In this document: piece by piece, positions 1-64,000 of the stretch
Layout: every line of letters starts with the position of its first letter
Numbering within the stretch: the first letter of the stretch is position 1
Origin: Bacteroidales bacterium
Lineage (GTDB): Bacteria > Bacteroidota > Bacteroidia > Bacteroidales > P3
DNA length: 64,000 nucleotides
Direction: 5' to 3'
Assembly: GCA_030523765.1 (NCBI GenBank)
Contig: JAUNHX010000005.1
Location: 5,566 to 69,565 of the forward strand
Program-made: the position numbers and the translations under genes
Notes under the pieces: model-generated
Told to the model about the DNA's origin: nothing
The model's database searches: none
The model's input: only the letters and a program-made list of their open reading frames with translations

Positions 1-275
1 GGAACACTACTGGCATGTGTGCTGGCGAGTTTGCCCTCAATCAGATCCTGATGGGTGGTATCATGCTGGGTGCTTGCTTCATGGCTACCGATATGGTGAC
101 GTCGCCTATGGCTAAGACGGGTCAGCTGGTGTTCGGCTTTGGCTGCGGATTGCTCACTATCATCATCCGTCGTTGGGGTGCCTATCCCGAGGGTGTATCG
201 TTCGCTATCCTGCTTATGAACTCCATTACGCCGCTGCTGAACCGCTGGTTCCAACCCAAGCGTTTTGCCTGCTAA
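1..275 (+). CDS. rnfD: Rnf electron-transport complex subunit D, C-terminal fragment (gene begins upstream of window)
   Basis: The frame is open from the window edge to TAA 273-275. The sequence ...[13 protein letters not shown]...[20 protein letters not shown] is a typical RnfD/NqrB C-terminus. It is followed directly by rnfG and rnfE. Confidence 0.8.
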
Positions 276-317
276 GGTGTTAACTCGAATTACTAATCAC
301 GTAAAAGAAATAAGATT

Positions 318-884
318 ATGGCAAAGAAAGCTGAATCTACATTGATAAATATGCTCCTCTCGCTAACTATCATCGCGGTGGTGGCTGGAGCTGTGTTGGC
401 GCTGGTGAGCGGCGTTACGGCCGATCCTATCGCTAAGGCTGAACAAGCTAAAACGGAGAATGCTATCAAGGCTGTGCTTCCTGAGTTCGATCATCTCGAA
501 ACGAAGGATATCGATGGTGTGGCCTGCAATATGGCTTATACTGCCGATAATAGTTTGGTGGGTATCGCTGTGCCTGCTACCTCGAAGAAGGGCTTTGGTG
601 GCGACTTGGGTATCATGTTCGGTTTTGATGCCGAAGGCAATATCTCTGGCTACCAGGTGCTCAAAACGGCCGAAACGCCCGGTTTGGGTGCTAAGGCTTC
701 CGAATGGTTCCAGAAGGGTGGCAAGGGTGATGTGGTAGGAAAGAATCCTAACGCCAACAACCTTACCGTTAGCAAAGATGGTGGTGAGGTGGATGCCATC
801 AGCGGATCTACTATCACTTCGCGTGCCTTCTGTGACGCTATTGCTATTGCATACGAACTTTATAAGAAAGGAGTGAACGAATAA
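318..884 (+). CDS. rnfG: Rnf complex subunit G (FMN-binding)
   Basis: 188 aa with an N-terminal TM helix and the FMN-attachment-type motif SGSTITSRA. It sits between rnfD and rnfE. Confidence 0.8.
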   Translation: MAKKAESTLINMLLSLTIIAVVAGAVLALVSGVTADPIAKAEQAKTENAIKAVLPEFDHLETKDIDGVACNMAYTADNSLVGIAVPATSKKGFGGDLGIMFGFDAEGNISGYQVLKTAETPGLGAKASEWFQKGGKGDVVGKNPNANNLTVSKDGGEVDAISGSTITSRAFCDAIAIAYELYKKGVNE

Positions 885-1483
885 TGAAAGCTTCCGACAT
901 CATTAAAAATGGTTTAATCAAAGAGAACCCCACTTGGGTACTCATCTTGGGTATGTGCCCCACGTTGGCTACTACCACTTCGGCTGTGAATGGTCTCTGT
1001 ATGGGATTGGCTACTACTTTCGTGCTGATGTGCTCCAATTCCGTTATCTCCCTCCTCAAGTCGATGATCCCCGATAAGGTGCGTATCCCCGCCTTTATCG
1101 TTATCATCGCTTCGTTCGTGACCATCGTGCAATTGGTTATGCAGGGTTTCTTGCCCGACCTATATGAGAGTCTCGGTCTCTTCATCCCCCTCATTGTGGT
1201 GAACTGCATCGTGCTAGGTCGTGCTGAAGCTTTCGCTTCGAAGAACAACCTCTGGTTCTCGTTCCTCGATGGTGTATTTATGGGTCTCGGCTTTACTTGG
1301 GCTCTTACCCTTCTGGGTATGGTCCGCGAGCTGTTGGGTACGGGCTGCATCTTCGGTCATAGCCTTATTGGTGGTGCCGATGGTATGCTCCTCTTTATCC
1401 TTCCTCCAGGCGGTTTCCTCTGCTTGGGTCTTTTGATGGCTTGGATTAATCACTTGAGAAATAAATCTAAAGCTACTAATTAA
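884..1483 (+). CDS. rnfE: Rnf complex subunit E
   Basis: 199-aa polytopic membrane protein with LGMCPTLA, IPLIVVNCIVLGRAEAFA and ILPPGGF motifs, collinear with E. coli RsxE as I recall it. Its start overlaps the rnfG stop by 1 nt (TAATG). Confidence 0.85.
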   Translation: MKASDIIKNGLIKENPTWVLILGMCPTLATTTSAVNGLCMGLATTFVLMCSNSVISLLKSMIPDKVRIPAFIVIIASFVTIVQLVMQGFLPDLYESLGLFIPLIVVNCIVLGRAEAFASKNNLWFSFLDGVFMGLGFTWALTLLGMVRELLGTGCIFGHSLIGGADGMLLFILPPGGFLCLGLLMAWINHLRNKSKATN

Positions 1484-1572
1484 GTTTTTTAACAATAACG
1501 ATGAAACTATTTGGGATTCTCAAACGTCTACATCGTCGAAATAATAAAGAAGTGTTGAACAATTAAAATTAG

Positions 1573-2070
1573 ATGACAATGAAAAGAACTGTTATTGTAA
1601 TGATGATGATCTGCTTTGCAGGAATCGGCCTTCGGGTGCAAGCCCAGTCTACGGCTGTGGATTGCGATGCGCTCATCCTTCCTCGTTATAACAACGATTC
1701 GACGGTGCTAGAGATGTTGGTTCCAGAAAAGTACGAGTGGCTCTGTACCTATGCACACAATGCGCTTTATCTGACCAATACGGCTCCTCGCGATGCTGCC
1801 GTACACAACATTAGTGAACTTCGTTGTTATGCTACCAACCAAAAGTTGCCCGACAATTATGTTGTCGACCTCAACTCGTTTAGTGTCTATGCTTACAACT
1901 TCTCCGACTTCTTCTACCAACACAATGGCCGCGAGGTTTATTTCCGTGTGGGGAACGAAGGCAACCAGTATCTTGTGGCTCGTGCTCCTAGCGAAGCGCT
2001 GAAGATGGCCGATGATGCTGTGGCTGCTGGTAACGGTATCGGAGGTGGCCACGCTACGGAACAACGCTAG
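1573..2070 (+). CDS. Secreted hypothetical protein, 165 aa (copy 1)
   Basis: ATG start with a signal peptide MTMKRTVIVMMMICFAGIGLRVQAQ. I recognise no family motif. The gene lies 72 nt upstream of the T9SS cargo gene. Confidence 0.7.
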   Translation: MTMKRTVIVMMMICFAGIGLRVQAQSTAVDCDALILPRYNNDSTVLEMLVPEKYEWLCTYAHNALYLTNTAPRDAAVHNISELRCYATNQKLPDNYVVDLNSFSVYAYNFSDFFYQHNGREVYFRVGNEGNQYLVARAPSEALKMADDAVAAGNGIGGGHATEQR

Positions 2071-2142
2071 TGCAATCAATAATGGCTATCGCAAAGTTAA
2101 GAAAACATATATATGCATTTCACAATTATAAAGATTAAGGTC

Positions 2143-5100
2143 ATGAAAAAGATACTCGTCATGCTCGCTCTTATTACCGTCGGCTTCATCGGTCAGGTAT
2201 ATGCCCAAGGTGGTATTACTCAGGTCTACCTGAATGCCACCACCAATGGAACTACCTACACGGTGCCCGATGAGGGTATATACCTCAATAGTGATAACGG
2301 AGGCGTTGGTGGCCACTATGTAGCTGGTACCGACTACTCTATCACCGTTGAGGGTACATGTACCGGTTTGAACCATATGGCTCTTATTTTTGAACGTTTC
2401 AACATCGCTCCAGAGGATACGCTGTATATCTATGATGGCCCCAGCACTTCATCGGTGCTTATCATGAAATCCAACAACAACTATAATCCGCTGGCTAGTC
2501 AGACGGTTTATGCATCGTCGTTGAATACTTCCAATCAGTTGACTATCCGTCTAAAAGCTAATTCAAGCAATGGTACGGGTTTCACCTGCTTGGTGGGCTG
2601 CCGATTCCCCTGCGAGACGGTGACGCCAGTAATTGATAGTTTCTACTATAAGACCATCAACGGTCAGATTGTAGATACCTGCTATATCCGCAACTTCACT
2701 ACTACTGAACAGGTGGCTACAGCGATAGATTCTACGTTGACTGGTTATGATACCAATGGTGCTCCTATCTACTCCTATGATACCACTTGGACTAATCAGG
2801 ACAACTATTTCCGCGGTGTAACGCTTTGTGTGGGTGAGGGTGTGATCTTTAACGGTCATGGTGAATATACGCAGAATTATGGTGCTTATACCCCTTCCGA
2901 TATGTCGTCGATCTTCACCTGGTCGCTCGGTAACGGTGAGGTGGTCGATGAGGTAGGTCTCCGTCAGGTGGCTGCCTACTATCGCGATCTTGACTGCTAT
3001 GATGTGATTTTGAGTATTGAGGATGAACGTGGTTGTAAGTCTACTCTCCTCGAAACGGTACGTGTCCGTTTGGCTCAGAATCCTATCAAGACACTCTTCG
3101 ATTTGCAGACAATGTGTAATACCGACTCGCTGTTGGTTAACGTAGGTTACGAGGGTGAGAATGGTACTATTACTCTGAAGAAGATTGAATTTGAGAAAAC
3201 AAAGACGCAGGTTAACAATGTGCGTACCTTCGTACCCGATGGTAAATGTCCTCCCGATAATAGCGACTGCTTCACGGCAAAGGTTAATTTCGATGACTTT
3301 CCCGCTGGACGTGCTGTTACCGACAAGGGCGATATCTGCTCGATCTGTGTGAATGCTGAACACTCCTTTATGGGTGACTGTACCTATGCTATTATCTGCC
3401 CCAGTGGCTCGAAAGGCTATCTGAAACGTAAATCGCAAGTTGAAGGCGAAGATCCCTATACTGGTGGCGGTAGCGGAAAATTCCTTGGTATCCCCTATGG
3501 TGGTAACAACGATGGTGCTTGGGATAACTCAAGTGAAAAATGCGACTCGCTGGCCAATATGTATGGCTATGGATGGAACTACTGCTGGACTCGTAACCCT
3601 GAATATAGCATCGTTACCTATCAGGGCGCTCAGGCTGGTATCGCTGTTCCTGATCATACGGTTACCACTTCGCATACCTTCGGTGTCATCCCTGCTCCTT
3701 TCTATCGTGCTGGTGAAACATGCGGTACAGTGACCTCGAGCAATACGCAGGATTCGAGCGACCACGATGGTAAATCGGGTTACTATCTTCCTGCTTCCGA
3801 CTTCAATGATCTAGTAGGCTGCCCGCTCAATGGTGAATGGGGTATGGAGTTCTGCGATACGTGGGGCGCTGATAATGGCTGGATCTTCTCCTTCTCGCTT
3901 GATATCTGTGGTATCTCCTCGGGTGCTGGTTGCGAATATCAGGTGGGTCTCGACTCGCTGGTGTGGCGTCCCGATTCCTCTTATGGCGACTTCCTCTTGG
4001 GTCATTATCGTGGTGCTACTGTTACGCGTCGCGATAGTGTGAACGCTTGGATTGCTACCCCCGATACAGCTGGTCTCTTTGGTATCCATGTAACCCTCTA
4101 CGATGAGTTTGGCTGCGTTTGGGATACAATGACTCGTATCACTACCGTTTGGGCTCCTATGCCTGAACTGGGTGACGATACTATCCTTTGCGACTTCCAG
4201 ACGATGATGCTCGATGCTTCGGATGCTCACACTGCTATGACTAACCAGTCGTTCAAGTGGGAACCCTTTGGCGATTCGGTGGCTGTGATTGAGACCCGAA
4301 ACAATATGGGATCGGATATCTTATATAAGGTGGAGGTGCAGAACTACCAGCATGATGTGACTTGTATTACCCGCGACTCGATCCGTGTGAAGGTGAAACC
4401 GCAACCGCGTCCTAACTTTGACCCAGGTGTTTACCCACTAGAGGGCTGCGAGCCGTTTATTATCAATATCACCAACAATACGCCTAATGCTGATAAGCAT
4501 ATCTGGGTGTGGGGCGATGGCGATACCTCTTTCACTGCAGAACCAACTCACGCTTATGCTGCAGGTCACTATGACTTCAAGTACTACGCTGAGAGCGATG
4601 CTGGATGTAAGGACTCGCTAGTATACACTAACCTGATTACTGTCTTCTCTAGTCCTGTGGCTAAATTCTCATGGGAGCCTGTCAATCCTACAGTGATGCA
4701 TCCTGAGGTGCAGTTCATTAATAAGACTGAGCCGCAAGCTGATACCAATAAGTATTACTGGGAGATTCAGTACGATCGCGATAATCATCTCTCTTATCAT
4801 ACAATGACTGATGTCAATCCTGTATTCCAGTGGCAGACCGATGGTGAGGATATCTCGGGTACCTATATTGCTCGCCTCATCGCTAAGACCAACAATTTGG
4901 GTCCCTCGGGTAATGTGGTTGAATGCCGCGATACCATCGAGAACTCAATCCTCTTGGTTAACGACTTCCTCCAGTTCCCCACAGTAGTTACCCCCAATGG
5001 TGATGGTATCAACGATGTGTTCGAAATCAAGAACCTGGTGAACGGTTTGGGTTACCCCAACAACAGTTTGGCTATCTACAACCGCTGGGGTAAGCGTGTA

Positions 5101-5250
5101 TACTTCAAGGAGAATATCAGCAGCGATGACGATTGGTGGGATCCCGCTAAGGACAATATCCCTGATGGTACCTATTTCTGGCGCTTCTCGGGTAAGGGTT
5201 ACTTAGGCAATATCCAACGTACCGGTTCGGTCGAGGTACTCTCTAACTAG
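2143..5250 (+). CDS. Large secreted multidomain protein with T9SS type B C-terminal sorting domain (copy 1)
   Basis: I chose ATG 2143 because it gives the signal peptide MKKILVMLALITVGFIGQVYAQ; the ORF-track start 2113 adds 10 aa. There is a PKD-type motif WVWGDGDTSF..PTHAY. The C-terminus FPTVVTPNGDGINDVF..IYNRWGKRVY..GTYFWRF matches the gliding-motility/T9SS type B CTD (TIGR04131/CHU_C type). CUB-like and P-domain-like segments are inferred only. Confidence 0.85.
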   Translation: MKKILVMLALITVGFIGQVYAQGGITQVYLNATTNGTTYTVPDEGIYLNSDNGGVGGHYVAGTDYSITVEGTCTGLNHMALIFERFNIAPEDTLYIYDGPSTSSVLIMKSNNNYNPLASQTVYASSLNTSNQLTIRLKANSSNGTGFTCLVGCRFPCETVTPVIDSFYYKTINGQIVDTCYIRNFTTTEQVATAIDSTLTGYDTNGAPIYSYDTTWTNQDNYFRGVTLCVGEGVIFNGHGEYTQNYGAYTPSDMSSIFTWSLGNGEVVDEVGLRQVAAYYRDLDCYDVILSIEDERGCKSTLLETVRVRLAQNPIKTLFDLQTMCNTDSLLVNVGYEGENGTITLKKIEFEKTKTQVNNVRTFVPDGKCPPDNSDCFTAKVNFDDFPAGRAVTDKGDICSICVNAEHSFMGDCTYAIICPSGSKGYLKRKSQVEGEDPYTGGGSGKFLGIPYGGNNDGAWDNSSEKCDSLANMYGYGWNYCWTRNPEYSIVTYQGAQAGIAVPDHTVTTSHTFGVIPAPFYRAGETCGTVTSSNTQDSSDHDGKSGYYLPASDFNDLVGCPLNGEWGMEFCDTWGADNGWIFSFSLDICGISSGAGCEYQVGLDSLVWRPDSSYGDFLLGHYRGATVTRRDSVNAWIATPDTAGLFGIHVTLYDEFGCVWDTMTRITTVWAPMPELGDDTILCDFQTMMLDASDAHTAMTNQSFKWEPFGDSVAVIETRNNMGSDILYKVEVQNYQHDVTCITRDSIRVKVKPQPRPNFDPGVYPLEGCEPFIINITNNTPNADKHIWVWGDGDTSFTAEPTHAYAAGHYDFKYYAESDAGCKDSLVYTNLITVFSSPVAKFSWEPVNPTVMHPEVQFINKTEPQADTNKYYWEIQYDRDNHLSYHTMTDVNPVFQWQTDGEDISGTYIARLIAKTNNLGPSGNVVECRDTIENSILLVNDFLQFPTVVTPNGDGINDVFEIKNLVNGLGYPNNSLAIYNRWGKRVYFKENISSDDDWWDPAKDNIPDGTYFWRFSGKGYLGNIQRTGSVEVLSN

Positions 5251-5288
5251 ACTCTTGAATTAAAAGTATCGCATTCATAAATGCTGAT

Positions 5289-5322
5289 GGAGGACCCTTC
5301 TTGTAAGGGTCCTCCTTTTTTT
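5289..5322 (+). terminator. Rho-independent terminator after the cargo gene (copy 1)
   Basis: Perfect 11-bp stem ggaggaccctt/aagggtcctcc, 5-nt loop, then T7. It lies 39 nt after the stop codon. Confidence 0.85.
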
Positions 5323-5330
5323 GTATAAGG

Positions 5331-5427
5331 GCTTCTTTTTATCCTCCCTTCGGGCGGTTTCCTCTGCTTGGGTCTTTTAATGGCTTAGATTAATCACTTG
5401 AGAAACAAATCTAAATCAACTAATTAA
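5331..5427 (+). pseudogene. rnfE: Relic of the last 31 codons of rnfE, carried along by the duplication
   Basis: Aligns codon-for-codon with 1388-1483. There are 10 differences in 96 nt, including an in-frame TAG at 5386-5388 where rnfE has TGG. No upstream coding part is present. Confidence 0.85.
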
Positions 5428-5517
5428 GTTTTTTTAACAGTGACTATGAAACTATTTGGGATTCTCAAACGTCTACATCGTCGAAATAATAAAGAAGTGT
5501 TGAACAATTAAAATTAG

Positions 5518-6015
5518 ATGACAATGAAAAGAACTGTTATTGTAATGATGATGATCTGCTTTGCAGGAATCGGCCTTCGGGTGCAAGCCCAGTCTACGGC
5601 TGTGGATTGCGATGCGCTCATCCTTCCTCGTTATAACAACGATTCGACGGTGCTAGAGATGTTGGTTCCAGAAAAGTACGAGTGGCTCTGTACCTATGCA
5701 CACAATGCGCTTTATCTGACCAATACGGCTCCTCGCGATGCTGCCGTACACAACATTAGTGAACTTCGTTGTTATGCTACCAACCAAAAGTTGCCCGACA
5801 ATTATGTTGTCGACCTCAACTCGTTTAGTGTCTATGCTTACAACTTCTCCGACTTCTTCTACCAACACAATGGCCGCGAGGTTTATTTCCGTGTGGGGAA
5901 CGAAGGCAACCAGTATCTTGTGGCTCGTGCTCCTAGCGAAGCGCTGAAGATGGCCGATGATGCTGTGGCTGCTGGTAACGGTATCGGAGGTGGCCACGCT
6001 ACGGAACAACGCTAG
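5518..6015 (+). CDS. Secreted hypothetical protein, 165 aa (copy 2)
   Basis: Protein identical to 1573-2070. Confidence 0.7.
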   Translation: MTMKRTVIVMMMICFAGIGLRVQAQSTAVDCDALILPRYNNDSTVLEMLVPEKYEWLCTYAHNALYLTNTAPRDAAVHNISELRCYATNQKLPDNYVVDLNSFSVYAYNFSDFFYQHNGREVYFRVGNEGNQYLVARAPSEALKMADDAVAAGNGIGGGHATEQR

Positions 6016-6087
6016 TGCAATCAATAATGGCTATCGCAAAGTTAAGAAAACATATATATGCATTTCACAATTATAAAGATTAAGGTC

Positions 6088-9000
6088 ATGAAAAAGATAC
6101 TCGTCATGCTCGCTCTTATTACCGTCGGCTTCATCGGTCAGGTATATGCCCAAGGTGGTATTACTCAGGTCTACCTGAATGCCACCACCAATGGAACTAC
6201 CTACACGGTGCCCGATGAGGGTATATACCTCAATAGTGATAACGGAGGCGTTGGTGGCCACTATGTAGCTGGTACCGACTACTCTATCACCGTTGAGGGT
6301 ACATGTACCGGTTTGAACCATATGGCTCTTATTTTTGAACGTTTCAACATCGCTCCAGAGGATACGCTGTATATCTATGATGGCCCCAGCACTTCATCGG
6401 TGCTTATCATGAAATCCAACAACAACTATAATCCGCTGGCTAGTCAGACGGTTTATGCATCGTCGTTGAATACTTCCAATCAGTTGACTATCCGTCTAAA
6501 AGCTAATTCAAGCAATGGTACGGGTTTCACCTGCTTGGTGGGCTGCCGATTCCCCTGCGAGACGGTGACGCCAGTAATTGATAGTTTCTACTATAAGACC
6601 ATCAACGGTCAGATTGTAGATACCTGCTATATCCGCAACTTCACTACTACTGAACAGGTGGCTACAGCGATAGATTCTACGTTGACTGGTTATGATACCA
6701 ATGGTGCTCCTATCTACTCCTATGATACCACTTGGACTAATCAGGACAACTATTTCCGCGGTGTAACGCTTTGTGTGGGTGAGGGTGTGATCTTTAACGG
6801 TCATGGTGAATATACGCAGAATTATGGTGCTTATACCCCTTCCGATATGTCGTCGATCTTCACCTGGTCGCTCGGTAACGGTGAGGTGGTCGATGAGGTA
6901 GGTCTCCGTCAGGTGGCTGCCTACTATCGCGATCTTGACTGCTATGATGTGATTTTGAGTATTGAGGATGAACGTGGTTGTAAGTCTACTCTCCTCGAAA
7001 CGGTACGTGTCCGTTTGGCTCAGAATCCTATCAAGACACTCTTCGATTTGCAGACAATGTGTAATACCGACTCGCTGTTGGTTAACGTAGGTTACGAGGG
7101 TGAGAATGGTACTATTACTCTGAAGAAGATTGAATTTGAGAAAACAAAGACGCAGGTTAACAATGTGCGTACCTTCGTACCCGATGGTAAATGTCCTCCC
7201 GATAATAGCGACTGCTTCACGGCAAAGGTTAATTTCGATGACTTTCCCGCTGGACGTGCTGTTACCGACAAGGGCGATATCTGCTCGATCTGTGTGAATG
7301 CTGAACACTCCTTTATGGGTGACTGTACCTATGCTATTATCTGCCCCAGTGGCTCGAAAGGCTATCTGAAACGTAAATCGCAAGTTGAAGGCGAAGATCC
7401 CTATACTGGTGGCGGTAGCGGAAAATTCCTTGGTATCCCCTATGGTGGTAACAACGATGGTGCTTGGGATAACTCAAGTGAAAAATGCGACTCGCTGGCC
7501 AATATGTATGGCTATGGATGGAACTACTGCTGGACTCGTAACCCTGAATATAGCATCGTTACCTATCAGGGCGCTCAGGCTGGTATCGCTGTTCCTGATC
7601 ATACGGTTACCACTTCGCATACCTTCGGTGTCATCCCTGCTCCTTTCTATCGTGCTGGTGAAACATGCGGTACAGTGACCTCGAGCAATACGCAGGATTC
7701 GAGCGACCACGATGGTAAATCGGGTTACTATCTTCCTGCTTCCGACTTCAATGATCTAGTAGGCTGCCCGCTCAATGGTGAATGGGGTATGGAGTTCTGC
7801 GATACGTGGGGCGCTGATAATGGCTGGATCTTCTCCTTCTCGCTTGATATCTGTGGTATCTCCTCGGGTGCTGGTTGCGAATATCAGGTGGGTCTCGACT
7901 CGCTGGTGTGGCGTCCCGATTCCTCTTATGGCGACTTCCTCTTGGGTCATTATCGTGGTGCTACTGTTACGCGTCGCGATAGTGTGAACGCTTGGATTGC
8001 TACCCCCGATACAGCTGGTCTCTTTGGTATCCATGTAACCCTCTACGATGAGTTTGGCTGCGTTTGGGATACAATGACTCGTATCACTACCGTTTGGGCT
8101 CCTATGCCTGAACTGGGTGACGATACTATCCTTTGCGACTTCCAGACGATGATGCTCGATGCTTCGGATGCTCACACTGCTATGACTAACCAGTCGTTCA
8201 AGTGGGAACCCTTTGGCGATTCGGTGGCTGTGATTGAGACCCGAAACAATATGGGATCGGATATCTTATATAAGGTGGAGGTGCAGAACTACCAGCATGA
8301 TGTGACTTGTATTACCCGCGACTCGATCCGTGTGAAGGTGAAACCGCAACCGCGTCCTAACTTTGACCCAGGTGTTTACCCACTAGAGGGCTGCGAGCCG
8401 TTTATTATCAATATCACCAACAATACGCCTAATGCTGATAAGCATATCTGGGTGTGGGGCGATGGCGATACCTCTTTCACTGCAGAACCAACTCACGCTT
8501 ATGCTGCAGGTCACTATGACTTCAAGTACTACGCTGAGAGCGATGCTGGATGTAAGGACTCGCTAGTATACACTAACCTGATTACTGTCTTCTCTAGTCC
8601 TGTGGCTAAATTCTCATGGGAGCCTGTCAATCCTACAGTGATGCATCCTGAGGTGCAGTTCATTAATAAGACTGAGCCGCAAGCTGATACCAATAAGTAT
8701 TACTGGGAGATTCAGTACGATCGCGATAATCATCTCTCTTATCATACAATGACTGATGTCAATCCTGTATTCCAGTGGCAGACCGATGGTGAGGATATCT
8801 CGGGTACCTATATTGCTCGCCTCATCGCTAAGACCAACAATTTGGGTCCCTCGGGTAATGTGGTTGAATGCCGCGATACCATCGAGAACTCAATCCTCTT
8901 GGTTAACGACTTCCTCCAGTTCCCCACAGTAGTTACCCCCAATGGTGATGGTATCAACGATGTGTTCGAAATCAAGAACCTGGTGAACGGTTTGGGTTAC

Positions 9001-9195
9001 CCCAACAACAGTTTGGCTATCTACAACCGCTGGGGTAAGCGTGTATACTTCAAGGAGAATATCAGCAGCGATGACGATTGGTGGGATCCCGCTAAGGACA
9101 ATATCCCTGATGGTACCTATTTCTGGCGCTTCTCGGGTAAGGGTTACTTAGGCAATATCCAACGTACCGGTTCGGTCGAGGTACTCTCTAACTAG
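6088..9195 (+). CDS. Large secreted multidomain protein with T9SS type B C-terminal sorting domain (copy 2)
   Basis: Protein identical to 2143-5250. Confidence 0.85.
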   Translation: MKKILVMLALITVGFIGQVYAQGGITQVYLNATTNGTTYTVPDEGIYLNSDNGGVGGHYVAGTDYSITVEGTCTGLNHMALIFERFNIAPEDTLYIYDGPSTSSVLIMKSNNNYNPLASQTVYASSLNTSNQLTIRLKANSSNGTGFTCLVGCRFPCETVTPVIDSFYYKTINGQIVDTCYIRNFTTTEQVATAIDSTLTGYDTNGAPIYSYDTTWTNQDNYFRGVTLCVGEGVIFNGHGEYTQNYGAYTPSDMSSIFTWSLGNGEVVDEVGLRQVAAYYRDLDCYDVILSIEDERGCKSTLLETVRVRLAQNPIKTLFDLQTMCNTDSLLVNVGYEGENGTITLKKIEFEKTKTQVNNVRTFVPDGKCPPDNSDCFTAKVNFDDFPAGRAVTDKGDICSICVNAEHSFMGDCTYAIICPSGSKGYLKRKSQVEGEDPYTGGGSGKFLGIPYGGNNDGAWDNSSEKCDSLANMYGYGWNYCWTRNPEYSIVTYQGAQAGIAVPDHTVTTSHTFGVIPAPFYRAGETCGTVTSSNTQDSSDHDGKSGYYLPASDFNDLVGCPLNGEWGMEFCDTWGADNGWIFSFSLDICGISSGAGCEYQVGLDSLVWRPDSSYGDFLLGHYRGATVTRRDSVNAWIATPDTAGLFGIHVTLYDEFGCVWDTMTRITTVWAPMPELGDDTILCDFQTMMLDASDAHTAMTNQSFKWEPFGDSVAVIETRNNMGSDILYKVEVQNYQHDVTCITRDSIRVKVKPQPRPNFDPGVYPLEGCEPFIINITNNTPNADKHIWVWGDGDTSFTAEPTHAYAAGHYDFKYYAESDAGCKDSLVYTNLITVFSSPVAKFSWEPVNPTVMHPEVQFINKTEPQADTNKYYWEIQYDRDNHLSYHTMTDVNPVFQWQTDGEDISGTYIARLIAKTNNLGPSGNVVECRDTIENSILLVNDFLQFPTVVTPNGDGINDVFEIKNLVNGLGYPNNSLAIYNRWGKRVYFKENISSDDDWWDPAKDNIPDGTYFWRFSGKGYLGNIQRTGSVEVLSN

Positions 9196-9233
9196 ACTCT
9201 TGAATTAAAAGTATCACATTCATAAATGCTGAT

Positions 9234-9268
9234 GGAGGACCCTTCTTGTAAGGGCCCTCCTTTTTTTT
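9234..9268 (+). terminator. Rho-independent terminator (copy 2, one stem mismatch, T8)
   Basis: ggaggaccctt/aagggccctcc has an A.C mismatch at 9255, followed by eight T. Confidence 0.75.
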
Positions 9269-9321
9269 GTATAAGGGCTGATGTGGACAATAGGGTTCAT
9301 TGGATTTATTGTTTCATAGGA

Positions 9322-9365
9322 GTATAACAACAAGAGCGGGATAAACCTTTCGGCTTGTCCCGCTC
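9322..9365 (-). terminator. Probable aroA terminator
   Basis: 8-bp stem gagcggga/tcccgctc (9334-9341 / 9358-9365). On the minus strand it is followed by ttgttgtt. It lies 27 nt after the aroA stop. Confidence 0.55.
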
Positions 9366-9391
9366 ATAGGGTGTAAGATTTGTTTTATCGG

Positions 9392-10585
9392 TTAATCGAG
9401 GGTGCGTCCCAGCATCTCGTAGAAGTTGGGGAACGATTTGGAGACTACCTCGGGATTGAGAATCTCTAAATTGGGGAAGAGGGGCTTGAGTGTGGAGAAG
9501 GCCATAGCGATACGATGATCGTTGTGTGAGTCGATAGGCTCTTTATACTCCATCGTGGAGGGGTGTATCAACATAGTGTCATCGATCAACTCTACGTTGA
9601 CTCCTAGCTTGCGGAGTTCGGTAGAGACGGCTTCGATACGATCGCTCTCTTTGATACGTAGATTGGTCAGTCCGGTCAGTTTGGTTTCAATCCCTTTGGC
9701 TGCACAAGCTACTGCTACCGAGGGGAAGAGGTCGGGGGCATAGAAGAAGTCGTACTCAAAATAGTCGACAGCATCACCATCGCGATCAATCTCTATGGCT
9801 TGACCTACAGTCCGTGAGCGAATACCTAGTTGTGCATAAATATCGTATACCGCGCTGTCGCCCTGCATGGAGGGATAGGCGAGACCCGACATATGGAGGT
9901 TTAGCGGTTTGTCGCTCAAAAGGGTTACGTTGTAGAAATATGAGGCAGCCGACCAATCTTTCTCAATCGAATACATCTCTATTTGCGGGAGGGTGTGAGT
10001 GACAAAGTAGGCTGGAGGATTGCCCTTATAGACATATTCGATGCCGCTCTGATCGAGAGCATCGAGGGTCATACGGATATAGGGGGCTGATGCATCGTTG
10101 CCAACCACCTCTACTGCCATTCCAGTAGGCATAGCTGCAGCAGCGAGTAGGAGTGCCGATACGAACTGGCTACTCTGTGTGCCATCGATCTTGATACGAG
10201 TCTCGGTAGGCACAACGCCATCGATCTTCAGCGGCAAGTATCCTTCGTTTTCCATATAATCGATTTTGCATCCTACAGAACGTAGTGCGTCGACCAGCGG
10301 CCCTATAGGACGTTGACACAACCGAGGACTACCCGTGACGGTGTGGGTACCAGGCGTTACGGCGAGCAGAGCTACCAGGAAGCGGGCAGCGGTACCAGCG
10401 TCGCGACAGTCGTAGGTGTGTCGGCGTCCCAATTTAGCCTGACGGAGCAGTCGTTTGAAGAGCTGCGTATCGTCGGCCGACGAAAGGTTCTTGATTCGGA
10501 TGCCATTTTGGCTCATGAAATCGAGCACCAACCAGCGGTTGGAGATGCTTTTCGATGAGGGTAGAGTAATTTGTATTGCTTCCAT
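9392..10585 (-). CDS. aroA: 3-phosphoshikimate 1-carboxyvinyltransferase (EPSP synthase)
   Basis: 397 aa with LPSSKSISNR, DCRDAGTAARFL, QSSQFVSALLLAA and RIKESDRI motifs characteristic of AroA. Confidence 0.9.
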   Translation of the reverse strand: MEAIQITLPSSKSISNRWLVLDFMSQNGIRIKNLSSADDTQLFKRLLRQAKLGRRHTYDCRDAGTAARFLVALLAVTPGTHTVTGSPRLCQRPIGPLVDALRSVGCKIDYMENEGYLPLKIDGVVPTETRIKIDGTQSSQFVSALLLAAAAMPTGMAVEVVGNDASAPYIRMTLDALDQSGIEYVYKGNPPAYFVTHTLPQIEMYSIEKDWSAASYFYNVTLLSDKPLNLHMSGLAYPSMQGDSAVYDIYAQLGIRSRTVGQAIEIDRDGDAVDYFEYDFFYAPDLFPSVAVACAAKGIETKLTGLTNLRIKESDRIEAVSTELRKLGVNVELIDDTMLIHPSTMEYKEPIDSHNDHRIAMAFSTLKPLFPNLEILNPEVVSKSFPNFYEMLGRTLD

Positions 10586-10747
10586 TGTGTTTACTTTACT
10601 TATCTTTGTCTATGTACTTTTGTTCTGATGCAGAAAAATAGTATTTGACTATTGATGATGATGATTGTTTCGTGTATTGCTTTGCTTATGGTTTGTTATC
10701 AATGCTTTATATGTATAAGGTTGATGTAGTATGGTGAGTTATGGTAT

Positions 10748-12040
10748 TTATACATCGATATCGTATTCGCCAATCTTGCGATAGAGGGTGCGTTCGCTGA
10801 TACCTAACTCGCGGGCTGAAGTGCGGCGATTGCCCTTGTTGCGTTCTAGTGCTGCCTGTATGGCGTTGCGCTCAATCTCGGCCAGCGTGAGTGGGGCAGA
10901 GGGTACCACTTTCTCCTCTTCGTCAACCACATTGGCGTACTGCACCTCCTCTTCGTCCTCGTATTTGCTCTTTACTGGGTTGGTGTTGATGCGAATGGTG
11001 TGGTCATTGACTTTATCGGCATAATGGTTGTTGGGTAGCATCACATCTTCGTGTCCATAATCTGGTTCTATCATATTGTTGGAGTGGACAATCTTCGCCA
11101 TATTCGATACCGCTTGTTGCAGTTCGGTAATCTCGTTGCGCATTTTAAGGATGGTGCTCTGCAGTTCGAACGAATCCATCGATATCCGTTCGTTCGTAGT
11201 GTTGTTGCCCTGATAGATGGTGGGCATCAAATCTTGTGGCTCGAAGTTGAGGTAGCTTTGAAGTATAGCTTTGCTTATCTCGCGCGTCTCCTCTAGGTAG
11301 GATATCTGTTCGGTAACGTTCTTCAGTTCGCGAATGTTTCCTCTCCAGGGGTAGGTCTTGATATATTCCTTGCCGTCGTCAGTAAGACGTACTGGTTTCA
11401 TATTGCCTGTATACTTGCTTACTATATCGCTAGCAAACTTGCTGAAAAGAAGAGGTATATCATCTTTGCGTTCGCGCAAGGGTGGAATATAGATCGATAT
11501 CTGATTGAGTCGGTAGTAGAGATCCTCGCGGAATTTTCCATGATTGATAGCCTCCATGATGTCTACATTGGTGGCAGCCACAATGCGCACATCTACTTTG
11601 CGCGGCATATTCTCGCCCATAGGAAGAATCTCGTGGTTTTCGAGCACACGCAGCAGTTTCACTTGCATGTTGAGTGGCAGTTCGCCCACTTCATCGAGGA
11701 ATATGGTGCCGCCGTTGGCCTCTTCGAAATAGCCCTTGCGGTCGCGGTCGGCTCCAGTGAAGGCTCCTTTCTTGTGTCCGAACAGTTCGCTTTCTATAGT
11801 GCCTTCAGGGAGAGCACCACAGTTTACAGCAATCAGTTTCTTTGATTTGCGCCCGCTGTTTTCGTGGATGATTTTCGAGAATACATCCTTACCCACACCG
11901 CTTTCACCAGTGATGAAGATGCTCAGCTTCGAATCGGCAACCTGGAGCGCTTTGTAGAGCGCTAGGTTCAGCTGAGGGTCGTAGCCGATAATATCATGTT
12001 TGGCTTTGACGGTTTCTATTTCGTGTTCGCGATCTTTCAT
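10748..12040 (-). CDS. Sigma-54-dependent transcriptional activator (AAA+ domain plus C-terminal Fis-type HTH; no N-terminal sensory domain)
   Basis: Walker [16 protein letters not shown] loop (KKGAFTGAD), ELFGH, and a C-terminal [26 protein letters not shown]. The AAA+ core starts about 15 residues after the Met. Confidence 0.85.
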
Positions 12041-12111
12041 ATCTTATTTACTGCTTAGCGTAGCAGGCGAGGCTACAGTTTTCTATATTATAATGGGTAG
12101 GTTCTAGAGGT

Positions 12112-14211
12112 TTAGTTAACAATACAATTTAGTTGTTCACATAGTTTCTGCCGCATACGTACCAGATGCATCTTCTCTTGTACTAGCAGCATTTGATCAT
12201 CGGGGTTGGTGGTCAACTGGAACTGTCGGCCGTTGGTTTGTATCTTATGGTCTAACCTGCGCAGTTTCAGTGTGCGGATAGCGTAGAGCACATCTTGCGA
12301 CAATCGCTGCTCGGGCTTGGGAGTCACCACATGTTTCTTCTCCCACTGCGGACTGATTTGTCGTTCGCCCAGCATCAAAGATGTAGCCAGTTCTCGAATA
12401 GCATCGTCGTTGTGGTTGATATATGACGAGGCATCGACTAGTTGTCCTGATGTCACCATTTGGGCGAAATCGTTGAAGATGGTTTGGTAGCGCGGATCAT
12501 CGAAGGCAATATGATCACCCAACAGTTCGTTTACTATCACCGCTTCTACGAAAAACTGTTCCGTTTTGGTGTTACCCTCATCGTCTGTCATCGTACAGTC
12601 CATCACCATATGTCCCTGATTGAGCAGTAGATCGATGATTTTACGCTCCTGCGTATCGTCAGGATGTAGGGTAGGGGAGAAAGGCTCTACCCTTGGTTGC
12701 TGGGGGACAGCAGATGGGTGTTCGGGGAGAGGGGGCAGTTCGTTGGGATCGGGGGCTCCGAGGGTATTGGGTGCCGCTTTGATGTTGCCTTGAGGATCGA
12801 CCACCATCGATGAGGTCTCTGAGGTGGGCGTTGTAGTTGTTGGGGTTGCTGTTTTTGCAACTGTGCCCGTCTCGTTGGGGTGCTGTTGCTCGTATTGCTT
12901 GCGCGAACGGTTTGCTAGCGCCTTCGCCAATTCGGTTTGGATAGTAGGTTCCGGCATATTGAGCAGCGAAGCGCATAGGCGTACATATTCGGTACGCTCT
13001 AGCATATCGGGCACCAAAGCTATTGTTTGCACTATCTCGGTGAGTGCCTGTGCTTTGCGTATAGGGTCGCGCTTCACTTCGTCGAGCAGCAAACGGGTTT
13101 TGTACAATACAAAATTCTCTTCGTGGTCGCGCAGATATTCTTGTAGTGCTGTGCTGCCGTGCTTTTGAGCGAAGCTATCAGGATCATCGCCATCGGGGAA
13201 GAGAACCATACGTACATGCATTCCTTCCTCCAACAGAATGTTAACAGCGCGTAGCGTAGCTTTGATACCAGCAGCATCGCCATCGTACACCACCGTTACG
13301 TTTTTCGAGAAACGAGCTATCATGCGTGCCTGCTGTTCTGTAAGCGAGGTGCCGCACGATGCTACTGTGTTGGTGACCCCCGACTGGTGCATCGATACCA
13401 CATCAACGTTGCCCTCTACTAGATAACATTTATCAGCTTTCACTATCGAAGATTTGGCTTGATAAATACCATATAGCGAGTTCTTCTTCAGATAGATATC
13501 CGATTCGGGAGAGTTGACGTATTTAGCTTTCGTTTTGTCGTTGGTTAGTATACGTCCGCTAAAGCCCTGTACTCTTCCACTGATGGTGTAGATAGGGAAC
13601 ATAACTCGTCCGCGGAAACGATCGTAACTTTTCCCATCCTCCTTGAAGATGGTGAGTCCTGTTTTCTCCAACACCGTATCGCTATATCCGTTAGCACGAG
13701 CATGAGTGGTGAAATTATCCCATTCGTCTAAGCAATAGCCTAAACCAAACTTCTGTATAATCTCGTCGGTCATACCTCGTTGGTGGAAATAACTCAAGCC
13801 TATGGCACTTCCCATCTCGTTGTTGTACAGCAAATCGGCAAAATATTTTTGTGCAAACTCTGAGCAGTGAAACAGTGAATCGCGTTCGTTTTTACGCTCT
13901 TTCTGCTCATCGCTCAATTCCTCCTCTTGGATGGTGATATTGTACTTCTTGGCTAGATAGCGAAGGGCGTCGGGGTAGGAGAGATGATCGAGTTCCATCA
14001 GGAAACGAACAGCATCGCCACCCTTACCGCAGCCGAAGCATTTAAAAATACCGCGGGCCGGATTGACATTGAACGATGGCGTTTTCTCATCGTGGAAGGG
14101 GCAGCAAGCTATATAATTTGCGCCGCGACGTTTTAGCGACACAAAATCTCCCACAACCTCTTCTATATGAGTGGCGTCAAGAATTCGTTGTATGGTTTCC
14201 TGGTTGATCAT
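12112..14211 (-). CDS. dnaG: DNA primase
   Basis: 699 aa with a zinc ribbon CPFHDEKTPSFNVNPARGIFKCFGCGKGGD and a TOPRIM region YLVEGNVDVVSMHQSG...VVYDGDAAG. Confidence 0.9.
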   Translation of the reverse strand: MINQETIQRILDATHIEEVVGDFVSLKRRGANYIACCPFHDEKTPSFNVNPARGIFKCFGCGKGGDAVRFLMELDHLSYPDALRYLAKKYNITIQEEELSDEQKERKNERDSLFHCSEFAQKYFADLLYNNEMGSAIGLSYFHQRGMTDEIIQKFGLGYCLDEWDNFTTHARANGYSDTVLEKTGLTIFKEDGKSYDRFRGRVMFPIYTISGRVQGFSGRILTNDKTKAKYVNSPESDIYLKKNSLYGIYQAKSSIVKADKCYLVEGNVDVVSMHQSGVTNTVASCGTSLTEQQARMIARFSKNVTVVYDGDAAGIKATLRAVNILLEEGMHVRMVLFPDGDDPDSFAQKHGSTALQEYLRDHEENFVLYKTRLLLDEVKRDPIRKAQALTEIVQTIALVPDMLERTEYVRLCASLLNMPEPTIQTELAKALANRSRKQYEQQHPNETGTVAKTATPTTTTPTSETSSMVVDPQGNIKAAPNTLGAPDPNELPPLPEHPSAVPQQPRVEPFSPTLHPDDTQERKIIDLLLNQGHMVMDCTMTDDEGNTKTEQFFVEAVIVNELLGDHIAFDDPRYQTIFNDFAQMVTSGQLVDASSYINHNDDAIRELATSLMLGERQISPQWEKKHVVTPKPEQRLSQDVLYAIRTLKLRRLDHKIQTNGRQFQLTTNPDDQMLLVQEKMHLVRMRQKLCEQLNCIVN

Positions 14212-14219
14212 TTGGGTTG

Positions 14220-14227
14220 CAAAATTA
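14220..14227 (-). promoter_or_regulatory. Bacteroidota -7 box TAATTTTG upstream of dnaG
   Basis: The minus strand reads TAATTTTGcaacccaaATG. This matches TAnnTTTG and sits 8 nt before the start codon. Confidence 0.45.
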
Positions 14228-14533
14228 CGAAAAAAAATCGAAACATGAACGAAATATTTTTTTCTTTTTCATATTGCTTTGGTAATGAGCACTACTATAC
14301 AATCGAGGCTCTTCTACTTCTGTTTTTTTTGCTCTGATATAACGCTAATATAAGTCTAACGTAAGTATAACCTAAATAGAGTATGATGTAAGAACAAAAA
14401 CCATCTCTAGAAATCTCTTTTTCTGCTATACGATGAGAGGGTAAAGAAGTCTTGTTTTAATCTTTACTTTTACGATGGTATAAACGTAATAACAACGCTC
14501 ATCCTACCCCCTATTATCGATATCGTACCATAC

Positions 14534-14636
14534 TCCCTACGTCCTACCCTCCTTTCTCTTATGAGAAACCCTCCTCGTTCCCTACGTCCTACCTCCCTAT
14601 TTCTTAAGAGATTCCCCCCTCGTTGCCTACGTCTTT
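14534..14636. repeat. 45-bp pyrimidine-rich imperfect tandem repeat, about 2.3 copies
   Basis: Units at 14534-14578 and 14579-14623 share 37 of 45 positions. Each starts tccctacgtcctacc and ends ctcgt. A third partial unit begins tgcctacgtc at 14624. Confidence 0.8.
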
Positions 14637-14915
14637 TGGCCTCTTTGTATATTAATGATTATCAGTAGTATAGAAAACGGAGAAAATGGCCTTCGTCTTT
14701 CTTTGCATCGATAACTAGAGAGTGGAATAAAATATTATAAAAATAGTAGTAGAATTGTATTTTGGGAACGAGAAATCCTCTAACGGAATTATGTTTGTTG
14801 GTCGGCATAATATCTTTGTCCAAATGCAAAGCAACCAAATGTTTACTATTACTCTATTAGTCAATCTATATTAGTATATAATAAAAAAAAATTTTGCCAA
14901 GTCGTCTATTCTTCG

Positions 14916-14923
14916 TAACTTTG
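14916..14923 (+). promoter_or_regulatory. -7 box TAACTTTG upstream of the 1414-aa T9SS gene
   Basis: Matches TAnnTTTG, 28 nt before ATG 14952. A second match, TATCTTTG, lies near 14810-14817. Confidence 0.55.
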
Positions 14924-14951
14924 CCGCGTCATTATAACGACCCTCTATGAA

Positions 14952-17900
14952 ATGAAAAGATATAAAAGACAGATAATCCTCTTGTTCCTCCTGTTGCTTT
15001 CGTCTGCTGCCTGGAGCCGTACTCACCGCGATTCGTTAGGTGTGGGTCATCGTATGCTTTTTTCTGAAAACAAGGGACAATGGGAGAATCCTGTGCTTTT
15101 TAAATCGGATCTTCGTGTAGCTACTCTTTTCTTGGAACGCGATTGCTTTACCCTCTTGTTGGTTCATCCCGACTGTTGGTCGCAGCATCCGCGTCCCACC
15201 CGTTTCAAGAGCTATCGTACTCATGCATATAAAGTTCATTTTGTTGGTTCTAAGGTCGATAAGGTGATGGGTGAAGAACGGGAAGATACTTACGAGAATT
15301 ATTATCTTGGCAACGATCCTAGTCGCTGGTGTAGTGGTGTAGGTGTATATGGTTCAGTCTATTATGATCAGTTGTGGCGCGGTATCGATATGCGTGTATA
15401 CTCTGCGCAGGGTGCTATGAAATACGATTTTCTTGTGGCCCCAGGTGCTGATGTATCGCAGATTGCGTTGCGCTACGAGGGTGTTGATGGCATCCGAATC
15501 AAAGAGGGTAACCTTCGCATCAAGACCTCTGTAATGGAGGTAGTTGAGTTAGCCCCTTATGCTTATCAAATCAAAGGCGATGACACTATCGAAGTGGCTG
15601 CCCGCTATGTTCTGCAAGATCGTGAGGTGCGACTTTCGTTGGGTTCATACGATAGTAGTCTCCCGCTTGTTATCGATCCCTATCTCTATTTCTCAACCTA
15701 TACTGGTTCGACTGCCGACAATTGGGGCACTACTTCGGCCTACGATTCATATAAAAATACCTATACCTCGGGACTCGTGTTTGGTGATGGTTATCCCACC
15801 TCGGTGGGTAGCTATGACGGCACCTACAACGGCAACGCTGACATCGGCATCTTCAAGTTCGATACCAACGGCACTCATCGACTTTATGCTACCTATCTGG
15901 GTGGCGGCAATGCCGATATGCCTCACTCGATGTTCGTCAACGCTTTCGATGAGTTGGTGGTGTTCGGCACTACCGGTTCGAGCAATTTCCCTACCACTGA
16001 GGGTGCCTACGATCGAGTCTTCTCGGGAGGCAATGCTCTGCAGTATGAAGGATCATCTACAATCAATTTCCCCAATGGTAGCGATATCTTCCTTTGTCGT
16101 TTTAACGCTGATGGCTCTCAACTGCAAGCCTCTACCTATGTGGGTGGGTCGGGCAATGATGGTATGAACTACGAAACATGGTTCACCTCTTATGATTTAA
16201 TCATGCTGGGCAACGACTCGCTCTATTATAACTATGGTGATGGTGCTCGCGGCGAACTGATGATCGATGATCTCAACAATGTCTATGTAGGCTCTACTAC
16301 CCGCTCCACAGATTTCCCTACTACCTCAGGTGCTATTCAGACCTATGCCAATGGTGGAAGAGAGGGTGTGGTGTTTAAGATCGATTACAATCTTCATAAC
16401 ATGATGTGGTGCACCTATTTGGGTGGTGTGGGCAACGATGCTGTCTATTCGGTCGATGTTGATACTAGTTATAATGTGGTTGTGTGTGGAGGTACCACCT
16501 CGGGTGCGCTCTTCCCCACTACTCCTAATAGTTACAAACCCAACTTTAGCGGCGGTTCGTCTGATGGCTTTGTGGCCAAAATCAGTCGCAACGGCACCAC
16601 CTTGATGGCTAGTACTTTCTTCGGCAGCAGTGCCTACGATCAGTGCTATTTTGTCCGTGTGGGTAAACAGAACGATGTCTTCATCTTTGGACAGACCACA
16701 GCTCCCGATAGTACCCTTATATACAATGCTGCCTATAATACCCCCAATAGCGGACAGTTCCTTGCTCGCCTCAAGCCCAACCTTGACACTCTTAAATGGT
16801 CAACTGTCTTTGGTACCGGTAGTGGTGAACCCAACCTTTCACCTACCGCTTTCGCTGTCGATATATGCAATCGTATCTATCTAGCAGGATGGGGAAGGAA
16901 GTTCTGTGGATACTATCTGCAAGGGGCTACTATCCCTTGGAACACCTATGGTACTGCAGGCATGCAAGTTACTGCCGATGCTTATCAGAATACCACTGAT
17001 GGACAAGATTTCTATGTAATGACAATGGATACTAGTGCTAACGCACTGATCTATGCCTCCTTCTTTGGTGAGCAGCATTCTGAGAGTGTTTATGGTGGAC
17101 AAGATCATGTGGATGGTGGTACCAGTCGTTTCGATCGTTTGGGCACCCTCTATGAGAGTGTATGCGCTAGCTGTGGAGGCTATCAATCTTTTCCCACCAC
17201 CTCGGGTGCTTGGTCTAATAGTAATAACGCTAGCAACTGCAACAATGCGCTGTTCCGTCTCAACCTTTCGAGTGATTTCCCTGTGGCTGAGTTTGTTCCC
17301 CCTTCGGCAGGATGTGCTCCTCTCACTATAGAATTCCATAACACTGGAAGGGGCGAGTCGTATCAGTGGGACTTCGGTGATGGCTCTGATACTTCTGCTG
17401 CTGTTAACCCCACTCATACTTTCAGTAACCCAGGCAATTATACCATTCGCCTAGTGGCCCGTATGGCTGAAGGCTGCCGCACCACCGATACGATGTACCA
17501 CACTCTCCGTGTGCTGGGCGATACTAGTTATTGGATTGACACTATCGATTTTTGTCCTGCCGACCAACCGCAAATTGGATTGCATCCTCAGATGGGTTGT
17601 TCTTACCAATGGATTGAAGGAGAGGTGAGCGATAGCACTGTAGCTAACCCCTATGTTACGGAAGGTGGAGTATATACCCTTTTGGTAACGACCGACAATT
17701 GTGTTGATACCATCCATCAGATGGTCCGTATTGGCACTACTGCTTTTACCCTTGCGGGCGACACTTCGGGTTGCACTTCGCCTATCAATCTCAGTGCCAC
17801 TTTTGGTCCTGATATTGATCACGTGATTTGGTCGCATAGCTCCTCTTTGTCCGACACTATTAATAGTGGCAACCTCTTAGCAGGGAGTCTTCGCCTCGAT

Positions 17901-19196
17901 CTTACTCAATCGTGCTGGATTTATTTATATGTTGAAGATCGGTTAGGATGTCGCGGACTCGATAGTCTCCATATCCAATTCTATAACATTATGGATACCC
18001 TCATCATCAAGTCGGTATCCTGTCCTGGCGATTGTAATGGTTCGGTCATCGCTCTTCCTTCTAGTTATGCGGTAGCCCCGTATGGTTATGAGTGCGATGG
18101 ACAGATGCTTGCTGATTCTTTGGCTGATGGACTCTGTCTGGGCAATCACACCTATATCTTTTCCGATGCTAACGGCTGTTCTATCGAACGCACTTTTCCG
18201 ATTGCGGATGCTGCCGTTCCCAATATTCAAACCCAAATAACTCATGTCCTTTGTCATGAGTATGCTACTGGTGCTATCAATATCAGCATTGGCGATACGG
18301 GTAGTTATACTTTCTACTGGTACGATGATGAGTCTACCACCTCTTCGCGAACGGGTCTCAATCCTGGCACTTATATCTGTCGTATCACCAGTCCGAACGG
18401 CTGTATCTATTACGATACTGCTATCGTTATTGAGAATGCTGATATGCAAGTGTCTACAACTCATATCGACAATACTTGTCACGACTATTGTTCGGGTAGC
18501 GCCCTAGCTACAGCGGCTGGAGGTACGGCCCCCTACACTTATGAGTGGAGCAATGGTGAAACCACCGCTCAGGCCGATGCTCTCTGTGAAGGGATGGTCA
18601 CCGTATGGGTGACCGATGCTACTGGTTGTCGTGTGCACGATTCGGTAGCTATCGCCACTGTCTCCTCTTACGATTCCATCGAGGTGTGGGCTAACGACGA
18701 TACGGTTTATTCTGACCAAATCACTGCCGTTCATGCTACCTCTATTCCCGGTGCTACTTATAGTTGGCAGCCCCCTCAGCTTTTGGCTAATCCCTACAGC
18801 AGCAACAGTGTAACGGTGCCTTTGCAAGAAACCACCACCTTTATATGTACTGTTGTTGACAGCATTGGTTGTGAACATATCGATTCGGTGAAGGTGGTTT
18901 GCAATGTTATCAACTGTGGTGAACCTAATATCTTTATCCCTAACACCTTTACTCCCAACGGTGATGGAGTAAACGACCGTCTTTGCGTTACGGGCGAAGA
19001 TATTGTAGGTTATCATCTCTGTATATTCTCCCGTTGGGGTGAGTTGGTGTTCGAAACGAATAATCTTGACGATTGTTGGGACGGAACTTATAAGGGTAAG
19101 CCCTGTATGGCAGGCGTTTATGTTTATCATTGCGATATCTACTGTACTGCCAATCACGAAGCTTCCCTTAAAGGCGACATAACGCTGATACGATAA
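14952..19196 (+). CDS. Giant secreted beta-propeller(SBBP)/PKD/SprB-like repeat protein with T9SS type B C-terminal sorting domain
   Basis: Signal peptide MKRYKRQIILLFLLLLSSAAWS. Repeated Y(A/C)TYLGG.GND motifs indicate SBBP-type propeller repeats. PKD motif WDFGDGSDTS..NPTHTF. Cys-rich repeats. The C-terminus IPNTFTPNGDGVNDRL..IFSRWGELVF..WDGTYKGK..GVYVYH is a type B CTD. Confidence 0.85.
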   Translation: MKRYKRQIILLFLLLLSSAAWSRTHRDSLGVGHRMLFSENKGQWENPVLFKSDLRVATLFLERDCFTLLLVHPDCWSQHPRPTRFKSYRTHAYKVHFVGSKVDKVMGEEREDTYENYYLGNDPSRWCSGVGVYGSVYYDQLWRGIDMRVYSAQGAMKYDFLVAPGADVSQIALRYEGVDGIRIKEGNLRIKTSVMEVVELAPYAYQIKGDDTIEVAARYVLQDREVRLSLGSYDSSLPLVIDPYLYFSTYTGSTADNWGTTSAYDSYKNTYTSGLVFGDGYPTSVGSYDGTYNGNADIGIFKFDTNGTHRLYATYLGGGNADMPHSMFVNAFDELVVFGTTGSSNFPTTEGAYDRVFSGGNALQYEGSSTINFPNGSDIFLCRFNADGSQLQASTYVGGSGNDGMNYETWFTSYDLIMLGNDSLYYNYGDGARGELMIDDLNNVYVGSTTRSTDFPTTSGAIQTYANGGREGVVFKIDYNLHNMMWCTYLGGVGNDAVYSVDVDTSYNVVVCGGTTSGALFPTTPNSYKPNFSGGSSDGFVAKISRNGTTLMASTFFGSSAYDQCYFVRVGKQNDVFIFGQTTAPDSTLIYNAAYNTPNSGQFLARLKPNLDTLKWSTVFGTGSGEPNLSPTAFAVDICNRIYLAGWGRKFCGYYLQGATIPWNTYGTAGMQVTADAYQNTTDGQDFYVMTMDTSANALIYASFFGEQHSESVYGGQDHVDGGTSRFDRLGTLYESVCASCGGYQSFPTTSGAWSNSNNASNCNNALFRLNLSSDFPVAEFVPPSAGCAPLTIEFHNTGRGESYQWDFGDGSDTSAAVNPTHTFSNPGNYTIRLVARMAEGCRTTDTMYHTLRVLGDTSYWIDTIDFCPADQPQIGLHPQMGCSYQWIEGEVSDSTVANPYVTEGGVYTLLVTTDNCVDTIHQMVRIGTTAFTLAGDTSGCTSPINLSATFGPDIDHVIWSHSSSLSDTINSGNLLAGSLRLDLTQSCWIYLYVEDRLGCRGLDSLHIQFYNIMDTLIIKSVSCPGDCNGSVIALPSSYAVAPYGYECDGQMLADSLADGLCLGNHTYIFSDANGCSIERTFPIADAAVPNIQTQITHVLCHEYATGAINISIGDTGSYTFYWYDDESTTSSRTGLNPGTYICRITSPNGCIYYDTAIVIENADMQVSTTHIDNTCHDYCSGSALATAAGGTAPYTYEWSNGETTAQADALCEGMVTVWVTDATGCRVHDSVAIATVSSYDSIEVWANDDTVYSDQITAVHATSIPGATYSWQPPQLLANPYSSNSVTVPLQETTTFICTVVDSIGCEHIDSVKVVCNVINCGEPNIFIPNTFTPNGDGVNDRLCVTGEDIVGYHLCIFSRWGELVFETNNLDDCWDGTYKGKPCMAGVYVYHCDIYCTANHEASLKGDITLIR

Positions 19197-19246
19197 TCTC
19201 TGTTTCTCAACAACGTTCTTTTTCATGAAAGAGAGTAATCATACTG

Positions 19247-20101
19247 ATGGCAAAATATAAAGAATATAAAGACCAATTCGTCATTGCTCACATCGTTGAT
19301 CTTGATAACCCTGAGGCGGTAACTACTTATGCTGCTCATCTGAGTCGTATGCTAGGCAAGGGGGTTATTCTGCTTCATATCTCCGATCCCGCTTTTTCTA
19401 CTCCCTCGCCTGATGAGGCGCAGCAGCGTTTGCAAGAAATCAAAGAACGTATGGTGGAGCAAGAACAACTGAAGGATGTCAATTATGCTGCATTGAAAGG
19501 TGACACCAAGATGATTGTTGATGCTCTCCCTACGTTGCTCAATGGTGTTGTGGCGGTAGCAAAGGTGGTTGATGGAGCCCCTAAATCATCGCTACTCAAT
19601 GCTAAGACGCTGCTTAGAACTTATGCTACGTGCAAGATAGCCTTCCTCACCGTCCAAGAGCCTTTGCCTTACGGCAAAGTGATCAAAGAGGTGGCTCTCA
19701 CTATAGATTATAAGAAGGAAAGCAAAGAGAAGATGTTGTGGAGTACCTATTTCGCTCGATTCAATCATAGCGTTATTCATCCTCTGTATTATCACTATAA
19801 TGACGAAGGACTTCACTATAAGTGGTATGCCAACATGAAGTTTATGAAGAAACTCTTTGATGGACTCAGCATCACTTTCGTGCCTAATGAGATTGCTGGC
19901 AAGAAAAGTTTCGTTGATCTCCCTGCTCTCGATTTTGCTAACCAGCAAGGTTATGAACTCCTCATTGCTGTTACCACCAACGAAAAAGATGTAGCTGAAT
20001 GGTTCATTGGTACACAAGAACAACGAACTATCCTCAACGAATACCACATCCCTATCCTCTTTGTCAACCCCCGCGAAGACATCTATGTCCTCTGCGACTA
20101 G
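19247..20101 (+). CDS. Hypothetical protein, 284 aa (possibly a tandem universal-stress-protein-like fold)
   Basis: ATG-initiated ORF with no competing frame. It has two halves, each ending in a hydrophobic strand (KIAFLTV, IPILFVN), as in USP domains. The family call is weak. Confidence 0.35.
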   Translation: MAKYKEYKDQFVIAHIVDLDNPEAVTTYAAHLSRMLGKGVILLHISDPAFSTPSPDEAQQRLQEIKERMVEQEQLKDVNYAALKGDTKMIVDALPTLLNGVVAVAKVVDGAPKSSLLNAKTLLRTYATCKIAFLTVQEPLPYGKVIKEVALTIDYKKESKEKMLWSTYFARFNHSVIHPLYYHYNDEGLHYKWYANMKFMKKLFDGLSITFVPNEIAGKKSFVDLPALDFANQQGYELLIAVTTNEKDVAEWFIGTQEQRTILNEYHIPILFVNPREDIYVLCD

Positions 20102-20152
20102 AACATATAACCCTATCAACTTATCATCATCTAAACGTATCAACGTCAACTA

Positions 20153-23131
20153 ATGCAGATTCTAACAACACCTCAATATCTAGTAGCTTATGCTACTGAT
20201 GCTAGCGCCTATAGGGAGATACCCCAAGGCGTTTGTTTCCCCCAAACGGTGGAGGATATTCAAGAGCTGATGCTCGTAGCAGCTCAACGTCACACTTGTG
20301 TTATTCCAAGAGCTGGCGGCACTTCGCTAGCTGGGCAGGTTGTCGGTGGTGGTATAGTAGCTGATATCAGTCGCTATTGGGATAAAGTTATCGAGGTCAA
20401 TGCTGACGAGCGGTGGGCTATCGTTCAACCAGGAGTGGTGCGCGACGAGTTGAACTTACTATTACGTCCGCTAGGTCTTTTTTTTAGTCCTGAAACCTCT
20501 ACGAGTAACCGATGCTGTATAGGTGGCATGCTAGGTAACAACTCGTGTGGCACTCATTCGTTGGTGTATGGTTCCACTCGCCGTCACGTATTGGCTTGTA
20601 CTTGTGTTTTGGCTGATGGCACTGTTGAGCATTTTGAAGATTATACGTTGCAGCAACTCGAAGAACGCTTTGGTCCCCGCTTTTGGCAACGTGAAGGAAC
20701 GAGTCTTATTGAGTGCATATATAGTCAGTTGATTCGATTCCATAATGACGAGGATGTCCGCCAACTGATAGAAGATAACTATCCTGACAAATCGTTGCGA
20801 CGTCGTAGCTGCGGTTACGCTATCGATGAGGCTATCGAAGATCTTCCTCAGCGTATCAATCTCTGCAAGTTGCTAGCAGGCAGCGAGGGAACCCTCGCTT
20901 TCGCTGTTGAGATTAAGATCTCGCTTGATCCTTTGCCTTCGCCCAACAATATGGTGGTATGTGCCCATTGCGACACGCTTGAGAAATCGTTTCTAGCCAA
21001 TTTGGTGGCACTCAAGCACCATCCTGTGGCAGTCGAGCTGATGGATGGCACTATCCTCGAGCTTGCCAAGACCAATCCCGCCCAGCTGAAGAATCGCTTT
21101 TTTGTAGAGGGCGATCCTGCAGCTCTGATTATCGCAGAGTTCAATGGAGATGATATAGAAAGCAATGCTGCTGCCCTCGAGGCCGACTTGCAGCAGCAAG
21201 GATTGGCTTATACCTGTACCCGTGTTTATGGCAGCGATGTGGCGCGCGTATGGGCATTGCGTAAAGCTGGCATGGGTGTGTTGAGTGGAATGAAAGGCGA
21301 TGCTAAACCGCTCAGTGTTATAGAAGATACAGCAGTGGCTCCCGAGCGACTGCCTGACTATATGGCCGATTTCCGCGCTATGATGAAACGGATAGGGCTT
21401 GACTGTGTGTATTACGGACATATCAGTACTGGTGAACTGCATTTGCGTCCCATTCTGAATATCAAGACAACGGAAGGTAAAGCCAAGTTTCGCGAGGTGG
21501 CATATGAGAGTGCTCTACTAGTGCGCAAACATAGGGGTAGCCTTAGTGGTGAACATGGTGATGGACGATTGCGTGGTGAGTTTATTCCCATACAATATGG
21601 AGAGGAGTGCTACCAATTAATGCGCCAGGTAAAACAGTGCTGGGATCCGCAAGGGGTGATGAATATCAACAAGATTGTGGATGCTCCTCCGATGGACGAG
21701 TCGCTTCGCTTCGAGGTAGGTCAGCCTTATCTCCTCGAATCGTTGGTGGGTGGTGATAAAAAAGATACTATCTTCAATTGGCGTGCTGCCTTCGATGAGT
21801 GCAAGGTGGAAGGAGCTAGCGGGGTTCGTTCGCAGGTTCATGCCCTCATGTGCTCTATCGAACAGTGTAATGGTGCGGGCGACTGTCGCAAGTCGAATCT
21901 CATGGGAGGTACTCTCTGTCCAGCCTACAAGGTGAGTCAGCGTGATGAACTGATGACTACTAGGGGACGAGCCAATATTCTACGTGAAGCGCTCACACGA
22001 GGTATCGATGGACGTTGTCTCGATGCTCCTGAGTTGGAGGAGGCTCTGTATTCGTGTTTAGCATGTAAGGGCTGTAAGGGAGAGTGTCCATCCAATGTTG
22101 ACATGACCCGTATACGTGCTGAGGTTTTGCAACAAATATATAAACAACATGGCACCCCTCTCCGCACTTGGATGGTGGCTCGTATGGCTGCTTTCGAGCG
22201 GTTGGGTTCGTATGTTGCCCCAATCTATAATTTCTTTGCTACAAACAAGTTTACCTCGAAGATTATTAAACAGATAGTCCGTTTCTCGGTCGATCGCGAT
22301 ATCCCTTCCCTGAGTCGTCGCACCATGCGGCAGTTGGTGGCTGCTGAGCAGCGCAACCATCCTGTTAAAGGAGGCCGCAAGGTTTATCTCTTTGCCGATG
22401 AATTTACCAACTATCAGGAGGCCGAGTTGGGTCAGACTTTTGCTCGATTGTTGATGGTTTTGGGTTATGAGGTTGTGGTACCCCGTCATGTGGAGAGTGG
22501 CCGCGCCGCTATCTCCAAAGGTTGTTTGGAGTTGGCTCAGCGGTTTGCTGTCAAGAATGTGCGTCTGCTTTCAGAATTGGTTAATGACGAGGTTCCTATG
22601 GTAGGTATCGAACCTAGTTGTATATTGTCGTTTCGCGATGAGTATCCCGATTTAGTGCCTGCCCCCATGCGTGCAACAGCGCAGGCTTTGGGTCGTAACT
22701 GTCTCTTATTCGATGAGTTCTTGATGCGGGAAGTACAGCAAGGCCATATTTCTGCCCATCAGTTTACTCCCCTTCACTGCGACATATGGCTTCATGGTCA
22801 TTGTCATCAGAAGTCGATTGTTGGTACCGACAAGACGGCTGCTATGCTGCGTCTCATCGAAGGGGCTACGGTTCATGTGCTTCCTACCAGTTGTTGTGGT
22901 ATGGCTGGTAGTTTTGGCTATGAGAAAGAGCACTATCAAACCTCGTTGGCTATTGGGGAGATGATGCTCTTCCCAGCTGTTCGTCAGGCTATGGAGCACA
23001 ATAACAATGAGCAACCTACTTTTATCGCTGCCCCAGGTACCTCTTGTCGTCAGCAGATCCTTGATGGTACCGGTCATTACGCGCTCCATCCTATTGAACT
23101 GCTTTACCGTCAGGTAATTAAAGATAAATAA
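20153..23131 (+). CDS. FAD-binding oxidase fused to Fe-S/CCG oxidoreductase domains (YdiJ-like D-2-hydroxyacid dehydrogenase family)
   Basis: 992 aa. FAD_binding_4 motif PRAGGTSLAGQ. Ferredoxin-type clusters CNGAGDCRK and CLACKGCKGECP. C-terminal Cys-rich CCG-type repeats (PSCILSF.., TSCCGMAGSFGY). Length and domain order resemble E. coli YdiJ. Confidence 0.75.
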   Translation: MQILTTPQYLVAYATDASAYREIPQGVCFPQTVEDIQELMLVAAQRHTCVIPRAGGTSLAGQVVGGGIVADISRYWDKVIEVNADERWAIVQPGVVRDELNLLLRPLGLFFSPETSTSNRCCIGGMLGNNSCGTHSLVYGSTRRHVLACTCVLADGTVEHFEDYTLQQLEERFGPRFWQREGTSLIECIYSQLIRFHNDEDVRQLIEDNYPDKSLRRRSCGYAIDEAIEDLPQRINLCKLLAGSEGTLAFAVEIKISLDPLPSPNNMVVCAHCDTLEKSFLANLVALKHHPVAVELMDGTILELAKTNPAQLKNRFFVEGDPAALIIAEFNGDDIESNAAALEADLQQQGLAYTCTRVYGSDVARVWALRKAGMGVLSGMKGDAKPLSVIEDTAVAPERLPDYMADFRAMMKRIGLDCVYYGHISTGELHLRPILNIKTTEGKAKFREVAYESALLVRKHRGSLSGEHGDGRLRGEFIPIQYGEECYQLMRQVKQCWDPQGVMNINKIVDAPPMDESLRFEVGQPYLLESLVGGDKKDTIFNWRAAFDECKVEGASGVRSQVHALMCSIEQCNGAGDCRKSNLMGGTLCPAYKVSQRDELMTTRGRANILREALTRGIDGRCLDAPELEEALYSCLACKGCKGECPSNVDMTRIRAEVLQQIYKQHGTPLRTWMVARMAAFERLGSYVAPIYNFFATNKFTSKIIKQIVRFSVDRDIPSLSRRTMRQLVAAEQRNHPVKGGRKVYLFADEFTNYQEAELGQTFARLLMVLGYEVVVPRHVESGRAAISKGCLELAQRFAVKNVRLLSELVNDEVPMVGIEPSCILSFRDEYPDLVPAPMRATAQALGRNCLLFDEFLMREVQQGHISAHQFTPLHCDIWLHGHCHQKSIVGTDKTAAMLRLIEGATVHVLPTSCCGMAGSFGYEKEHYQTSLAIGEMMLFPAVRQAMEHNNNEQPTFIAAPGTSCRQQILDGTGHYALHPIELLYRQVIKDK

Positions 23132-23394
23132 AAAAAGGAGAATACTAGAGTCGAATGGATAGAGTTCGACGAGGTGTAGATCAATTATATTCAGTTTTGT
23201 GACATAGGGCTCAGTTCAAGAAGAGTGTACAGATAAGGATTATCGACTTTTTTGGGAAGATCCTTATTGTGTTCATAACGTTATCAGTGTCAATTGTGCT
23301 GAATGCTTCTTTCTTGATGATGAGAGAACCCTCTTCCCTTTGTGAAGTGTTAAAAAAGGAGGAGGGTCTGATTATTGCTATCGTTCTGATTAGA

Positions 23395-23901
23395 TTATAC
23401 TTTCTTGTTTATTTTTGTCTGTCGGCTCAATGCTTCATTAAGCATGTGGTCACGCCAAAAAGTGGGGGTAATGTCAACTAATGTTCCCTCTACATTCTTA
23501 TACATCCGTTGGTTGGTATGTGGATCTTTTAATCCCCCACGTTCGGAACAGTAGGGACCCAATTTGATATATTGAAACAAGGAGGGTTCAGAGGGCAATA
23601 GTTCGCGTCCTGAGTACCAAGCTACTTTCAGTTTTGAGAACTGATGGATGGTGCGAGCTGCTTCTACTACCGCATCGGGATCATTGTCGCCCCCCATCAA
23701 ACAGCAACAGGTAATATAGCCACTGTACTGTGAAAGGAGTGATCGTAGTGCCGCTTTATCCAACACTTTTCCCTCGTTGTGCCACAAGTGAGGACTATGG
23801 CATCCAGGACAGTGGTTGGGACAATTGGTAAGACTGATAGCAAGGGTTACCTCGTCGGGTATCTCTTGAAAGACAACATCGTAGGTGCTATATTTCAACA
23901 T
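23395..23901 (-). CDS. nrdG: Anaerobic ribonucleoside-triphosphate reductase activating protein (radical SAM)
   Basis: 168 aa with CPNHCPGCHSP (CxxxCxxC), immediately downstream of nrdD. Confidence 0.85.
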   Translation of the reverse strand: MLKYSTYDVVFQEIPDEVTLAISLTNCPNHCPGCHSPHLWHNEGKVLDKAALRSLLSQYSGYITCCCLMGGDNDPDAVVEAARTIHQFSKLKVAWYSGRELLPSEPSLFQYIKLGPYCSERGGLKDPHTNQRMYKNVEGTLVDITPTFWRDHMLNEALSRQTKINKKV

Positions 23902-23932
23902 AGTAGGGGAGTATGGGAAACAGTCTTATAGT

Positions 23933-26053
23933 CTATTTTTCGCTCTCACCCTTAGGGTGCTCGTTGTTGGGGCTGTAGAAACGGCGGGCAGCCTCTTCTT
24001 GACGCGGTTCGGAGAAATTAGATACCCTTTTCAAGTAGCCTATAATACGTGTCATATAGTCTATATTGTGGCTATGACATACGGGGCATTCCTTTAGATA
24101 GCGCTTATCGATATGTCCACAATCGTTACAGATAGTGTTGGGGATATTGAAGGTGAAGTAGTTGCATCCCTCTTGTGCAGCCACCCGCATCAGGTGTTTG
24201 TATTGCTGTTTCGACAAGTGTTCCTCAAGATTGAGGTGGAGTGCCGATCCACCTGTAAGATGCTCAATATATTTGTGTCCGTGCAGTTTTATCTTCTCAA
24301 TGATATCAGTGTTGGGATCTTCTACTACGTAGAAATAACTATTGTAGCAGTCGCGTGGCACTTGATACCCATCTTCGCGATCCCACTTAGCATGTTTTAC
24401 ACCCACATTCTCTGCTGGGATCATCTCGCAGTTGAACATCAGTTCTTTGGAGTGGTATTTCTTATTATAGCGTTCAATCAGTCCTAACACATCTTGAACA
24501 AACGAGGCATAGGTGGGATTGTCGTTGATGGTGATGCCCAAAAATTCGGCTGCCTCTACTAATCCGTTGACTCCAATGGTGAGGTATTGTCGACTCATAT
24601 TGATAAACCCAGCATCGAAGAGGGGCAACATCCCTTTGCTTTGCAGTTGTTTTAGATTCTCGTTGTAGGCCATCTGTACTTTGTGGCAAAGATCAACAAT
24701 CTCCTCTAGAAACACTAGATAGTGCATATTGTTGCGGGCTGCATATTGTACACAGCGGTTGATATTGATGGTGAGTACGCTCTTGGATCCTGTCGAAACA
24801 CCACCAGCACCGAGGGTATAACTGAATCCGTTGTCTTGTATTTCATTACGCAGACGACAGCACGACGAGAGCGAATCGGCGTTGTCGCTGATGTAAGTGA
24901 AGAACGAGTGGCCTTCGGCATACATCTCGGCAGCATAATCGCCCCACTCTTTGTCTTTCATATCTCCATTTTCGGTTAGCAGCGCCATCGTCTCGACTGG
25001 GAAGGTAAGTACACAGCGCTTACGTTCGGCATTAAACCATTGCATGAACCGTTTTTGCAACCACGATAGCGAATCCCAGCAAGGTTTGCTTCCATCGGGG
25101 AAACGAAATTCGCCAAAGAGCGATTCGAAGTAGTAGCGGTCATAGTAGGAGATATTCCAAAAAACTGACTGGAAATTGCGGGCACCAGCAGGCTGGTTGA
25201 TCGAGTATACAATCTGCTCGAAACTATCGGTGATTACTTTATCAAGGGTACGTTGCTTTACGGAGAGGTCTACCACACGATCGGTGTGCATATAATAGTC
25301 TTCGCCATATTCTTTCCCAATAAAATAGTTCATATACATCAGAAACTCGGGTGTAGCACAGGCACCGCTTAGCATTGACGATACCATGAAGACCATATTT
25401 ACAAAGCCACCACAAAATGAGCGCAGGTTGGTAGGACAGGTGCTGTTTCCTCCGATGGGGATAGTGCCCTCGAGCAGCCAGGGATACATTGTTATCGAGG
25501 CGCAATAGTTGGCCATCGAGGTTTCATCGTTTTTATAGATAAAATGCTGGGTAAGATAGCGTATATATTGGTCGGCCAGTTCTTTGCCGAACATCTCTTT
25601 CACTCGGTCGGTAAGCAGTCGTCGGTTTAGGCGGATAAAACTCTGCTTAGGTAGTTCACCTATAAGGGTGGCAATGTTTTTTTTCTCTACATTGGCGTTG
25701 GCATCGTATTTCGATCCTGTAGTTGCGTTAGATGCATCGCAATAATTGGTTAGGAACGATAGTTTTTCTCGTATCTCTCGATCTTCCGTATGCTGTTGGC
25801 GATACAGTATATAGTTCTTAGCCACAGTGAAGTAACGCTCGGCCATGAGGGCTGTTTCCACTTGGTTCTGAATCTCCTCTACTGTCATGCCATCAGTAAC
25901 ACGCACGCGACTCAGTATGGCCGTTAAATCATCGTTGGTGGCATAAAAACCTGAGGCCAAGAAGGCTTTACTGATGGCAATCTTAATTTTCTCGACGGCA
26001 AATACCTCTTCTTTACCGTCACGCTTGGTGATAAACAGTCCGTTATCGCTCAT
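23933..26053 (-). CDS. nrdD: Anaerobic ribonucleoside-triphosphate reductase (class III)
   Basis: I chose the start at 26053 (MSDNGLFITKRDGKEE, ATP-cone). The ORF-track start 26101 adds 16 T-rich codons that overlap a leader hairpin and T-run. C-terminal zinc site CNDCGH..CPVCHS and glycyl-radical motif TRIIGYL. Confidence 0.9.
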   Translation of the reverse strand: MSDNGLFITKRDGKEEVFAVEKIKIAISKAFLASGFYATNDDLTAILSRVRVTDGMTVEEIQNQVETALMAERYFTVAKNYILYRQQHTEDREIREKLSFLTNYCDASNATTGSKYDANANVEKKNIATLIGELPKQSFIRLNRRLLTDRVKEMFGKELADQYIRYLTQHFIYKNDETSMANYCASITMYPWLLEGTIPIGGNSTCPTNLRSFCGGFVNMVFMVSSMLSGACATPEFLMYMNYFIGKEYGEDYYMHTDRVVDLSVKQRTLDKVITDSFEQIVYSINQPAGARNFQSVFWNISYYDRYYFESLFGEFRFPDGSKPCWDSLSWLQKRFMQWFNAERKRCVLTFPVETMALLTENGDMKDKEWGDYAAEMYAEGHSFFTYISDNADSLSSCCRLRNEIQDNGFSYTLGAGGVSTGSKSVLTININRCVQYAARNNMHYLVFLEEIVDLCHKVQMAYNENLKQLQSKGMLPLFDAGFINMSRQYLTIGVNGLVEAAEFLGITINDNPTYASFVQDVLGLIERYNKKYHSKELMFNCEMIPAENVGVKHAKWDREDGYQVPRDCYNSYFYVVEDPNTDIIEKIKLHGHKYIEHLTGGSALHLNLEEHLSKQQYKHLMRVAAQEGCNYFTFNIPNTICNDCGHIDKRYLKECPVCHSHNIDYMTRIIGYLKRVSNFSEPRQEEAARRFYSPNNEHPKGESEK

Positions 26054-26119
26054 AGTTCTTTCTCCTATTAATAATGTAAATAAAAAAATAAAGTCGGACA
26101 TGCCTCTTGTCCCCGAAAG

Positions 26120-26320
26120 ACGTTGTCCTCATATTTTGTTAAGGCAGGTCTTCTGACTTGTTCTGGGGCGGGCCGCCTTCCCAACCGAGGAGGGTTAGTG
26201 GCTGAGCGTTTAGTTTTTTTTCGGAGTATCGCCCACCCTTTGTTAAGAACTTACAGCTACGGGCATAGTCTATGATTCTCACATAGTTCCCTATTAATCG
26301 CGCGGACTAGTTTGCGAACC
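26120..26320 (-). promoter_or_regulatory. Cobalamin (B12) riboswitch in the nrdDG leader
   Basis: The minus-strand RNA contains AAUAGGGAAC, GUGAGAAUC, GCCCGUAGCUGUAAG, GCCACU...GGGAAGGC and the B12 box AGUCAGAAGACCUGCC (forward 26143-26158). These appear in the canonical order. A short hairpin plus U-run follows (about 26080-26112). Confidence 0.85.
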
Positions 26321-26330
26321 TTAACAGTTG

Positions 26331-26338
26331 CAAAGTTA
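26331..26338 (-). promoter_or_regulatory. -7 box TAACTTTG driving the riboswitch-nrdDG transcript
   Basis: The minus strand reads tgTAACTTTGcaactg, just upstream of the riboswitch. Confidence 0.6.
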
Positions 26339-26525
26339 CATCAAAAAATACTTGTCAGCATAGCTCTTAGAATCCTTTTTTCAACATTTTTTTCAACAAT
26401 TGTCCTCAACATAATTATAATTAGTCGGTTGCATGTTCAAAAAAAAATTATCATCGACACACAATATTTAATGTAATGACTCGTTATGTAATTAAAAATA
26501 TAGTTTAAGAAAAATAATAATAGTT

Positions 26526-26933
26526 ATGAAACGAAACGAAATTAAGGAACTCACTAGAGCTGAAGAGCAGGTAATGCAAGCTATATGGAACGTGCAGCAA
26601 GGTTTTGCCAACGAGATTGTTACGGCAGTCAATGAGAGGAACGATCCTAAGGATAGTACAGCGGTAGCCTACAATACTGTGTTGACGGTGGTACGTATCT
26701 TAGAGCAGAAAGGATTTGTTGCGCACGAAACTTTTAATCGTGCCAATCGTTATTATCCGATTGTGTCGCGCGAAGAGTATATGGAACAGATGTTGGGACG
26801 AATGACTCGCAGTTGGTTTGGCTCTTCGTCCCGCGCATTGGTTTCCTTCTTGGTGGATCGCAATGAGGTAACGTTGCAAGATCTAGAGACCCTAACCAAT
26901 GAGATTGAGCAGAAGCAGATTAATAATAAATAG
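26526..26933 (+). CDS. BlaI/MecI/CopY-family transcriptional repressor
   Basis: 135 aa with a winged-helix N-terminus (LTRAEEQVMQAIW...TVLTVVRILEQKGFV). It is followed 30 nt later by an M56 BlaR1-like gene. Confidence 0.8.
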   Translation: MKRNEIKELTRAEEQVMQAIWNVQQGFANEIVTAVNERNDPKDSTAVAYNTVLTVVRILEQKGFVAHETFNRANRYYPIVSREEYMEQMLGRMTRSWFGSSSRALVSFLVDRNEVTLQDLETLTNEIEQKQINNK

Positions 26934-26963
26934 TATTACATTCATTATAAAAAACAGACAATC

Positions 26964-28277
26964 ATGATACGATGGGCTTTTTATTCCACTTTGTCGACAG
27001 CACTTTTCTATCTTCTCTATTTGGTGCTGTTGAAACGCGACAAATGGCTGCAAATCAGCCGTTGGTATCTTATGGTTACACTCACATTCAGTTTGCTGTA
27101 TCCGTTATGGCACCTTCCTCGTCTTTTTGTTTATCAAGAGGCTGAGCCGTTGTCTTTTGTCTCTACAGGTATCCCCTCCATTAGTGTGGTAGAGTCAACT
27201 GCTTCACATACAAATGGTTTGATATGGATCTACTTGGTTGGGGTTGCTATCATGATCTTTGTGTTGCTAGTCCAACAGGGAGGGGTAGGACTATTCTTGC
27301 GAAGACAGACTTATGAACGACGGGGGCTTGTACGGTTGGCTACCCCTCACGATTCAACACCTCCTTTCTCCTTCTTCAACTGGGTGGTGGTAGGCACCGA
27401 AGGACTCACAGCACAGGAACTCGACTGCATCCTTACACACGAACAGTTGCATGTGCGTCAGCATCACTCGTTCGATGTCCTTTATATGCGTATACTGTGC
27501 TCTCTTGCTTGGTTCAACCCATTAGCATGGATGATGATGCGTGGGCTAAGGGAGGTGCATGAATATTTAGCTGATAGTGTTGTTGTACAAAGGTATGGCA
27601 ATAGTAACTATTATAATCTCCTCTATCGTGAGGCTACTGGTATTGGATATGGCCGTATCACAAATAATTTTCTTAGTAACAACATTAAAAACAGAATTAA
27701 AATGATGAAAACACAACGCTCGCGTTTCGGCGCATGGAAAACGATTGCAGCTCTGCCTGTGGCTGTATGGCTGCTACTCGTTGGGTGTCAGCCTGCTGCG
27801 GCTCAATCGCCCGTAACAAAGACGACAACAACGGGGGTAAAGACTGCGCAGAAGGCTTCAACTAAGTCGAATGCCCCTGCGGCTCAGGCTCAACCTACCC
27901 GTCAGTCGCAACCTCAAACAACTCCTACATCTGTTTCTTCTTCATCGAAGGCCGAACAGTCTTCTGTAAAAGCGGGTCCTGATGTGGAACCTCAGTTTCC
28001 AGGAGGTGTGGAGGCAATGAGACAATATATGGTAGATAATCTAAAATATCCCCCAAAGGCAAAGGAGGCAGGCTTACAAGGTCGTGTGTTTGTCCGCTTT
28101 ACCATCGACACCGATGGCTCAATCTATAATGTTGAGGTGATTAGAGGTATCGGTGGTGGATGCGATGAGGAGGCTGTAAGGGTTGTAAAAGCTATGCCGA
28201 AATGGAATCCTGCTATAGATAATGGTAAGCCTGTGGCTGTAAGTTATAATCTCCCTATTGTTTTCCAGCTTCAGTAA
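26964..28277 (+). CDS. M56 (BlaR1-like) membrane metallopeptidase with C-terminal TonB domain
   Basis: N-terminal TM helices, the zinc motif HEQLHVRQHH, a Pro/Thr/Ser/Gln-rich linker, and a TonB_C-type end EPQFPGGVEAMRQYM..AGLQGRVFVRFTIDTDG. Confidence 0.8.
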   Translation: MIRWAFYSTLSTALFYLLYLVLLKRDKWLQISRWYLMVTLTFSLLYPLWHLPRLFVYQEAEPLSFVSTGIPSISVVESTASHTNGLIWIYLVGVAIMIFVLLVQQGGVGLFLRRQTYERRGLVRLATPHDSTPPFSFFNWVVVGTEGLTAQELDCILTHEQLHVRQHHSFDVLYMRILCSLAWFNPLAWMMMRGLREVHEYLADSVVVQRYGNSNYYNLLYREATGIGYGRITNNFLSNNIKNRIKMMKTQRSRFGAWKTIAALPVAVWLLLVGCQPAAAQSPVTKTTTTGVKTAQKASTKSNAPAAQAQPTRQSQPQTTPTSVSSSSKAEQSSVKAGPDVEPQFPGGVEAMRQYMVDNLKYPPKAKEAGLQGRVFVRFTIDTDGSIYNVEVIRGIGGGCDEEAVRVVKAMPKWNPAIDNGKPVAVSYNLPIVFQLQ

Positions 28278-28398
28278 TACCCTATATTGAAAAAGAATGA
28301 CAAACAATAACATTATTCAATTTCCACAAACAACCAAAGCACAACGATTAGGTGGAGGATGCTCCACCTATCATTGTTGCAAAATAAAATTATTAGCT

Positions 28399-28896
28399 AT
28401 GAAAAATGTAAAGAGTTTCTTTATGCTTGTAGTGGTAGCATCGATCTTGTGCGGGTGCTCCCAAAGAGAAAACAATGTCAGCGTTGGGATGGCAGATACA
28501 TCGCTCGAAACTGGTAACGAACATTCGGCTCTCCAACAGTGGGTTGAGGCCTCAAAGGGTAGTCTTTTCAAGGCCGATACGTTGTTTGCTGATATGAGTA
28601 TAGACGAGATTACCAGTGTTTACCAACAGTTGGTCGACAGTATTATCATGATTGATATTGAGTCTCCACAAGTGGAGGATTATTGCAGTGCCTTAGTTAG
28701 GCTGCAAGCTTACCTCTTTATCCCGATCTCTAGTCCAGACCGATTCCAGAAGGAGGATTACGAACGTTTCAATTCCCTATACAAGGAGGAGTACCCTAAA
28801 ACTTTCGATGTTATTAATGCACTGCCAGGTGGTGGCGAAAAATACAGTGATATCATGAACAGTGCTATCGCTCACCGCCAATCAGCATATCGTTAA
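28399..28896 (+). CDS. Hypothetical lipoprotein
   Basis: The start at ATG 28399 gives MKNVKSFFMLVVVASILCGCSQ (lipobox). The ORF-track start 28297 adds 34 residues with no signal features. Confidence 0.55.
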   Translation: MKNVKSFFMLVVVASILCGCSQRENNVSVGMADTSLETGNEHSALQQWVEASKGSLFKADTLFADMSIDEITSVYQQLVDSIIMIDIESPQVEDYCSALVRLQAYLFIPISSPDRFQKEDYERFNSLYKEEYPKTFDVINALPGGGEKYSDIMNSAIAHRQSAYR

Positions 28897-28930
28897 GAGT
28901 GTGATTGTGGTAGAGTGAGGTTCCTTAAAC

Positions 28931-30358
28931 TTAGCTCTTTTGTTTTCGCTTGAATAATTTCTTGCGGAATATGAAGGTGGTGAAGATTAGGTAAACAGCC
29001 ACAAGGATAGCCAACGTAATATAGGTGGCTTTGAGACTGCCTGGAGCATAGCCTACTAACATCAGTACGGGGAATCCGAAGAGGATAGCCGTAAGACTCT
29101 GTAACACTAGGTTGTTGCTGGCGGGAGTCTCGAACTTGGGATCGATTTCGCGTAGAAGTACCATACCGTTGCTGATGGTGCCAGTGAGCATGCCAAACAT
29201 AGCAAAGAATCCCTCGTTTTCGTAGCCTGGATAGAGATGGCGACTGGCGGCACGTACAAAGAAGAAGGTGGCGATAGCACCAAGGGTACATACAATGATG
29301 AGTGGTAGCCAAAGTCCACGGAGCGACTCGAAACTGATAGCAGCGGTGCCTGCAACAATCATAACATCGAAGCAGAAGCCGGCAATGCGGTTTAAGAGAT
29401 AGTTGTTGATATATTCGCGGTGGATGATGCGATGTTTACGGAAACGGTTGATGGCTCCTTTGACAAGTACGCCAAAGAGGGTGCCCCACAAGAAGTTAAA
29501 TCCCCATACCATTGGCTTGATGGTTTTGTTGCCGAAGTTACCCATGTCGAGTTTGTCAATACCCCACATCAAGGCGAACACCAAGGCGTAGACTAGCATG
29601 ACGAGGCAAACCTGTACGGTGAGTTTGTCGATTGATTCGGCATGGGGTATCTCACCTTTCGACTCATAGTCTTGTAACGTGTATTCCTCCTTGTAGTTTC
29701 CTTTCTTGACTCGCAGTTTACCCTGACGGCGGAGGATATTCATATAGATGACTGCAACGAGGCTACCCACAATGAATCCAATAGCTGCAATAGCCAATCC
29801 GAAATCGGCACCAGCAAAGAGGATGCCTTGGTCGGCTGCATGGCCCGCATAGACCTTCCCGAAATTGAGCGCCTGTCCAGGTCCTTGTCCGTAGCCCATA
29901 GGAAGGAGGAGGCCAGAAGCGTAGAAGAAACTTCGGCTATTCCAGAAGAGGAAGAGAGGAATGGTGCAGAGGAGTCCTACGATACCTTGTACGATATAAG
30001 TGCTGGCTGTGAGGCATCCTGATTCGGTAACAACCATGCCACCAGCACGACTCTCGATACTACTGTTCTTCAGTGCTAATGCAATAAAGCCAATACCGAG
30101 GGTGTGATAGGTGAAGGTCTCCATAGCAGCCTTATTGATGATACCGTTTACGGCTGGGATAGCTTTAAGGCAGAGGATAATGAGACCTGCTATGAGGGCT
30201 GTAGGGATAAGGCTGCGGTTTAGCAGTGGCAGTTTGCGACGCAAGGCGTTGGCGATAAGGAGTGCCGCTACGATGATGAACATCTGGATAAGCCAGCCCC
30301 AAGCCTCGGGAGCATTAAAAGACTCCATATAGATGGTTGATGCGGATAGTATTTTCAT
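28931..30358 (-). CDS. Polytopic membrane transporter, sodium/glutamate symporter (GltS/ESS)-like
   Basis: 475 aa with about 10-12 hydrophobic segments. Its overall organisation resembles GltS-family proteins. The assignment is by resemblance only. Confidence 0.45.
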   Translation of the reverse strand: MKILSASTIYMESFNAPEAWGWLIQMFIIVAALLIANALRRKLPLLNRSLIPTALIAGLIILCLKAIPAVNGIINKAAMETFTYHTLGIGFIALALKNSSIESRAGGMVVTESGCLTASTYIVQGIVGLLCTIPLFLFWNSRSFFYASGLLLPMGYGQGPGQALNFGKVYAGHAADQGILFAGADFGLAIAAIGFIVGSLVAVIYMNILRRQGKLRVKKGNYKEEYTLQDYESKGEIPHAESIDKLTVQVCLVMLVYALVFALMWGIDKLDMGNFGNKTIKPMVWGFNFLWGTLFGVLVKGAINRFRKHRIIHREYINNYLLNRIAGFCFDVMIVAGTAAISFESLRGLWLPLIIVCTLGAIATFFFVRAASRHLYPGYENEGFFAMFGMLTGTISNGMVLLREIDPKFETPASNNLVLQSLTAILFGFPVLMLVGYAPGSLKATYITLAILVAVYLIFTTFIFRKKLFKRKQKS

Positions 30359-30457
30359 TTTGTAAGTTGTTAATTATTGGAATATTACATGATTGTATAA
30401 TTGAAGAGTGAACCACTTCTGGAAAGGGGAGAGGTAGCCTCTAAAATACATCATAAC

Positions 30458-30838
30458 TTATTTATATTTAAACTCTTCTATATTTCGTCGATCGCGCTTG
30501 GTGGGACGGCCAGCACCACGATCGCGTCGCTCATAGCCATACTGTCGTACCATCTGTATACGTTCGTATTCCTCTTTGGGTGTGAGGTCAATAACGAAAT
30601 TATTTACTAGTTTGGCTCCCACACGGTTGTGGATGAGTTCCTTTACCTCGATTTGTTTATGGAGTTGTTCGATAACTAGATCGTAGCGTTCACCTACCTT
30701 CACCTCATGTGAGGCTTTAACTGGGACTCCCTCTTTTTTAATGCGTCCACTGCGGCAAGCCTCGGTGGCGAGACTGCGTGTTTTAAAGAGTCGGATAGCC
30801 CAAAGATATTTATCTATACGTAAAGGTTCGTCGTCCAT
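30458..30838 (-). CDS. hslR: RNA-binding S4-domain protein (Hsp15/HslR-like)
   Basis: 126 aa. LRIDKYLWAIRLFKTRSLATEACRSGRIK..VKVGERY is a typical S4 motif. Confidence 0.7.
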   Translation of the reverse strand: MDDEPLRIDKYLWAIRLFKTRSLATEACRSGRIKKEGVPVKASHEVKVGERYDLVIEQLHKQIEVKELIHNRVGAKLVNNFVIDLTPKEEYERIQMVRQYGYERRDRGAGRPTKRDRRNIEEFKYK

Positions 30839-30853
30839 AGCGATAGTGATTGG

Positions 30854-32161
30854 TTATTTAGCACGGAAATAGATGGTCATAGGTACTCCGTGGAAGTCCC
30901 ACATTTCGCGCATACGGTTCTCGAGGAATCGTTTATAGGGATCGCGAACATATTGGGGTAGATTGCAGAAAAATACAAATTGAGGGAAGGGAGTGGGTAA
31001 CTGAGTGATATATTTTACTTTGATATACTTACCCTTGACAGCGGGAGGAGGATTCTGTTCTTTGACGATGGGAAGCAACATCTCGTTGAGCTCAGAGGTA
31101 GATATTTTACGGCTGCGGGCCTCATAGACCTGCTTGGCTGTTTCGAGTACGCGGAATATACGCTGCTTGTTGATGACGCTGGTGAAGATGATAGGTACAT
31201 CGGTGAAGGGGGCTATACGTTCCTTGATAAGGGTTTCGTATTCCTTATGGGTATGGGTGTCTTTCTCAATGAGGTCCCATTTGTTGACCACAACCACCAC
31301 TCCTTTGTGGTTGCGCTGTATGAGTCCGAAGATATTGAGATCTTGAGCCTCAATGCCTTGAGATGCATCGAGCATCAAGATACAGACATCGCTATTTTCT
31401 ATTGCTCGAATGGAGCGCATAACGGAGTAAAACTCCAAATCTTCACTTACCTTGCCCTTCTTGCGGAGTCCAGCGGTATCAACAAAGTTGAAGTCGAAGC
31501 CAAACATGTTGTAGTGACTATAGATGGAGTCGCGGGTAGTACCAGCGATGGGAGTAACGATATTGCGGTCGGTGCCAGTAATAGTGTTAATAAACGATGA
31601 CTTGCCAACGTTGGGACGACCTACGACACAGATGCGGGGAAGATCGCTCGTAGGATCCTCTTCGCCCTCATCGAAGTCTTTCACAACCTCGTCGAGTAGA
31701 TCGCCTGTCCCGCTGCCGGTGATACCAGCAATGGGGTAAAGCTCACCTAGACCAAGGGCATAAAAATCGGAGAGGTCTTCCATCTGTTTAGCATTGTCGA
31801 CTTTATTGACAACTAAGAGCACTTTCTTTTTGCAACGGCGCAGCATTTCGGCTACATCCTCATCCATAGGGGTGAGTCCTTCGTGGGCATCGACAAGGAA
31901 TAGGATAGTATCAGCTTCGTCGATAGCGAGTTGCACTTGTTTACGGATTTCCTCTTCAAACTCATCATCGCCACCCATCACATATCCACCAGTGTCGATG
32001 ACAGAGAAATGCTTTCCATTCCAATCGGAGTGTCCATATTGTCGGTCGCGAGTAACGCCACTCGTTTCATCGACGATAGCCTTGCGTTCCTCTATGAGGC
32101 GGTTAAAGAGAGTCGATTTTCCCACATTGGGGCGTCCTACGATAGCTACTATATTTGACAT
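30854..32161 (-). CDS. der: Ribosome-biogenesis GTPase Der (EngA)
   Basis: Two tandem G domains ([20 protein letters not shown]; [20 protein letters not shown]) plus a KH-like C-terminus. Confidence 0.9.
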
Positions 32162-32209
32162 GTCTTTCTTAGATGTGTGTTTTGTTCGTAAAAATAGAAA
32201 AAGGTGTGC

Positions 32210-32608
32210 TTATTGATTGTTGAGTGCGTTAACCACGGTGGATGAATCTTCGTCAACACTGATGAGAACTAACTCGGGTAGGTTGAGGCTGAAGTCCATA
32301 TAACAATTATAAGGAGCATAGTCCTCTGTTTGGTAGGCTACACCGTACACCTTCTCATCATTGCGGATTAGACGGGGAGAACGATAACCCATTACTACGT
32401 TGTGATGCAGTTCACCATAAACAGTGAGGGTGTCGCCAATGCCTTGGGGACTCTCCACCTCGATGAGGTACATAGGCGAAGTGGCTTGACAGAGGTCGCT
32501 ACCAATGATTTTGCCCACAAAATAGAACTCATCATAGTCGTGAAAGCAGCTTGTAGTTAAGAAGGCTGCCAACAGTAGGGCCAAGGTAGTGTATTGTTTT
32601 GTTTTCAT
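32210..32608 (-). CDS. Hypothetical lipoprotein, 132 aa
   Basis: MKTKQYTTLALLLAAFLTTSC lipoprotein signal. It lies 48 nt upstream of der on the same strand. Confidence 0.55.
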   Translation of the reverse strand: MKTKQYTTLALLLAAFLTTSCFHDYDEFYFVGKIIGSDLCQATSPMYLIEVESPQGIGDTLTVYGELHHNVVMGYRSPRLIRNDEKVYGVAYQTEDYAPYNCYMDFSLNLPELVLISVDEDSSTVVNALNNQ

Positions 32609-32633
32609 CTTTCAAACAACATAAAAAGCGATG

Positions 32634-32641
32634 CAAAATTA
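32634..32641 (-). promoter_or_regulatory. -7 box TAATTTTG upstream of the lipoprotein-der unit
   Basis: The minus strand reads cgTAATTTTGcatcgc, 25 nt before ATG 32608. Confidence 0.55.
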
Positions 32642-32781
32642 CGAAGAAATCGGTAAATGGCGGAAAAAATAGGGATATTTTTTCGATAATCAGATGTTAG
32701 GTCCCTTTTTTTTGATAAAGGATAGGTTCATAAAAATGCATATATATGAGAAAAAGTGTGGTAGTCGAAGTTGGTGTAACT

Positions 32782-32823
32782 AAAAAAAAACGACGAAGAG
32801 AACTGTATCGTTTTCTTCGTCGA
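32782..32823 (-). terminator. Rho-independent terminator after lpxA
   Basis: 9-bp stem cgacgaaga/tcttcgtcg (32791-32799 / 32814-32822). On the minus strand it is followed by nine T (32782-32790). It lies 40 nt after the lpxA stop. Confidence 0.85.
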
Positions 32824-32861
32824 GAGGGTAAAGGTATGTTCGTATTAACGAGGAGTATCAA

Positions 32862-33662
32862 TTATTCTTCGCTATTGGTATTCCGACTTACACAGGTGTA
32901 TCCTTTCAGAAGACCAGTGGTGGCGCTGCCGATGAAACTTAGGATTTGTTTGCCTTCATCGGTATTGCTATACTGCTCTTTTATCAATTCAACAGCATTA
33001 GTTACAGTATGTCCCTGTTGGAAGAGAATACGATATATTTTTTGGATGTTATCTATGCTCTCCTGAGAGAAGCCACGTCGATGGAGGCCAATGGTGTTGA
33101 CACCCGAATAGCAGATAGGATAACGGGCTACACGGACAAAGGGTGGGATATCCTTATTAACTAACGAACCTCCCATAGTGATGACGTGCGAACCTATATG
33201 AACGAACTGAAGGATGGCTGTTTTGCCTCCCAGTACGGTCCAGTCGCCAACAATGATATGGCCTGCGAGAGTGGCGTTGTTAGCTAAAACACAGTTGTTT
33301 CCCACTATACAGTCGTGAGCCACATGTACATATGCCATCAGGAGGTTGTTGTTGCCCACCACAGTGCGCCCCGATGCCGAAGTGCCACGGTTGATGGTGC
33401 AGCATTCACGAATAACATTGTTGTCGCCTATTTCGCAGGTGGTATATTCACCATTAAATTTCAAATCTTGGGGGATGGCTGATATAACGGAGCCAGGGAA
33501 AATCTTGCAGCTACGTCCAATGCGGGCGCCGGGGAAGATGGTGACGTTGGGCCCAATCCATGTGCCGTCGCCTATTTCAACATCATCGTATATGGTGGTG
33601 AAATTGCTGATTGTAACGTCTTTGCCTATCTTGGCGTTGGGGTTTAAGTCGTATAAGACCAT
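32862..33662 (-). CDS. lpxA: Acyl-ACP--UDP-N-acetylglucosamine O-acyltransferase
   Basis: 266 aa with left-handed beta-helix hexapeptide repeats (IGDGTWIGPNVTI, VGNNCVLANNATLAGH) and the LpxA-type C-terminal helical domain. Confidence 0.85.
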   Translation of the reverse strand: MVLYDLNPNAKIGKDVTISNFTTIYDDVEIGDGTWIGPNVTIFPGARIGRSCKIFPGSVISAIPQDLKFNGEYTTCEIGDNNVIRECCTINRGTSASGRTVVGNNNLLMAYVHVAHDCIVGNNCVLANNATLAGHIIVGDWTVLGGKTAILQFVHIGSHVITMGGSLVNKDIPPFVRVARYPICYSGVNTIGLHRRGFSQESIDNIQKIYRILFQQGHTVTNAVELIKEQYSNTDEGKQILSFIGSATTGLLKGYTCVSRNTNSEE

Positions 33663-33730
33663 ATCTATTTTGTTTCTTTCTTCTTTGATTTTAACTTAGA
33701 ATGTTTGCTATAACGTAGATGTTTCTATAT

Positions 33731-34651
33731 TTATTGCGATGAAAGTGAATTTTTGTATAATTCTCTCAAATTTTGTGCAAAAATAGTATTGGCGTGGTGT
33801 CCCGGATACTGTATTGTGAAATGACCACGAAGGGGAGCTCCCACCAAAAGAATATCGCCAATGAAGTCTAGCATTTTGTGGCGTGCGGGCTCGTTATCGA
33901 AGATGGGCTGTTGGGTGTTAAGAACACCATTGTGGACAGTTACCTCGTCAGGGTTGATGCCGTAATGTTTAGCTAAACTTCTCTTTACAAGTGGTCCTAG
34001 TGGCTTATCAGTAAATACAAGGGCGTTTTCGAGGCTACCTCCTTTGATAAGTCCGAGAGTAAGGAGAGTGCTGATTTCGTGAAGAAATACGAAAGTACGA
34101 CAAGGTGCCACCTCTTCTGAGTACGTGTTGAAGCCTTGAAGATATGCCTCTTGGCGCCCTAGGACTGTGGTATGAAAGTCGATAATGCAATGCACCGCGA
34201 AATCGTTAGCTGGCTCAACACTGAAGGTTGATGATCCAACAGATAAGGTGTAAGGTTGTGTGATGTTCAGATAGTGGCGAGGAGCATCGAGTTGGAGTAT
34301 GCCTACTTTTTGAATAGCTTCTACCCACTGGATAGCACTACCATTAAGGATCGGAATCTCCTCTCCGTTGGTTTCTATTATGGCGTTGTCGACCTCCATG
34401 CCGTGGAGTGCCGACATTAGATGTTCGATGGTAGAGATAGTGGCTTTACCTTCTTTCAGGGTAGTGCCGCGAGCTGTCGATCCTACTTTGCTTGCCAGCG
34501 CAGGGATGTCGACTTGTGGAGAAAGGTCGGTACGGCGAAAAAGGATGCCACTGTTGGCAGGAGCAGGGCAGAGGGTCACAGTTACTTGTTTTCCAGTATG
34601 GAGCCCTTGCCCAGAGAGAGAGGCTTTACCGTTGAGGGTTGTCTGATTCAT
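33731..34651 (-). CDS. lpxC: UDP-3-O-acyl-N-acetylglucosamine deacetylase (stand-alone, no FabZ fusion)
   Basis: 306 aa. SGQGLHTGKQVTVTLCPAPANSGILFRR, TIEHLMSAL and HKMLDFIGDILL are LpxC signatures. The ORF ends 68 nt before lpxA. Confidence 0.85.
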   Translation of the reverse strand: MNQTTLNGKASLSGQGLHTGKQVTVTLCPAPANSGILFRRTDLSPQVDIPALASKVGSTARGTTLKEGKATISTIEHLMSALHGMEVDNAIIETNGEEIPILNGSAIQWVEAIQKVGILQLDAPRHYLNITQPYTLSVGSSTFSVEPANDFAVHCIIDFHTTVLGRQEAYLQGFNTYSEEVAPCRTFVFLHEISTLLTLGLIKGGSLENALVFTDKPLGPLVKRSLAKHYGINPDEVTVHNGVLNTQQPIFDNEPARHKMLDFIGDILLVGAPLRGHFTIQYPGHHANTIFAQNLRELYKNSLSSQ

Positions 34652-34687
34652 CGTAGGGGGTTGTCGATACTTTTTGTTTTGATGCTA

Positions 34688-36394
34688 CTATCGTATTGGT
34701 TTCAGATGGAAATCTTCCATTCGGTAAATGCTGACAGCCTGGTTCTCGAAACCTCCTAGCTGGCTGCGGACAATCTTTAAGGGGAAGAGAAGCGTAGAGG
34801 GTGCGGTAAACCCCTCAGGGTTGTTCCAGAAGGCTACTCCTTTTTGGTTGAGCGCTGTGACGAAATATAGCATAATATCGTTGGCAACACCAGCATAGAC
34901 ACCAGTAGGGTCGGTGCGATAATGGTTCTTGAAACTGTCGATAAAATCTTTATGGTTGGGGTTGTTCATATCGAGATATGCGGTATAGAGCATATGGTAG
35001 TTCACCTTCTGAAGCTGACTGAAGTCGATATCGGAGATGTCGCGTACATAGTTTGCAGGGGTCATCAGAACTGGTGGTTGGTTGAGTGATACCAGTCGGT
35101 TGAGGAGGTTATTTACCTGGATACGGTCTTTTTCGCGGCTTTGCTCGAAGATGTTTACTATCACATTGTCTGAGGATGCCTTCAGCGTAGTGCTGAGTTT
35201 CCCTACTGCACTCCAATCAAAGAGAGTCCACTGTATGTCGCTGCGTCCTTCGAGCTGGGATGTAAAAGCGTTACGCATCGATTCTTCGGTGCGTGCTTTG
35301 GAGTGTATAATATAAAGGTGTCCACCAGAATGATACTTGGCCATGATGTCGATCATGCTTTTGGCTATTGCTTTATCGGAGGGCATGTATTTTATTACAT
35401 AGGGGTTATCGACCAGTATCTCGTCGCGAGTTGACATAGGACTGACGATGAAGGTGCGGCTCTCCTTGGCTAACTGTGCGGCTTTGGCAAAGGGGCTACG
35501 AGTGAGGAGTGCTATTACTATATCGGAACTGGCACAGTTGTGGCTGTTCCATGCTTCGGTAACAGTGGCATCGTCCTCTGCGCTGACGTCGACTACGTTG
35601 AGTACTACCTTATAACCTTGCTGTTGCAGTTTTTCAACTGCCATTAGAATACCTTCGTAAAACTGGATGAACTCGAACGATTTGTATGTCTTCTTGCCAC
35701 GCTGTTCAACATCGAACTTGGTGGTCGAAATCTCGTTCATGCGATCAAGATATAGGGGCATCAGCACTGAAACATATATTTTATCTTTGCTGATACGTTC
35801 TCGCACATCAATTCGTTGCAGATTAACAGCAGCCTGTGTGGCCTTCTTGGTATCGGTGGTAGTACTCGTTTTTTTCGGTTCAGGAGTGGTGCGGGGTAGG
35901 GTAGTTGTTGAACTATGAGTTCCACTGGTTGGCACCTTAATGGTTTGTCCTGCTTTGAGACCTTCACTCTTTACCAAAGGATTCATCTGCTCCAGTTTTT
36001 CAACACTGGTATTGTAGGTTTTGGCCAATGCATAGAGGGTTTGGCCCTGTTGTACGATGATTTCTTGATAAGGAGCATTAGAGGCAGCGATAGCGCTACC
36101 ACAGGCTTGGGCTACGGCAGCACGACTCTGTGCGTTGACAGGAAGCCATACGGTATCACCAACAGCGATGCTATGAATATCGGTTTTCAATACGGCGGTG
36201 CTATAATGCAAGCCATAGGCCCGCGAAATGGAGAAGACCGTTTGTCCGGGCTGTATGACATAGATATAGTAATTCTTGCCGTTCATCATTTGTGTAACAT
36301 TACTCACCTGGACGGGCGTCGACTGTGCGTAAAGTCCGCCTCCCATAAGGAGGAGACAGAGCACTGTGAGGATTGTTCTTAATGACTTTTTCAT
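34688..36394 (-). CDS. Secreted LysM-repeat protein with C-terminal periplasmic-binding-like domain
   Basis: Signal peptide, then two LysM motifs (YVIQPGQTVFSISRAYGL..., IVQQGQTLYALAKTYNTSVEKLEQMNP), a Thr/Pro linker, and a ~350-aa alpha/beta region. Confidence 0.7.
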   Translation of the reverse strand: MKKSLRTILTVLCLLLMGGGLYAQSTPVQVSNVTQMMNGKNYYIYVIQPGQTVFSISRAYGLHYSTAVLKTDIHSIAVGDTVWLPVNAQSRAAVAQACGSAIAASNAPYQEIIVQQGQTLYALAKTYNTSVEKLEQMNPLVKSEGLKAGQTIKVPTSGTHSSTTTLPRTTPEPKKTSTTTDTKKATQAAVNLQRIDVRERISKDKIYVSVLMPLYLDRMNEISTTKFDVEQRGKKTYKSFEFIQFYEGILMAVEKLQQQGYKVVLNVVDVSAEDDATVTEAWNSHNCASSDIVIALLTRSPFAKAAQLAKESRTFIVSPMSTRDEILVDNPYVIKYMPSDKAIAKSMIDIMAKYHSGGHLYIIHSKARTEESMRNAFTSQLEGRSDIQWTLFDWSAVGKLSTTLKASSDNVIVNIFEQSREKDRIQVNNLLNRLVSLNQPPVLMTPANYVRDISDIDFSQLQKVNYHMLYTAYLDMNNPNHKDFIDSFKNHYRTDPTGVYAGVANDIMLYFVTALNQKGVAFWNNPEGFTAPSTLLFPLKIVRSQLGGFENQAVSIYRMEDFHLKPIR

Positions 36395-36398
36395 AGTT

Positions 36399-36406
36399 CA
36401 AATGTA
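36399..36406 (-). promoter_or_regulatory. -7 box TACATTTG abutting the LysM gene start
   Basis: The minus strand reads TACATTTGaactATG, with only 4 nt between the box and the ATG. Confidence 0.45.
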
Positions 36407-36522
36407 TTTTGGTTAAGTGAACTCTATCACAAGGTTTCCAATGATTGAAATGAGATAACCTGTATGGTGTAGAGATCGCTTTAATGTTTTGGTTCGAAGA
36501 TTGATAGGCTGCAACGTATCGC

Positions 36523-38049
36523 TTATTCCCATTCGATGGTTGCAGGAGGTTTAGAGCTGATATCGTAGACTACGCGGTTGACACCTTTGACACGGTTGAT
36601 GATATCGTTGCTTACTTTTGCCATGAACTCGTAGGGTAAGTGCGACCAGTCGGCCGTCATGCCGTCAACTGATTCAACAGCACGTAATGCTACAGCGCTC
36701 TCATAGGTGCGTTCATCACCCATTACGCCTACCGATTTCACTGGCAGTAGGATAGCTCCAGCTTGCCATACCTTGTCATAGAGATTGTTGTCACGAAGTC
36801 CTTGAATGAAGATGTCGTCAACCTCTTGCAAGATATGTACTTTCTCAGGAGTGATATCGCCGAGGATACGGATAGCCAAACCAGGGCCAGGGAAGGGGTG
36901 GCGACCAATCATCTCGGGTTTCATGTTCAGTTGGTGTCCCACACGGCGTACCTCATCTTTGAAGAGGAGGCGTAGTGGCTCAACCAGTTGCAGTTTCATA
37001 TAATCGGGGAGACCACCTACATTGTGATGTGATTTGATGGTAGCCGAAGGTCCCTTTACCGATTTAGATTCAATGACATCGGGGTAAATAGTTCCCTGTG
37101 CCAACCATTTGGCATCAGTGATGGTTTTAGCTTCAGCATCGAAGACATCGACAAAAGTTTTACCAATGATTTTGCGTTTCTGTTCAGGGTCGGTAACACC
37201 AGCCAATAGAGAATAGAATTTCTGGCTAGCATCGACACCTTTCACGTTCAGTCCCATGTCTTTATATGATTCAAGAACCGACTGAAACTCGTTCTTTCGT
37301 AGGAGTCCGTTGTCTACAAAGATGCAGTGCAGGTTGTGGCCTATGGCACGGTGTAGTAACACGGCAGCTACCGAGGAGTCAACACCACCACTGAGTCCGA
37401 GGATCACTTTGTCGTTGCCCAATTTTTGACGCAGTTCGGCCACTGTGGTCTCGATAAAGGAGGCAGGAGTCCAAGACTGGTCGCAGTGACAGATGTCTAC
37501 TACGAAATTACGCAGAAGTGTTAGTCCGTCAGTGGAGTGGTGCACTTCGGGGTGGAATTGGATAGCGTAGGTCTCTTCGCCTTGGATGTGATAGCCAGCA
37601 TATTTTACACTATCAGTCGAGCATATTACCTCATAGCCCTCGGGTACCATTTCGATGGTGTCCCCGTGGCTCATCCATACCTGTGAGCCAGTAGAGATGC
37701 CTTTCATTAGAGGACTTTCTTGGTTGATATATTGGAGGTTAGCGCGTCCATACTCGCGAATCTTCGACTGCTGTACTCGACCACCGCCCCATTTAGCCAG
37801 ATACTGAGCACCATAGCATACAGCTAGCAAGGGCAGTTTGCCTTTGATATTACTCATGTCAGGGATAGGAGCGTCCTCTGCGTTGCATGAATAAGGACTG
37901 CCAGAGAAGATGACACCTTTCACATCGTTTGTAAAGGTTGGAATCTTGTTGAACGGATGAATTTCGCAATAAATATTCAGTTCACGCACTTTTCGTGCAA
38001 TGAGTTGAGTGTACTGAGAACCAAAATCTAATATGATTATAGTATCCAT
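36523..38049 (-). CDS. guaA: GMP synthase (glutamine-hydrolysing)
   Basis: I chose the start at 38049 ([23 protein letters not shown]). The ORF-track start 38244 adds 65 low-complexity residues. GATase domain, [10 protein letters not shown]-loop, and C-terminal PPATIEWE. Confidence 0.9.
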
Positions 38050-38071
38050 AAGATGATTAATTTTTAAATTA

Positions 38072-38079
38072 CAAAAATA
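38072..38079 (-). promoter_or_regulatory. -7 box TATTTTTG upstream of guaA
   Basis: The minus strand reads gTATTTTTGtaatttaaaaattaatcatcttATG. Confidence 0.5.
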
Positions 38080-38604
38080 CAAACTTTTTTCTAAATGGCT
38101 ATTATTAATATCTAAAAAGTTATTAACAAGGGATGTTGAATGTGGACTGTTGACTGGTTTAAGGGAACTATTCCAAGAGTTACTTTTAATTGTTGATAAG
38201 TTTTGAACAATGGTTTTTAATAGTTTTCTTGATTTCGATGGCATTACGTAAAGAGGAAGATTGAACTACTTATTTTGGAGTGATACAAGTATTTTTGCAA
38301 CCTTATTTTTGCGCTAATTATAAGATGCTATTTTGTTCAAATCGGTAAAAAATAAAGGTGCTAAATAAATGATTGGAGATAATTTTATCAAATTGACGCA
38401 TACGGATTTGTAAAGAATTGAAATATATAATTTTGTATAAATGTTTGGCATGAAATATTTGTACGAAATTGGACAAATTATTATTTTTATTATAAATTTT
38501 TATTTGCTGATAATTAATTGTTTGTATATTCTGAACATTGAAACCAAATTCCCATAAAAATTGTTTGTGTAAATAAAAAAAGATTCCGTTGAAAAAAGTG
38601 AGCT

Positions 38605-38612
38605 TATCTTTG
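38605..38612 (+). promoter_or_regulatory. -7 box TATCTTTG upstream of the 123-aa gene
   Basis: gcTTATCTTTGCAACC, 22 nt before ATG 38635. Confidence 0.6.
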
Positions 38613-38634
38613 CAACCGAAAATAAAAAAAAGTT

Positions 38635-39006
38635 ATGAACAACAGATCCTCTTTATCATCTGCCTTCAAGAAAAATTTTTCGAATTTTACTTCCGTTAGC
38701 AATGCTGCTCAGAGTGATGCTAGTCAGTCTACCGAGAATAAAGAAAAATGTTTGGTAGTTCCGATGTATCCAGAAAAGGGTTCCGTTGAACGTAAACATT
38801 TTACCGATCGACTAGCGCGTCAGTTCAACCTAGTTGACAATGAGGAGTATCGTGATGATATGTCGATTGAGGAGAAAATAAATTATAACAATCATATCCT
38901 TTTTCAGACAACGCTGATTCATAGTGTTGTTCGCAGAATGGCTCTTATTACATCATTGGTTTTAGGTGCTGCATTAGTGTTAATCCTCCTTGCCCTTGCC
39001 TTATAG
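38635..39006 (+). CDS. Hypothetical tail-anchored membrane protein, 123 aa
   Basis: It has its own promoter box and terminator, and a single C-terminal TM helix (MALITSLVLGAALVLILLALAL). I recognise no family. Confidence 0.5.
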   Translation: MNNRSSLSSAFKKNFSNFTSVSNAAQSDASQSTENKEKCLVVPMYPEKGSVERKHFTDRLARQFNLVDNEEYRDDMSIEEKINYNNHILFQTTLIHSVVRRMALITSLVLGAALVLILLALAL

Positions 39007-39044
39007 ATAAAAAACTATACCACGTATTCCACAATAATTAGAAG

Positions 39045-39071
39045 CCGACCCTTATCCAGGTCGGTTTTTTT
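39045..39071 (+). terminator. Rho-independent terminator
   Basis: ccgacc-cttatcca-ggtcgg followed by T7. Confidence 0.75.
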
Positions 39072-39132
39072 ATTGCGTGTAACAAAAAAACATCCCATAA
39101 TAAAAAAATATTGGTATATATAAAAATATTCT

Positions 39133-39140
39133 TATCTTTG
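39133..39140 (+). promoter_or_regulatory. -7 box TATCTTTG abutting the bamD start
   Basis: TATCTTTGcaaccATG, with 5 nt between the box and the ATG. Confidence 0.55.
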
Positions 39141-39145
39141 CAACC

Positions 39146-39964
39146 ATGCAAAAAAGTGTATCTATTATAACTATGTTGCTGTCGCTCATGCTTTTGGGCG
39201 CTTGTTCGGGCTACGATAAGTTGCTAAAAAGTACCGATTATGATGCCCAATATAAGGCTGCGGTCGATTATTATGAGCGCGAAAACTACAGCCGAGCTAA
39301 ACAATTGTTTGAGAATCTGTCCATCCATTCCCGCGATAAAGAGCGTGCCGATAGTGTGGCTTGGTATTATGCCAACACCCTCTACCGTACTGAGAATTAT
39401 TATATGGCCTCTTACCATTTCAATAATTACTATCGTCGCTATCCTTACAGCTCGCGTGCTGAGGATGCACTTTTTATGTCTGCATATTGTAAATATAAGG
39501 AGGTCCCTTATTACTCTCTTGATCAGAAAATCACGAAGAACGCAATTGCTGATTTTGAACATTTTGTAGACAAATATCCTCAAAGTCCTCGCATTCCTGA
39601 AGTGAATGGCTACTTAGACGAAATGCAACAACTGCTCGAAAAGAAGGATTTTGAAATTGCAAAAGGATACTTCAAGATTGAGAGTTATCATGCAGCCTAT
39701 GTGGCTATGAAGAATTTCCTGAACCAATATCCTAATTCTCAGTATCGTGAAGAGGCAATGTATACCATCTTGCGTGCTGGCTATATCTATGCTTCCAATA
39801 GTCGTGAAGACAAGATGAAAGAGCGCTTAGAGGCTGTTATAAATGATTTCGATAGTTTTGTTGCCACTTTTGCTGACTCTAAATATATTAAGTCATCGCA
39901 AGATATTTATAACAAATCAAGAGCTTTGCTCACTCAGATAGAAGAAAAAGAAAAACAGAAATAA
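39146..39964 (+). CDS. bamD: Outer membrane protein assembly factor BamD (TPR lipoprotein)
   Basis: Lipobox LLGACSG and TPR-like repeats (YKAAVDYYERENYSRAKQLFENL...). The bamD-rpoZ-coaBC order is conserved in Bacteroidota. Confidence 0.8.
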   Translation: MQKSVSIITMLLSLMLLGACSGYDKLLKSTDYDAQYKAAVDYYERENYSRAKQLFENLSIHSRDKERADSVAWYYANTLYRTENYYMASYHFNNYYRRYPYSSRAEDALFMSAYCKYKEVPYYSLDQKITKNAIADFEHFVDKYPQSPRIPEVNGYLDEMQQLLEKKDFEIAKGYFKIESYHAAYVAMKNFLNQYPNSQYREEAMYTILRAGYIYASNSREDKMKERLEAVINDFDSFVATFADSKYIKSSQDIYNKSRALLTQIEEKEKQK

Positions 39965-39977
39965 TTCGCATAAAATC

Positions 39978-40367
39978 ATGGAAGAAAAGAAAAATCAAGC
40001 CCGTGTTACCAACACTACCATTACGCGCAACATCTACGACCTCAGCAACATGACCGACAATGTATATGAGACTGTCGCCATGCTTTCCAAACGAGCCAAC
40101 CAGATTGCCGTAGAGGAGAAGAAAGAGTTGCACAAAAAAATCGAAGAGTTTGCTTCCACCATTGATACGATGGAGGAAATCTTCGAGAACCGCGAGCAGA
40201 TTGAGGTGGTGCGCCACTTCGAACAGATGCCCAAACCCACTTTGGAGGCAACTCAAGAGTATCTCTCTGGCCAGTTATGGTATCACAACCCCGCTAAAGA
40301 TAGCTTAGAGACGCAGAAACTCGAGGCTATGGAGAATGAGGTGCTTGAGGAGCAGTCCGAAAAGTAA
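39978..40367 (+). CDS. rpoZ: DNA-directed RNA polymerase subunit omega
   Basis: 129 aa. NVYETVAMLSKRANQIAVE matches the omega core helix. It sits between bamD and coaBC. Confidence 0.65.
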   Translation: MEEKKNQARVTNTTITRNIYDLSNMTDNVYETVAMLSKRANQIAVEEKKELHKKIEEFASTIDTMEEIFENREQIEVVRHFEQMPKPTLEATQEYLSGQLWYHNPAKDSLETQKLEAMENEVLEEQSEK

Positions 40368-40392
40368 TAGTTTTTTTTAATTGTTATGTTGG

Positions 40393-40429
40393 TAGCCGTC
40401 CTTTCACTTTAGTAGGAAAGCGACGGCTA
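40393..40429 (+). terminator. Hairpin after rpoZ (possible weak terminator or attenuator)
   Basis: tagccgtcctttc / gaaagCgacggcta form a 13-bp stem with one bulge. The trailing U-tract (ttgtt) is weak. Confidence 0.35.
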
Positions 40430-40520
40430 TTGTTCGATAACAATGATTCCGTAGGGATTGGACCCTTTCCTCTTCCCCCTAAAAAGACTACCTATATTAA
40501 TAACCCATAATTTTTACTTT

Positions 40521-41723
40521 ATGCTTACTGGCAAAAAAATCATTGTTGGAATTACAGGAGGCATTGCTGCCTATAAGAGTCCCTTGCTTGTACGTCTCCT
40601 AATCAAGGCAGGGGCTGAAGTACAATGTGTGGCAACCGATCATGCGTTACAGTTTGTAACACCCCTTTCGTTAGAGACGCTCTCACAGCACAAGGTGTAT
40701 AGCGACCTCTTTGCCCCTACCAACGATCACACCACCGAGCATATTTCGCTCAAAGACTGGGGCGATGTTATGATTGTGGCTCCTGCTACTGCCAACTGTA
40801 TTGGTAAACTTGCTCACGGTATTGCCGATGATGCACTTTCTACCCTCCTAATGGCTTTTCTTCGTCCTATCTTCATGGCTCCAGCTATGAATACACAAAT
40901 GTGGGAGAGCCCTGCCGTGCAGCGCAATATTGCTATCCTTAAACAAGATGGTTGTTGTTTTATAGAGCCATCGGAGGGATATCTAGCCTGTGGTAGTGAG
41001 GGTAAAGGGCGGATGGAGGAGCCTGAGATTATTCTTGATGCGGTTGAACGCTATTTCACCCAAAAGCAGAAGCTACAAGGACGAAGGGTGTTAGTGACGG
41101 CTGGACCTACGTATGAGAAGATCGATGCTGTGCGTTTTGTGGGAAACTTCTCAACGGGAAAGATGGGATTCGCTGTGGCACAGGCTTTGGCTGATCAAGG
41201 GGCTGATGTGACCCTTGTGACGGGTCCAACTTATCTTACTATCTCTCATCCATTCATCCATCGTATCGATGTTGTTTCGGCACAACAGATGTTCGATGCC
41301 GCTACAGCAGTCTTCCCTGATTGCCAGGCGGCTATACTGACAGCAGCAGTGGCCGACTTCCGTCCTATCGATGCTCCTGATATCAAAATTAAGAAAAAGA
41401 ATGAAACGGATGGAATGACTATCACGATGGAACAGACCCCCGACATCTTGGCTACCCTAGGCAAGAACAAGCGCCATGATCAGTGTTTGGTAGGCTTTGC
41501 ATTAGAGACTAACAATGAGGTGGCTCATGCCCAATCAAAGTTGCAACGAAAAAATCTCGACTTCATTGTTCTTAACTCTTTGCAAGATAAGGGAGCTGGT
41601 TTTGGACATGATACCAACAAAGTGACGTTTCTCTATCGCGATGGACGTATAGAAGAAGGTACCCTAAAAAGTAAACACGAGGTGGCATACGATATAGTAG
41701 ACCGTCTAATCAATATTATATGA
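40521..41723 (+). CDS. coaBC: Bifunctional phosphopantothenoylcysteine decarboxylase / phosphopantothenate-cysteine ligase
   Basis: I chose the start at ATG 40521 (MLTGKKIIVGITGGIAAYKS). The ORF-track start 40458 is a TTG. Flavoprotein and DFP domains are present. Confidence 0.9.
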   Translation: MLTGKKIIVGITGGIAAYKSPLLVRLLIKAGAEVQCVATDHALQFVTPLSLETLSQHKVYSDLFAPTNDHTTEHISLKDWGDVMIVAPATANCIGKLAHGIADDALSTLLMAFLRPIFMAPAMNTQMWESPAVQRNIAILKQDGCCFIEPSEGYLACGSEGKGRMEEPEIILDAVERYFTQKQKLQGRRVLVTAGPTYEKIDAVRFVGNFSTGKMGFAVAQALADQGADVTLVTGPTYLTISHPFIHRIDVVSAQQMFDAATAVFPDCQAAILTAAVADFRPIDAPDIKIKKKNETDGMTITMEQTPDILATLGKNKRHDQCLVGFALETNNEVAHAQSKLQRKNLDFIVLNSLQDKGAGFGHDTNKVTFLYRDGRIEEGTLKSKHEVAYDIVDRLINII

Positions 41724-42709
41724 ATACAACTACTGCTATGAAAAAACTTGCTATTGTAGCTATCGTGCTTTCATGTATTGCCATTGTAGGTCAGATTTTT
41801 ATCTTTGCTACCCAAAAGGAGAATGCCGATGATCTGTACCAAAAGGCAATGAAGGCCGATTATAAGATCTATGCCCCTGTGGTGCCTGATACACTTCGCT
41901 TTGCAGGGGAGAAGGTGCCGTTGGAGTATTTCTATGTGCGCGAGGGACTTGATCGTGAGTTGCTCTCGAATATGTACTTTCATTCCAGCACATTGCTCAA
42001 CATGAAGCGAGCCGGTCGCTATTTTCCTATCATTGAGCCTATATTGCGCGAACAAGGTGTACCGCAAGATTTTAAATATCTTTGTGTTATTGAGAGTGGA
42101 CTGCAAAATGTTACATCGCCTGCCAAGGCGCAAGGCTATTGGCAGTTTATGAAGAGTACGGGTCAGCACTACGGTCTTACTATTACTGACGAGATTGATA
42201 TGCGCAACGATATCGAAGCTGCTACCCTTGCTGCTTGTAAGTTCTTGAAGACGCTCCGAAACAGTCTAGGAAGTTGGACTGCGGCAGCAGCTGCATACAA
42301 TTGTGGAGAGGAGGGTCTCCGTAGCCGCATGAATAAGCAGTCAGTAAATAGCTATTATGATACCCGACTCAATAGTGAGACAACCCGTTATGTGTATCGC
42401 ATCCTTGCTATCAAACTTATCTTTCAGCATCCACAAGACTATGGGTTCTATCTTCGTCGCTGCGATCTATATTCTCCTATTCCTTACGATACGGTTAGTC
42501 TTTCTGGCCAAAATGTTGATCTTTATACCTTCGCACAAGAGAAAGGAACCACCTACAAAATGCTCCGTGAACTGAATCCATGGCTCCAAACAGATAAATT
42601 GGTCAACAAGACCAACAAAACATATACGGTAAAAATTCCCAAGAAAGGGGGTACGCTGCAACGCAATATCCAAAAAGATCGCAATACAGCGCTGATCAAT
42701 AGGTTGTAA
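41720..42709 (+). CDS. Lytic transglycosylase (SLT-domain, MltD-like)
   Basis: N-terminal TM/signal anchor. Catalytic region CVIESGLQNVTSPAKAQGYWQFM, AAYNCGE. ATGA overlap with coaBC. Confidence 0.75.
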   Translation: MNTTTAMKKLAIVAIVLSCIAIVGQIFIFATQKENADDLYQKAMKADYKIYAPVVPDTLRFAGEKVPLEYFYVREGLDRELLSNMYFHSSTLLNMKRAGRYFPIIEPILREQGVPQDFKYLCVIESGLQNVTSPAKAQGYWQFMKSTGQHYGLTITDEIDMRNDIEAATLAACKFLKTLRNSLGSWTAAAAAYNCGEEGLRSRMNKQSVNSYYDTRLNSETTRYVYRILAIKLIFQHPQDYGFYLRRCDLYSPIPYDTVSLSGQNVDLYTFAQEKGTTYKMLRELNPWLQTDKLVNKTNKTYTVKIPKKGGTLQRNIQKDRNTALINRL

Positions 42710-42733
42710 ACCATTATTTATTGTAAAAGATTA

Positions 42734-42772
42734 AAAGAGGCTATCGCTTATGCGTAGTCTCTTTTTATTTTT
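42734..42772. terminator. Bidirectional terminator between convergent genes
   Basis: aaagaggcta / tagtctcttt form a 10-bp stem with one G.U pair. An A-run lies on the left and tttatttttt on the right. Confidence 0.65.
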
Positions 42773-42810
42773 GATGGAATGCAGAGGGTGTGTTCAATAA
42801 AGATAAGACT

Positions 42811-44817
42811 CTATTCTTCGGGCTCAAGCAACTCGGAGTCAATAGCATAGCCACATCGCCGTTGTCGCTTTTCAGCATTGACTATCATCAACTGTCTGGC
42901 AGGAACTCCTTGACTGAGGAGGTAGTCACGTACGGCACTGTTGCGTTGATTGGCAAGGTGGATGCCACTGCTATCGGTTGCGGTGAGTTGCTGCTGTAGG
43001 ATTAGGAGCATGCTACTGTCGCTCCTGGCGATAGTAGCTAGTTGTTGGAGTTGGTAGTACTGCCGGTTGCTTAGCTCGATGCGCTCATTGTCGTAGCTAT
43101 AGCCACTTTGGGTAGGAGTGAACTCGATAAATTCAATATCGTCACCTTTGATACCAAGGGCATTGGCAGCCCCGCGAAGAGGTGAGCCAGCCACCTTAAC
43201 GAAGAGTTTTCGAAGTGTACTCCATACAATCTTCATATAGTTAAATTCGGGATCGTCAATCTTACCTGCAACGGGAATATCGATGAGGACCTCGTCGTTC
43301 TTGTCCTTCAGTACATAGAGAGCAGCTTTCAAAGGCACATGCATAGCTGAATCGATATCGCTACGACGTTCACCCACTTCGGGTCTGAAAATATCGAGAT
43401 GGTTGTCGCCTTGGAGCTGCGAGTATCGAATGGTGTTGCGACTAGTAAAAGACATAACACCATCGGTAAAGGGATGGGCTAGGTAGGCTACGGTGTAGGG
43501 TGAGAAATCAGAGAGGTGAATTCCTTGTAGTGAGAGGTTAAGGTCTTGTGTACGACGTAAATCATCAAGCGATCCTCGCCATTGGACATTGAGTTTTCCG
43601 TTATGTGGCAACGATGCAGTAAGGGTTGCGGTGTTGTCGTCTTTGAGGGTGAGATTGTCCGATTTGATAGTGAGGTTGTTAATACTATACTCAAAGGGGT
43701 CGGGTAGCGTATAATCAGCATAGGTGAGGGCGGCATTGTTGACACGCACTGATCCTATGTATAGATGCATTGGCTGGGATTTGGTGTTGGAGCTATCAGG
43801 TCTGCTACTGGTACTATCGCTCTCAGACGGCTTGATGAGGCGTGATAGGGTGTTGCCATTAGTGAATGTTTCGTAACTAGTTCGCAGTTGATTAACGCAG
43901 ACAGTATTGATGGAGTAATGGTTTTGTGCGAGGATAATTTTGTCGATATCGATGTCAATCTCGTCTACGTTTAGCAATGGTTGTTTTTGGATATTGGCTA
44001 CAGCGACCTCTTGAATGTTGAGTTTACCCCCTATGGTTGTTTGGAGCAAGGAGTTGAGGTTGCCTGAGGCTTTGAGTTGTGCGGAGGCGATGCCGTCAAT
44101 GTCTGAGATGTTGAGCGATTGGGCTAAGTATGCCTTGATGTTTTGGAGGTTGAATTGCTGTAAGATTATATCTATATCAAAATCAGAGGATTCCATCTGA
44201 TAGTCGAGGTTGGTGTGGAGGGTGCCTCCATCAGCTAGGGCTAGATCAAGTCCTGCTTTGGTGGCTTCGCGTCCATCGAAATATACACCAGGAATGAGCA
44301 AGTTGAGGTCGTTAAGATTCCACTTACTCCCCACTTTCTTATCGGCATAGCGTACCTGCCAATGCGATAAACGTATGTTGTAGAACCCCATAGTCCACGG
44401 CCTCGATTCTTCATGTATAGTATCGGGATCATCAGAACGGAAGTGATCGATGATGTCTGAGAAATTGAAGGTGGATCCCTCTTGAATAATGTTAGCATTG
44501 AGTCCTGCCAGAGTGAGGTGGCGCAGATGGAGTTTTCGCACAAGCAATCCCCGTAAGCGGAGCGATACATCGAGGGTGTCAATCCCTAAGAAGAGGGTGT
44601 TGGGATCACTCTCCATCACTTGCAGTCCTGCAATGGCAACATGTCCAGTGAAAAGGTTGGCACGAACTCTATCTACATGGGCAGTACGTCCTATCAGCTG
44701 AGGCCCTTTATGATTGACATAACTCTTGGCAATGGGACCTGCTAGAAGCGAGATAAGGATAAGAAGCATCAGAATCGATGCGGCGATTATAATGGTTATC
44801 TTCAGCGGTTTGCGCAT
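42811..44817 (-). CDS. Large membrane-anchored DUF748/AsmA-like protein
   Basis: I chose the start at 44817 (MRKPLKITIIIAASILMLLILISLL TM anchor). The ORF-track start 44874 is a GTG. The long beta-rich body resembles DUF748 proteins. The family call is by resemblance. Confidence 0.45.
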   Translation of the reverse strand: MRKPLKITIIIAASILMLLILISLLAGPIAKSYVNHKGPQLIGRTAHVDRVRANLFTGHVAIAGLQVMESDPNTLFLGIDTLDVSLRLRGLLVRKLHLRHLTLAGLNANIIQEGSTFNFSDIIDHFRSDDPDTIHEESRPWTMGFYNIRLSHWQVRYADKKVGSKWNLNDLNLLIPGVYFDGREATKAGLDLALADGGTLHTNLDYQMESSDFDIDIILQQFNLQNIKAYLAQSLNISDIDGIASAQLKASGNLNSLLQTTIGGKLNIQEVAVANIQKQPLLNVDEIDIDIDKIILAQNHYSINTVCVNQLRTSYETFTNGNTLSRLIKPSESDSTSSRPDSSNTKSQPMHLYIGSVRVNNAALTYADYTLPDPFEYSINNLTIKSDNLTLKDDNTATLTASLPHNGKLNVQWRGSLDDLRRTQDLNLSLQGIHLSDFSPYTVAYLAHPFTDGVMSFTSRNTIRYSQLQGDNHLDIFRPEVGERRSDIDSAMHVPLKAALYVLKDKNDEVLIDIPVAGKIDDPEFNYMKIVWSTLRKLFVKVAGSPLRGAANALGIKGDDIEFIEFTPTQSGYSYDNERIELSNRQYYQLQQLATIARSDSSMLLILQQQLTATDSSGIHLANQRNSAVRDYLLSQGVPARQLMIVNAEKRQRRCGYAIDSELLEPEE

Positions 44818-44842
44818 ATAAATGATGTTTGGTTTAATGATG

Positions 44843-44850
44843 CAAAGATA
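44843..44850 (-). promoter_or_regulatory. -7 box TATCTTTG upstream of the DUF748-like gene
   Basis: The minus strand reads cTATCTTTGcatcattaaaccaaacatcatttatATG. Confidence 0.55.
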
Positions 44851-44901
44851 GTAAATATTATTTATTTGGGTCACAAAAATAGCATTATGGAAAAAAATAT
44901 G

Positions 44902-44909
44902 TATCTTTG
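44902..44909 (+). promoter_or_regulatory. -7 box TATCTTTG upstream of ispD
   Basis: tgTATCTTTGCAACCC, 68 nt before ATG 44978. Confidence 0.6.
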
Positions 44910-44977
44910 CAACCCGAATAGCGGTCTTGGGGTTCCGTTTATAGCCCTTTCCTTTTTTATGATAATGATGTAGTTAT

Positions 44978-45694
44978 ATGACGAATCAGCCGTTGAATAT
45001 TGTTGCCATTTTGGCAGGTGGTACGGGAAGCCGTATGGGTGCCGATAAGCCTAAGCAATTTTTACCGCTAGGCGAAATGATGGTGATAGAGCATACCATT
45101 GTTGCTTTTGAAAGGCATGAGGCTATCGATGCCATCATTATTGTGGTGCATAGCGATTGGCTTGATTTCTTAAATGAATTGGTGGCTAAGCATCACTGGC
45201 ACAAGGTTAGGGCAGTTGTAGTGGGAGGCAAGGAACGTTACCATTCAACGTTAGCTGCTATTGAGGCTGCGAGTTTGATTGATGCTGACTGCCGTTTATT
45301 AATACATGATGCAGCACGTCCCTTGGTGTCGCATCGTATTATTGGCGATGTGGTGATGGCATTGAATGACTATAGAGCTGTGGCGGTAGGTTTACCTTCA
45401 ACCGATACGATATGGAAGGTGTCACTTCACGAGGGATTGCTGCCTACGGTAGACCAGGTGCCAATGCGCAACTTGATGTATAGGGCTCAGACGCCACAGG
45501 CGTTCCACCTCTCGCTGTTAAGGGAAGCTTACCAGAGGGTCCTCAGTAGTGAGAACTATCAGCCTACCGATGATTGCGGGGTGCTCCGTAGGGCATTTCC
45601 CAACGAGCCAGTGGCAGTTGTGGTAGGGGAGGAGCGCAACTTGAAGATAACTACACCAGAAGATTTGAAATGGGCGAAGATGCTTCTTTTGTAA
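44978..45694 (+). CDS. ispD: 2-C-methyl-D-erythritol 4-phosphate cytidylyltransferase (IspD family)
   Basis: 238 aa with ILAGGTGSRMGADKPKQFL and LIHDAARP motifs. A TarI-like function cannot be excluded from sequence alone. Confidence 0.75.
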   Translation: MTNQPLNIVAILAGGTGSRMGADKPKQFLPLGEMMVIEHTIVAFERHEAIDAIIIVVHSDWLDFLNELVAKHHWHKVRAVVVGGKERYHSTLAAIEAASLIDADCRLLIHDAARPLVSHRIIGDVVMALNDYRAVAVGLPSTDTIWKVSLHEGLLPTVDQVPMRNLMYRAQTPQAFHLSLLREAYQRVLSSENYQPTDDCGVLRRAFPNEPVAVVVGEERNLKITTPEDLKWAKMLLL

Positions 45695-45779
45695 TGGTAG
45701 AATCTTGGTTGGCTATCTAATTATTTGTTTGAATATCGCGCGTTTAAAGAAAATATTTTGATGATTGAAAAAATAAATG

Positions 45780-45787
45780 TATTTTTG
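45780..45787 (+). promoter_or_regulatory. -7 box TATTTTTG upstream of the phosphonate operon
   Basis: atgTATTTTTGcacaaaa. It leaves a leader of about 235 nt before ATG 46026. Confidence 0.5.
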
Positions 45788-46025
45788 CACAAAAATAATA
45801 GAGTGTTCTTTGTGTAGGCTAAGACTAGAACGATGATCCTCTTTCCCCATTTGGAGATATGTTATTTTGGATATGTGATTTTTTTTAGAGTAATAGTTGC
45901 AAGCGGGGAAACATCTGATTCATATAATGTGAGAAATTTTAAATATAAATAATACATATAATACTTAATAAACCATTCCTCCACCCACTTGATGGAGACT
46001 AAGATAAATCCTTAAACGAACAACC

Positions 46026-47333
46026 ATGGAAAAGAAAAAAGTATACGTAGGCATGAGTGCCGACATGATCCATCCAGGTCATCTCAATATCATCAATGAA
46101 GCTGCCAAACTTGGCGAGGTAACTGTTGGTGTACTCACCGATGAGGCTATTGCTAGCTACAAGCGTCTCCCTTACCTTACATACGACCAGCGAGCTCAGA
46201 TTGTCTCTTCTATCAAAGGGGTAGAGCATGTTATTCCCCAAACAACGCTCGACTATGTGCCTAACCTGGAGAAACTGCATCCCGATTTTGTGGTACATGG
46301 TGACGACTGGAAGGAGGGAGTGCAGAAGGAGACTCGTCAACGTATCATTGAATGTATGGCTAAATGGGGTGGCCGGGTGATTGATATTCCTTATACTAAG
46401 GGCATCTCGAGTACCGCTATGAATGAGCGTCTTAAAGAGATAGGCACTACGCCCGAGATCCGTCTCAAGAGACTTCGCCGTCTGATTGGTGCCAAGAAGA
46501 TTGTTCGCATCTTGGAGTCGCACAATGGCCTTACGGGTCTTATCATAGAGAATACTTCGGTTACCATTAATGGTATGAAACATGAGTTTGATGGTATGTG
46601 GTCCTCTTCTCTAACCGATTCAACGGTGAAAGGTAAGCCTGATATTGAGGCGGTTGACCTCACTACCCGTCTTCACGATTTGAACGATACACTTGAGGTG
46701 ACAACCAAGCCTATCATCTTTGATGGCGATACGGGCGGAAAGATCGAACATTTTGGTTTTACGGTACGTACATTGGAACGTCTCGGTGTGAGCGCTATCA
46801 TTATTGAGGACAAGACGGGTCTTAAGAAAAATTCGCTCTTTGGCACCGATGCTGTTCAGACCCAAGATAGCATTGAAAACTTCAGCAATAAGATTCGTGC
46901 AGGAAAATACGCACAGGTAACAGACGATTTTATGATCATTGCTCGTTGCGAGAGTCTTATTGCCGGACGCTCTGTTGACGATGCTCTTGAACGTTGTCAC
47001 GCTTATGTGGAGGCAGGGGCCGATGGTATTATGATACATAGTAAAAATAAGGATGGCAACGATATTAAGGAGTTCTGTCTCCGTTTCCGTGAAACCAATC
47101 CTACCACTCCTATCATTGCAGTACCTACTACTTATAACCAAATTAGCGAAGATGAGCTTTCGTCATGGGGTGTTAATGTAGTCATCTATGCTAATCATAT
47201 GCTCCGTGCAGCTTATCCCGCTATGGTCAACTGTGCTAAATCGATCCTCTCGCATGGCCGTTCTTATGAGGCTTCCAATGAATACTGCATGTCGATTAAA
47301 GAAATCCTTGAACTAATACCTGGTACCAAATAA
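46026..47333 (+). CDS. pepM: Cytidylyltransferase-domain / phosphoenolpyruvate mutase fusion protein
   Basis: The N-terminal ~130 aa carry HxGH (MIHPGHLNI) and YTKGISST motifs, as in the TagD/CCT cytidylyltransferase family. The C-terminal ICL/PEP-mutase fold carries the PepM-diagnostic EDKxxxxxNS motif ([15 protein letters not shown]). Confidence 0.85.
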
Positions 47334-47365
47334 GAAACCGCTAACCTTTTTTCCTTCCGCTTATT

Positions 47366-48496
47366 ATGCTCAGTCCTAAAACGTTCATTGATTATCTTCA
47401 GGCGCACAACCTTGATTTCTATACGGGTGTGCCCGATTCACTCCTCAAGAATCTCTGCGCCTATATCACCGATACGCTACCTCATCATCGTCATATCATC
47501 GCTGCCAATGAGGGTGCTGCTGTTGGTCTTGCTGCTGGTCATTATATCGCTACGCGCCATATCCCTACCGTTTATATGCAAAACTCAGGTATAGGTAATG
47601 CAGTGAATCCGTTGATGTCGCTTACCGACGAAGATGTTTACAATATTCCAGTGCTTCTACTCATAGGATGGCGTGGTGAACCTGGGGTTCACGATGAGCC
47701 CCAGCATAAAAAACAGGGTAAGGTGACTATCCCGTTGCTGGATGCTATGCAGATACGCAATGCTATACTCAGCACCGATGAGGCAGAAGCATTGAAGCAG
47801 GTAGAGGAGGCTATAGCTTATATGAAAGAAACACAACGAGCCTTCGCTTTCGTTGTTCACAAGGGCACTTTTGATGATTATAAACTGCAAAATGTGATTA
47901 TTCGTTCAGAATTGCATTTACAGCGCGAAGAGGCTATACGTCATATAGTAGAACATATTGAGCCGCAAGCTGCTATCGTCTCCACAACAGGTATGATTAG
48001 TCGCGAATTGTTCGAAATTCGTGAGGCTCGCCACGAACAACACCAACGTGATTTCCTTACCGTAGGTTCTATGGGTCATGCTTCACAGATTGCTTTAGGC
48101 ATTGCCCTCGAGCAACCTCAACGTCCTATCTACTGTCTAGATGGCGATGGTGCTACTATCATGCATATGGGTAGTCTCTCGATTGTAGGACAGATGCAGC
48201 CTGCCAACTATACCCATATTGTATTGAACAATGGTGCTCATGATTCTGTGGGTGGTCAGCCTACGATGGGTTTGGATATTGATCTTCCTGCCATTGCTAC
48301 TGCAGCCAACTACAAGAGCACATTCACAGCATCATCAGTCGAGGAACTGGATGCTATCCTTCAGTCGGTGGTCAATGCACCTAAGCCAGCCCTTATCGAA
48401 GTGAAGGTTAAGAAGGGTGCCCGAAAAGATTTGGGCCGTCCCACCACTACTCCTATTCAGAACAAAGAGGCATTGATGACCTTCCTTAACCAATAA
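47366..48496 (+). CDS. ppd: Phosphonopyruvate decarboxylase (ThDP-dependent)
   Basis: 376 aa with the ThDP motif GDGATIMHMGSL...NNGAHDSVGGQ. It lies directly after pepM, as in known phosphonate loci. Confidence 0.8.
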   Translation: MLSPKTFIDYLQAHNLDFYTGVPDSLLKNLCAYITDTLPHHRHIIAANEGAAVGLAAGHYIATRHIPTVYMQNSGIGNAVNPLMSLTDEDVYNIPVLLLIGWRGEPGVHDEPQHKKQGKVTIPLLDAMQIRNAILSTDEAEALKQVEEAIAYMKETQRAFAFVVHKGTFDDYKLQNVIIRSELHLQREEAIRHIVEHIEPQAAIVSTTGMISRELFEIREARHEQHQRDFLTVGSMGHASQIALGIALEQPQRPIYCLDGDGATIMHMGSLSIVGQMQPANYTHIVLNNGAHDSVGGQPTMGLDIDLPAIATAANYKSTFTASSVEELDAILQSVVNAPKPALIEVKVKKGARKDLGRPTTTPIQNKEALMTFLNQ

Positions 48497-48505
48497 AACC
48501 TCCTT

Positions 48506-49603
48506 ATGCAGTATTACTCCATTGGCGACCAAGCTATTGATCAACTGAAACAACAACTGATTGATGTTCAGGTTAAGGCACTCTTCCTTGTTTGTGGAAG
48601 CCATAGTTATTCATCTTCGGGGGCTCAAGCGCTCCTCGATCCTTTCTTTGAAGAACGACATATCCATGTTGATATGTATATAGCGCACGGACCTAATCCC
48701 AAAGAGGAGGATGCCCATAAGGGTGCACTCCTTTTCAACCAGTCAGTCGCCAAGACCATATTGGCTGTAGGGGGTGGTTCGTGTATCGATACTGCCAAAC
48801 TGATAAAGCATTTCTCCAATAAGCCTGAGGCTATACTGATTGCTATCCCTACTACTGCAGGTACTGGATCAGAGGCTACTCCCTTTGCAGTGATGTATGT
48901 TGATGGAGTGAAGAAATCGGTCGATAGTAGTGCTCTCCTTCCGAACAGCGCCTACATCTATCCTCCTTTCACCTATGGCAATAGTCCCTATCTAACCGCT
49001 TGTACGGGATTCGATGCGTTGGCGCAAGCCATAGAGGCATATTGGAATATTCACTCAACTCCAGAATCAGACGAGTATGCACTCAAAGCGATGGGTCTGC
49101 TTCGCGAAACCCTTCCTCTCCTCCTTCAAAACCCATCAGAGTCACGCCCCGATACTCCGTTGCTGAGATCCCGTCTTGCTGATGGAGCCTATTGGGCAGG
49201 TCGTGCTATTGCTATTAGCCGCACCACAGCACCACATGCTTTCTCCTATTATCTCACCTCTCGTCATGGCTATCCTCACGGCCATGCTGTGGCCGCCACT
49301 TTCCCCTTCTTTTATGAGTTCAATACACAGTGTCCTGCCGAAGATTACCTGGGTGACGATTTTGAATTGTATCAAGATAAGATGGAGATGATGAAATTGA
49401 TTTTGGCTCTACCCAATGCAGCCGCCTTCGATTTCTTCCTCAACCTTATTGGACTTACCCCATTTGATACTTCTACTATCGATTGGGCCGACTACTTTTC
49501 ACATATCAATATGCAGCGACTCCAAAACAACCCTCGGAGACTGAACGATGGCACAACCGAGCAGTTACAACGATACCTTGATCTCCGATTTAAACTACAA
49601 TAG
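48506..49603 (+). CDS. Iron-containing (group III) alcohol dehydrogenase, probable phosphonoacetaldehyde reductase
   Basis: 365 aa with GGGSCIDTAKL (GGGSxxDxAK) and a His-rich metal site (HAFSY..HGHAVA). It sits right after ppd. The function is inferred from context. Confidence 0.6.
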   Translation: MQYYSIGDQAIDQLKQQLIDVQVKALFLVCGSHSYSSSGAQALLDPFFEERHIHVDMYIAHGPNPKEEDAHKGALLFNQSVAKTILAVGGGSCIDTAKLIKHFSNKPEAILIAIPTTAGTGSEATPFAVMYVDGVKKSVDSSALLPNSAYIYPPFTYGNSPYLTACTGFDALAQAIEAYWNIHSTPESDEYALKAMGLLRETLPLLLQNPSESRPDTPLLRSRLADGAYWAGRAIAISRTTAPHAFSYYLTSRHGYPHGHAVAATFPFFYEFNTQCPAEDYLGDDFELYQDKMEMMKLILALPNAAAFDFFLNLIGLTPFDTSTIDWADYFSHINMQRLQNNPRRLNDGTTEQLQRYLDLRFKLQ

Positions 49604-49631
49604 ATAACACTCCGTTAAAACACCTTGTTAT

Positions 49632-50327
49632 ATGAACAAAGACTTCCTTGCTAAAATAGCTATCCGCTTAGGCGTATACGAACCTTTGATGAAACTGGAT
49701 ACCAAACTGATTAATAAACGTCAGAATAAAGCGTTTATTCGATATGGCCTCGATGCATTGGTAACTGCCGATAAGGTGGCTACCGATTGTGGGGCTCAAC
49801 TGTTTCTCTGTTTCGGTTCTCTGCTAGGTGCCTATCGTGAGAAGGGTTGGATCCCCTTCGATTACGATCTTGATACGGGAATGATGTACGAACAGCGCCC
49901 CGCTAATTTCCCTCAAATGATGGAGGCTGCAGGTTTTACTTTGCTACGCAGTTACTATATTGGCACAAGCAAGCGGATTACGGAAGATAAGTTCGATTAT
50001 AAGGGAGTGCATATCGATGTGCACTATTATTATAACGATGATAAGGAGCACACTTGTTGCTGTGAGCTGACCATACCTCACGAAAGCAAAGATTGGCGTA
50101 CGGCTAATGCTACTGATGGATTCCCCTCGATTATCAGATCTTGTCCTCAAACAGAATTTGAGCGAGGCAACTTCTTAGGACATCAGATCTATATGCCTGT
50201 CAAGACGAAAGAATGGCTGGAAACGCTGTATGGAGAATCATTCATGACACCCGACCCTAAATGGACGATGAACAACCATAAGAAATTGTCTACCACTTAT
50301 GGTGAGCGGGTATATCGTACTTCATAA
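49632..50327 (+). CDS. licD: LicD-family phosphotransferase
   Basis: 231 aa. LCFGSLLGAYREKGWIPFDYDLDTGM matches the LicD nucleotidyltransferase-fold motif with DxD. Confidence 0.7.
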   Translation: MNKDFLAKIAIRLGVYEPLMKLDTKLINKRQNKAFIRYGLDALVTADKVATDCGAQLFLCFGSLLGAYREKGWIPFDYDLDTGMMYEQRPANFPQMMEAAGFTLLRSYYIGTSKRITEDKFDYKGVHIDVHYYYNDDKEHTCCCELTIPHESKDWRTANATDGFPSIIRSCPQTEFERGNFLGHQIYMPVKTKEWLETLYGESFMTPDPKWTMNNHKKLSTTYGERVYRTS

Positions 50328-50370
50328 TGATTAGGCGTAGTTGCATCATATACCATTTACGATAAAAGAA

Positions 50371-50399
50371 AAAGGAGCTAAGCAGCTCCTTTCTTTTTT
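50371..50399. terminator. Bidirectional rho-independent terminator after licD
   Basis: aaaggagct-aagc-agctccttt, flanked by an A-run on the left and cttttttt on the right. Confidence 0.8.
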
Positions 50400-50455
50400 A
50401 TATAGTAATCATTAATATATTTATATAACTATATATATTGATATCTATTACTCTA

Positions 50456-50535
50456 TAAATCCATTAAACTTCAAATCCATTAATCGATTAACCTATTAAG
50501 CTATCAACCTATTATGCAACTAAGCTAGCAATCTA
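50456..50535. repeat. Degenerate 16-bp tandem repeat, about 5 units
   Basis: taaatccattaaactt / caaatccattaatcga / ttaacctattaagcta / tcaacctattatgcaa / ctaagctagcaatcta. The array ends at the GT4 stop codon. Confidence 0.6.
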
Positions 50536-51663
50536 CTAATCTTCCAAAACCGACTTGAACTTGTCGTACATACGATCAGCTGAGTACTGTTCAAGGAAGA
50601 TGGTTCTAGCGTATTCGTTGAAACGGGGACGAGGATGCTGACAGAAGTCGTTGATGGTTTCAATAAACTCGTTGGCAGTGAGGCAACAAGCTCCGGCTTT
50701 CGAATAGTCGAGATCGTAGCCACTCCAAGCTTCGGGGGTACCGATAATATTTTTTCCATACATGAGACTCTCGCAAGTTTTTACCTTCATTCCGCTTCCC
50801 TTGAAGATGGGTAATACCATAATATCGGCTGCTTCGAAGAGAGGTCTTAGATCGGGGACGTTGCTTAGAATGTCGATTTCGGGACGAATCCAATCAGCCT
50901 CTTTCAGTTTGTCCATTCCTTTACCCACCACTTGCATGCGGATAGAAACGTGAGGTAGCACCTGCTTCACGAACCATTCGATGCCCTCTACGTTGGCAGG
51001 GAAATAGGCACCGAGGAACATACATAGCGGGGGAGTAGAGGTGGTGTCGGATTGAGGAGAAGTAGGGGATTGATAACGATCCACAAAAGCGATGGGAATC
51101 AACTGGTTCGCACGTCGTCCGTAGCGACGGAAAAGCTCATCATCATCGCGACGACTGAGGGCGATCGTACGATCGGCATATCGGCAACTCCATCGATCGT
51201 TGCGATTGGCACATGAAACGACAAGCCATCGCATAGGGTTGAGGGAGAGCTGCTTCGAGAAGAGCGAGAACGAGAGCTGCGAGTATTTGGCTGAGAAATA
51301 GACAGCCTCCACATTATGGAAGAAACAGATAACCCGTCCTTTATAGTTGGTTTTCTTTAGCCGTTTTGCAATGATGCCGAAAACGGAGCGATCAACAAAC
51401 ACCACATCGTATGACTGTGCTTTGTTTACTATTTCGCGAACCCTTTTGGGTGTAAGTCCGAAATAGTAACCCAAAGGCATATAGATCACACCTTGCAAAT
51501 ATTCCCACATACTGCGCTTGTGAGCTTCATCGTGGATGAAGTAAGTGTCTACCTTTTCGATACCAGCAATCTGACTCAACACAGTGTGGTTCAATTCACT
51601 CGCTTTCTCGCCCCCTTCGGGAACGCCGCGTGTCTTCTTATATCGGATGATCAGTATTTTCAT
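50536..51663 (-). CDS. Glycosyltransferase, GT4-like (GT-B fold)
   Basis: 375 aa with the C-terminal motif LPIFKGSGMKVKTCESLMYGKNIIGTPEA, typical of GT1/GT4 enzymes. Its start overlaps the upstream yfhO-like stop by 4 nt. Confidence 0.7.
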   Translation of the reverse strand: MKILIIRYKKTRGVPEGGEKASELNHTVLSQIAGIEKVDTYFIHDEAHKRSMWEYLQGVIYMPLGYYFGLTPKRVREIVNKAQSYDVVFVDRSVFGIIAKRLKKTNYKGRVICFFHNVEAVYFSAKYSQLSFSLFSKQLSLNPMRWLVVSCANRNDRWSCRYADRTIALSRRDDDELFRRYGRRANQLIPIAFVDRYQSPTSPQSDTTSTPPLCMFLGAYFPANVEGIEWFVKQVLPHVSIRMQVVGKGMDKLKEADWIRPEIDILSNVPDLRPLFEAADIMVLPIFKGSGMKVKTCESLMYGKNIIGTPEAWSGYDLDYSKAGACCLTANEFIETINDFCQHPRPRFNEYARTIFLEQYSADRMYDKFKSVLED

Positions 51664-54173
51664 TGTTTCTTCTTTCGATAAACGAGGAATATGGCACCAC
51701 CAGCCAATAGGATGAGCAAGATAGAACTTGCGATAGTGACAGTATTCATCTTATGGAAGAGCGGAGCCTCATTCTTGAATTCAATCACGTGGTCTCCTGC
51801 AGGAATCACCATAGCACGGAGGATATAGTTGGCGCGGATATAATCGGCCGGTTTGCCATCAATATAGGCACGCCAATCGGGCTCGTAGTAGATCTCACTG
51901 AATACCGCAATTTGGTCGCTGCTAGTATGTGTAGTATACTTAAGGTAATCAGGATTGTAAGGAGTTTGGTGCTCCATTACGATAGTGTTGTTGCTATCGG
52001 TGCTGATGGCGTTGTTTGACAACGAGAACTCAGAGGTATTGATAATAGCGGTAGTGGCGGGATTGAAACCGTTAATGGCTAAAATCTCTTCGTCGGCATT
52101 CGAAACAGCCTTCACATTGCTCACGAACCACGCGTTGCCCAATGCTTCAGGATTGCGTTGAACCTGTCCGCCTTGCACTACAATATATTTAGCGTTGAGC
52201 ATATTGAGGACAGGCATACTGATACGACTCGAAAGGTAGAAATCAATGATGTCTTGATAGCGACGCATCTTAACAGCGCTATATCCACCCACTTGGCGAT
52301 GGAAAGCGGCAGGTTTGCTGTCGTTGAAGGTGTTGGTAGCGAGGTTCAGCACACGATAGTTTTCATCGCCAAACTGAGCAGCCATCTTGTCAATCTCATA
52401 ATCCCATGAATCGGGTTTCAGTTTGAGTTGCTGTTCACTCACATAGTTCTTATCATTGACATAGCGACGATCAACACCCCAAAGATCAATAACCACCAAC
52501 AGCATCAAAGCAATAGTAAGATAGGTGGCTAAATTGGAAGAGCCAGTAGCGTTCTTTTTGGTATTAGCACCTACTTTTCGTAGATAGAACCAAAGAAGAG
52601 CGAAGGCCAAGACTACAAAGAGCAGCGAACGCCAAGTATCGCTAACGAACAGTGCTTTACGATCTTGGATAAAGATATCCTGGATTTGTTGCCACTGATT
52701 GCCGTACTGTGGAGCCATCTGATCATCGGCAGCACCAGTAAAGGAGAGAGAGCCACTAACGAGAAGTCCAATGAGGAGCATAGCAGCAGTAACTCCACCG
52801 CCAATATATAAAGCGAGACGTTTGCGCTTGATGTCCACCTGATCAGAAAACATCTGTTTGAGACCCAAGATAGCCATCAAAACCATACATACGTTGGCTA
52901 GCACAAGACTCATGCTAGGGGTACGGAATTTATTATAGAAAGGTAAGTGGTTGAATATCCATTCATTGAAAGGCATTAGATTACGTCCCCACGACATGAG
53001 AATAGCCAGAAGGGTAGCAGCCAGCAACCACCAACGCTCAGGCCCAGGTACCAAGATGAGACCTATCATAAATAGGAAAATGATGATAGCACCAAAATAA
53101 ACAGGTCCGCTAGTAAACGGCTGATCGCCCCAATAGAGAGGCATATTTTCCTGATGGAAAGCTTTATAGGAGGCACTCTCTGTACTTACTGGCTCACCGC
53201 TACCACCACCCATAGCACCAGGCACGAGGAGGGTATAGGTTTCACCAACGCCATAACTCCACGAGAAAGCGTAGTCGATTTCCAAACCATTCTTCTCTTT
53301 CTTATCGCTCTTAGTTGCAGCATTCGCGTTGCCCTCTAAAGCATCGGGAGTAACGGTGATAGCGTTACCACCACGCATCGTATAGTCGGTATACTGTTTG
53401 CTTACCATCAGCGCACGAGCGTTACATCCAAAAGCGAGGACACAACCCAACAGAAGCACACCCACACCAATCATCATCTTGGGGAAATACTTATCCTTGA
53501 TGGCATAAACCAAATGAGCTATGCCCAGCAACACAGCACCAATAAGCGTATAGTAGGTAATCTGAATATGGTTGAAGTTGAGTTGCAAACCCAAAGCCAA
53601 CGTGAAGAGGAGTCCTCCCCAAAGCCAGTCTTTCCGTTTGTCGCGTCCCTCTTGGGGTTTGCGCATACAGAGCGCCATACCTGCCAAGATAGGAGCCATC
53701 ATTGCCATAGCCCAAGCCTTCGATATATGTCCTGCTTCAACAATAATGATATTATAGCTACCCAATCCGAAGGCCAAAGCACCGAGGGCAGAGAGTAGGG
53801 GAGAGCACCCCAGTAGTATCAAAGCCAAATAGAAGCCTACCAAATAGAGAAAGAGCACACCGATAGTGCGTCCCCATCCAAACATTTCTAGGTTGGCAGC
53901 CTTACGCAGAGGCGACATGATGCTTTGCATAGGAGGATTACCGCCCACCTGATAGATAGGCATACCACCAAACATAGCGCTGTTCCAAAGCGCATATTCG
54001 CCCGTTTGAGCATGATAGTCTTTGGTCTCCTTAACCATTGCTTCAAATTTCTGGGTATCGCCCTGATACATTTCTTCACCACTCAAGATGGGAGAGAAGT
54101 AGATGCAAGCTATGGCGAAGAAGCCGAGGATGATGCCTGCATGAAGGAGAATTTTCTTTGTCTTGGGATTCAT
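51660..54173 (-). CDS. YfhO-family polytopic membrane protein (putative glycan/lipid-linked sugar transferase)
   Basis: 837 aa with about 13 TM segments in the N-terminal 560 aa, a large extracytoplasmic C-terminal domain, and a final TM. The N-terminus (FSPILSGEEMYQGDTQKF...WNSAMFGGMP) is typical of Bacteroidota YfhO-like proteins. Confidence 0.65.
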   Translation of the reverse strand: MNPKTKKILLHAGIILGFFAIACIYFSPILSGEEMYQGDTQKFEAMVKETKDYHAQTGEYALWNSAMFGGMPIYQVGGNPPMQSIMSPLRKAANLEMFGWGRTIGVLFLYLVGFYLALILLGCSPLLSALGALAFGLGSYNIIIVEAGHISKAWAMAMMAPILAGMALCMRKPQEGRDKRKDWLWGGLLFTLALGLQLNFNHIQITYYTLIGAVLLGIAHLVYAIKDKYFPKMMIGVGVLLLGCVLAFGCNARALMVSKQYTDYTMRGGNAITVTPDALEGNANAATKSDKKEKNGLEIDYAFSWSYGVGETYTLLVPGAMGGGSGEPVSTESASYKAFHQENMPLYWGDQPFTSGPVYFGAIIIFLFMIGLILVPGPERWWLLAATLLAILMSWGRNLMPFNEWIFNHLPFYNKFRTPSMSLVLANVCMVLMAILGLKQMFSDQVDIKRKRLALYIGGGVTAAMLLIGLLVSGSLSFTGAADDQMAPQYGNQWQQIQDIFIQDRKALFVSDTWRSLLFVVLAFALLWFYLRKVGANTKKNATGSSNLATYLTIALMLLVVIDLWGVDRRYVNDKNYVSEQQLKLKPDSWDYEIDKMAAQFGDENYRVLNLATNTFNDSKPAAFHRQVGGYSAVKMRRYQDIIDFYLSSRISMPVLNMLNAKYIVVQGGQVQRNPEALGNAWFVSNVKAVSNADEEILAINGFNPATTAIINTSEFSLSNNAISTDSNNTIVMEHQTPYNPDYLKYTTHTSSDQIAVFSEIYYEPDWRAYIDGKPADYIRANYILRAMVIPAGDHVIEFKNEAPLFHKMNTVTIASSILLILLAGGAIFLVYRKKKQ

Positions 54174-54221
54174 GATTTGGAATTATCTTTAATCTTTTTT
54201 TATTCTAGGAAAAGGAAAGAA

Positions 54222-56267
54222 CTATTTTGTTTTTTCGTTGGCAACCGGATAGGCAACCCTTACGTGATAGATGCTCATAATCTTTTCGGTAAGGAACTTG
54301 CGTATGCGGGTAATATCGTTGTAGGTGATATTGCAGTAGTTAAGTTGTTTCTCACGTATCTTGCCATCAATGATGTTGTTTACCATTTGCTCTATATCCT
54401 CGCGAGTAGGATCTTTGAGACTCTTGGTAGCTGCTTCCACCGAGTCAACGATCATCACCACAGCCGTCTCGCGCGAGAAGGGTGCAGGACCCGCATAGCG
54501 GAACACCTCCATATCAGGCTCTTGATTGGGATGCTCCTGTTTCCATTTGGCGTAGAAATAGCCTGTAAGGGTAGTTCCGTGATGGGTGCGGATAAAATCG
54601 GTGACATCTGCAGGGAGATGATATTTCTTAGCTAAAGCAATGCCATCGCGCACATGTTGGGTGATGATGCGGGCACTCTCTTCATAGTCGAGATTATCGT
54701 GCGGGTTGAATCCCGACTTCTGGTTTTCAGTGAAATATAGTGGAGCTTCCGTTTTTCCGATATCATGATAGAGGGCACCTACGCGTGCCAACAGCGAATT
54801 GCCACCAATCTCGTTGACCAAATCTTCCGCAATATTGGCCACTTGCATTGAATGCTGGAAAGTGCCAGGAGCACGACGCGATAGTTCGCGTAGTGCAGGA
54901 GTATTGGTCGACGATATCTCCATCAGCGTCATTGCAGTAGTGATGCCAAACATTTTCTCGAACACAAAAATGAGAGGTAGTGAGAGCAGCAGAAGAACTC
55001 CGTTCACACCAAACATCAAGTAGCGCTGACCTGTGATATTGGCCAAATGGGTATCTTGCATCAGCACACCAGCGGTATAGATAATACTATAGGTGGCGAA
55101 GATGATAAGCGAGACGGTAAGGAAGCGACTGCTACGATCGTAGTTGCGCACCGATACCAACGCCATAATGCCCGCAATAATCTGATAGAAGATAAACTCG
55201 TAGCTGTTGGGAACAAGGTTGGCTAAGATAATGACAGCCGTAAGGTGAATATACAAAGCCACACGACGATCAAAGAAGACACGCATCAGTATGGGAATGA
55301 TACACATAGGAGCTGCCAATATCCAATCGGGAGCAAACCAAAGGAAGAGGGCCACGATGGCCGACATCATCAGTATGATGATAAACACGAAGGTTACTTT
55401 TCTATTATCCTCAAGGATAGGATGACGCGTAATGTGGAGGAACATATAGAGAGCCACGAAAGCCAAGATGCAGAGAATAGCCAACCCAATCCAGTGGTTG
55501 AGAATATTATAGTTCTCAGCATCGCGCGAACGGCTCTGCTCTTCGAGTGTACGTAGGGTTTCGGCTTTTGCCTTATCTATATAGTCGCCTTTGGCAATAA
55601 TCAGCTCACCTTGCTGAATCATATTCGATGCATAGTTGAGTTGTGATAACCGCGAGTCGAGTTCCAACTGAGTGCGAGCAGCCTCGTAGTGAATCGAAGG
55701 CACCAAACATTGACGCAACAAAGAGGCTCGCTGCTCCATCATCCCATCATCAGCGCTGCCCCATCCGTAGTGGATAATCTCCTCTTCAATCTTGTCGGGT
55801 GTAGCATATTCGGAAGCCAAATGCTCCGAACCAATGTTGCCATCCAAAAGCACAAGGGTATGCCCCTCAATATCGCCCATATCGGAGGGCACCTCCAAAT
55901 ATCCTTGACGATAAATATTGTGTGCCACCAATCGAGCCATCCGCCTATCCTGCCAACTTAGCTTAGCACTATCTATGTGAGTCATAGCGATAGCCTCAGC
56001 GGTAGAGTCGATTGTATAGAAAAGCATCGACTCCTGTCGCAGCGCTGCCTCTTCCCGTTTCATCTCATCCTCATCTTTGGGGATCACAAAACTGAAAGGA
56101 GCAAAAAGGTCATCGCTGGTCCAAAAACCACCAGTGGTATAGGTGTAGTGAATACTCTGATTGCCGCTAGGAAACATCAGTATGATGATCGATACCGTTA
56201 CCAGCATAGCCACAATCTTGTATATGCTCGAGAGGTGAGGCACTATATTATGGAGCAATTTCCTCAT
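54222..56267 (-). CDS. 7TM-receptor/HD-domain phosphohydrolase (PgpH/YqfF-like, HDIG)
   Basis: 681 aa with an extracellular N-domain, 7 TM helices, and an HD domain HSMQVANIAE...GALYHDIGK. Confidence 0.8.
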   Translation of the reverse strand: MRKLLHNIVPHLSSIYKIVAMLVTVSIIILMFPSGNQSIHYTYTTGGFWTSDDLFAPFSFVIPKDEDEMKREEAALRQESMLFYTIDSTAEAIAMTHIDSAKLSWQDRRMARLVAHNIYRQGYLEVPSDMGDIEGHTLVLLDGNIGSEHLASEYATPDKIEEEIIHYGWGSADDGMMEQRASLLRQCLVPSIHYEAARTQLELDSRLSQLNYASNMIQQGELIIAKGDYIDKAKAETLRTLEEQSRSRDAENYNILNHWIGLAILCILAFVALYMFLHITRHPILEDNRKVTFVFIIILMMSAIVALFLWFAPDWILAAPMCIIPILMRVFFDRRVALYIHLTAVIILANLVPNSYEFIFYQIIAGIMALVSVRNYDRSSRFLTVSLIIFATYSIIYTAGVLMQDTHLANITGQRYLMFGVNGVLLLLSLPLIFVFEKMFGITTAMTLMEISSTNTPALRELSRRAPGTFQHSMQVANIAEDLVNEIGGNSLLARVGALYHDIGKTEAPLYFTENQKSGFNPHDNLDYEESARIITQHVRDGIALAKKYHLPADVTDFIRTHHGTTLTGYFYAKWKQEHPNQEPDMEVFRYAGPAPFSRETAVVMIVDSVEAATKSLKDPTREDIEQMVNNIIDGKIREKQLNYCNITYNDITRIRKFLTEKIMSIYHVRVAYPVANEKTK

Positions 56268-56334
56268 TGCAATTCTGTTTTTTATTATTGATACATAGTA
56301 CTATCCATTCATAGTACTTTTTAAATGCAAAGTG

Positions 56335-56342
56335 CAAAGATA
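56335..56342 (-). promoter_or_regulatory. -7 box TATCTTTG upstream of the pgpH-like gene
   Basis: The minus strand reads gaTATCTTTGcactttgc, about 68 nt before ATG 56267. Confidence 0.55.
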
Positions 56343-56425
56343 TCAATTTTTTTCCATATAGAACCAAACAACACATTTTTTTATTCCTCATCGTGGTTTT
56401 TCCCTCCACAATTTGACTCAGAATA

Positions 56426-56469
56426 AAGTTAGAGCTAATTTAGAGTTAAGTTAGAGTTAGGTTAGACAT
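56426..56469. repeat. 11-bp phased tandem repeat x4 (TTAGAG core)
   Basis: aagttagagct / aatttagagtt / aagttagagtt / aggttagacat, in the divergent pgpH-like / kdsA control region. Confidence 0.7.
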
Positions 56470-56534
56470 GAACATTATGTAAAAAGGAGTCATAGGGTGA
56501 CGATAAAAAGATTTGCCGTTCAAAAATAACTTCG

Positions 56535-56542
56535 TAACTTTG
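56535..56542 (+). promoter_or_regulatory. -7 box TAACTTTG upstream of kdsA
   Basis: cgTAACTTTGcaaaacg, about 100 nt before ATG 56645. Confidence 0.6.
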
Positions 56543-56644
56543 CAAAACGAAATTTTCTTGTCAAACAGCTCTATTCAATAGGGCGAGAGTAAAGAAAATG
56601 GGTGAAAAATAGAACTTTGAAACGATCCAATACCAAAACAGACA

Positions 56645-57406
56645 ATGAAGAAGAATCCTGTTATTATTGCCGGCCCGTGCGTTATCGAATCGATGGAATG
56701 CCTCGAAGAGGTGGCTGCAACGATTGTGGACATCAATAAGAAATATGGTGTCGATATCATCTTCAAATCGTCGTTCGATAAAGCCAACCGTACCAGTTTG
56801 CGATCGTTTCGCGGTCCTGGACTTGAGAAAGGGCTTCAGATGCTTTCCGATATCAAAACGAAATATGGGTTGCGGCTGCTTACCGATATTCACGAAAGCG
56901 CTCAGGCCGAGGTTGTTGGCAGCGTAGTTGATGTGATTCAGATTCCCGCATTTCTATGCCGTCAAACCGATTTGCTCATAGCTGCTGCCCATACGGGTAA
57001 GATAGTGAATATCAAGAAAGCACAATTCCTTAGCGGACTCGATATGGAGTATCCTGTGCAGAAAGTGCGTGAAAGTGGTAACGATCAGGTTTGGCTCACC
57101 GAACGGGGCAATATGTATGGATACAACAACCTAGTGGTTGATTTTCGAAATATTGCCGATATGAAGCGATTCGCCCCAACAGTAGTGATGGATTGCACCC
57201 ATTCGGTGCAGCGCCCCGGAGCGGCAGGAGGGAAAACGGGCGGAAACCGCGAGTTTGTTCCCGCTATGGCGTTGGCAGCCAAAGCATTTGGCGCCACAGG
57301 CTATTTCTTCGAGGTACACCCCAATCCCGATCAAGCGCAAAGCGATGGAGCCAATATGCTTTATTTGAACCAATTGGAACCAGTAGTAGCCTCACTATTG
57401 GATTGA
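56645..57406 (+). CDS. kdsA: 3-deoxy-8-phosphooctulonate (Kdo-8-P) synthase
   Basis: 253 aa with AGPCVIES, KSSFDKANRTS, QIPAFLCRQTDL and DCTHSVQ motifs. Confidence 0.9.
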   Translation: MKKNPVIIAGPCVIESMECLEEVAATIVDINKKYGVDIIFKSSFDKANRTSLRSFRGPGLEKGLQMLSDIKTKYGLRLLTDIHESAQAEVVGSVVDVIQIPAFLCRQTDLLIAAAHTGKIVNIKKAQFLSGLDMEYPVQKVRESGNDQVWLTERGNMYGYNNLVVDFRNIADMKRFAPTVVMDCTHSVQRPGAAGGKTGGNREFVPAMALAAKAFGATGYFFEVHPNPDQAQSDGANMLYLNQLEPVVASLLD

Positions 57407-57449
57407 AAAGAAACAACAATAACCACAAACATAGACAATTAAACAAAGA

Positions 57450-58397
57450 ATGGTAGACTATAAGTTATATGCCGAGAAATGCTTCCGCGATGAAGCTCAG
57501 GCAATCCTCGACCTAATACCGATGCTCGACGATAATTTCAATAACGCAGTAGAGATGATCTATAACTGCAAAGGCAAGTTTATCGTAACAGGTGTAGGTA
57601 AGAGCGGACATGTGGGGGCCAAGATTGCAGCTACGTTAGCTTCGCTAGGAACACCCTCGTTTTTCCTTAACCCTCTCGATGCCTATCACGGCGATTTGGG
57701 TATGATCTCTACAGGCGATGTGGTGATGGCGATTAGCTATAGCGGCTATACCGATGAGCTGCTGCGCTTCCTACCCCTCCTTATTGATCGCAAAATCCCC
57801 ATCATCGGTATGTCGAGCAATCCCGATTCTATCTTAGGTCAACATTCTACCTATCATCTCAATATCAAGGTGGATCACGAAGCCGATCCCCTCAACCTTG
57901 CACCTACCTCCTCAACCACCACCACGATGGCTATGGGCGATGCTTTGGCTTGCGCGTTGGTGATGCGACGCAATTTCAAATTGCAAGACTTTGCCCGCTA
58001 TCATCCTGGTGGTAGTTTGGGCAAAAGGCTGTTAAGCAAGGTGAAACAGTATATGACCAAACGCGATTTGCCTATCGTAAGTCCCTCCGATAAGGTTAGC
58101 GACACCATCATCGTTATCAGTCAAAATAAGCAAGGTATCGCTGTGGCGTTGGAAAACGGAAAGATAGCTGGCGTAGTAACCGATGGTGATGTGCGAAGGG
58201 CTATGCAAAGCAAAAAGGATGTATTCTTCGATCTAAAAGTGGGCGATATTATGAGCACACAGCCTAAAATGATCAACCAAGAGGCAAAACTGACCGAAGC
58301 GGGCGAGATGATGCGGCGCAACAATATCCACTCGCTAGTAGTAGTCGATGATGATGATCATTTCGTAGGCACTATCGATATCTTTTCCTGCCTATGA
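57450..58397 (+). CDS. kdsD: Arabinose-5-phosphate isomerase (KpsF/GutQ family; SIS plus tandem CBS)
   Basis: 315 aa with the SIS motif VTGVGKSGHVGAKIAATLASLGTPSFF and C-terminal CBS pairs. Confidence 0.85.
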   Translation: MVDYKLYAEKCFRDEAQAILDLIPMLDDNFNNAVEMIYNCKGKFIVTGVGKSGHVGAKIAATLASLGTPSFFLNPLDAYHGDLGMISTGDVVMAISYSGYTDELLRFLPLLIDRKIPIIGMSSNPDSILGQHSTYHLNIKVDHEADPLNLAPTSSTTTTMAMGDALACALVMRRNFKLQDFARYHPGGSLGKRLLSKVKQYMTKRDLPIVSPSDKVSDTIIVISQNKQGIAVALENGKIAGVVTDGDVRRAMQSKKDVFFDLKVGDIMSTQPKMINQEAKLTEAGEMMRRNNIHSLVVVDDDDHFVGTIDIFSCL

Positions 58398-59035
58398 AAA
58401 CTGTAGCTTTTGTTCCCGTACGACTCAACAGCAAGCGGGTAGTAGGGAAAAACCTCAAACTGCTTGGAGGCAAACCACTTATGTGCTGGATATTAGAGAC
58501 GCTTGTGCAAGTGGAGGGCATTGACGAAGTTTACCTCTATTGCAGCAACGAGCAGGTGAAAACATACCTACCTCAAGGAGTTCGCTTCCTTCAGCGACCT
58601 GAGAGTCTTGATAGCGACGAAACATTAGGAGAAACTATCTACGATGAGTTTACTCGAACCATCGATGCCGATATTTATATTCTTGCCCATACCACATCGC
58701 CTTTCATCAAAGTGCAAACCCTCCAGCAAGCGCTCCATCAAGTGCAAGGTGGTGAATACGATTCGGCTTTCTCGGTGGAACGCTTACAAACCTTTGCTTG
58801 GTATAGGGGCAAGCCGCTGAACTACAGTCTTCAGCATGTGCCTCGCACACAAACCATCGAACCTATTATGGTAGAAACCTCAGCCTTCTATATGTTCCGT
58901 TCTGAAATATGGAAGCAACATCGTCAACGTATTGGATTCCATCCTTGGATGGCCGAAGTGGATAGGGTAGAGGGGCTTGATATCGATTGGCCCAACGATT
59001 TCGCCTTCGCCGAAACCGTTGTTGGTAAACTATAG
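58394..59035 (+). CDS. CMP-sugar synthetase family cytidylyltransferase (NeuA/KdsB-like, short form)
   Basis: 213 aa. AFVPVRLNSKRVVGKNLKLLGGKPL resembles the CTP_transf_3 N-terminal motif. ATGA overlap with kdsD. It is shorter than, and unlike, canonical KdsB as I recall it. Confidence 0.6.
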   Translation: MKTVAFVPVRLNSKRVVGKNLKLLGGKPLMCWILETLVQVEGIDEVYLYCSNEQVKTYLPQGVRFLQRPESLDSDETLGETIYDEFTRTIDADIYILAHTTSPFIKVQTLQQALHQVQGGEYDSAFSVERLQTFAWYRGKPLNYSLQHVPRTQTIEPIMVETSAFYMFRSEIWKQHRQRIGFHPWMAEVDRVEGLDIDWPNDFAFAETVVGKL

Positions 59036-59268
59036 GACCCAACTCTTTCAAGCCGCAGGGTGTTTGCCCTTCTATTCATAGTTATAGATGGTCAATAAGA
59101 AATTCTTTCATTTTTTTTGCTATCCGTATTTATCTACATCACTTCTTATTAGAAGTGCCTTCTAGGTTGTTTTCTCTCTTTTATTACAAAAAAAAGAGGA
59201 ACGAGTTGTAATAAAAAAGACTTTAGTACGATTATAGAGCGTATTGTATCTAGTATTAAAAAAAAATG

Positions 59269-59276
59269 TATCTTTG
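59269..59276 (+). promoter_or_regulatory. -7 box TATCTTTG upstream of the alpha-2-macroglobulin gene
   Basis: atgTATCTTTGcaaaatc, about 97 nt before ATG 59374. Confidence 0.6.
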
Positions 59277-59373
59277 CAAAATCAAACATACAAAACAATC
59301 TGGAAGGATGGTGATAGGATCGACCTCCCTTCATAGCATAAACAACATTGATCCTCTTTTCAATAGGAACGAA

Positions 59374-62300
59374 ATGAAACATTTTATCGTTAGTTCGAAA
59401 TCAATTGTATGCTCATTGTTGCTCTTCGTAATGACTGCAACAACAGTTATCGACTTGAACGCCCAACAGAAGCCTTTATTGCAGGATGATGCAAAATACG
59501 AAGCGCAGTGGGATAAGGTTCAGCAATTGATCGATGATCATTATTACAAGGATGCCCGCAAAATTGTGGAACCCTTGTTCGACCAAGCTGTTGCTACACA
59601 CAATAGCAAGCAGATCTTAAATAGTATATGGTATCTTAATGTTTTGGACTTCGCTTATGTTGAGAATGGTGAAGATTCGATGTACAATCGTATTATTCGA
59701 ATGCAGCCCCAATTAGATCAGCCCGATAAGTGTTTATCCTATATGATGTTATACCAGATTATTATTAGGGGTACGTGGTCCTATAATCCTAATATAGATA
59801 CCGACGAGGAGAATATATCTTGGCACCTATGGTCGCATCAACGCTGTTTGGATGAATGCAACAAGTATATAGATTCGATCTTGGCTCATGCCAATCTGTT
59901 GTTCAAGATACCATCGTCCGAATATGTTCGGCTTATGGACACCACCCAAGGTTCGCAACGTTTCACCCCTACACTCTTCGATGTGATAGCCTCTCACCTT
60001 ATGAATTGTCGTAATATCGATCAAATGATGGCTTTGCTCCGAGAAGAGCATCAAAACGATGAGGATGAGTTACTGTTATGGCTCGATGTGAAGGAGTATC
60101 AAATAAAACGCGAAGACTCAAGGCGGGTCGATCTTGCACTCAAATATCTTAACCGTTGGCGTTCCAGTACGTTGCCCGATGTGGCGTTTTTCTATAACGA
60201 ACTAGCTATTGGGTATAAGGATAAGGGCGAAAACCTTCTTTCTGAACGCTATAACGATACCATCATTCAGCGTTTCCCTACCTCCGCCTTTTATCTTACT
60301 GCAAAGAAACGAAAAGAACAGAACAAGTGGAAAAGCATCAACTCGGCTACGATGGATGACTATCAGATACCCAACCATCCAATGTTGGCCGTATTGGAGG
60401 TAAGCAACATCGATACCCTTTATTGCCGTATTGTTAGCAATACTGGTCAGAAGTTAGACCAGCATATGCTATCCCAAAAACCTGTGCGTGAGTGGTCGCA
60501 ATATGTGCCGCATAGCGACAATATGACAGAACAAAAGGTTTATCTTTACCTTCCTGGAGTGCCTGTTGGAAAATACGTACTTTTGGTAAGTGGCACCCCC
60601 GATTTCCGTCCCGATAAGTCAATAAAATATATAGAGTATGGTGGATATAAAGGAGAAGAAAGGAAGGCTTCTAGTGTGCAATTTGCATATAAGGAATTTG
60701 TGTGTACCGATGCAGTATTGGTGGATATTCGTGAGGCTAATGGGGGAAGCATAATCAGTCGTTCTACTGGCCAACCAATTCCAAACCTTGATGTGCGGTT
60801 AATCAGTAAACGTAATGATGGTCGCAACAATTGTTTGGCCACAACTAAAACTGATAGCAATGGTTTCTTCTTCTTCCCTTATATTGAGGATGCTCCCTTT
60901 TTTGGTTGTAAGATTGCAATTACTTACCAAGGTGTAGAAATAGAGAGACGTTTCTCCTATCGGCATCGAGAGACAGAAACTTGTTGTGACAGTAATAAAT
61001 CAAATATTTCTATTTTATTGGATCGCCCTATTTATCGTCCTGGCGATACAGTCCATTTTACCCTATGTACCTATATCAATACCGATTGGTGGAATAGTAA
61101 GACTAGTAGTAGAGAAGTAAGGGTATTATTTAAAGATGTAAATAGAAAGACAATAGATTCGTTGAACCTAACCACCAACAAGATGGGAGCAGCCAACGGC
61201 ATATTCGTTATTCCCGCCAATACGCTGCCTGGCATTCATAGAATATTTGTTTATGATGATGTGGTTGATACATATAGTATCATGATTGTACAAGTAGAGG
61301 AGTATAAACAACCTAAGTTTTATGCTTCGATCGAACCCGACAATAAAATACATCATTTTGGACAGCCTATCCAGGTAAAGGGAACGGCCCGGGCTTATAG
61401 TGGGGCCTCGATGGCAGGTGCCCAAGTCTCCTATACTGTTAAGGGTCAATCTCTTTCCCCATCGTGGAAACGCCGTGCTTATTGGGAAGGGTATTCTTAT
61501 TCTTATAATATACTATCGAAGGAAGAGGGTACAGCCCTCTGTGATGATGATGGCTCTTTTGTATTCGAATTTGTACCACAGTTGGATAGTGCAAATAACG
61601 TTCAGTTTGTAAGTTATACTGTTGAGGCTACTATAACAGATGTGAATGGAGAAACACAGTATGTAAGGAGCAGTTATGTCTTAGGAGTTGAAAATATAAT
61701 ACTGACGGCCAACATTATAGATTCGAAGCTATACCGAACTCTCGATTCTGTAGGCTTTTCCCTTACCAACCTTAACAACGATCCTCTCGATGGGAGTGTT
61801 GTTATGACTATCGATAAATTAAAACCTGCAATGGGCAGAGGATTAGGCTTGTTCCAACCTAACGAGGTTAAGAATGCAATCCATACCCTTTCTATCGAAG
61901 AATTCCAAAGGCTCTATCCAAGTCTGATGTACAGCTCGCTTGATAATGAACCTAACACATGGGCTGTTGATCGCAAAGTGTTGCAGCAAGAGGTAGAGGC
62001 AAGTCTTCATCATAAGACTACATGGGTATCGATACCTAAACTCGAAACAGGATTTTATTGTCTTACCCTCTCTGCGCTCGACGATGAGGGGCATCGGGTG
62101 GAAGATAAGGTGTACTTTGTCTTCATGCCCGAACAAGCAACAAAGATGCCTCGTAAGTCAAAACTGTTTTTGATGGAGACCAATCGAGAAGAAGTCGAGG
62201 TGGGTGATGAGGTAATTATCCGCTTGGCCTCTTCCTACGACGTATATGTGTCGATGGCTATTGAATATGCCGACAGCGTAAAAGCAACAAGAATATTTCA

Positions 62301-64000
62301 CTTCACTCCTCAACATCAGGTCGATACCATCCATCTGACTATCACACCCGCTATGAAAGGTAACGTGTGGATAACGGCTGTTGCTTGTAAAGAAAACGTT
62401 ATAGAGCAAGGAGAAGAAGGCATCAAAGTGTTGCTTCCTGAACGCGAACTCGATATGCATCTCACTACCTTCCGCAACAAATTGCAGCCGGGAAATGAAG
62501 AAACATGGACTTTAAAGGTGCAAGGCAAAGCCCATAATGACGGTTCCCGCACCCCCCTCTATAGTCCAGCCCAAGTGGTATTGAGTATGTATGATGAGGC
62601 CCTCCTAGAAATCGATCATTATTTAATGAAGTATCATGTAATGAATCTGCCCATGCAGTCGCACACAATGGATTATATGTCGTATGAATACGTAAATCAA
62701 CGGTCTTGGAATTTTAGGTCAACGTTATGGATGAATGGTTTTACTTTCAATCCCAACACTAAATATCCGTCCAATTCTATTCTTACGCAGCAAGGGTGGT
62801 TTTTTAAAAATAAGGGACCATGGGGAGTCAATAGCATTGTGGCTACTGTGTTTGGTGTTGGATATGCTGATGCGGACTACATTGAGAATGAAGTAGAGTT
62901 AGTAGAGGAACAGCCCTTATATGAGGGTAATAGTAGGAGTTATAAAAGAGCTTCTAAATCAGGAACCTCAAAATTGGAAGAAGTGGAAGAAGAGGAAGTG
63001 GTGATTCAATCTGTAGATGAAGATAAGGGTGAAATTTTTTCAATTTACGAAACTGAACCGTCTTCATCTTCTACTCCGAGTATAGACTTGCGTACCAATC
63101 TTAGTACGTTGGGCTTTTTCCAACCCAATCTGCTAACCGATGCCGAGGGCAATGTTAGCTTCACCTTCCGTGTTCCCGACCTGCTTACCCGTTGGTGTAT
63201 AAGAGGCGTCTCTTGGACACAAAATATGGCAGTAGGCAAACTCTCGGCCAACTGTGTTACTCAGAAGCAGTTAATGGTTATCCCCAATCCTCCTCGCTAC
63301 CTTCGTCAAGGAGATGTGATTGATTTTAGTGTCAAAGTCAGCAATATTACCAACAAGGAGCAAAATGTCACGGTGGTTTTCACCCTCACCGATGCTGCTA
63401 CCCATCAACCTATCGCTTTAGCCAACAGTCGTCAAGAAGTGATGGTGCCTGCAGGCAGTAGCAACAATGTTAGTTTCCGTATTGAGGTGCCGTCTAATGC
63501 TGCGGTTGTTACGTACAAAGTGGTTGCCTTCAACGAACAGCACAATGATGGTGAGCAATCTAACATCATTGTATTACCTAATCGTCAGTTGGTTACCGAA
63601 AGCATGGCTATGTATCTTAACGGCAGAGAAACCAAACAATACGAGTTGCAGCATCTCCTTCAATCGGGACAGTCTTCTACCCTCCAGCACCAGTCGATGG
63701 CTATTGAACTAACCTCCAACCCCATCTGGTATGCTATTCAAAGTCTACCTTTCGTAAGCGAATGTGAAAATCCTAGCAATATATATCGTTTCCATGCCTA
63801 TTATGTCAACAGTTTAGGTCGTTATATCGCCAACCTCAGCCCCAATATCGAGCAGGTAATGCATCAATGGGAGAGCGATACCACAGGTGCCTCTTTTATG
63901 AGCAACCTACAGATCAACGAAGATATGAAACAGATTCTTCTTGACGAGACTCCTTGGTTGAGTAATGGTAATAACGAAAGTGAGCGCAAACGGCAGGTGG
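59374..64000 (+). CDS. Bacterial alpha-2-macroglobulin family protein, N-terminal ~1540 aa (continues past window end)
   Basis: Frame 1 is open to the window end; it is absent from the ORF track because no stop is reached. ATG 59374 gives a signal peptide MKHFIVSSKSIVCSLLLFVMTATTVIDLNAQQ. I hand-translated these segments: VQVEEYKQPKF (MG2-type) and RTNLSTLGFFQPNLLTDAEGNVSFTFRVPDLLTRW (A2M signature). An in-frame ATG at 59308 is a less likely start. Confidence 0.8.
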   Translation, partial: MKHFIVSSKSIVCSLLLFVMTATTVIDLNAQQKPLLQDDAKYEAQWDKVQQLIDDHYYKDARKIVEPLFDQAVATHNSKQILNSIWYLNVLDFAYVENGEDSMYNRIIRMQPQLDQPDKCLSYMMLYQIIIRGTWSYNPNIDTDEENISWHLWSHQRCLDECNKYIDSILAHANLLFKIPSSEYVRLMDTTQGSQRFTPTLFDVIASHLMNCRNIDQMMALLREEHQNDEDELLLWLDVKEYQIKREDSRRVDLALKYLNRWRSSTLPDVAFFYNELAIGYKDKGENLLSERYNDTIIQRFPTSAFYLTAKKRKEQNKWKSINSATMDDYQIPNHPMLAVLEVSNIDTLYCRIVSNTGQKLDQHMLSQKPVREWSQYVPHSDNMTEQKVYLYLPGVPVGKYVLLVSGTPDFRPDKSIKYIEYGGYKGEERKASSVQFAYKEFVCTDAVLVDIREANGGSIISRSTGQPIPNLDVRLISKRNDGRNNCLATTKTDSNGFFFFPYIEDAPFFGCKIAITYQGVEIERRFSYRHRETETCCDSNKSNISILLDRPIYRPGDTVHFTLCTYINTDWWNSKTSSREVRVLFKDVNRKTIDSLNLTTNKMGAANGIFVIPANTLPGIHRIFVYDDVVDTYSIMIVQVEEYKQPKFYASIEPDNKIHHFGQPIQVKGTARAYSGASMAGAQVSYTVKGQSLSPSWKRRAYWEGYSYSYNILSKEEGTALCDDDGSFVFEFVPQLDSANNVQFVSYTVEATITDVNGETQYVRSSYVLGVENIILTANIIDSKLYRTLDSVGFSLTNLNNDPLDGSVVMTIDKLKPAMGRGLGLFQPNEVKNAIHTLSIEEFQRLYPSLMYSSLDNEPNTWAVDRKVLQQEVEASLHHKTTWVSIPKLETGFYCLTLSALDDEGHRVEDKVYFVFMPEQATKMPRKSKLFLMETNREEVEVGDEVIIRLASSYDVYVSMAIEYADSVKATRIFHFTPQHQVDTIHLTITPAMKGNVWITAVACKENVIEQGEEGIKVLLPERELDMHLTTFRNKLQPGNEETWTLKVQGKAHNDGSRTPLYSPAQVVLSMYDEALLEIDHYLMKYHVMNLPMQSHTMDYMSYEYVNQRSWNFRSTLWMNGFTFNPNTKYPSNSILTQQGWFFKNKGPWGVNSIVATVFGVGYADADYIENEVELVEEQPLYEGNSRSYKRASKSGTSKLEEVEEEEVVIQSVDEDKGEIFSIYETEPSSSSTPSIDLRTNLSTLGFFQPNLLTDAEGNVSFTFRVPDLLTRWCIRGVSWTQNMAVGKLSANCVTQKQLMVIPNPPRYLRQGDVIDFSVKVSNITNKEQNVTVVFTLTDAATHQPIALANSRQEVMVPAGSSNNVSFRIEVPSNAAVVTYKVVAFNEQHNDGEQSNIIVLPNRQLVTESMAMYLNGRETKQYELQHLLQSGQSSTLQHQSMAIELTSNPIWYAIQSLPFVSECENPSNIYRFHAYYVNSLGRYIANLSPNIEQVMHQWESDTTGASFMSNLQINEDMKQILLDETPWLSNGNNESERKRQV

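What the first reader, a model, noticed from the sequence alone, without database searches (positions are those of the whole stretch)
1387..9279. Near-perfect 3.9-kb head-to-tail duplication of a secreted-protein / T9SS-cargo module directly behind rnfE
The period is 3945 bp (ATG 1573 vs 5518; ATG 2113 vs 6058; stop 5250 vs 9195). Every ORF-track translation in copy 1, on both strands and in several frames, is letter-identical to its partner in copy 2. By eye, 1501-5270 equals 5446-9215. No transposase, integrase, IS ends or tRNA flank the unit, and the novel junction shares only GCT. That fits unequal crossover or slippage rather than a mobile element. A 3.8-kb perfect direct repeat is a very good RecA substrate. 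Copy number of this surface-protein module could therefore vary in a population, acting as a gene-dosage or amplification switch for a T9SS cargo. This would be undescribed for this gene family as far as I know.
Basis: seen in the sequence. Interest (0 to 1): 0.72.

Follow-up and report, generated by a model that had tools for sequence, protein, structure and literature searches.

The report
Tandem duplication of surface-protein gene pair
A rumen Bacteroidales genome carries two head-to-tail copies of a 3.9-kb two-gene unit encoding a secreted surface protein, where other strains of the species carry one; this is an ordinary gene duplication with identical interiors, not a new kind of switch.

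Summary
Window 1387-9279 is a direct tandem duplication. Positions 1501-5270 equal 5446-9215, which is 3,770 bp with no mismatch. The join uses a 3-nt microhomology, GCT.

Each unit holds the last 94 nt of rnfE, an intergenic region, a 165-aa secreted protein, a 1,045-aa all-beta T9SS type-B cargo and a terminator. There is no IS, integrase or tRNA.

Copy 2 therefore begins with a diverged rnfE fragment that carries a stop codon.

The window matches a GenBank MAG that lists the genes twice (MDO4217011-014). More than 30 contigs of the same species (about 99% identity, many samples) and all related species show one copy. None contains the junction.

Copy-2-type tail alleles, including the stop codon, also occur attached to intact rnfE in other strains, with variable breakpoints.

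Best reading: a real, non-mobile duplication formed by illegitimate recombination. It is polymorphic in the species, and homologous recombination keeps its interior identical. The interior identity could instead be an assembler product. A dosage switch is not supported. Interest is low.

The parts
884..1483 (+). rnfE (199 aa). Its last 94 nt plus stop codon lie inside the duplicated unit.
   Evidence: Pfam Rnf-Nqr 1e-67 and TIGR01948 rnfE 270 bits.
1387..1389 (.). GCT microhomology at the left parent site of the join.
   Evidence: Alignment of the three boundary regions; coordinates printed.
1390..1500 (+). Left edge of copy 1: the functional rnfE 3' tail and the start of the intergenic region. 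It differs from the copy-2 edge.
   Evidence: 13 substitutions and 1 indel in 112 columns vs 5334-5445. It is identical to the tail in same-species contig L045.
1501..5270 (+). Perfectly identical interior, copy 1.
   Evidence: 3,770-bp run with 0 mismatches at offset 3945.
1573..2070 (+). Small secreted protein, copy 1 (165 aa, or 163 aa from the ATG at 1579). It has an N-terminal signal-like segment and no Pfam or NCBIfam family.
   Evidence: It is the same sequence as P0135 = MDO4217011.1 and MDO4217013.1. It is conserved next to the cargo gene in relatives.
2113..5250 (+). T9SS type-B cargo, copy 1 (1,045 aa): a string of all-beta Ig/PKD-like domains plus a CHU_C C-terminal domain.
   Evidence: Pfam CHU_C 63.8 bits and PKD_4 39.6 bits. 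AF2 model with pLDDT 85.9, all beta. Best structural matches are GhpA fragments and cadherin/Ig ectodomains.
5289..5315 (+). Intrinsic-terminator hairpin of copy 1: an 11-bp perfect stem followed by T7.
   Evidence: The T at 5310 is private to this copy and completes the stem.
5271..5333 (+). Right edge of copy 1, ending at the join point (GCT 5331-5333).
   Evidence: G at 5271, T at 5310 and a T7 run differ from copy 2 and from all single-copy strains.
5334..5445 (+). Left edge of copy 2: a non-functional rnfE 3' fragment (TGG to TAG stop, Pro to Ser, Ala to Ser) plus the start of the intergenic region.
5446..9215 (+). Perfectly identical interior, copy 2.
5518..6015 (+). Small secreted protein, copy 2.
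   Evidence: P0135 carries two NCBI accessions.
6058..9195 (+). T9SS type-B cargo, copy 2.
   Evidence: P0121 = MDO4217012.1 and MDO4217014.1, identical to the window protein from Met11.
9216..9279 (+). Right edge of copy 2, with the weaker terminator (an A.C mismatch in the stem). It ends at GCT 9277-9279 and matches the sequence of single-copy strains.
9392..10585 (-). aroA, the right-flank gene that follows the single copy in all same-species contigs.
   Evidence: TIGR01356 291.6 bits; synteny.

Best explanation
This is a genuine chromosomal tandem duplication of a 3,944-3,946-bp unit. The unit comprises the rnfE 3' tail, an intergenic region, the small secreted protein, the T9SS type-B cargo and a terminator.

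How it formed (inferred): one illegitimate, microhomology-mediated join (GCT) linked the sequence just after the cargo terminator to a site inside the 3' end of rnfE. No mobile element was involved.

Population state (shown): the two-copy state is a minority structural variant of a rumen Bacteroidales species. Other strains of the species and the related species sampled carry one copy.

Age and upkeep (inferred): the junction is not new, because about 90 nt around it carry changes seen in no other strain. Homologous recombination between the copies, by gene conversion or unequal crossing-over, keeps the 3.77-kb interiors identical. The same recombination can collapse the array to one copy. It can also carry copy-2 tail alleles, including a stop codon, into the functional rnfE.

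Function: any effect on cargo dosage is a passive consequence. It is not a dedicated switch.
For: Structure: one search shows 3,770 bp identical, and searches show the GCT join and the diverged edges (15 of 176 columns vs 0 of 3,770, Fisher p = 3e-21).

The junction carries private alleles on both sides, so it cannot be a simple mis-join of this genome's own sequence. A k-mer graph cannot join on a 3-nt overlap.

The deposited GenBank MAG lists both gene pairs.

One copy elsewhere: 15 related species representatives have one copy. The sister species contig L058 has one copy. Same-species contigs at 98.4-99.5% identity from many samples also have one copy.

Paralogues are identical to each other, yet each differs from every full-length orthologue by 0.9-1.6%. 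This is the signature of concerted evolution.

The edge divergence (13 of 112) exceeds the within-species fourfold-site divergence of 1.8-2.5% (binomial p = 5e-6).

Copy-2 tail alleles occur in a real rnfE context with different left breakpoints. They are always on the side nearer the interior in L042 (from 1435) and L048/L055 (from about 1468), and they form a patch in L017-type contigs. This fits recombination tracts that start in the identical interior.

Logan contigs L043 and L044 start exactly at 1501, the point where the two left edges converge. L044 is 100% identical to the window.

No IS, tRNA or plasmid signal was found.
Against: No reads were available, so depth and junction-spanning support are untested.

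The junction was found in no other contig and not in JGI metagenomes.

If the MAG came from a short-read graph assembler that traversed a loop, the two interiors are identical by construction. Identity would then say nothing about gene conversion.

Copy-2-type tail alleles exist in the population attached to rnfE. Part of the edge divergence may therefore be an old haplotype brought in by inter-strain recombination, rather than time elapsed since the duplication. This weakens the age argument.

L042 could be a MEGAHIT chimera.
Confidence: 0.58

Rival explanations
1. The assembly is partly responsible. The junction sequence is real in some genomes of the sample. However, the two-copy contig with identical interiors was produced by the assembler or by polishing, through a loop traversed twice, popped bubbles, or a mixture of strains. 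True copy number, and true identity between copies, may differ. In the extreme case the junction belongs to a co-occurring strain or to a 3.9-kb circular recombination product.
For: The boundaries of perfect identity fall exactly at the first differing bases, as a graph assembly would give. All other assemblies of the species are short-read and show one copy. Contig L044, which is identical to the window, ends at 3633, which implies a variant inside the interior in that sample. No repeat elsewhere in the window shows that the assembler can resolve long repeats.
Against: A junction with private substitutions on both sides and only a 3-nt overlap cannot be created by an assembler. The only linear arrangement that uses that junction is a tandem array of at least two copies. 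The sharp step from about 10% to 0% divergence must be real for at least one k-mer length on each side.
Confidence: 0.2
2. The duplication is recent, which would explain the identical interior without gene conversion. The edge differences then have other causes. One is a cluster of mutations made during the break-repair or template-switch event that formed the join. The other is a later homologous-recombination import from another strain that replaced rnfE and the copy-1 tail up to position 1500.
For: Alleles private to the junction lie within about 90 nt of the join and are mostly C to T on one strand. The copy-1 tail is identical to a population haplotype (L045). The distal part of the copy-2 tail resembles haplotypes seen in L042, L048 and L055. 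The region is therefore clearly recombining among strains.
Against: It needs two extra events. The copy-2 tail keeps outgroup-like states at four sites where all A-type tails share derived states, which points to an old lineage rather than fresh mutations. A premature stop in rnfE (L042) is more easily explained as coming from a decayed fragment than as a functional allele.
Confidence: 0.15
3. This is the first reader's idea: a selected, reversible gene-dosage or amplification switch for a T9SS cargo, in which copy number cycles through 1, 2 and more copies in the population as an adaptive mechanism.
For: One-copy and two-copy states both exist in one species. A 3.77-kb perfect repeat is a recombination substrate (established knowledge). 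Mosaic tails are compatible with repeated expansion and collapse.
Against: Only one two-copy assembly was found, and no state with more than two copies. There is no evidence of an expression or fitness effect. Copy 2 sits behind a strong terminator, and no promoter was identified. Any tandem duplication shows the same instability without being a switch.
Confidence: 0.05

Closest known systems
Spontaneous tandem gene duplication-amplification in bacteria, with RecA-independent formation at short or no homology and homologous-recombination-dependent loss or expansion (Salmonella and E. coli models). PMC11111574 discusses join points and microhomology borders.
   Same: Head-to-tail direct repeat of a few kb. 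Novel join point with 3-nt microhomology. No mobile element. Absent from most close relatives.
   Different: Laboratory duplications are young and identical throughout. Here the roughly 175 nt around the join differ by 8.5% from their parent sequences, so the join is either old or has been recombined since. Instability and selection were not measured.
Concerted evolution of bacterial paralogues by gene conversion, for example tufA/tufB and rRNA operons (from general knowledge, not tested here against those cases).
   Same: The paralogues are identical to each other but differ from orthologues in strains about 99% identical. Divergence is confined to the repeat edges. Mosaic tracts are visible at the edge.
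   Different: The copies here are adjacent, so unequal crossing-over and collapse are alternatives to non-reciprocal conversion. The identity could also come from the assembly.
T9SS type-B C-terminal-domain cargo proteins such as SprB and PG1035, which are anchored through PorP/SprF-like partners (PMC9143113).
   Same: A CHU_C / type-B C-terminal domain, an N-terminal signal-like segment and a long all-beta repetitive ectodomain. The best structural matches include the Aureispira grappling-hook protein GhpA.
   Different: No PorP/SprF-like gene is adjacent. The conserved neighbour is an uncharacterised 165-aa secreted protein. The pair is conserved directly downstream of rnfE across a whole clade.

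Membership tests
Tandem segmental duplication (duplication-amplification class) | Two adjacent direct copies in head-to-tail order | tested here: met
   Offset 3945, with 3,770 bp identical plus diverged edges.
Tandem segmental duplication (duplication-amplification class) | A single novel join point formed from the right end and the left end of the unit, with little or no homology | tested here: met
   The join is GTATAAGGGCT|TCTTTTTATCC, and GCT is shared by both parent sites.
Tandem segmental duplication (duplication-amplification class) | A single-copy state at the same locus in close relatives | tested here: met
   More than 30 same-species contigs and 16 related species have one copy between rnfE and the downstream genes.
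Tandem segmental duplication (duplication-amplification class) | Twofold read depth and reads that cross the join | not testable with these tools
   No reads are available. The junction 22-mer is absent from JGI metagenome contigs.
IS- or transposon-mediated amplification / mobile element | Flanking IS copies, transposase or integrase, terminal inverted repeats, or a tRNA target | tested here: not met
   No Pfam family matches any extra ORF. There are no inverted repeats of 80 nt or more and no other repeats, no tRNA and no plasmid match.
Concerted evolution by gene conversion or unequal crossing-over | Paralogues more alike than orthologues of close strains, divergence confined to the edges, and mosaic tracts | tested here: inconclusive
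   The pattern is present. However, identity could be an assembler product, and the mosaics could come from inter-strain recombination.
T9SS type-B cargo | A C-terminal type-B sorting domain | tested here: met
   Pfam CHU_C scores 63.8 bits against a cut-off of 27. NCBIfam TIGR04131 scores 33.7 bits, just under its cut-off of 35.
T9SS type-B cargo | An adjacent PorP/SprF-like outer-membrane partner | tested here: not met
   The neighbours are rnfE, the 165-aa protein with no family, and aroA.
Programmed copy-number or phase-variation switch | High-frequency reversible change with a phenotypic consequence | not testable with these tools
   Only static assemblies are available. One two-copy record was found, and no record with more than two copies.

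The most novel reading that the evidence does not exclude
The two-copy state is an old, recombinationally homogenised duplication that has persisted in part of a rumen Bacteroidales species and repeatedly collapses to one copy. Each collapse or conversion can move alleles of the decayed rnfE fragment, including a premature stop, into the functional rnfE. A copy-number-variable adhesin locus would then be visibly reshaping the end of an energy-conservation gene in natural populations.
Probability: 0.2. Interest if true: 0.45.

Novelty: new member of a known kind. Interest (0 to 1): 0.25.

Why it matters
It is a clean natural example of a bacterial tandem duplication that is polymorphic within one species. 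Its join point and edge mosaics record its recombination history. It also serves as a caution for annotation and pangenome work, because short-read assemblies of the same species all show one copy and often break at this locus. It does not reveal a new mechanism. The biological effect of a second copy of this uncharacterised T9SS surface protein is unknown.

Tried and rejected
- Mobile element: rejected. There is no transposase, integrase, tRNA, inverted repeat or plasmid similarity.
- RNA element in the unit: no Rfam match in 1-12000, even at E = 1.
- Search for the junction elsewhere: the exact 22-mer is absent from JGI metagenome contigs. Junction and private-allele k-mers are absent from all fetched loci.
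- Protein scan of JGI contigs: it gave only relatives at 55% identity or less.
- Look-ups of truncated cargo proteins P0131 and P0133, and of the common small-protein variant P0139, gave only rnfE-linked single-copy contexts.
- No ORF within the junction was long enough for an exact-protein look-up.
- Provenance of the samples through the literature: no paper mentions the SRR253223xx runs.
- Polarising the right-edge differences with the sister species failed, because its terminator region is too diverged.
- Dating the duplication from tail divergence alone: abandoned as unsafe once copy-2-type alleles were found attached to intact rnfE.
- A canonical promoter for copy 2 was not found. The sigma-70 scan is not enriched over shuffles, and Bacteroidota promoters are not covered by the tool.

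Full report
**1. Observation**

A comparison of the window with itself at offset 3945 gives one uninterrupted identical run of 3,770 bp, 1501-5270 = 5446-9215. The repeat finder also reports a second segment, 1387-1490 vs 5331-5434, at 90% identity and offset 3944.

Aligning the three boundary regions and the edges pairwise gives the full anatomy:
- GCT sits at 1387-1389, 5331-5333 and 9277-9279.
- Copy 1 is 1390-5333 and copy 2 is 5334-9279.
- The left edges (1390-1500 vs 5334-5445) differ by 13 substitutions and 1 indel in 112 columns.
- The right edges (5271-5333 vs 9216-9279) differ by 2 substitutions and 1 indel in 64 columns.
- In total the edges differ at 15 of 176 columns, against 0 of 3,770 in the interior (Fisher p = 3e-21).

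The diverged edges are new information.

**2. Content of the unit**

- rnfG (318-884) and rnfE (884-1483) precede the unit. The unit starts 97 nt before the end of the rnfE stop codon.
- It contains an 89-nt intergenic region.
- It contains a 165-aa protein with a signal-like N-terminus and no Pfam or NCBIfam family.
- It contains a 1,045-aa protein with a PKD domain and a CHU_C type-B T9SS C-terminal domain. TIGR04131 scores just under its cut-off.
- It ends with a hairpin terminator.

An AlphaFold2 model of the large protein (79-sequence alignment, pLDDT 85.9) is an all-beta string of Ig/PKD-like domains. Its best PDB matches are fragments of the Aureispira grappling-hook protein GhpA, followed by cadherin and Ig ectodomains. 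It is most likely a cell-surface adhesin-like protein. That function is inferred, not shown.

No IS, integrase, tRNA, inverted repeat, Rfam family or plasmid similarity is associated with the unit.

aroA (9392-10585, minus strand) and a sigma-54 activator follow the unit.

**3. Provenance**

The cargo protein is identical, from Met11, to P0121, which carries two NCBI accessions, MDO4217012.1 and MDO4217014.1. The small protein equals P0135 = MDO4217011.1 and MDO4217013.1, annotated as 'hypothetical protein Q4D03_02425', on a 134,309-bp contig of a Bacteroidales MAG. The duplication is therefore present in the deposited record. I could not determine the sequencing technology.

**4. Relatives**

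In 15 GTDB species representatives from rumen or gut Bacteroidales MAGs (42-84% aa identity), the order rnfG-rnfE-(small protein)-cargo is conserved, with one cargo gene per locus. The sister species contig L058 shows rnfB-C-D-G-E, small protein, cargo, then aroA, with one copy.

Within the same species (98.4-99.5% nt identity):
- Contigs L017, L018 and L021-L024 run uninterrupted from the rnf genes through one copy to dnaG.
- L019, L020, L025-L030 and L032 cross the right boundary straight into aroA.
- L045-L055 and L057 cross from rnfE into the small gene.
- None contains the junction or its private alleles.

Many of these are Logan contigs, built from near-unitigs (my understanding of how Logan assembles). 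Such contigs would break at a well-covered branch. The one-copy state is therefore real and predominant. Two copies are seen only in this MAG.

**5. What the edges say**

The copy-2 rnfE fragment carries TGG to TAG, Pro to Ser and Ala to Ser changes. It is not coding.

The right edge of copy 2 equals that of single-copy strains. The right edge of copy 1 has two private changes, G at 5271 and T at 5310. The second one perfects the terminator stem.

Fourfold-site divergence between the window and single-copy strains is 1.8-2.5%. The 13 of 112 differences in the left edge are significantly more than that (p = 5e-6). At four sites the copy-2 tail keeps the state of the outgroup L001, where all ordinary tails share a derived state.

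Taken alone, this indicates a junction older than the sampled strain diversity, with interiors homogenised since. The interiors are identical to each other, yet they differ from every full-length orthologue by 0.9-1.6%.

**6. A complication, and a footprint**

The small-protein look-up returned L042 (ENA ERZ27234666). In it an intact rnfE, 100% identical to window 962-1434, continues from 1435 into a copy-2-like tail. That tail includes the TAG stop and three private changes.

Contigs L048 and L055 are ordinary up to about 1467 and copy-2-like afterwards. Six L017-type contigs carry a copy-2-like patch.

Copy-2-type alleles therefore circulate in the real rnfE context, with variable left breakpoints. 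In L042, L048 and L055 the copy-2-type part lies on the side nearer the interior. This is what conversion or crossover tracts would leave if they began in the identical interior and ended in the diverged tail. It could also come from inter-strain recombination of an old haplotype, and L042 could be a chimera. Because of this, dating the event from the tail is unsafe.

What remains private to the junction is within about 90 nt of the join:
- G at 5271, T at 5310 and the T7 run on the copy-1 side.
- CTT, CTC and TCG at 5337-5356 on the copy-2 side.

These are mostly C to T changes.

Logan contigs L043 and L044 start exactly at 1501, where two left edges converge on one interior. L044 is 100% identical to the window. 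This hints that sample SRR24915812 holds both edges.

**7. Explanations**

- Best (0.58): a real, non-mobile tandem duplication made by a GCT-microhomology join. It is polymorphic in the species, and homologous recombination homogenises its interior and occasionally collapses the array.
- Rival (0.20): the junction is real, but copy number and perfect identity are assembler products.
- Rival (0.15): a recent duplication with junction-associated mutations, plus a later recombination import over the copy-1 tail.
- Rival (0.05): an adaptive dosage switch.

A pure mis-join is excluded. The junction shares only 3 nt between its parent sites, and its flanks carry private substitutions.

**8. Comparison with known systems and verdict**

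The feature has the defining sequence features of the well-known class of bacterial tandem duplications, and it shows the known pattern of concerted evolution. Read support could not be tested. It fails the tests for IS-mediated amplification. The cargo has the type-B C-terminal domain but lacks the adjacent PorP/SprF-like partner described for SprB and PG1035 (PMC9143113).

It is a new member of a known kind. Interest is low (0.25). The modest added value lies in the population-level footprints at the rnfE tail and in the warning about short-read assemblies.

Noticed in passing
window 15-1483; loci L017, L021 and L058 upstream regions: The rnf cluster reads rnfB-C-D-G-E and then stops. No rnfA homologue follows rnfE. 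In Bacteroides rnfA normally follows rnfE (from general knowledge). In this clade the small-protein and cargo pair occupies that position.
   Followed up: partly
L042 1-640 (equivalent to window 962-1600): One same-species contig has an rnfE with a premature TAG that removes the last 13 residues, using the same alleles as the copy-2 fragment of the window. The RnfE C-terminal tail is also variable in length among relatives.
   Followed up: partly
window 1383-1503 (contig starts of L027, L031, L025, L019, L043, L044, L026): Seven short-read contigs of the species begin within this 120-nt stretch at the left repeat boundary. This suggests graph branching there in many samples, from tail haplotypes or from an unassembled junction.
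   Followed up: partly
window 26126-26338 (-) and 23933-26101 (-): A cobalamin riboswitch (88 bits) lies directly upstream of an anaerobic ribonucleotide reductase gene (NRDD plus ATP-cone domains).
   Followed up: no
window 14952-19196 (+) and 19247-20101 (+): A second, unrelated T9SS type-B cargo of 1,414 aa (DUF7948, PKD, SprB repeat, CHU_C) is followed by a 284-aa ORF with no Pfam family. It is conserved next to dnaG in same-species contigs.
   Followed up: no
window 1507-1545 and 5452-5490; L001 about 2415-2450: The intergenic stretch GGGATTCTCAAACGTCTACATCGTCGAA upstream of the small gene is nearly unchanged in the sister species, although overall identity is 78%. It is not conserved in more distant relatives. 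It may be a promoter or operator that is duplicated with the unit.
   Followed up: partly
L001 6137-6164: The sister-species GTDB contig ends 27 nt after the cargo stop, at the point equivalent to the right end of the perfect interior. The longer contig L058 of that species nevertheless shows one copy.
   Followed up: yes
window 5310 vs 9255: The internal terminator of copy 1 has a private C to T change that turns an A.C mismatch into a perfect 11-bp stem. Copy 2 and all single-copy strains keep the mismatch.
   Followed up: partly

What the first reader, a model, noticed from the sequence alone, without database searches (positions are those of the whole stretch)
45780..50327. Phosphonate tailoring operon of the hydroxyethylphosphonate type: CT-PepM, Ppd, Fe-ADH, LicD, no aminotransferase
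PepM ([10 protein letters not shown] motif) and the ThDP-dependent Ppd give phosphonoacetaldehyde. The well-known Bacteroides route continues with an AEP transaminase (AepZ/PhnW-type). Here the next gene is instead a group III iron alcohol dehydrogenase. That matches the role of phosphonoacetaldehyde reductases that make 2-hydroxyethylphosphonate. A cytidylyltransferase domain (fused to PepM) and a LicD-family transferase would then activate the phosphonate and attach it to a glycan or lipid. To my knowledge, HEP-decorated glycans have been characterised mainly outside Bacteroidota. The acceptor and structure here are unknown.
Basis: partly seen in the sequence, partly recalled or inferred. 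Interest (0 to 1): 0.68.

Follow-up and report, generated by a model that had tools for sequence, protein, structure and literature searches.

The report
Hydroxyethylphosphonate surface-decoration operon in a Bacteroidales bacterium
This is a real four-gene operon that most likely makes CMP-activated 2-hydroxyethylphosphonate and hangs it on a cell-envelope sugar or glycolipid, but the same cassette is common and already annotated in many Bacteroidota genomes, so it is an ordinary new member of a known kind.

Summary
Window 46026-50327 (+) holds four tightly spaced genes. They are a cytidylyltransferase-PEP mutase fusion, a phosphonopyruvate decarboxylase, a group III Fe-ADH and a LicD-family transferase. 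A terminator follows, and no aminotransferase lies anywhere in the 64 kb.

- The ADH belongs to a large clade that lies next to pepM/ppd in 65 of 80 genome loci. NCBI names members of this clade "phosphonoacetaldehyde reductase".
- The ADH carries the Tyr reported as strictly conserved in PhpC-type reductases.
- The fused cytidylyltransferase domain is 60% identical to the Fom1 domain that makes CMP-HEP. It differs systematically from the same domain in aminotransferase (AEP)-type operons.
- The LicD model matches FKRP, a CDP-donor phosphotransferase.

The novelty is low. The order CT-PepM, Ppd, ADH, LicD recurs in many Bacteroidales, including Porphyromonas macacae DSM 20710. RefSeq annotates the cassette in Segatella copri DSM 18205 and in Fulvitalea axinellae.

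Still unknown are the acceptor and the actual chemistry. I found no paper describing HEP glycoconjugates from Bacteroidota. I could not compare the ADH directly with PhpC/FomC sequences, and I could not search the rest of the genome.

The parts
45780..45787 (+). TATTTTTG box (Bacteroidetes-type -7 element TAnnTTTG), a candidate promoter of the operon.
   Evidence: Read directly from the sequence. The assignment as a promoter is inference from general knowledge of Bacteroidetes promoters and was not tested. The sigma-70-type scan found nothing above background.
46026..46442 (+). N-terminal cytidylyltransferase domain of the fusion protein (aa 1-139). It has HPGH at aa 16-19 and TKGISST at aa 124-130. 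It is predicted to make CMP-2-hydroxyethylphosphonate from HEP and CTP.
   Evidence: PF01467. It is 83/139 identical to the Fom1 CyTase domain, PDB 5X3D, E 1.5e-57. It carries the ADH-type residue at 10/10 positions that separate ADH-linked from aminotransferase-linked domains. The Fom1 alignment starts at M1, which supports the 46026 start over the 426-aa gene call seen.
46473..47333 (+). PEP phosphomutase domain (aa 150-435) with the catalytic motif [10 protein letters not shown] (nt 46806-46835). It converts PEP to phosphonopyruvate.
   Evidence: TIGR02320 equivalog, 409.7 bits against 319.6; PF13714. PDB PEP mutases 5UNC and 1M1B, E about 1e-41.
47366..48496 (+). Phosphonopyruvate decarboxylase (ThDP-dependent). 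It converts phosphonopyruvate to phosphonoacetaldehyde.
   Evidence: TIGR03297 equivalog, 528.8 bits against 312.5; TPP_enzyme_N and TPP_enzyme_C.
48506..49603 (+). Group III (Fe-ADH fold) dehydrogenase, predicted phosphonoacetaldehyde reductase making 2-HEP. Metal site is D170/Q174/H244/H258. Predicted phosphonate-binding residues are K136, T240, Y248 and R338.
   Evidence: PF00465, PF25137 and PF13685. Homologues are named phosphonoacetaldehyde reductase. It lies next to CT-PepM/Ppd in 65/80 genome loci. K136, T240 and Y248 are invariant in all 110 PepM-linked homologues, and R338 in 109 of them. Q174 aligns with Gln and Y248 with Phe of sulfoacetaldehyde reductase 6JKO. The residue roles are taken from PMC13576164.
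49632..50327 (+). LicD-family phosphotransferase (DYDLD at aa 77-81). It is predicted to transfer the HEP-phosphonyl group from CMP-HEP to a hydroxyl of a glycan or glycolipid.
   Evidence: PF04991, 29.4 bits against 22.6. An identical protein is named LicD family protein by NCBI. The AF2 model has pLDDT 91.7. The best PDB fold match is FKRP, E 1.9e-6, TMq about 0.5. The FKRP sequence match covers the DxD region.
50371..50392 (.). Hairpin followed by a T-run on both strands, between the convergent LicD and GT4 genes. It is the likely bidirectional terminator that ends the operon.
   Evidence: Terminator scan.
44978..45694 (+). IspD-family cytidylyltransferase, 331 nt upstream and in the same orientation. 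It may be associated with the operon, or it may simply be the housekeeping IspD.
   Evidence: It passes both TIGR00453 (184.6 against 181.3) and NF001183, ribitol-5-P cytidylyltransferase (172.6 against 166). A homologue lies 23-45 nt upstream of CT-PepM in 8 related loci. In 7 others it lies about 2.4-2.5 kb upstream, and in one 1.7 kb upstream; in the one 2.4-kb locus examined (L104) an unrelated T9SS cargo gene lies between. It is absent from other loci that carry the cassette, such as L031 and L173.
50536..54173 (-). GT4 glycosyltransferase (50536-51663) and an 837-aa YfhO-like polytopic membrane protein (51660-54173), convergent with the operon. They are candidate builders of the acceptor glycoconjugate.
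   Evidence: Pfam. YfhO-like homologues lie within the fetched locus in 11/80 genome loci and 11/38 of the closest metagenome loci, in varying order and orientation, and in 0/21 aminotransferase-type loci. The functional link is inference only.

Best explanation
The region is a four-gene operon for decorating the cell envelope with 2-hydroxyethylphosphonate (HEP). The proposed steps are:
1. The PEP mutase domain converts PEP to phosphonopyruvate.
2. Ppd pulls this unfavourable step forward by decarboxylating phosphonopyruvate to phosphonoacetaldehyde.
3. The Fe-ADH-fold enzyme reduces the aldehyde with NAD(P)H to HEP.
4. The N-terminal cytidylyltransferase domain of the PepM fusion condenses HEP with CTP to give CMP-HEP, as Fom1 does in fosfomycin biosynthesis.
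5. The LicD-family enzyme transfers the phosphonyl group to a hydroxyl of a glycan or glycolipid and releases CMP.

Shown here are the gene identities, the operon structure, the conserved linkage and the residue signatures. Inferred are every catalytic step, the donor of LicD, and the acceptor. The acceptor may be a glycoconjugate built by the neighbouring GT4 and YfhO-like proteins.
For: - The PepM and Ppd matches are at equivalog level.
- The ADH is in the operon, 9 nt after ppd.
- Its 120 best homologues all share D/Q/H/H. Of 80 genome loci found with the ADH profile, 65 have CT-PepM and/or Ppd adjacent.
- NCBI/RefSeq name members of the family phosphonoacetaldehyde reductase in several phyla.
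- Y248, K136 and T240 are invariant in all 110 PepM-linked homologues, and R338 in 109 of them. Their spacing matches Tyr264, Lys157, Thr256 and Arg349, the residues predicted to bind HEP in P. fungorum PhpC (PMC13576164). The Tyr is Phe in sulfoacetaldehyde reductase.
- The CT domain is 60% identical to the Fom1 CyTase domain, which makes CMP-HEP (Cho 2017, as cited in PMC6697681).
- CT domains of ADH-linked fusions (n=107) average 61% identity to Fom1. Aminotransferase-linked ones (n=21) average 50%, although their PepM domains are equally similar to the window's. Fom1 and the window carry the ADH-type residue at 10/10 discriminating positions.
- LicD has a confident model with an FKRP-like fold and the DxD motif.
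- An ADH-LicD fusion protein exists in a related operon.
- LicD or TagF-like transferases and polysaccharide genes are the recurrent neighbours.
- The window has no aminotransferase, and ADH-type loci have none apart from one weak case.
Against: - No biochemical or chemical data exist for this organism or, as far as my searches went, for any Bacteroidota HEP glycoconjugate.
- I could not align the ADH with PhpC, FomC or DhpG themselves.
- The best NCBIfam hit, TIGR03405, is far below its cut-off (128 against 424 bits).
- The second metal ligand is Gln, not the His of the characterised P. fungorum PhpC.
- Some clade members lack pepM nearby, for example L004, where the ADH follows an IspD-like gene. 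The family may therefore not be strictly specific for phosphonoacetaldehyde.
- The discriminating CT positions rest on only 11 distinct aminotransferase-linked sequences from a few related lineages, so shared ancestry may contribute.
- An aepZ-type gene elsewhere in the genome cannot be excluded.
Confidence: 0.78

Rival explanations
1. The product is a phosphonolipid or glycolipid head group rather than a polysaccharide decoration. In this reading LicD acts like Mycoplasma fermentans Mf1, which puts phosphocholine on a glycolipid.
For: The only NCBIfam hit of the LicD protein is NF045866, the phosphocholine transferase Mf1 (E 3.1e-8, short stretch). No flippase or polymerase gene lies in the window operon itself.
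Against: In related loci the cassette sits among flippases, Wzy-like polymerases, GT2/GT4 enzymes and sugar epimerases. The neighbours here are a GT4 and a YfhO-like GT-C-type membrane protein. This is a variant of the main explanation (same chemistry, different acceptor), not a contradiction of it.
Confidence: 0.2
2. The end product is 2-aminoethylphosphonate after all. A transaminase encoded elsewhere converts phosphonoacetaldehyde, and the ADH only buffers or detoxifies the aldehyde.
For: AEP is the predicted intermediate in 56% of ppm neighbourhoods (PMC8942020). Only 64 kb of the genome could be inspected.
Against: - The ADH is conserved inside the operon across phyla.
- Operons with Aminotran_5 have no ADH, and ADH operons have no Aminotran_5. 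The one exception is a 30%-identity hit on the short contig L085.
- The fused CT domain is of the Fom1/ADH-linked type at 10/10 discriminating positions and differs from the aminotransferase-linked type.
Confidence: 0.05
3. The IspD-like gene and LicD form a CDP-ribitol / ribitol-phosphate transfer pair, as ISPD and FKRP do. HEP would then be handled by some other, unidentified transferase or released.
For: The IspD-like protein passes the ribitol-5-P cytidylyltransferase subfamily model. It is tightly linked upstream in 8 related loci. FKRP, the best structural match of LicD, uses CDP-ribitol. L004 shows LicD together with IspD and a TarJ-like Zn-ADH.
Against: - The window has no ribulose-5-P reductase (TarJ-type) gene.
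- The minimal modules in Fulvitalea (aepX, aepY, reductase, LicD) and P. macacae lack IspD.
- An ADH-LicD fusion ties LicD to the phosphonate branch.
- In L104 an unrelated T9SS gene lies between IspD and the cassette, and six further loci have the same 2.4-2.5 kb gap, as expected for a mere syntenic neighbour.
Confidence: 0.06
4. The cluster makes a free small-molecule phosphonate (fosfomycin-like or methylphosphonate-like), or it is catabolic, with the ADH acting as an HEP dehydrogenase.
For: Fom1, Fom2 and FomC have the same first three activities (PMC6697681). PhpC-type enzymes also act in catabolism (PMC13576164).
Against: - No radical-SAM methyltransferase, epoxidase, MpnS/HEPD-type dioxygenase, PhnX, PhnA/PhnY or C-P lyase gene was seen in the window by Pfam.
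- The organism looks anaerobic, with NrdD and Rnf genes.
- The operon ends with a LicD transferase and a terminator.
- The presence of pepM and ppd marks biosynthesis.
Confidence: 0.03

Closest known systems
Fom1-Fom2-FomC, the early steps of fosfomycin biosynthesis in Streptomyces wedmorensis / S. fradiae
   Same: The first three proteins and the predicted chemistry are the same: a PF01467 cytidylyltransferase fused to PEP mutase, Ppd and an Fe-ADH-fold reductase, giving CMP-HEP. The window's CT domain is 60% identical to the solved Fom1 CyTase domain 5X3D (PMC6697681).
   Different: No Fom3, Fom4 or FomD equivalents are present. Here the CMP-HEP is predicted to be consumed by a LicD transferase for envelope decoration, not methylated and epoxidised to an antibiotic. 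Direct similarity of the ADH to FomC was not measured.
AepX-AepY-AepZ (AEP) operons of Bacteroides fragilis and relatives, and the PntC nucleotidyl-activation scheme (Rice et al. 2019, PMC6697681)
   Same: They have the same CT-PepM fusion architecture and Ppd, about 80% identity in the PepM domain, cytidylyl activation followed by LicD-like or glycosyl transfer, and a cell-surface destination.
   Different: A class V aminotransferase replaces the ADH. The fused CT domain is only 50-55% identical to the window's and reads HPGL instead of HxGH in all 21 loci examined. At least one such locus has a separate PF12804 nucleotidyltransferase.
RefSeq-annotated HEP-type cassettes in cultured Bacteroidota: Segatella copri DSM 18205, Fulvitalea axinellae DSM 100852 and Porphyromonas macacae DSM 20710
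   Same: The module is aepX (CT-PepM), aepY and phosphonoacetaldehyde reductase, followed by LicD (Fulvitalea, P. macacae) or a CDP-glycerol glycerophosphotransferase-family protein (S. copri), all within polysaccharide loci.
   Different: The ADH is 34-40% identical to the window's. The S. copri aepX is a longer, 669-aa fusion. The flanking glycan genes differ. None of these products has been chemically characterised, to my knowledge.
PhpC-type phosphonoacetaldehyde reductases / HEP dehydrogenases (EC 1.1.1.309) and sulfoacetaldehyde reductase (PDB 6JKO/6JKP)
   Same: They share the PF00465 fold, the conserved Tyr four residues after the third metal ligand, and Lys, Thr and Arg at the spacing of the predicted HEP clamp (PMC13576164). 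The Asp/Gln/His/His metal site is identical to that of sulfoacetaldehyde reductase, which reduces the sulfonate analogue of the same aldehyde.
   Different: The second ligand is Gln rather than the His of P. fungorum PhpC. The score against TIGR03405 (PsrA / degradative PhpC type) is well below its cut-off. The window enzyme has Tyr where sulfoacetaldehyde reductase has Phe.
HEP-bearing exopolysaccharides of Stackebrandtia nassauensis and the PepM-Ppd-Pdh clusters of marine Prochlorococcus/SAR11
   Same: They have the same predicted intermediate (2-HEP) and a cell-surface glycoconjugate destination (PMC8942020, PMC8931226). A Prochlorococcus locus (L053) with CT-PepM, Ppd and ADH was recovered with the ADH profile.
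   Different: They come from different phyla and habitats. Marine clusters often continue to methylphosphonate via the O2-dependent MpnS, which is absent here.

Membership tests
PEP phosphomutase (PepM/AepX, TIGR02320) | The equivalog HMM score is above the curated cut-off | tested here: met
   409.7 bits against 319.55, residues 150-434.
PEP phosphomutase (PepM/AepX, TIGR02320) | The catalytic motif EDKxxxxxNS, which separates true PepM from other isocitrate-lyase superfamily members | tested here: met
   [10 protein letters not shown] at aa 261-270. The criterion is as used in PMC8931226.
Phosphonopyruvate decarboxylase (Ppd/AepY, TIGR03297) | The equivalog HMM score is above the cut-off, and both ThDP-binding domains are present | tested here: met
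   528.8 bits against 312.5, full-length match 16-374; PF02776 and PF02775.
PhpC-type phosphonoacetaldehyde reductase (EC 1.1.1.309) | Group III ADH fold (PF00465) with a GGGS nucleotide-binding motif | tested here: met
   PF00465, PF25137 and PF13685. GGGS at aa 89-92 is invariant in homologues.
PhpC-type phosphonoacetaldehyde reductase (EC 1.1.1.309) | The gene is clustered with pepM and ppd (biosynthetic context) | tested here: met
   It lies 9 nt downstream of ppd in the window. 65/80 genome loci of the clade have CT-PepM and/or Ppd adjacent.
PhpC-type phosphonoacetaldehyde reductase (EC 1.1.1.309) | The Tyr equivalent to Tyr264 of P. fungorum PhpC, reported strictly conserved in PhpC enzymes and replaced by Phe in sulfoacetaldehyde reductases (PMC13576164) | tested here: met
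   Y248 lies four residues after H244 and is present in 110/110 PepM-linked homologues. It aligns with Phe of 6JKO.
PhpC-type phosphonoacetaldehyde reductase (EC 1.1.1.309) | The Lys/Arg clamp and Thr that bind the phosphonate (Lys157, Arg349 and Thr256 in the P. fungorum model) | tested here: inconclusive
   K136, T240 and R338 are (nearly) invariant and have matching spacing to the metal ligands.
PhpC-type phosphonoacetaldehyde reductase (EC 1.1.1.309) | Four metal ligands Asp/His/His/His | tested here: inconclusive
   The site is D170/Q174/H244/H258. The second ligand is Gln in 107/110 PepM-linked homologues. The same Asp/Gln/His/His set binds Zn2+ in sulfoacetaldehyde reductase (PMC13576164), so the site is probably functional but not canonical.
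PhpC-type phosphonoacetaldehyde reductase (EC 1.1.1.309) | Clusters phylogenetically with the characterised enzymes PhpC, FomC, DhpG and AglG/AlpJ | not tested
   None of these sequences could be obtained with the tools; two protein searches returned none of them by name. Indirect support: 47%-identical homologues carry NCBI's name phosphonoacetaldehyde reductase. All PepM-linked ADHs separate from 1O2D and 6JKO in an NJ tree.
PhpC-type phosphonoacetaldehyde reductase (EC 1.1.1.309) | NAD(P)H-dependent reduction of phosphonoacetaldehyde to HEP | not testable with these tools
   This needs an enzyme assay.
TIGR03405 (Phn_Fe-ADH / PsrA, degradative PhpC type) | The equivalog HMM score is above the cut-off | tested here: not met
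   128.4 bits against 423.7, matching residues 104-274 only. The ADH is not a member of this subfamily.
Fom1-type HEP cytidylyltransferase domain (PF01467 fused to PepM) | PF01467 domain N-terminal to PepM, with HxGH and RTxGISTT-like motifs | tested here: met
   PF01467 on residues 11-133. HPGH at aa 16-19 and TKGISST at aa 124-130. HxGH is present in 107/107 ADH-linked domains.
Fom1-type HEP cytidylyltransferase domain (PF01467 fused to PepM) | Close similarity to the characterised Fom1 domain, as opposed to the aminotransferase-linked variant | tested here: met
   83/139 identical to 5X3D, E 1.5e-57. The ADH-type residue is present at 10/10 discriminating positions, as in Fom1.
Fom1-type HEP cytidylyltransferase domain (PF01467 fused to PepM) | Formation of CMP-HEP from CTP and HEP | not testable with these tools
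   This needs an enzyme assay.
LicD family (PF04991; LicD/FKTN/FKRP phosphotransferases) | Pfam score above the gathering threshold, and the DxD metal-binding motif | tested here: met
   29.4 bits against 22.6, but only residues 57-87 align. DYDLD is at aa 77-81, with D77, D79 and D81 invariant in 36 homologues. Homologues carry precomputed PF04991 and NCBI's name LicD family protein.
LicD family (PF04991; LicD/FKTN/FKRP phosphotransferases) | Nucleotidyltransferase-like catalytic fold, as in FKRP | tested here: met
   AF2 model with pLDDT 91.7 and pTM 0.87. The top 13 PDB matches are all FKRP, E 1.9e-6 to 1.6e-5, TMq 0.42-0.52.
AEP biosynthesis operon (AepX-AepY-AepZ) | An AEP transaminase (class V aminotransferase, PF00266) is encoded with pepM and ppd | tested here: not met
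   No PF00266 or any other aminotransferase domain was found in the window. tblastn with three AepZ-type proteins gave no hit in the window.
Fosfomycin-type small-molecule cluster | Downstream tailoring genes (Fom3 radical-SAM methyltransferase, FomD, Fom4/HppE) | tested here: not met
   No such domains were found among the window ORFs scanned with Pfam. The operon ends at a terminator after LicD.

The most novel reading that the evidence does not exclude
Many gut and rumen Bacteroidales, including this one and possibly Segatella copri, display a so far undescribed envelope glycoconjugate carrying 2-hydroxyethylphosphonate esters. LicD or TagF-like transferases would install it from CMP-HEP. 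In this lineage the acceptor would be built with the linked GT4 and YfhO-like GT-C proteins near the Kdo genes. A second part of this reading concerns the fused cytidylyltransferase. It would be an active HEP-specific enzyme only in ADH-type operons. In AEP-type operons it reads HPGL instead of HxGH, so it may be a degenerate domain, with a separate PntC doing the activation.
Probability: 0.35. Interest if true: 0.5.

Novelty: new member of a known kind. Interest (0 to 1): 0.3.

Why it matters
If the prediction holds, HEP would join AEP as a phosphonate surface decoration of host-associated Bacteroidales. Such groups resist phosphatases. They can also change charge, phage or antibody recognition and phosphorus budgets.

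The practical value of this work is that it names cultured strains carrying the same cassette, so the chemistry can be tested directly: P. macacae DSM 20710, S. copri DSM 18205, C. cynodegmi DSM 19736 and F. axinellae DSM 100852. It also gives sequence signatures that separate HEP-type from AEP-type CT-PepM fusions. The operon itself is not surprising to a phosphonate specialist.

Tried and rejected
1. Direct placement against PhpC, FomC and DhpG. Two large protein searches, one with the window ADH and one with an actinobacterial clade member, returned no sequence carrying those names. The sequences are not in the papers held, and PMC13576164 has no supplement held as text. I used literature-defined residues instead.
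2. Finding the window's own genome. The GTDB species-representative scan found no close relative (best 47% identity), so a genome-wide search for aepZ was impossible. Exact-protein look-ups found only contigs of the same locus.
3. TIGR03405 as a membership model. The score was far below the cut-off, so I rejected it.
4. A riboswitch or leader in the 331-nt region upstream of the operon. Rfam found nothing there at gathering scores. The sigma-70 promoter scan was at or below background.
5. IspD as a required part of the cassette. I rejected it as obligatory because minimal cassettes lack it and an unrelated gene can sit between them. Its role stays open.
6. Literature searches for HEP together with Bacteroidetes or Prevotella found no description of such a glycan.

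Full report
**What is there**

On the + strand the window carries four ORFs with gaps of 32, 9 and 28 nt: 46026-47333 (435 aa), 47366-48496 (376 aa), 48506-49603 (365 aa) and 49632-50327 (231 aa).
- The first is a fusion of a PF01467 cytidylyltransferase-like domain (residues 11-133) and a PEP mutase (TIGR02320, 409.7 bits against a cut-off of 319.6). It contains the motif [10 protein letters not shown].
- The second is phosphonopyruvate decarboxylase (TIGR03297, 528.8 bits against 312.5).
- The third is a group III ADH (PF00465, PF25137, PF13685).
- The fourth passes the LicD model on a short stretch (29.4 bits against 22.6).

A hairpin with T-runs on both strands at 50371-50392 separates the LicD gene from a convergent GT4 gene. 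Its reading as a Bacteroidetes-type promoter element is inference only.

**Surroundings**

The operon lies among envelope and housekeeping genes.
- Upstream are lpxA, lpxC, der, guaA, bamD-like, coaBC, an SLT transglycosylase, a DUF748 protein and an IspD-family gene (44978-45694).
- Downstream, on the opposite strand, are a GT4 glycosyltransferase, an 837-aa YfhO-like membrane protein and a 7TM-HD protein. After these come kdsA, kdsD and kdsB.

No aminotransferase domain was found in any sizeable ORF of the 64 kb. A tblastn with three AepZ-type transaminases from related operons found nothing in the window. The organism is an uncultured Bacteroidales bacterium. A protein identical to the LicD is named by NCBI as coming from a Bacteroidales MAG and occurs on many contigs. 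No close relative is among the GTDB species representatives.

**The alcohol dehydrogenase**

Apart from a 99% match from the same species, its relatives are at most 50% identical. They form a very large family: 5807 clusters below E 1e-5 among the 8000 candidates scored. NCBI names members "phosphonoacetaldehyde reductase" in Bacteroidales, Actinomycetota and other phyla.

With a profile of the family I fetched 80 genome loci out of 298 matching species genomes. CT-PepM and/or Ppd lie next to the ADH in 65 of them. Six of the 15 exceptions are contigs of about 3-4 kb (2,999-3,936 bases). The exact order CT-PepM, Ppd, ADH, LicD recurs in many Bacteroidales, including Porphyromonas macacae DSM 20710 and an Odoribacter MAG. 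Capnocytophaga cynodegmi DSM 19736 has a flippase gene between the ADH and LicD. RefSeq annotates aepX, aepY and phosphonoacetaldehyde reductase in Segatella copri DSM 18205, followed by a CDP-glycerol glycerophosphotransferase-family gene and O-antigen-type genes. It does the same in Fulvitalea axinellae, where LicD follows.

The metal site reads D170/Q174/H244/H258. The Gln is invariant in the 120 best homologues and present in 107 of 110 PepM-linked ones. A 2026 study of PhpC-type enzymes (PMC13576164) reports three relevant points. Sulfoacetaldehyde reductase binds Zn2+ with exactly Asp/Gln/His/His. P. fungorum PhpC is predicted to hold HEP with Lys157, Arg349, Thr256 and Tyr264. [quoted passage not shown]

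In the window enzyme, K136, T240, Y248 and R338 have the matching spacing to the metal ligands. K136, T240 and Y248 are invariant in all 110 PepM-linked homologues, and R338 in 109 of them. In the alignment with 6JKO, Q174 pairs with Gln and Y248 with Phe. In a neighbour-joining tree all PepM-linked ADHs separate from the two nearest solved structures. I could not obtain the PhpC, FomC or DhpG sequences themselves, so direct clustering remains untested. The enzyme is not a member of TIGR03405 (128 against 424 bits).

**The cytidylyltransferase domain**

Residues 1-139 match the solved N-terminal domain of Fom1 (5X3D) with E 1.5e-57 and 83/139 identities. That domain converts HEP and CTP to CMP-HEP (Cho et al. 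2017, as cited in PMC6697681).

As a control I fetched 80 metagenome loci with the whole fusion protein. Fifty-three have an Fe-ADH after or next to Ppd. Twenty-one have no ADH. Of those 21, 19 show an AepZ-type aminotransferase by tblastn directly after Ppd; three of these were confirmed as Aminotran_5 by Pfam. Six loci are cut short.

The PepM domains of the two kinds are equally similar to the window's (about 80%). The CT domains are not: 75-86% identity in the metagenome loci with an ADH, against 50-55% in aminotransferase loci. Across all fetched loci, identity to Fom1 averages 61% for ADH-linked domains (n=107) and 50% for aminotransferase-linked ones (n=21). Ten alignment positions separate the two classes, and both Fom1 and the window carry the ADH-type residue at all ten.

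One of those positions is the second His of HxGH. All 107 ADH-linked domains keep HxGH, while all 21 aminotransferase-linked ones read HPGL. The aminotransferase set has only 11 distinct sequences from a few lineages, so shared ancestry may inflate this contrast.

**LicD**

The Pfam match is short. Several other lines support the assignment:
- The protein has the DYDLD motif, with the three Asp invariant in 36 homologues.
- It matches the DxD region of FKRP by sequence.
- Its AlphaFold model is confident (pLDDT 91.7).
- The 13 best PDB fold matches are all FKRP, the CDP-ribitol-dependent ribitol-phosphate transferase (E 1.9e-6 to 1.6e-5, TMq 0.42-0.52).
- In one related operon the ADH and LicD are fused into one 619-aa protein.

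Among the 80 genome loci, 35 have a LicD gene and 43 have LicD or a TagF-like transferase. The other recurrent neighbours are GT2/GT4 enzymes, sugar epimerases, flippases and Wzy-like proteins.

**Most likely mechanism**

The proposed route runs from PEP to phosphonopyruvate (PepM domain), then to phosphonoacetaldehyde (Ppd) and to 2-HEP (ADH, NAD(P)H). The CT domain then makes CMP-HEP with CTP, and LicD forms a phosphonate ester on a glycan or glycolipid hydroxyl, releasing CMP.

Gene identities, operon structure, linkage and residue patterns are shown. All catalytic steps and the acceptor are inferred. The acceptor may be made with the neighbouring GT4 and YfhO-like proteins. YfhO-like homologues lie in 11/80 genome loci and 11/38 of the closest metagenome loci, in varying arrangement, and in none of the 21 aminotransferase loci. 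Lineage effects cannot be separated from function here.

**Rivals**

- A glycolipid acceptor is a variant of the main model, not a contradiction. The only NCBIfam hit of LicD is Mf1.
- AEP made through a distant transaminase is made unlikely by the mutual exclusion of ADH and aminotransferase operons and by the CT-domain type.
- An IspD/LicD ribitol-phosphate pair is made unlikely by the missing TarJ-type reductase. Cassettes without IspD and an unrelated gene inserted between IspD and the cassette in relatives also argue against it.
- A free natural product or a catabolic role lacks the necessary genes.

**Comparison and novelty**

The early steps equal Fom1, Fom2 and FomC. The logic equals the nucleotidyl-activation scheme for phosphonate tailoring (PMC6697681). 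HEP-type neighbourhoods were already counted as 8.5% of ppm neighbourhoods (PMC8942020). PepM-Ppd-Pdh clusters are known from marine bacteria (PMC8931226). The cassette is widespread and annotated in Bacteroidota.

I found no paper describing HEP-bearing glycoconjugates from Bacteroidota, so the product remains a prediction. This is a new member of a known kind. Its interest is modest and lies mainly in testability in cultured carriers and in the CT-domain signatures.

Noticed in passing
Related loci L145-L165 (aminotransferase-type CT-PepM operons) compared with 107 ADH-type loci: In all 21 aminotransferase-linked fusions (11 distinct sequences) the cytidylyltransferase signature HxGH reads HPGL. 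All 107 ADH-linked domains keep HxGH. The fused domain may be inactive or altered in AEP operons. L163 has a separate PF12804 nucleotidyltransferase after the transaminase.
   Followed up: partly
Related loci L086-L123, compared with window 48506-49603: These loci match the window best in LicD (52-60%), GT4 (73-76%) and YfhO (55-71%). Yet in the same slot they carry an ADH of a sister clade that is only 32-40% identical to the window's (motif CTMLDALCQGIESLWS against CTGFDALAQAIEAYWN). Both clades keep the D/Q/H/H site and the Tyr. This suggests exchange of the ADH gene within an otherwise conserved cassette.
   Followed up: partly
Related loci L022, L024 and L025 (Bacteroidales MAGs): These ADH homologues sit after rmlC, rmlD, kdsA and kdsD, in the position where relatives have the cassette, but have no pepM or ppd within 10 kb. 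They have His at the Gln position and Lys at the Arg338 position. This may be a remnant or a change of function.
   Followed up: partly
Related locus L004 (JGI metagenome contig, 80 kb): The closest non-self homologue of the window ADH (43% identity) has no pepM or ppd within 8 kb. It directly follows an IspD-like gene in a locus with LicD, a second IspD-like gene, a TarJ-like Zn-ADH and ribulose-phosphate epimerase. The family may include enzymes for another CDP-activated alcohol phosphate.
   Followed up: no
Window 1501-5323 and 5446-9268 (approximate ends): A 100% identical direct repeat of about 3.8 kb, with copies 3945 nt apart. Each copy carries a 165-aa ORF and a 1045-aa PKD/CHU_C (type IX secretion) protein. 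It is either a very recent tandem duplication or an assembly artefact.
   Followed up: partly
Window 26126-26338 (-): A cobalamin riboswitch (RF00174, 88.4 bits) lies immediately upstream of the anaerobic ribonucleotide reductase gene nrdD (23933-26101, -).
   Followed up: no
Window 46026-46052; same gene in L001 and L166-L171: Public gene calls for the fusion protein give 426 aa, starting at Met10. The alignment with Fom1 begins at Met1 and covers the conserved VYVGMSAD strand, so the 435-aa start at 46026 is better supported.
   Followed up: yes
Window 44978-45694 (+) and related loci L089, L094, L096, L101, L103, L109-L111: An IspD-family gene passes both the IspD model and the ribitol-5-phosphate cytidylyltransferase model. 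A homologue lies only 23-45 nt upstream of CT-PepM in eight related loci. Whether it is the housekeeping IspD or part of the envelope pathway is unresolved.
   Followed up: partly
Related loci L048, L055, L067, L071 and L079; Firmicutes loci L058-L084; S. copri L172: There are variants of the cassette. Some have an extra PF12804 nucleotidyltransferase, next to Ppd in every case (between Ppd and the ADH in L048, L067 and L079; between Ppd and CT-PepM in L055 and L071). Others have about 669-aa CT-PepM fusions carrying an additional N-terminal part that was not analysed.
   Followed up: no
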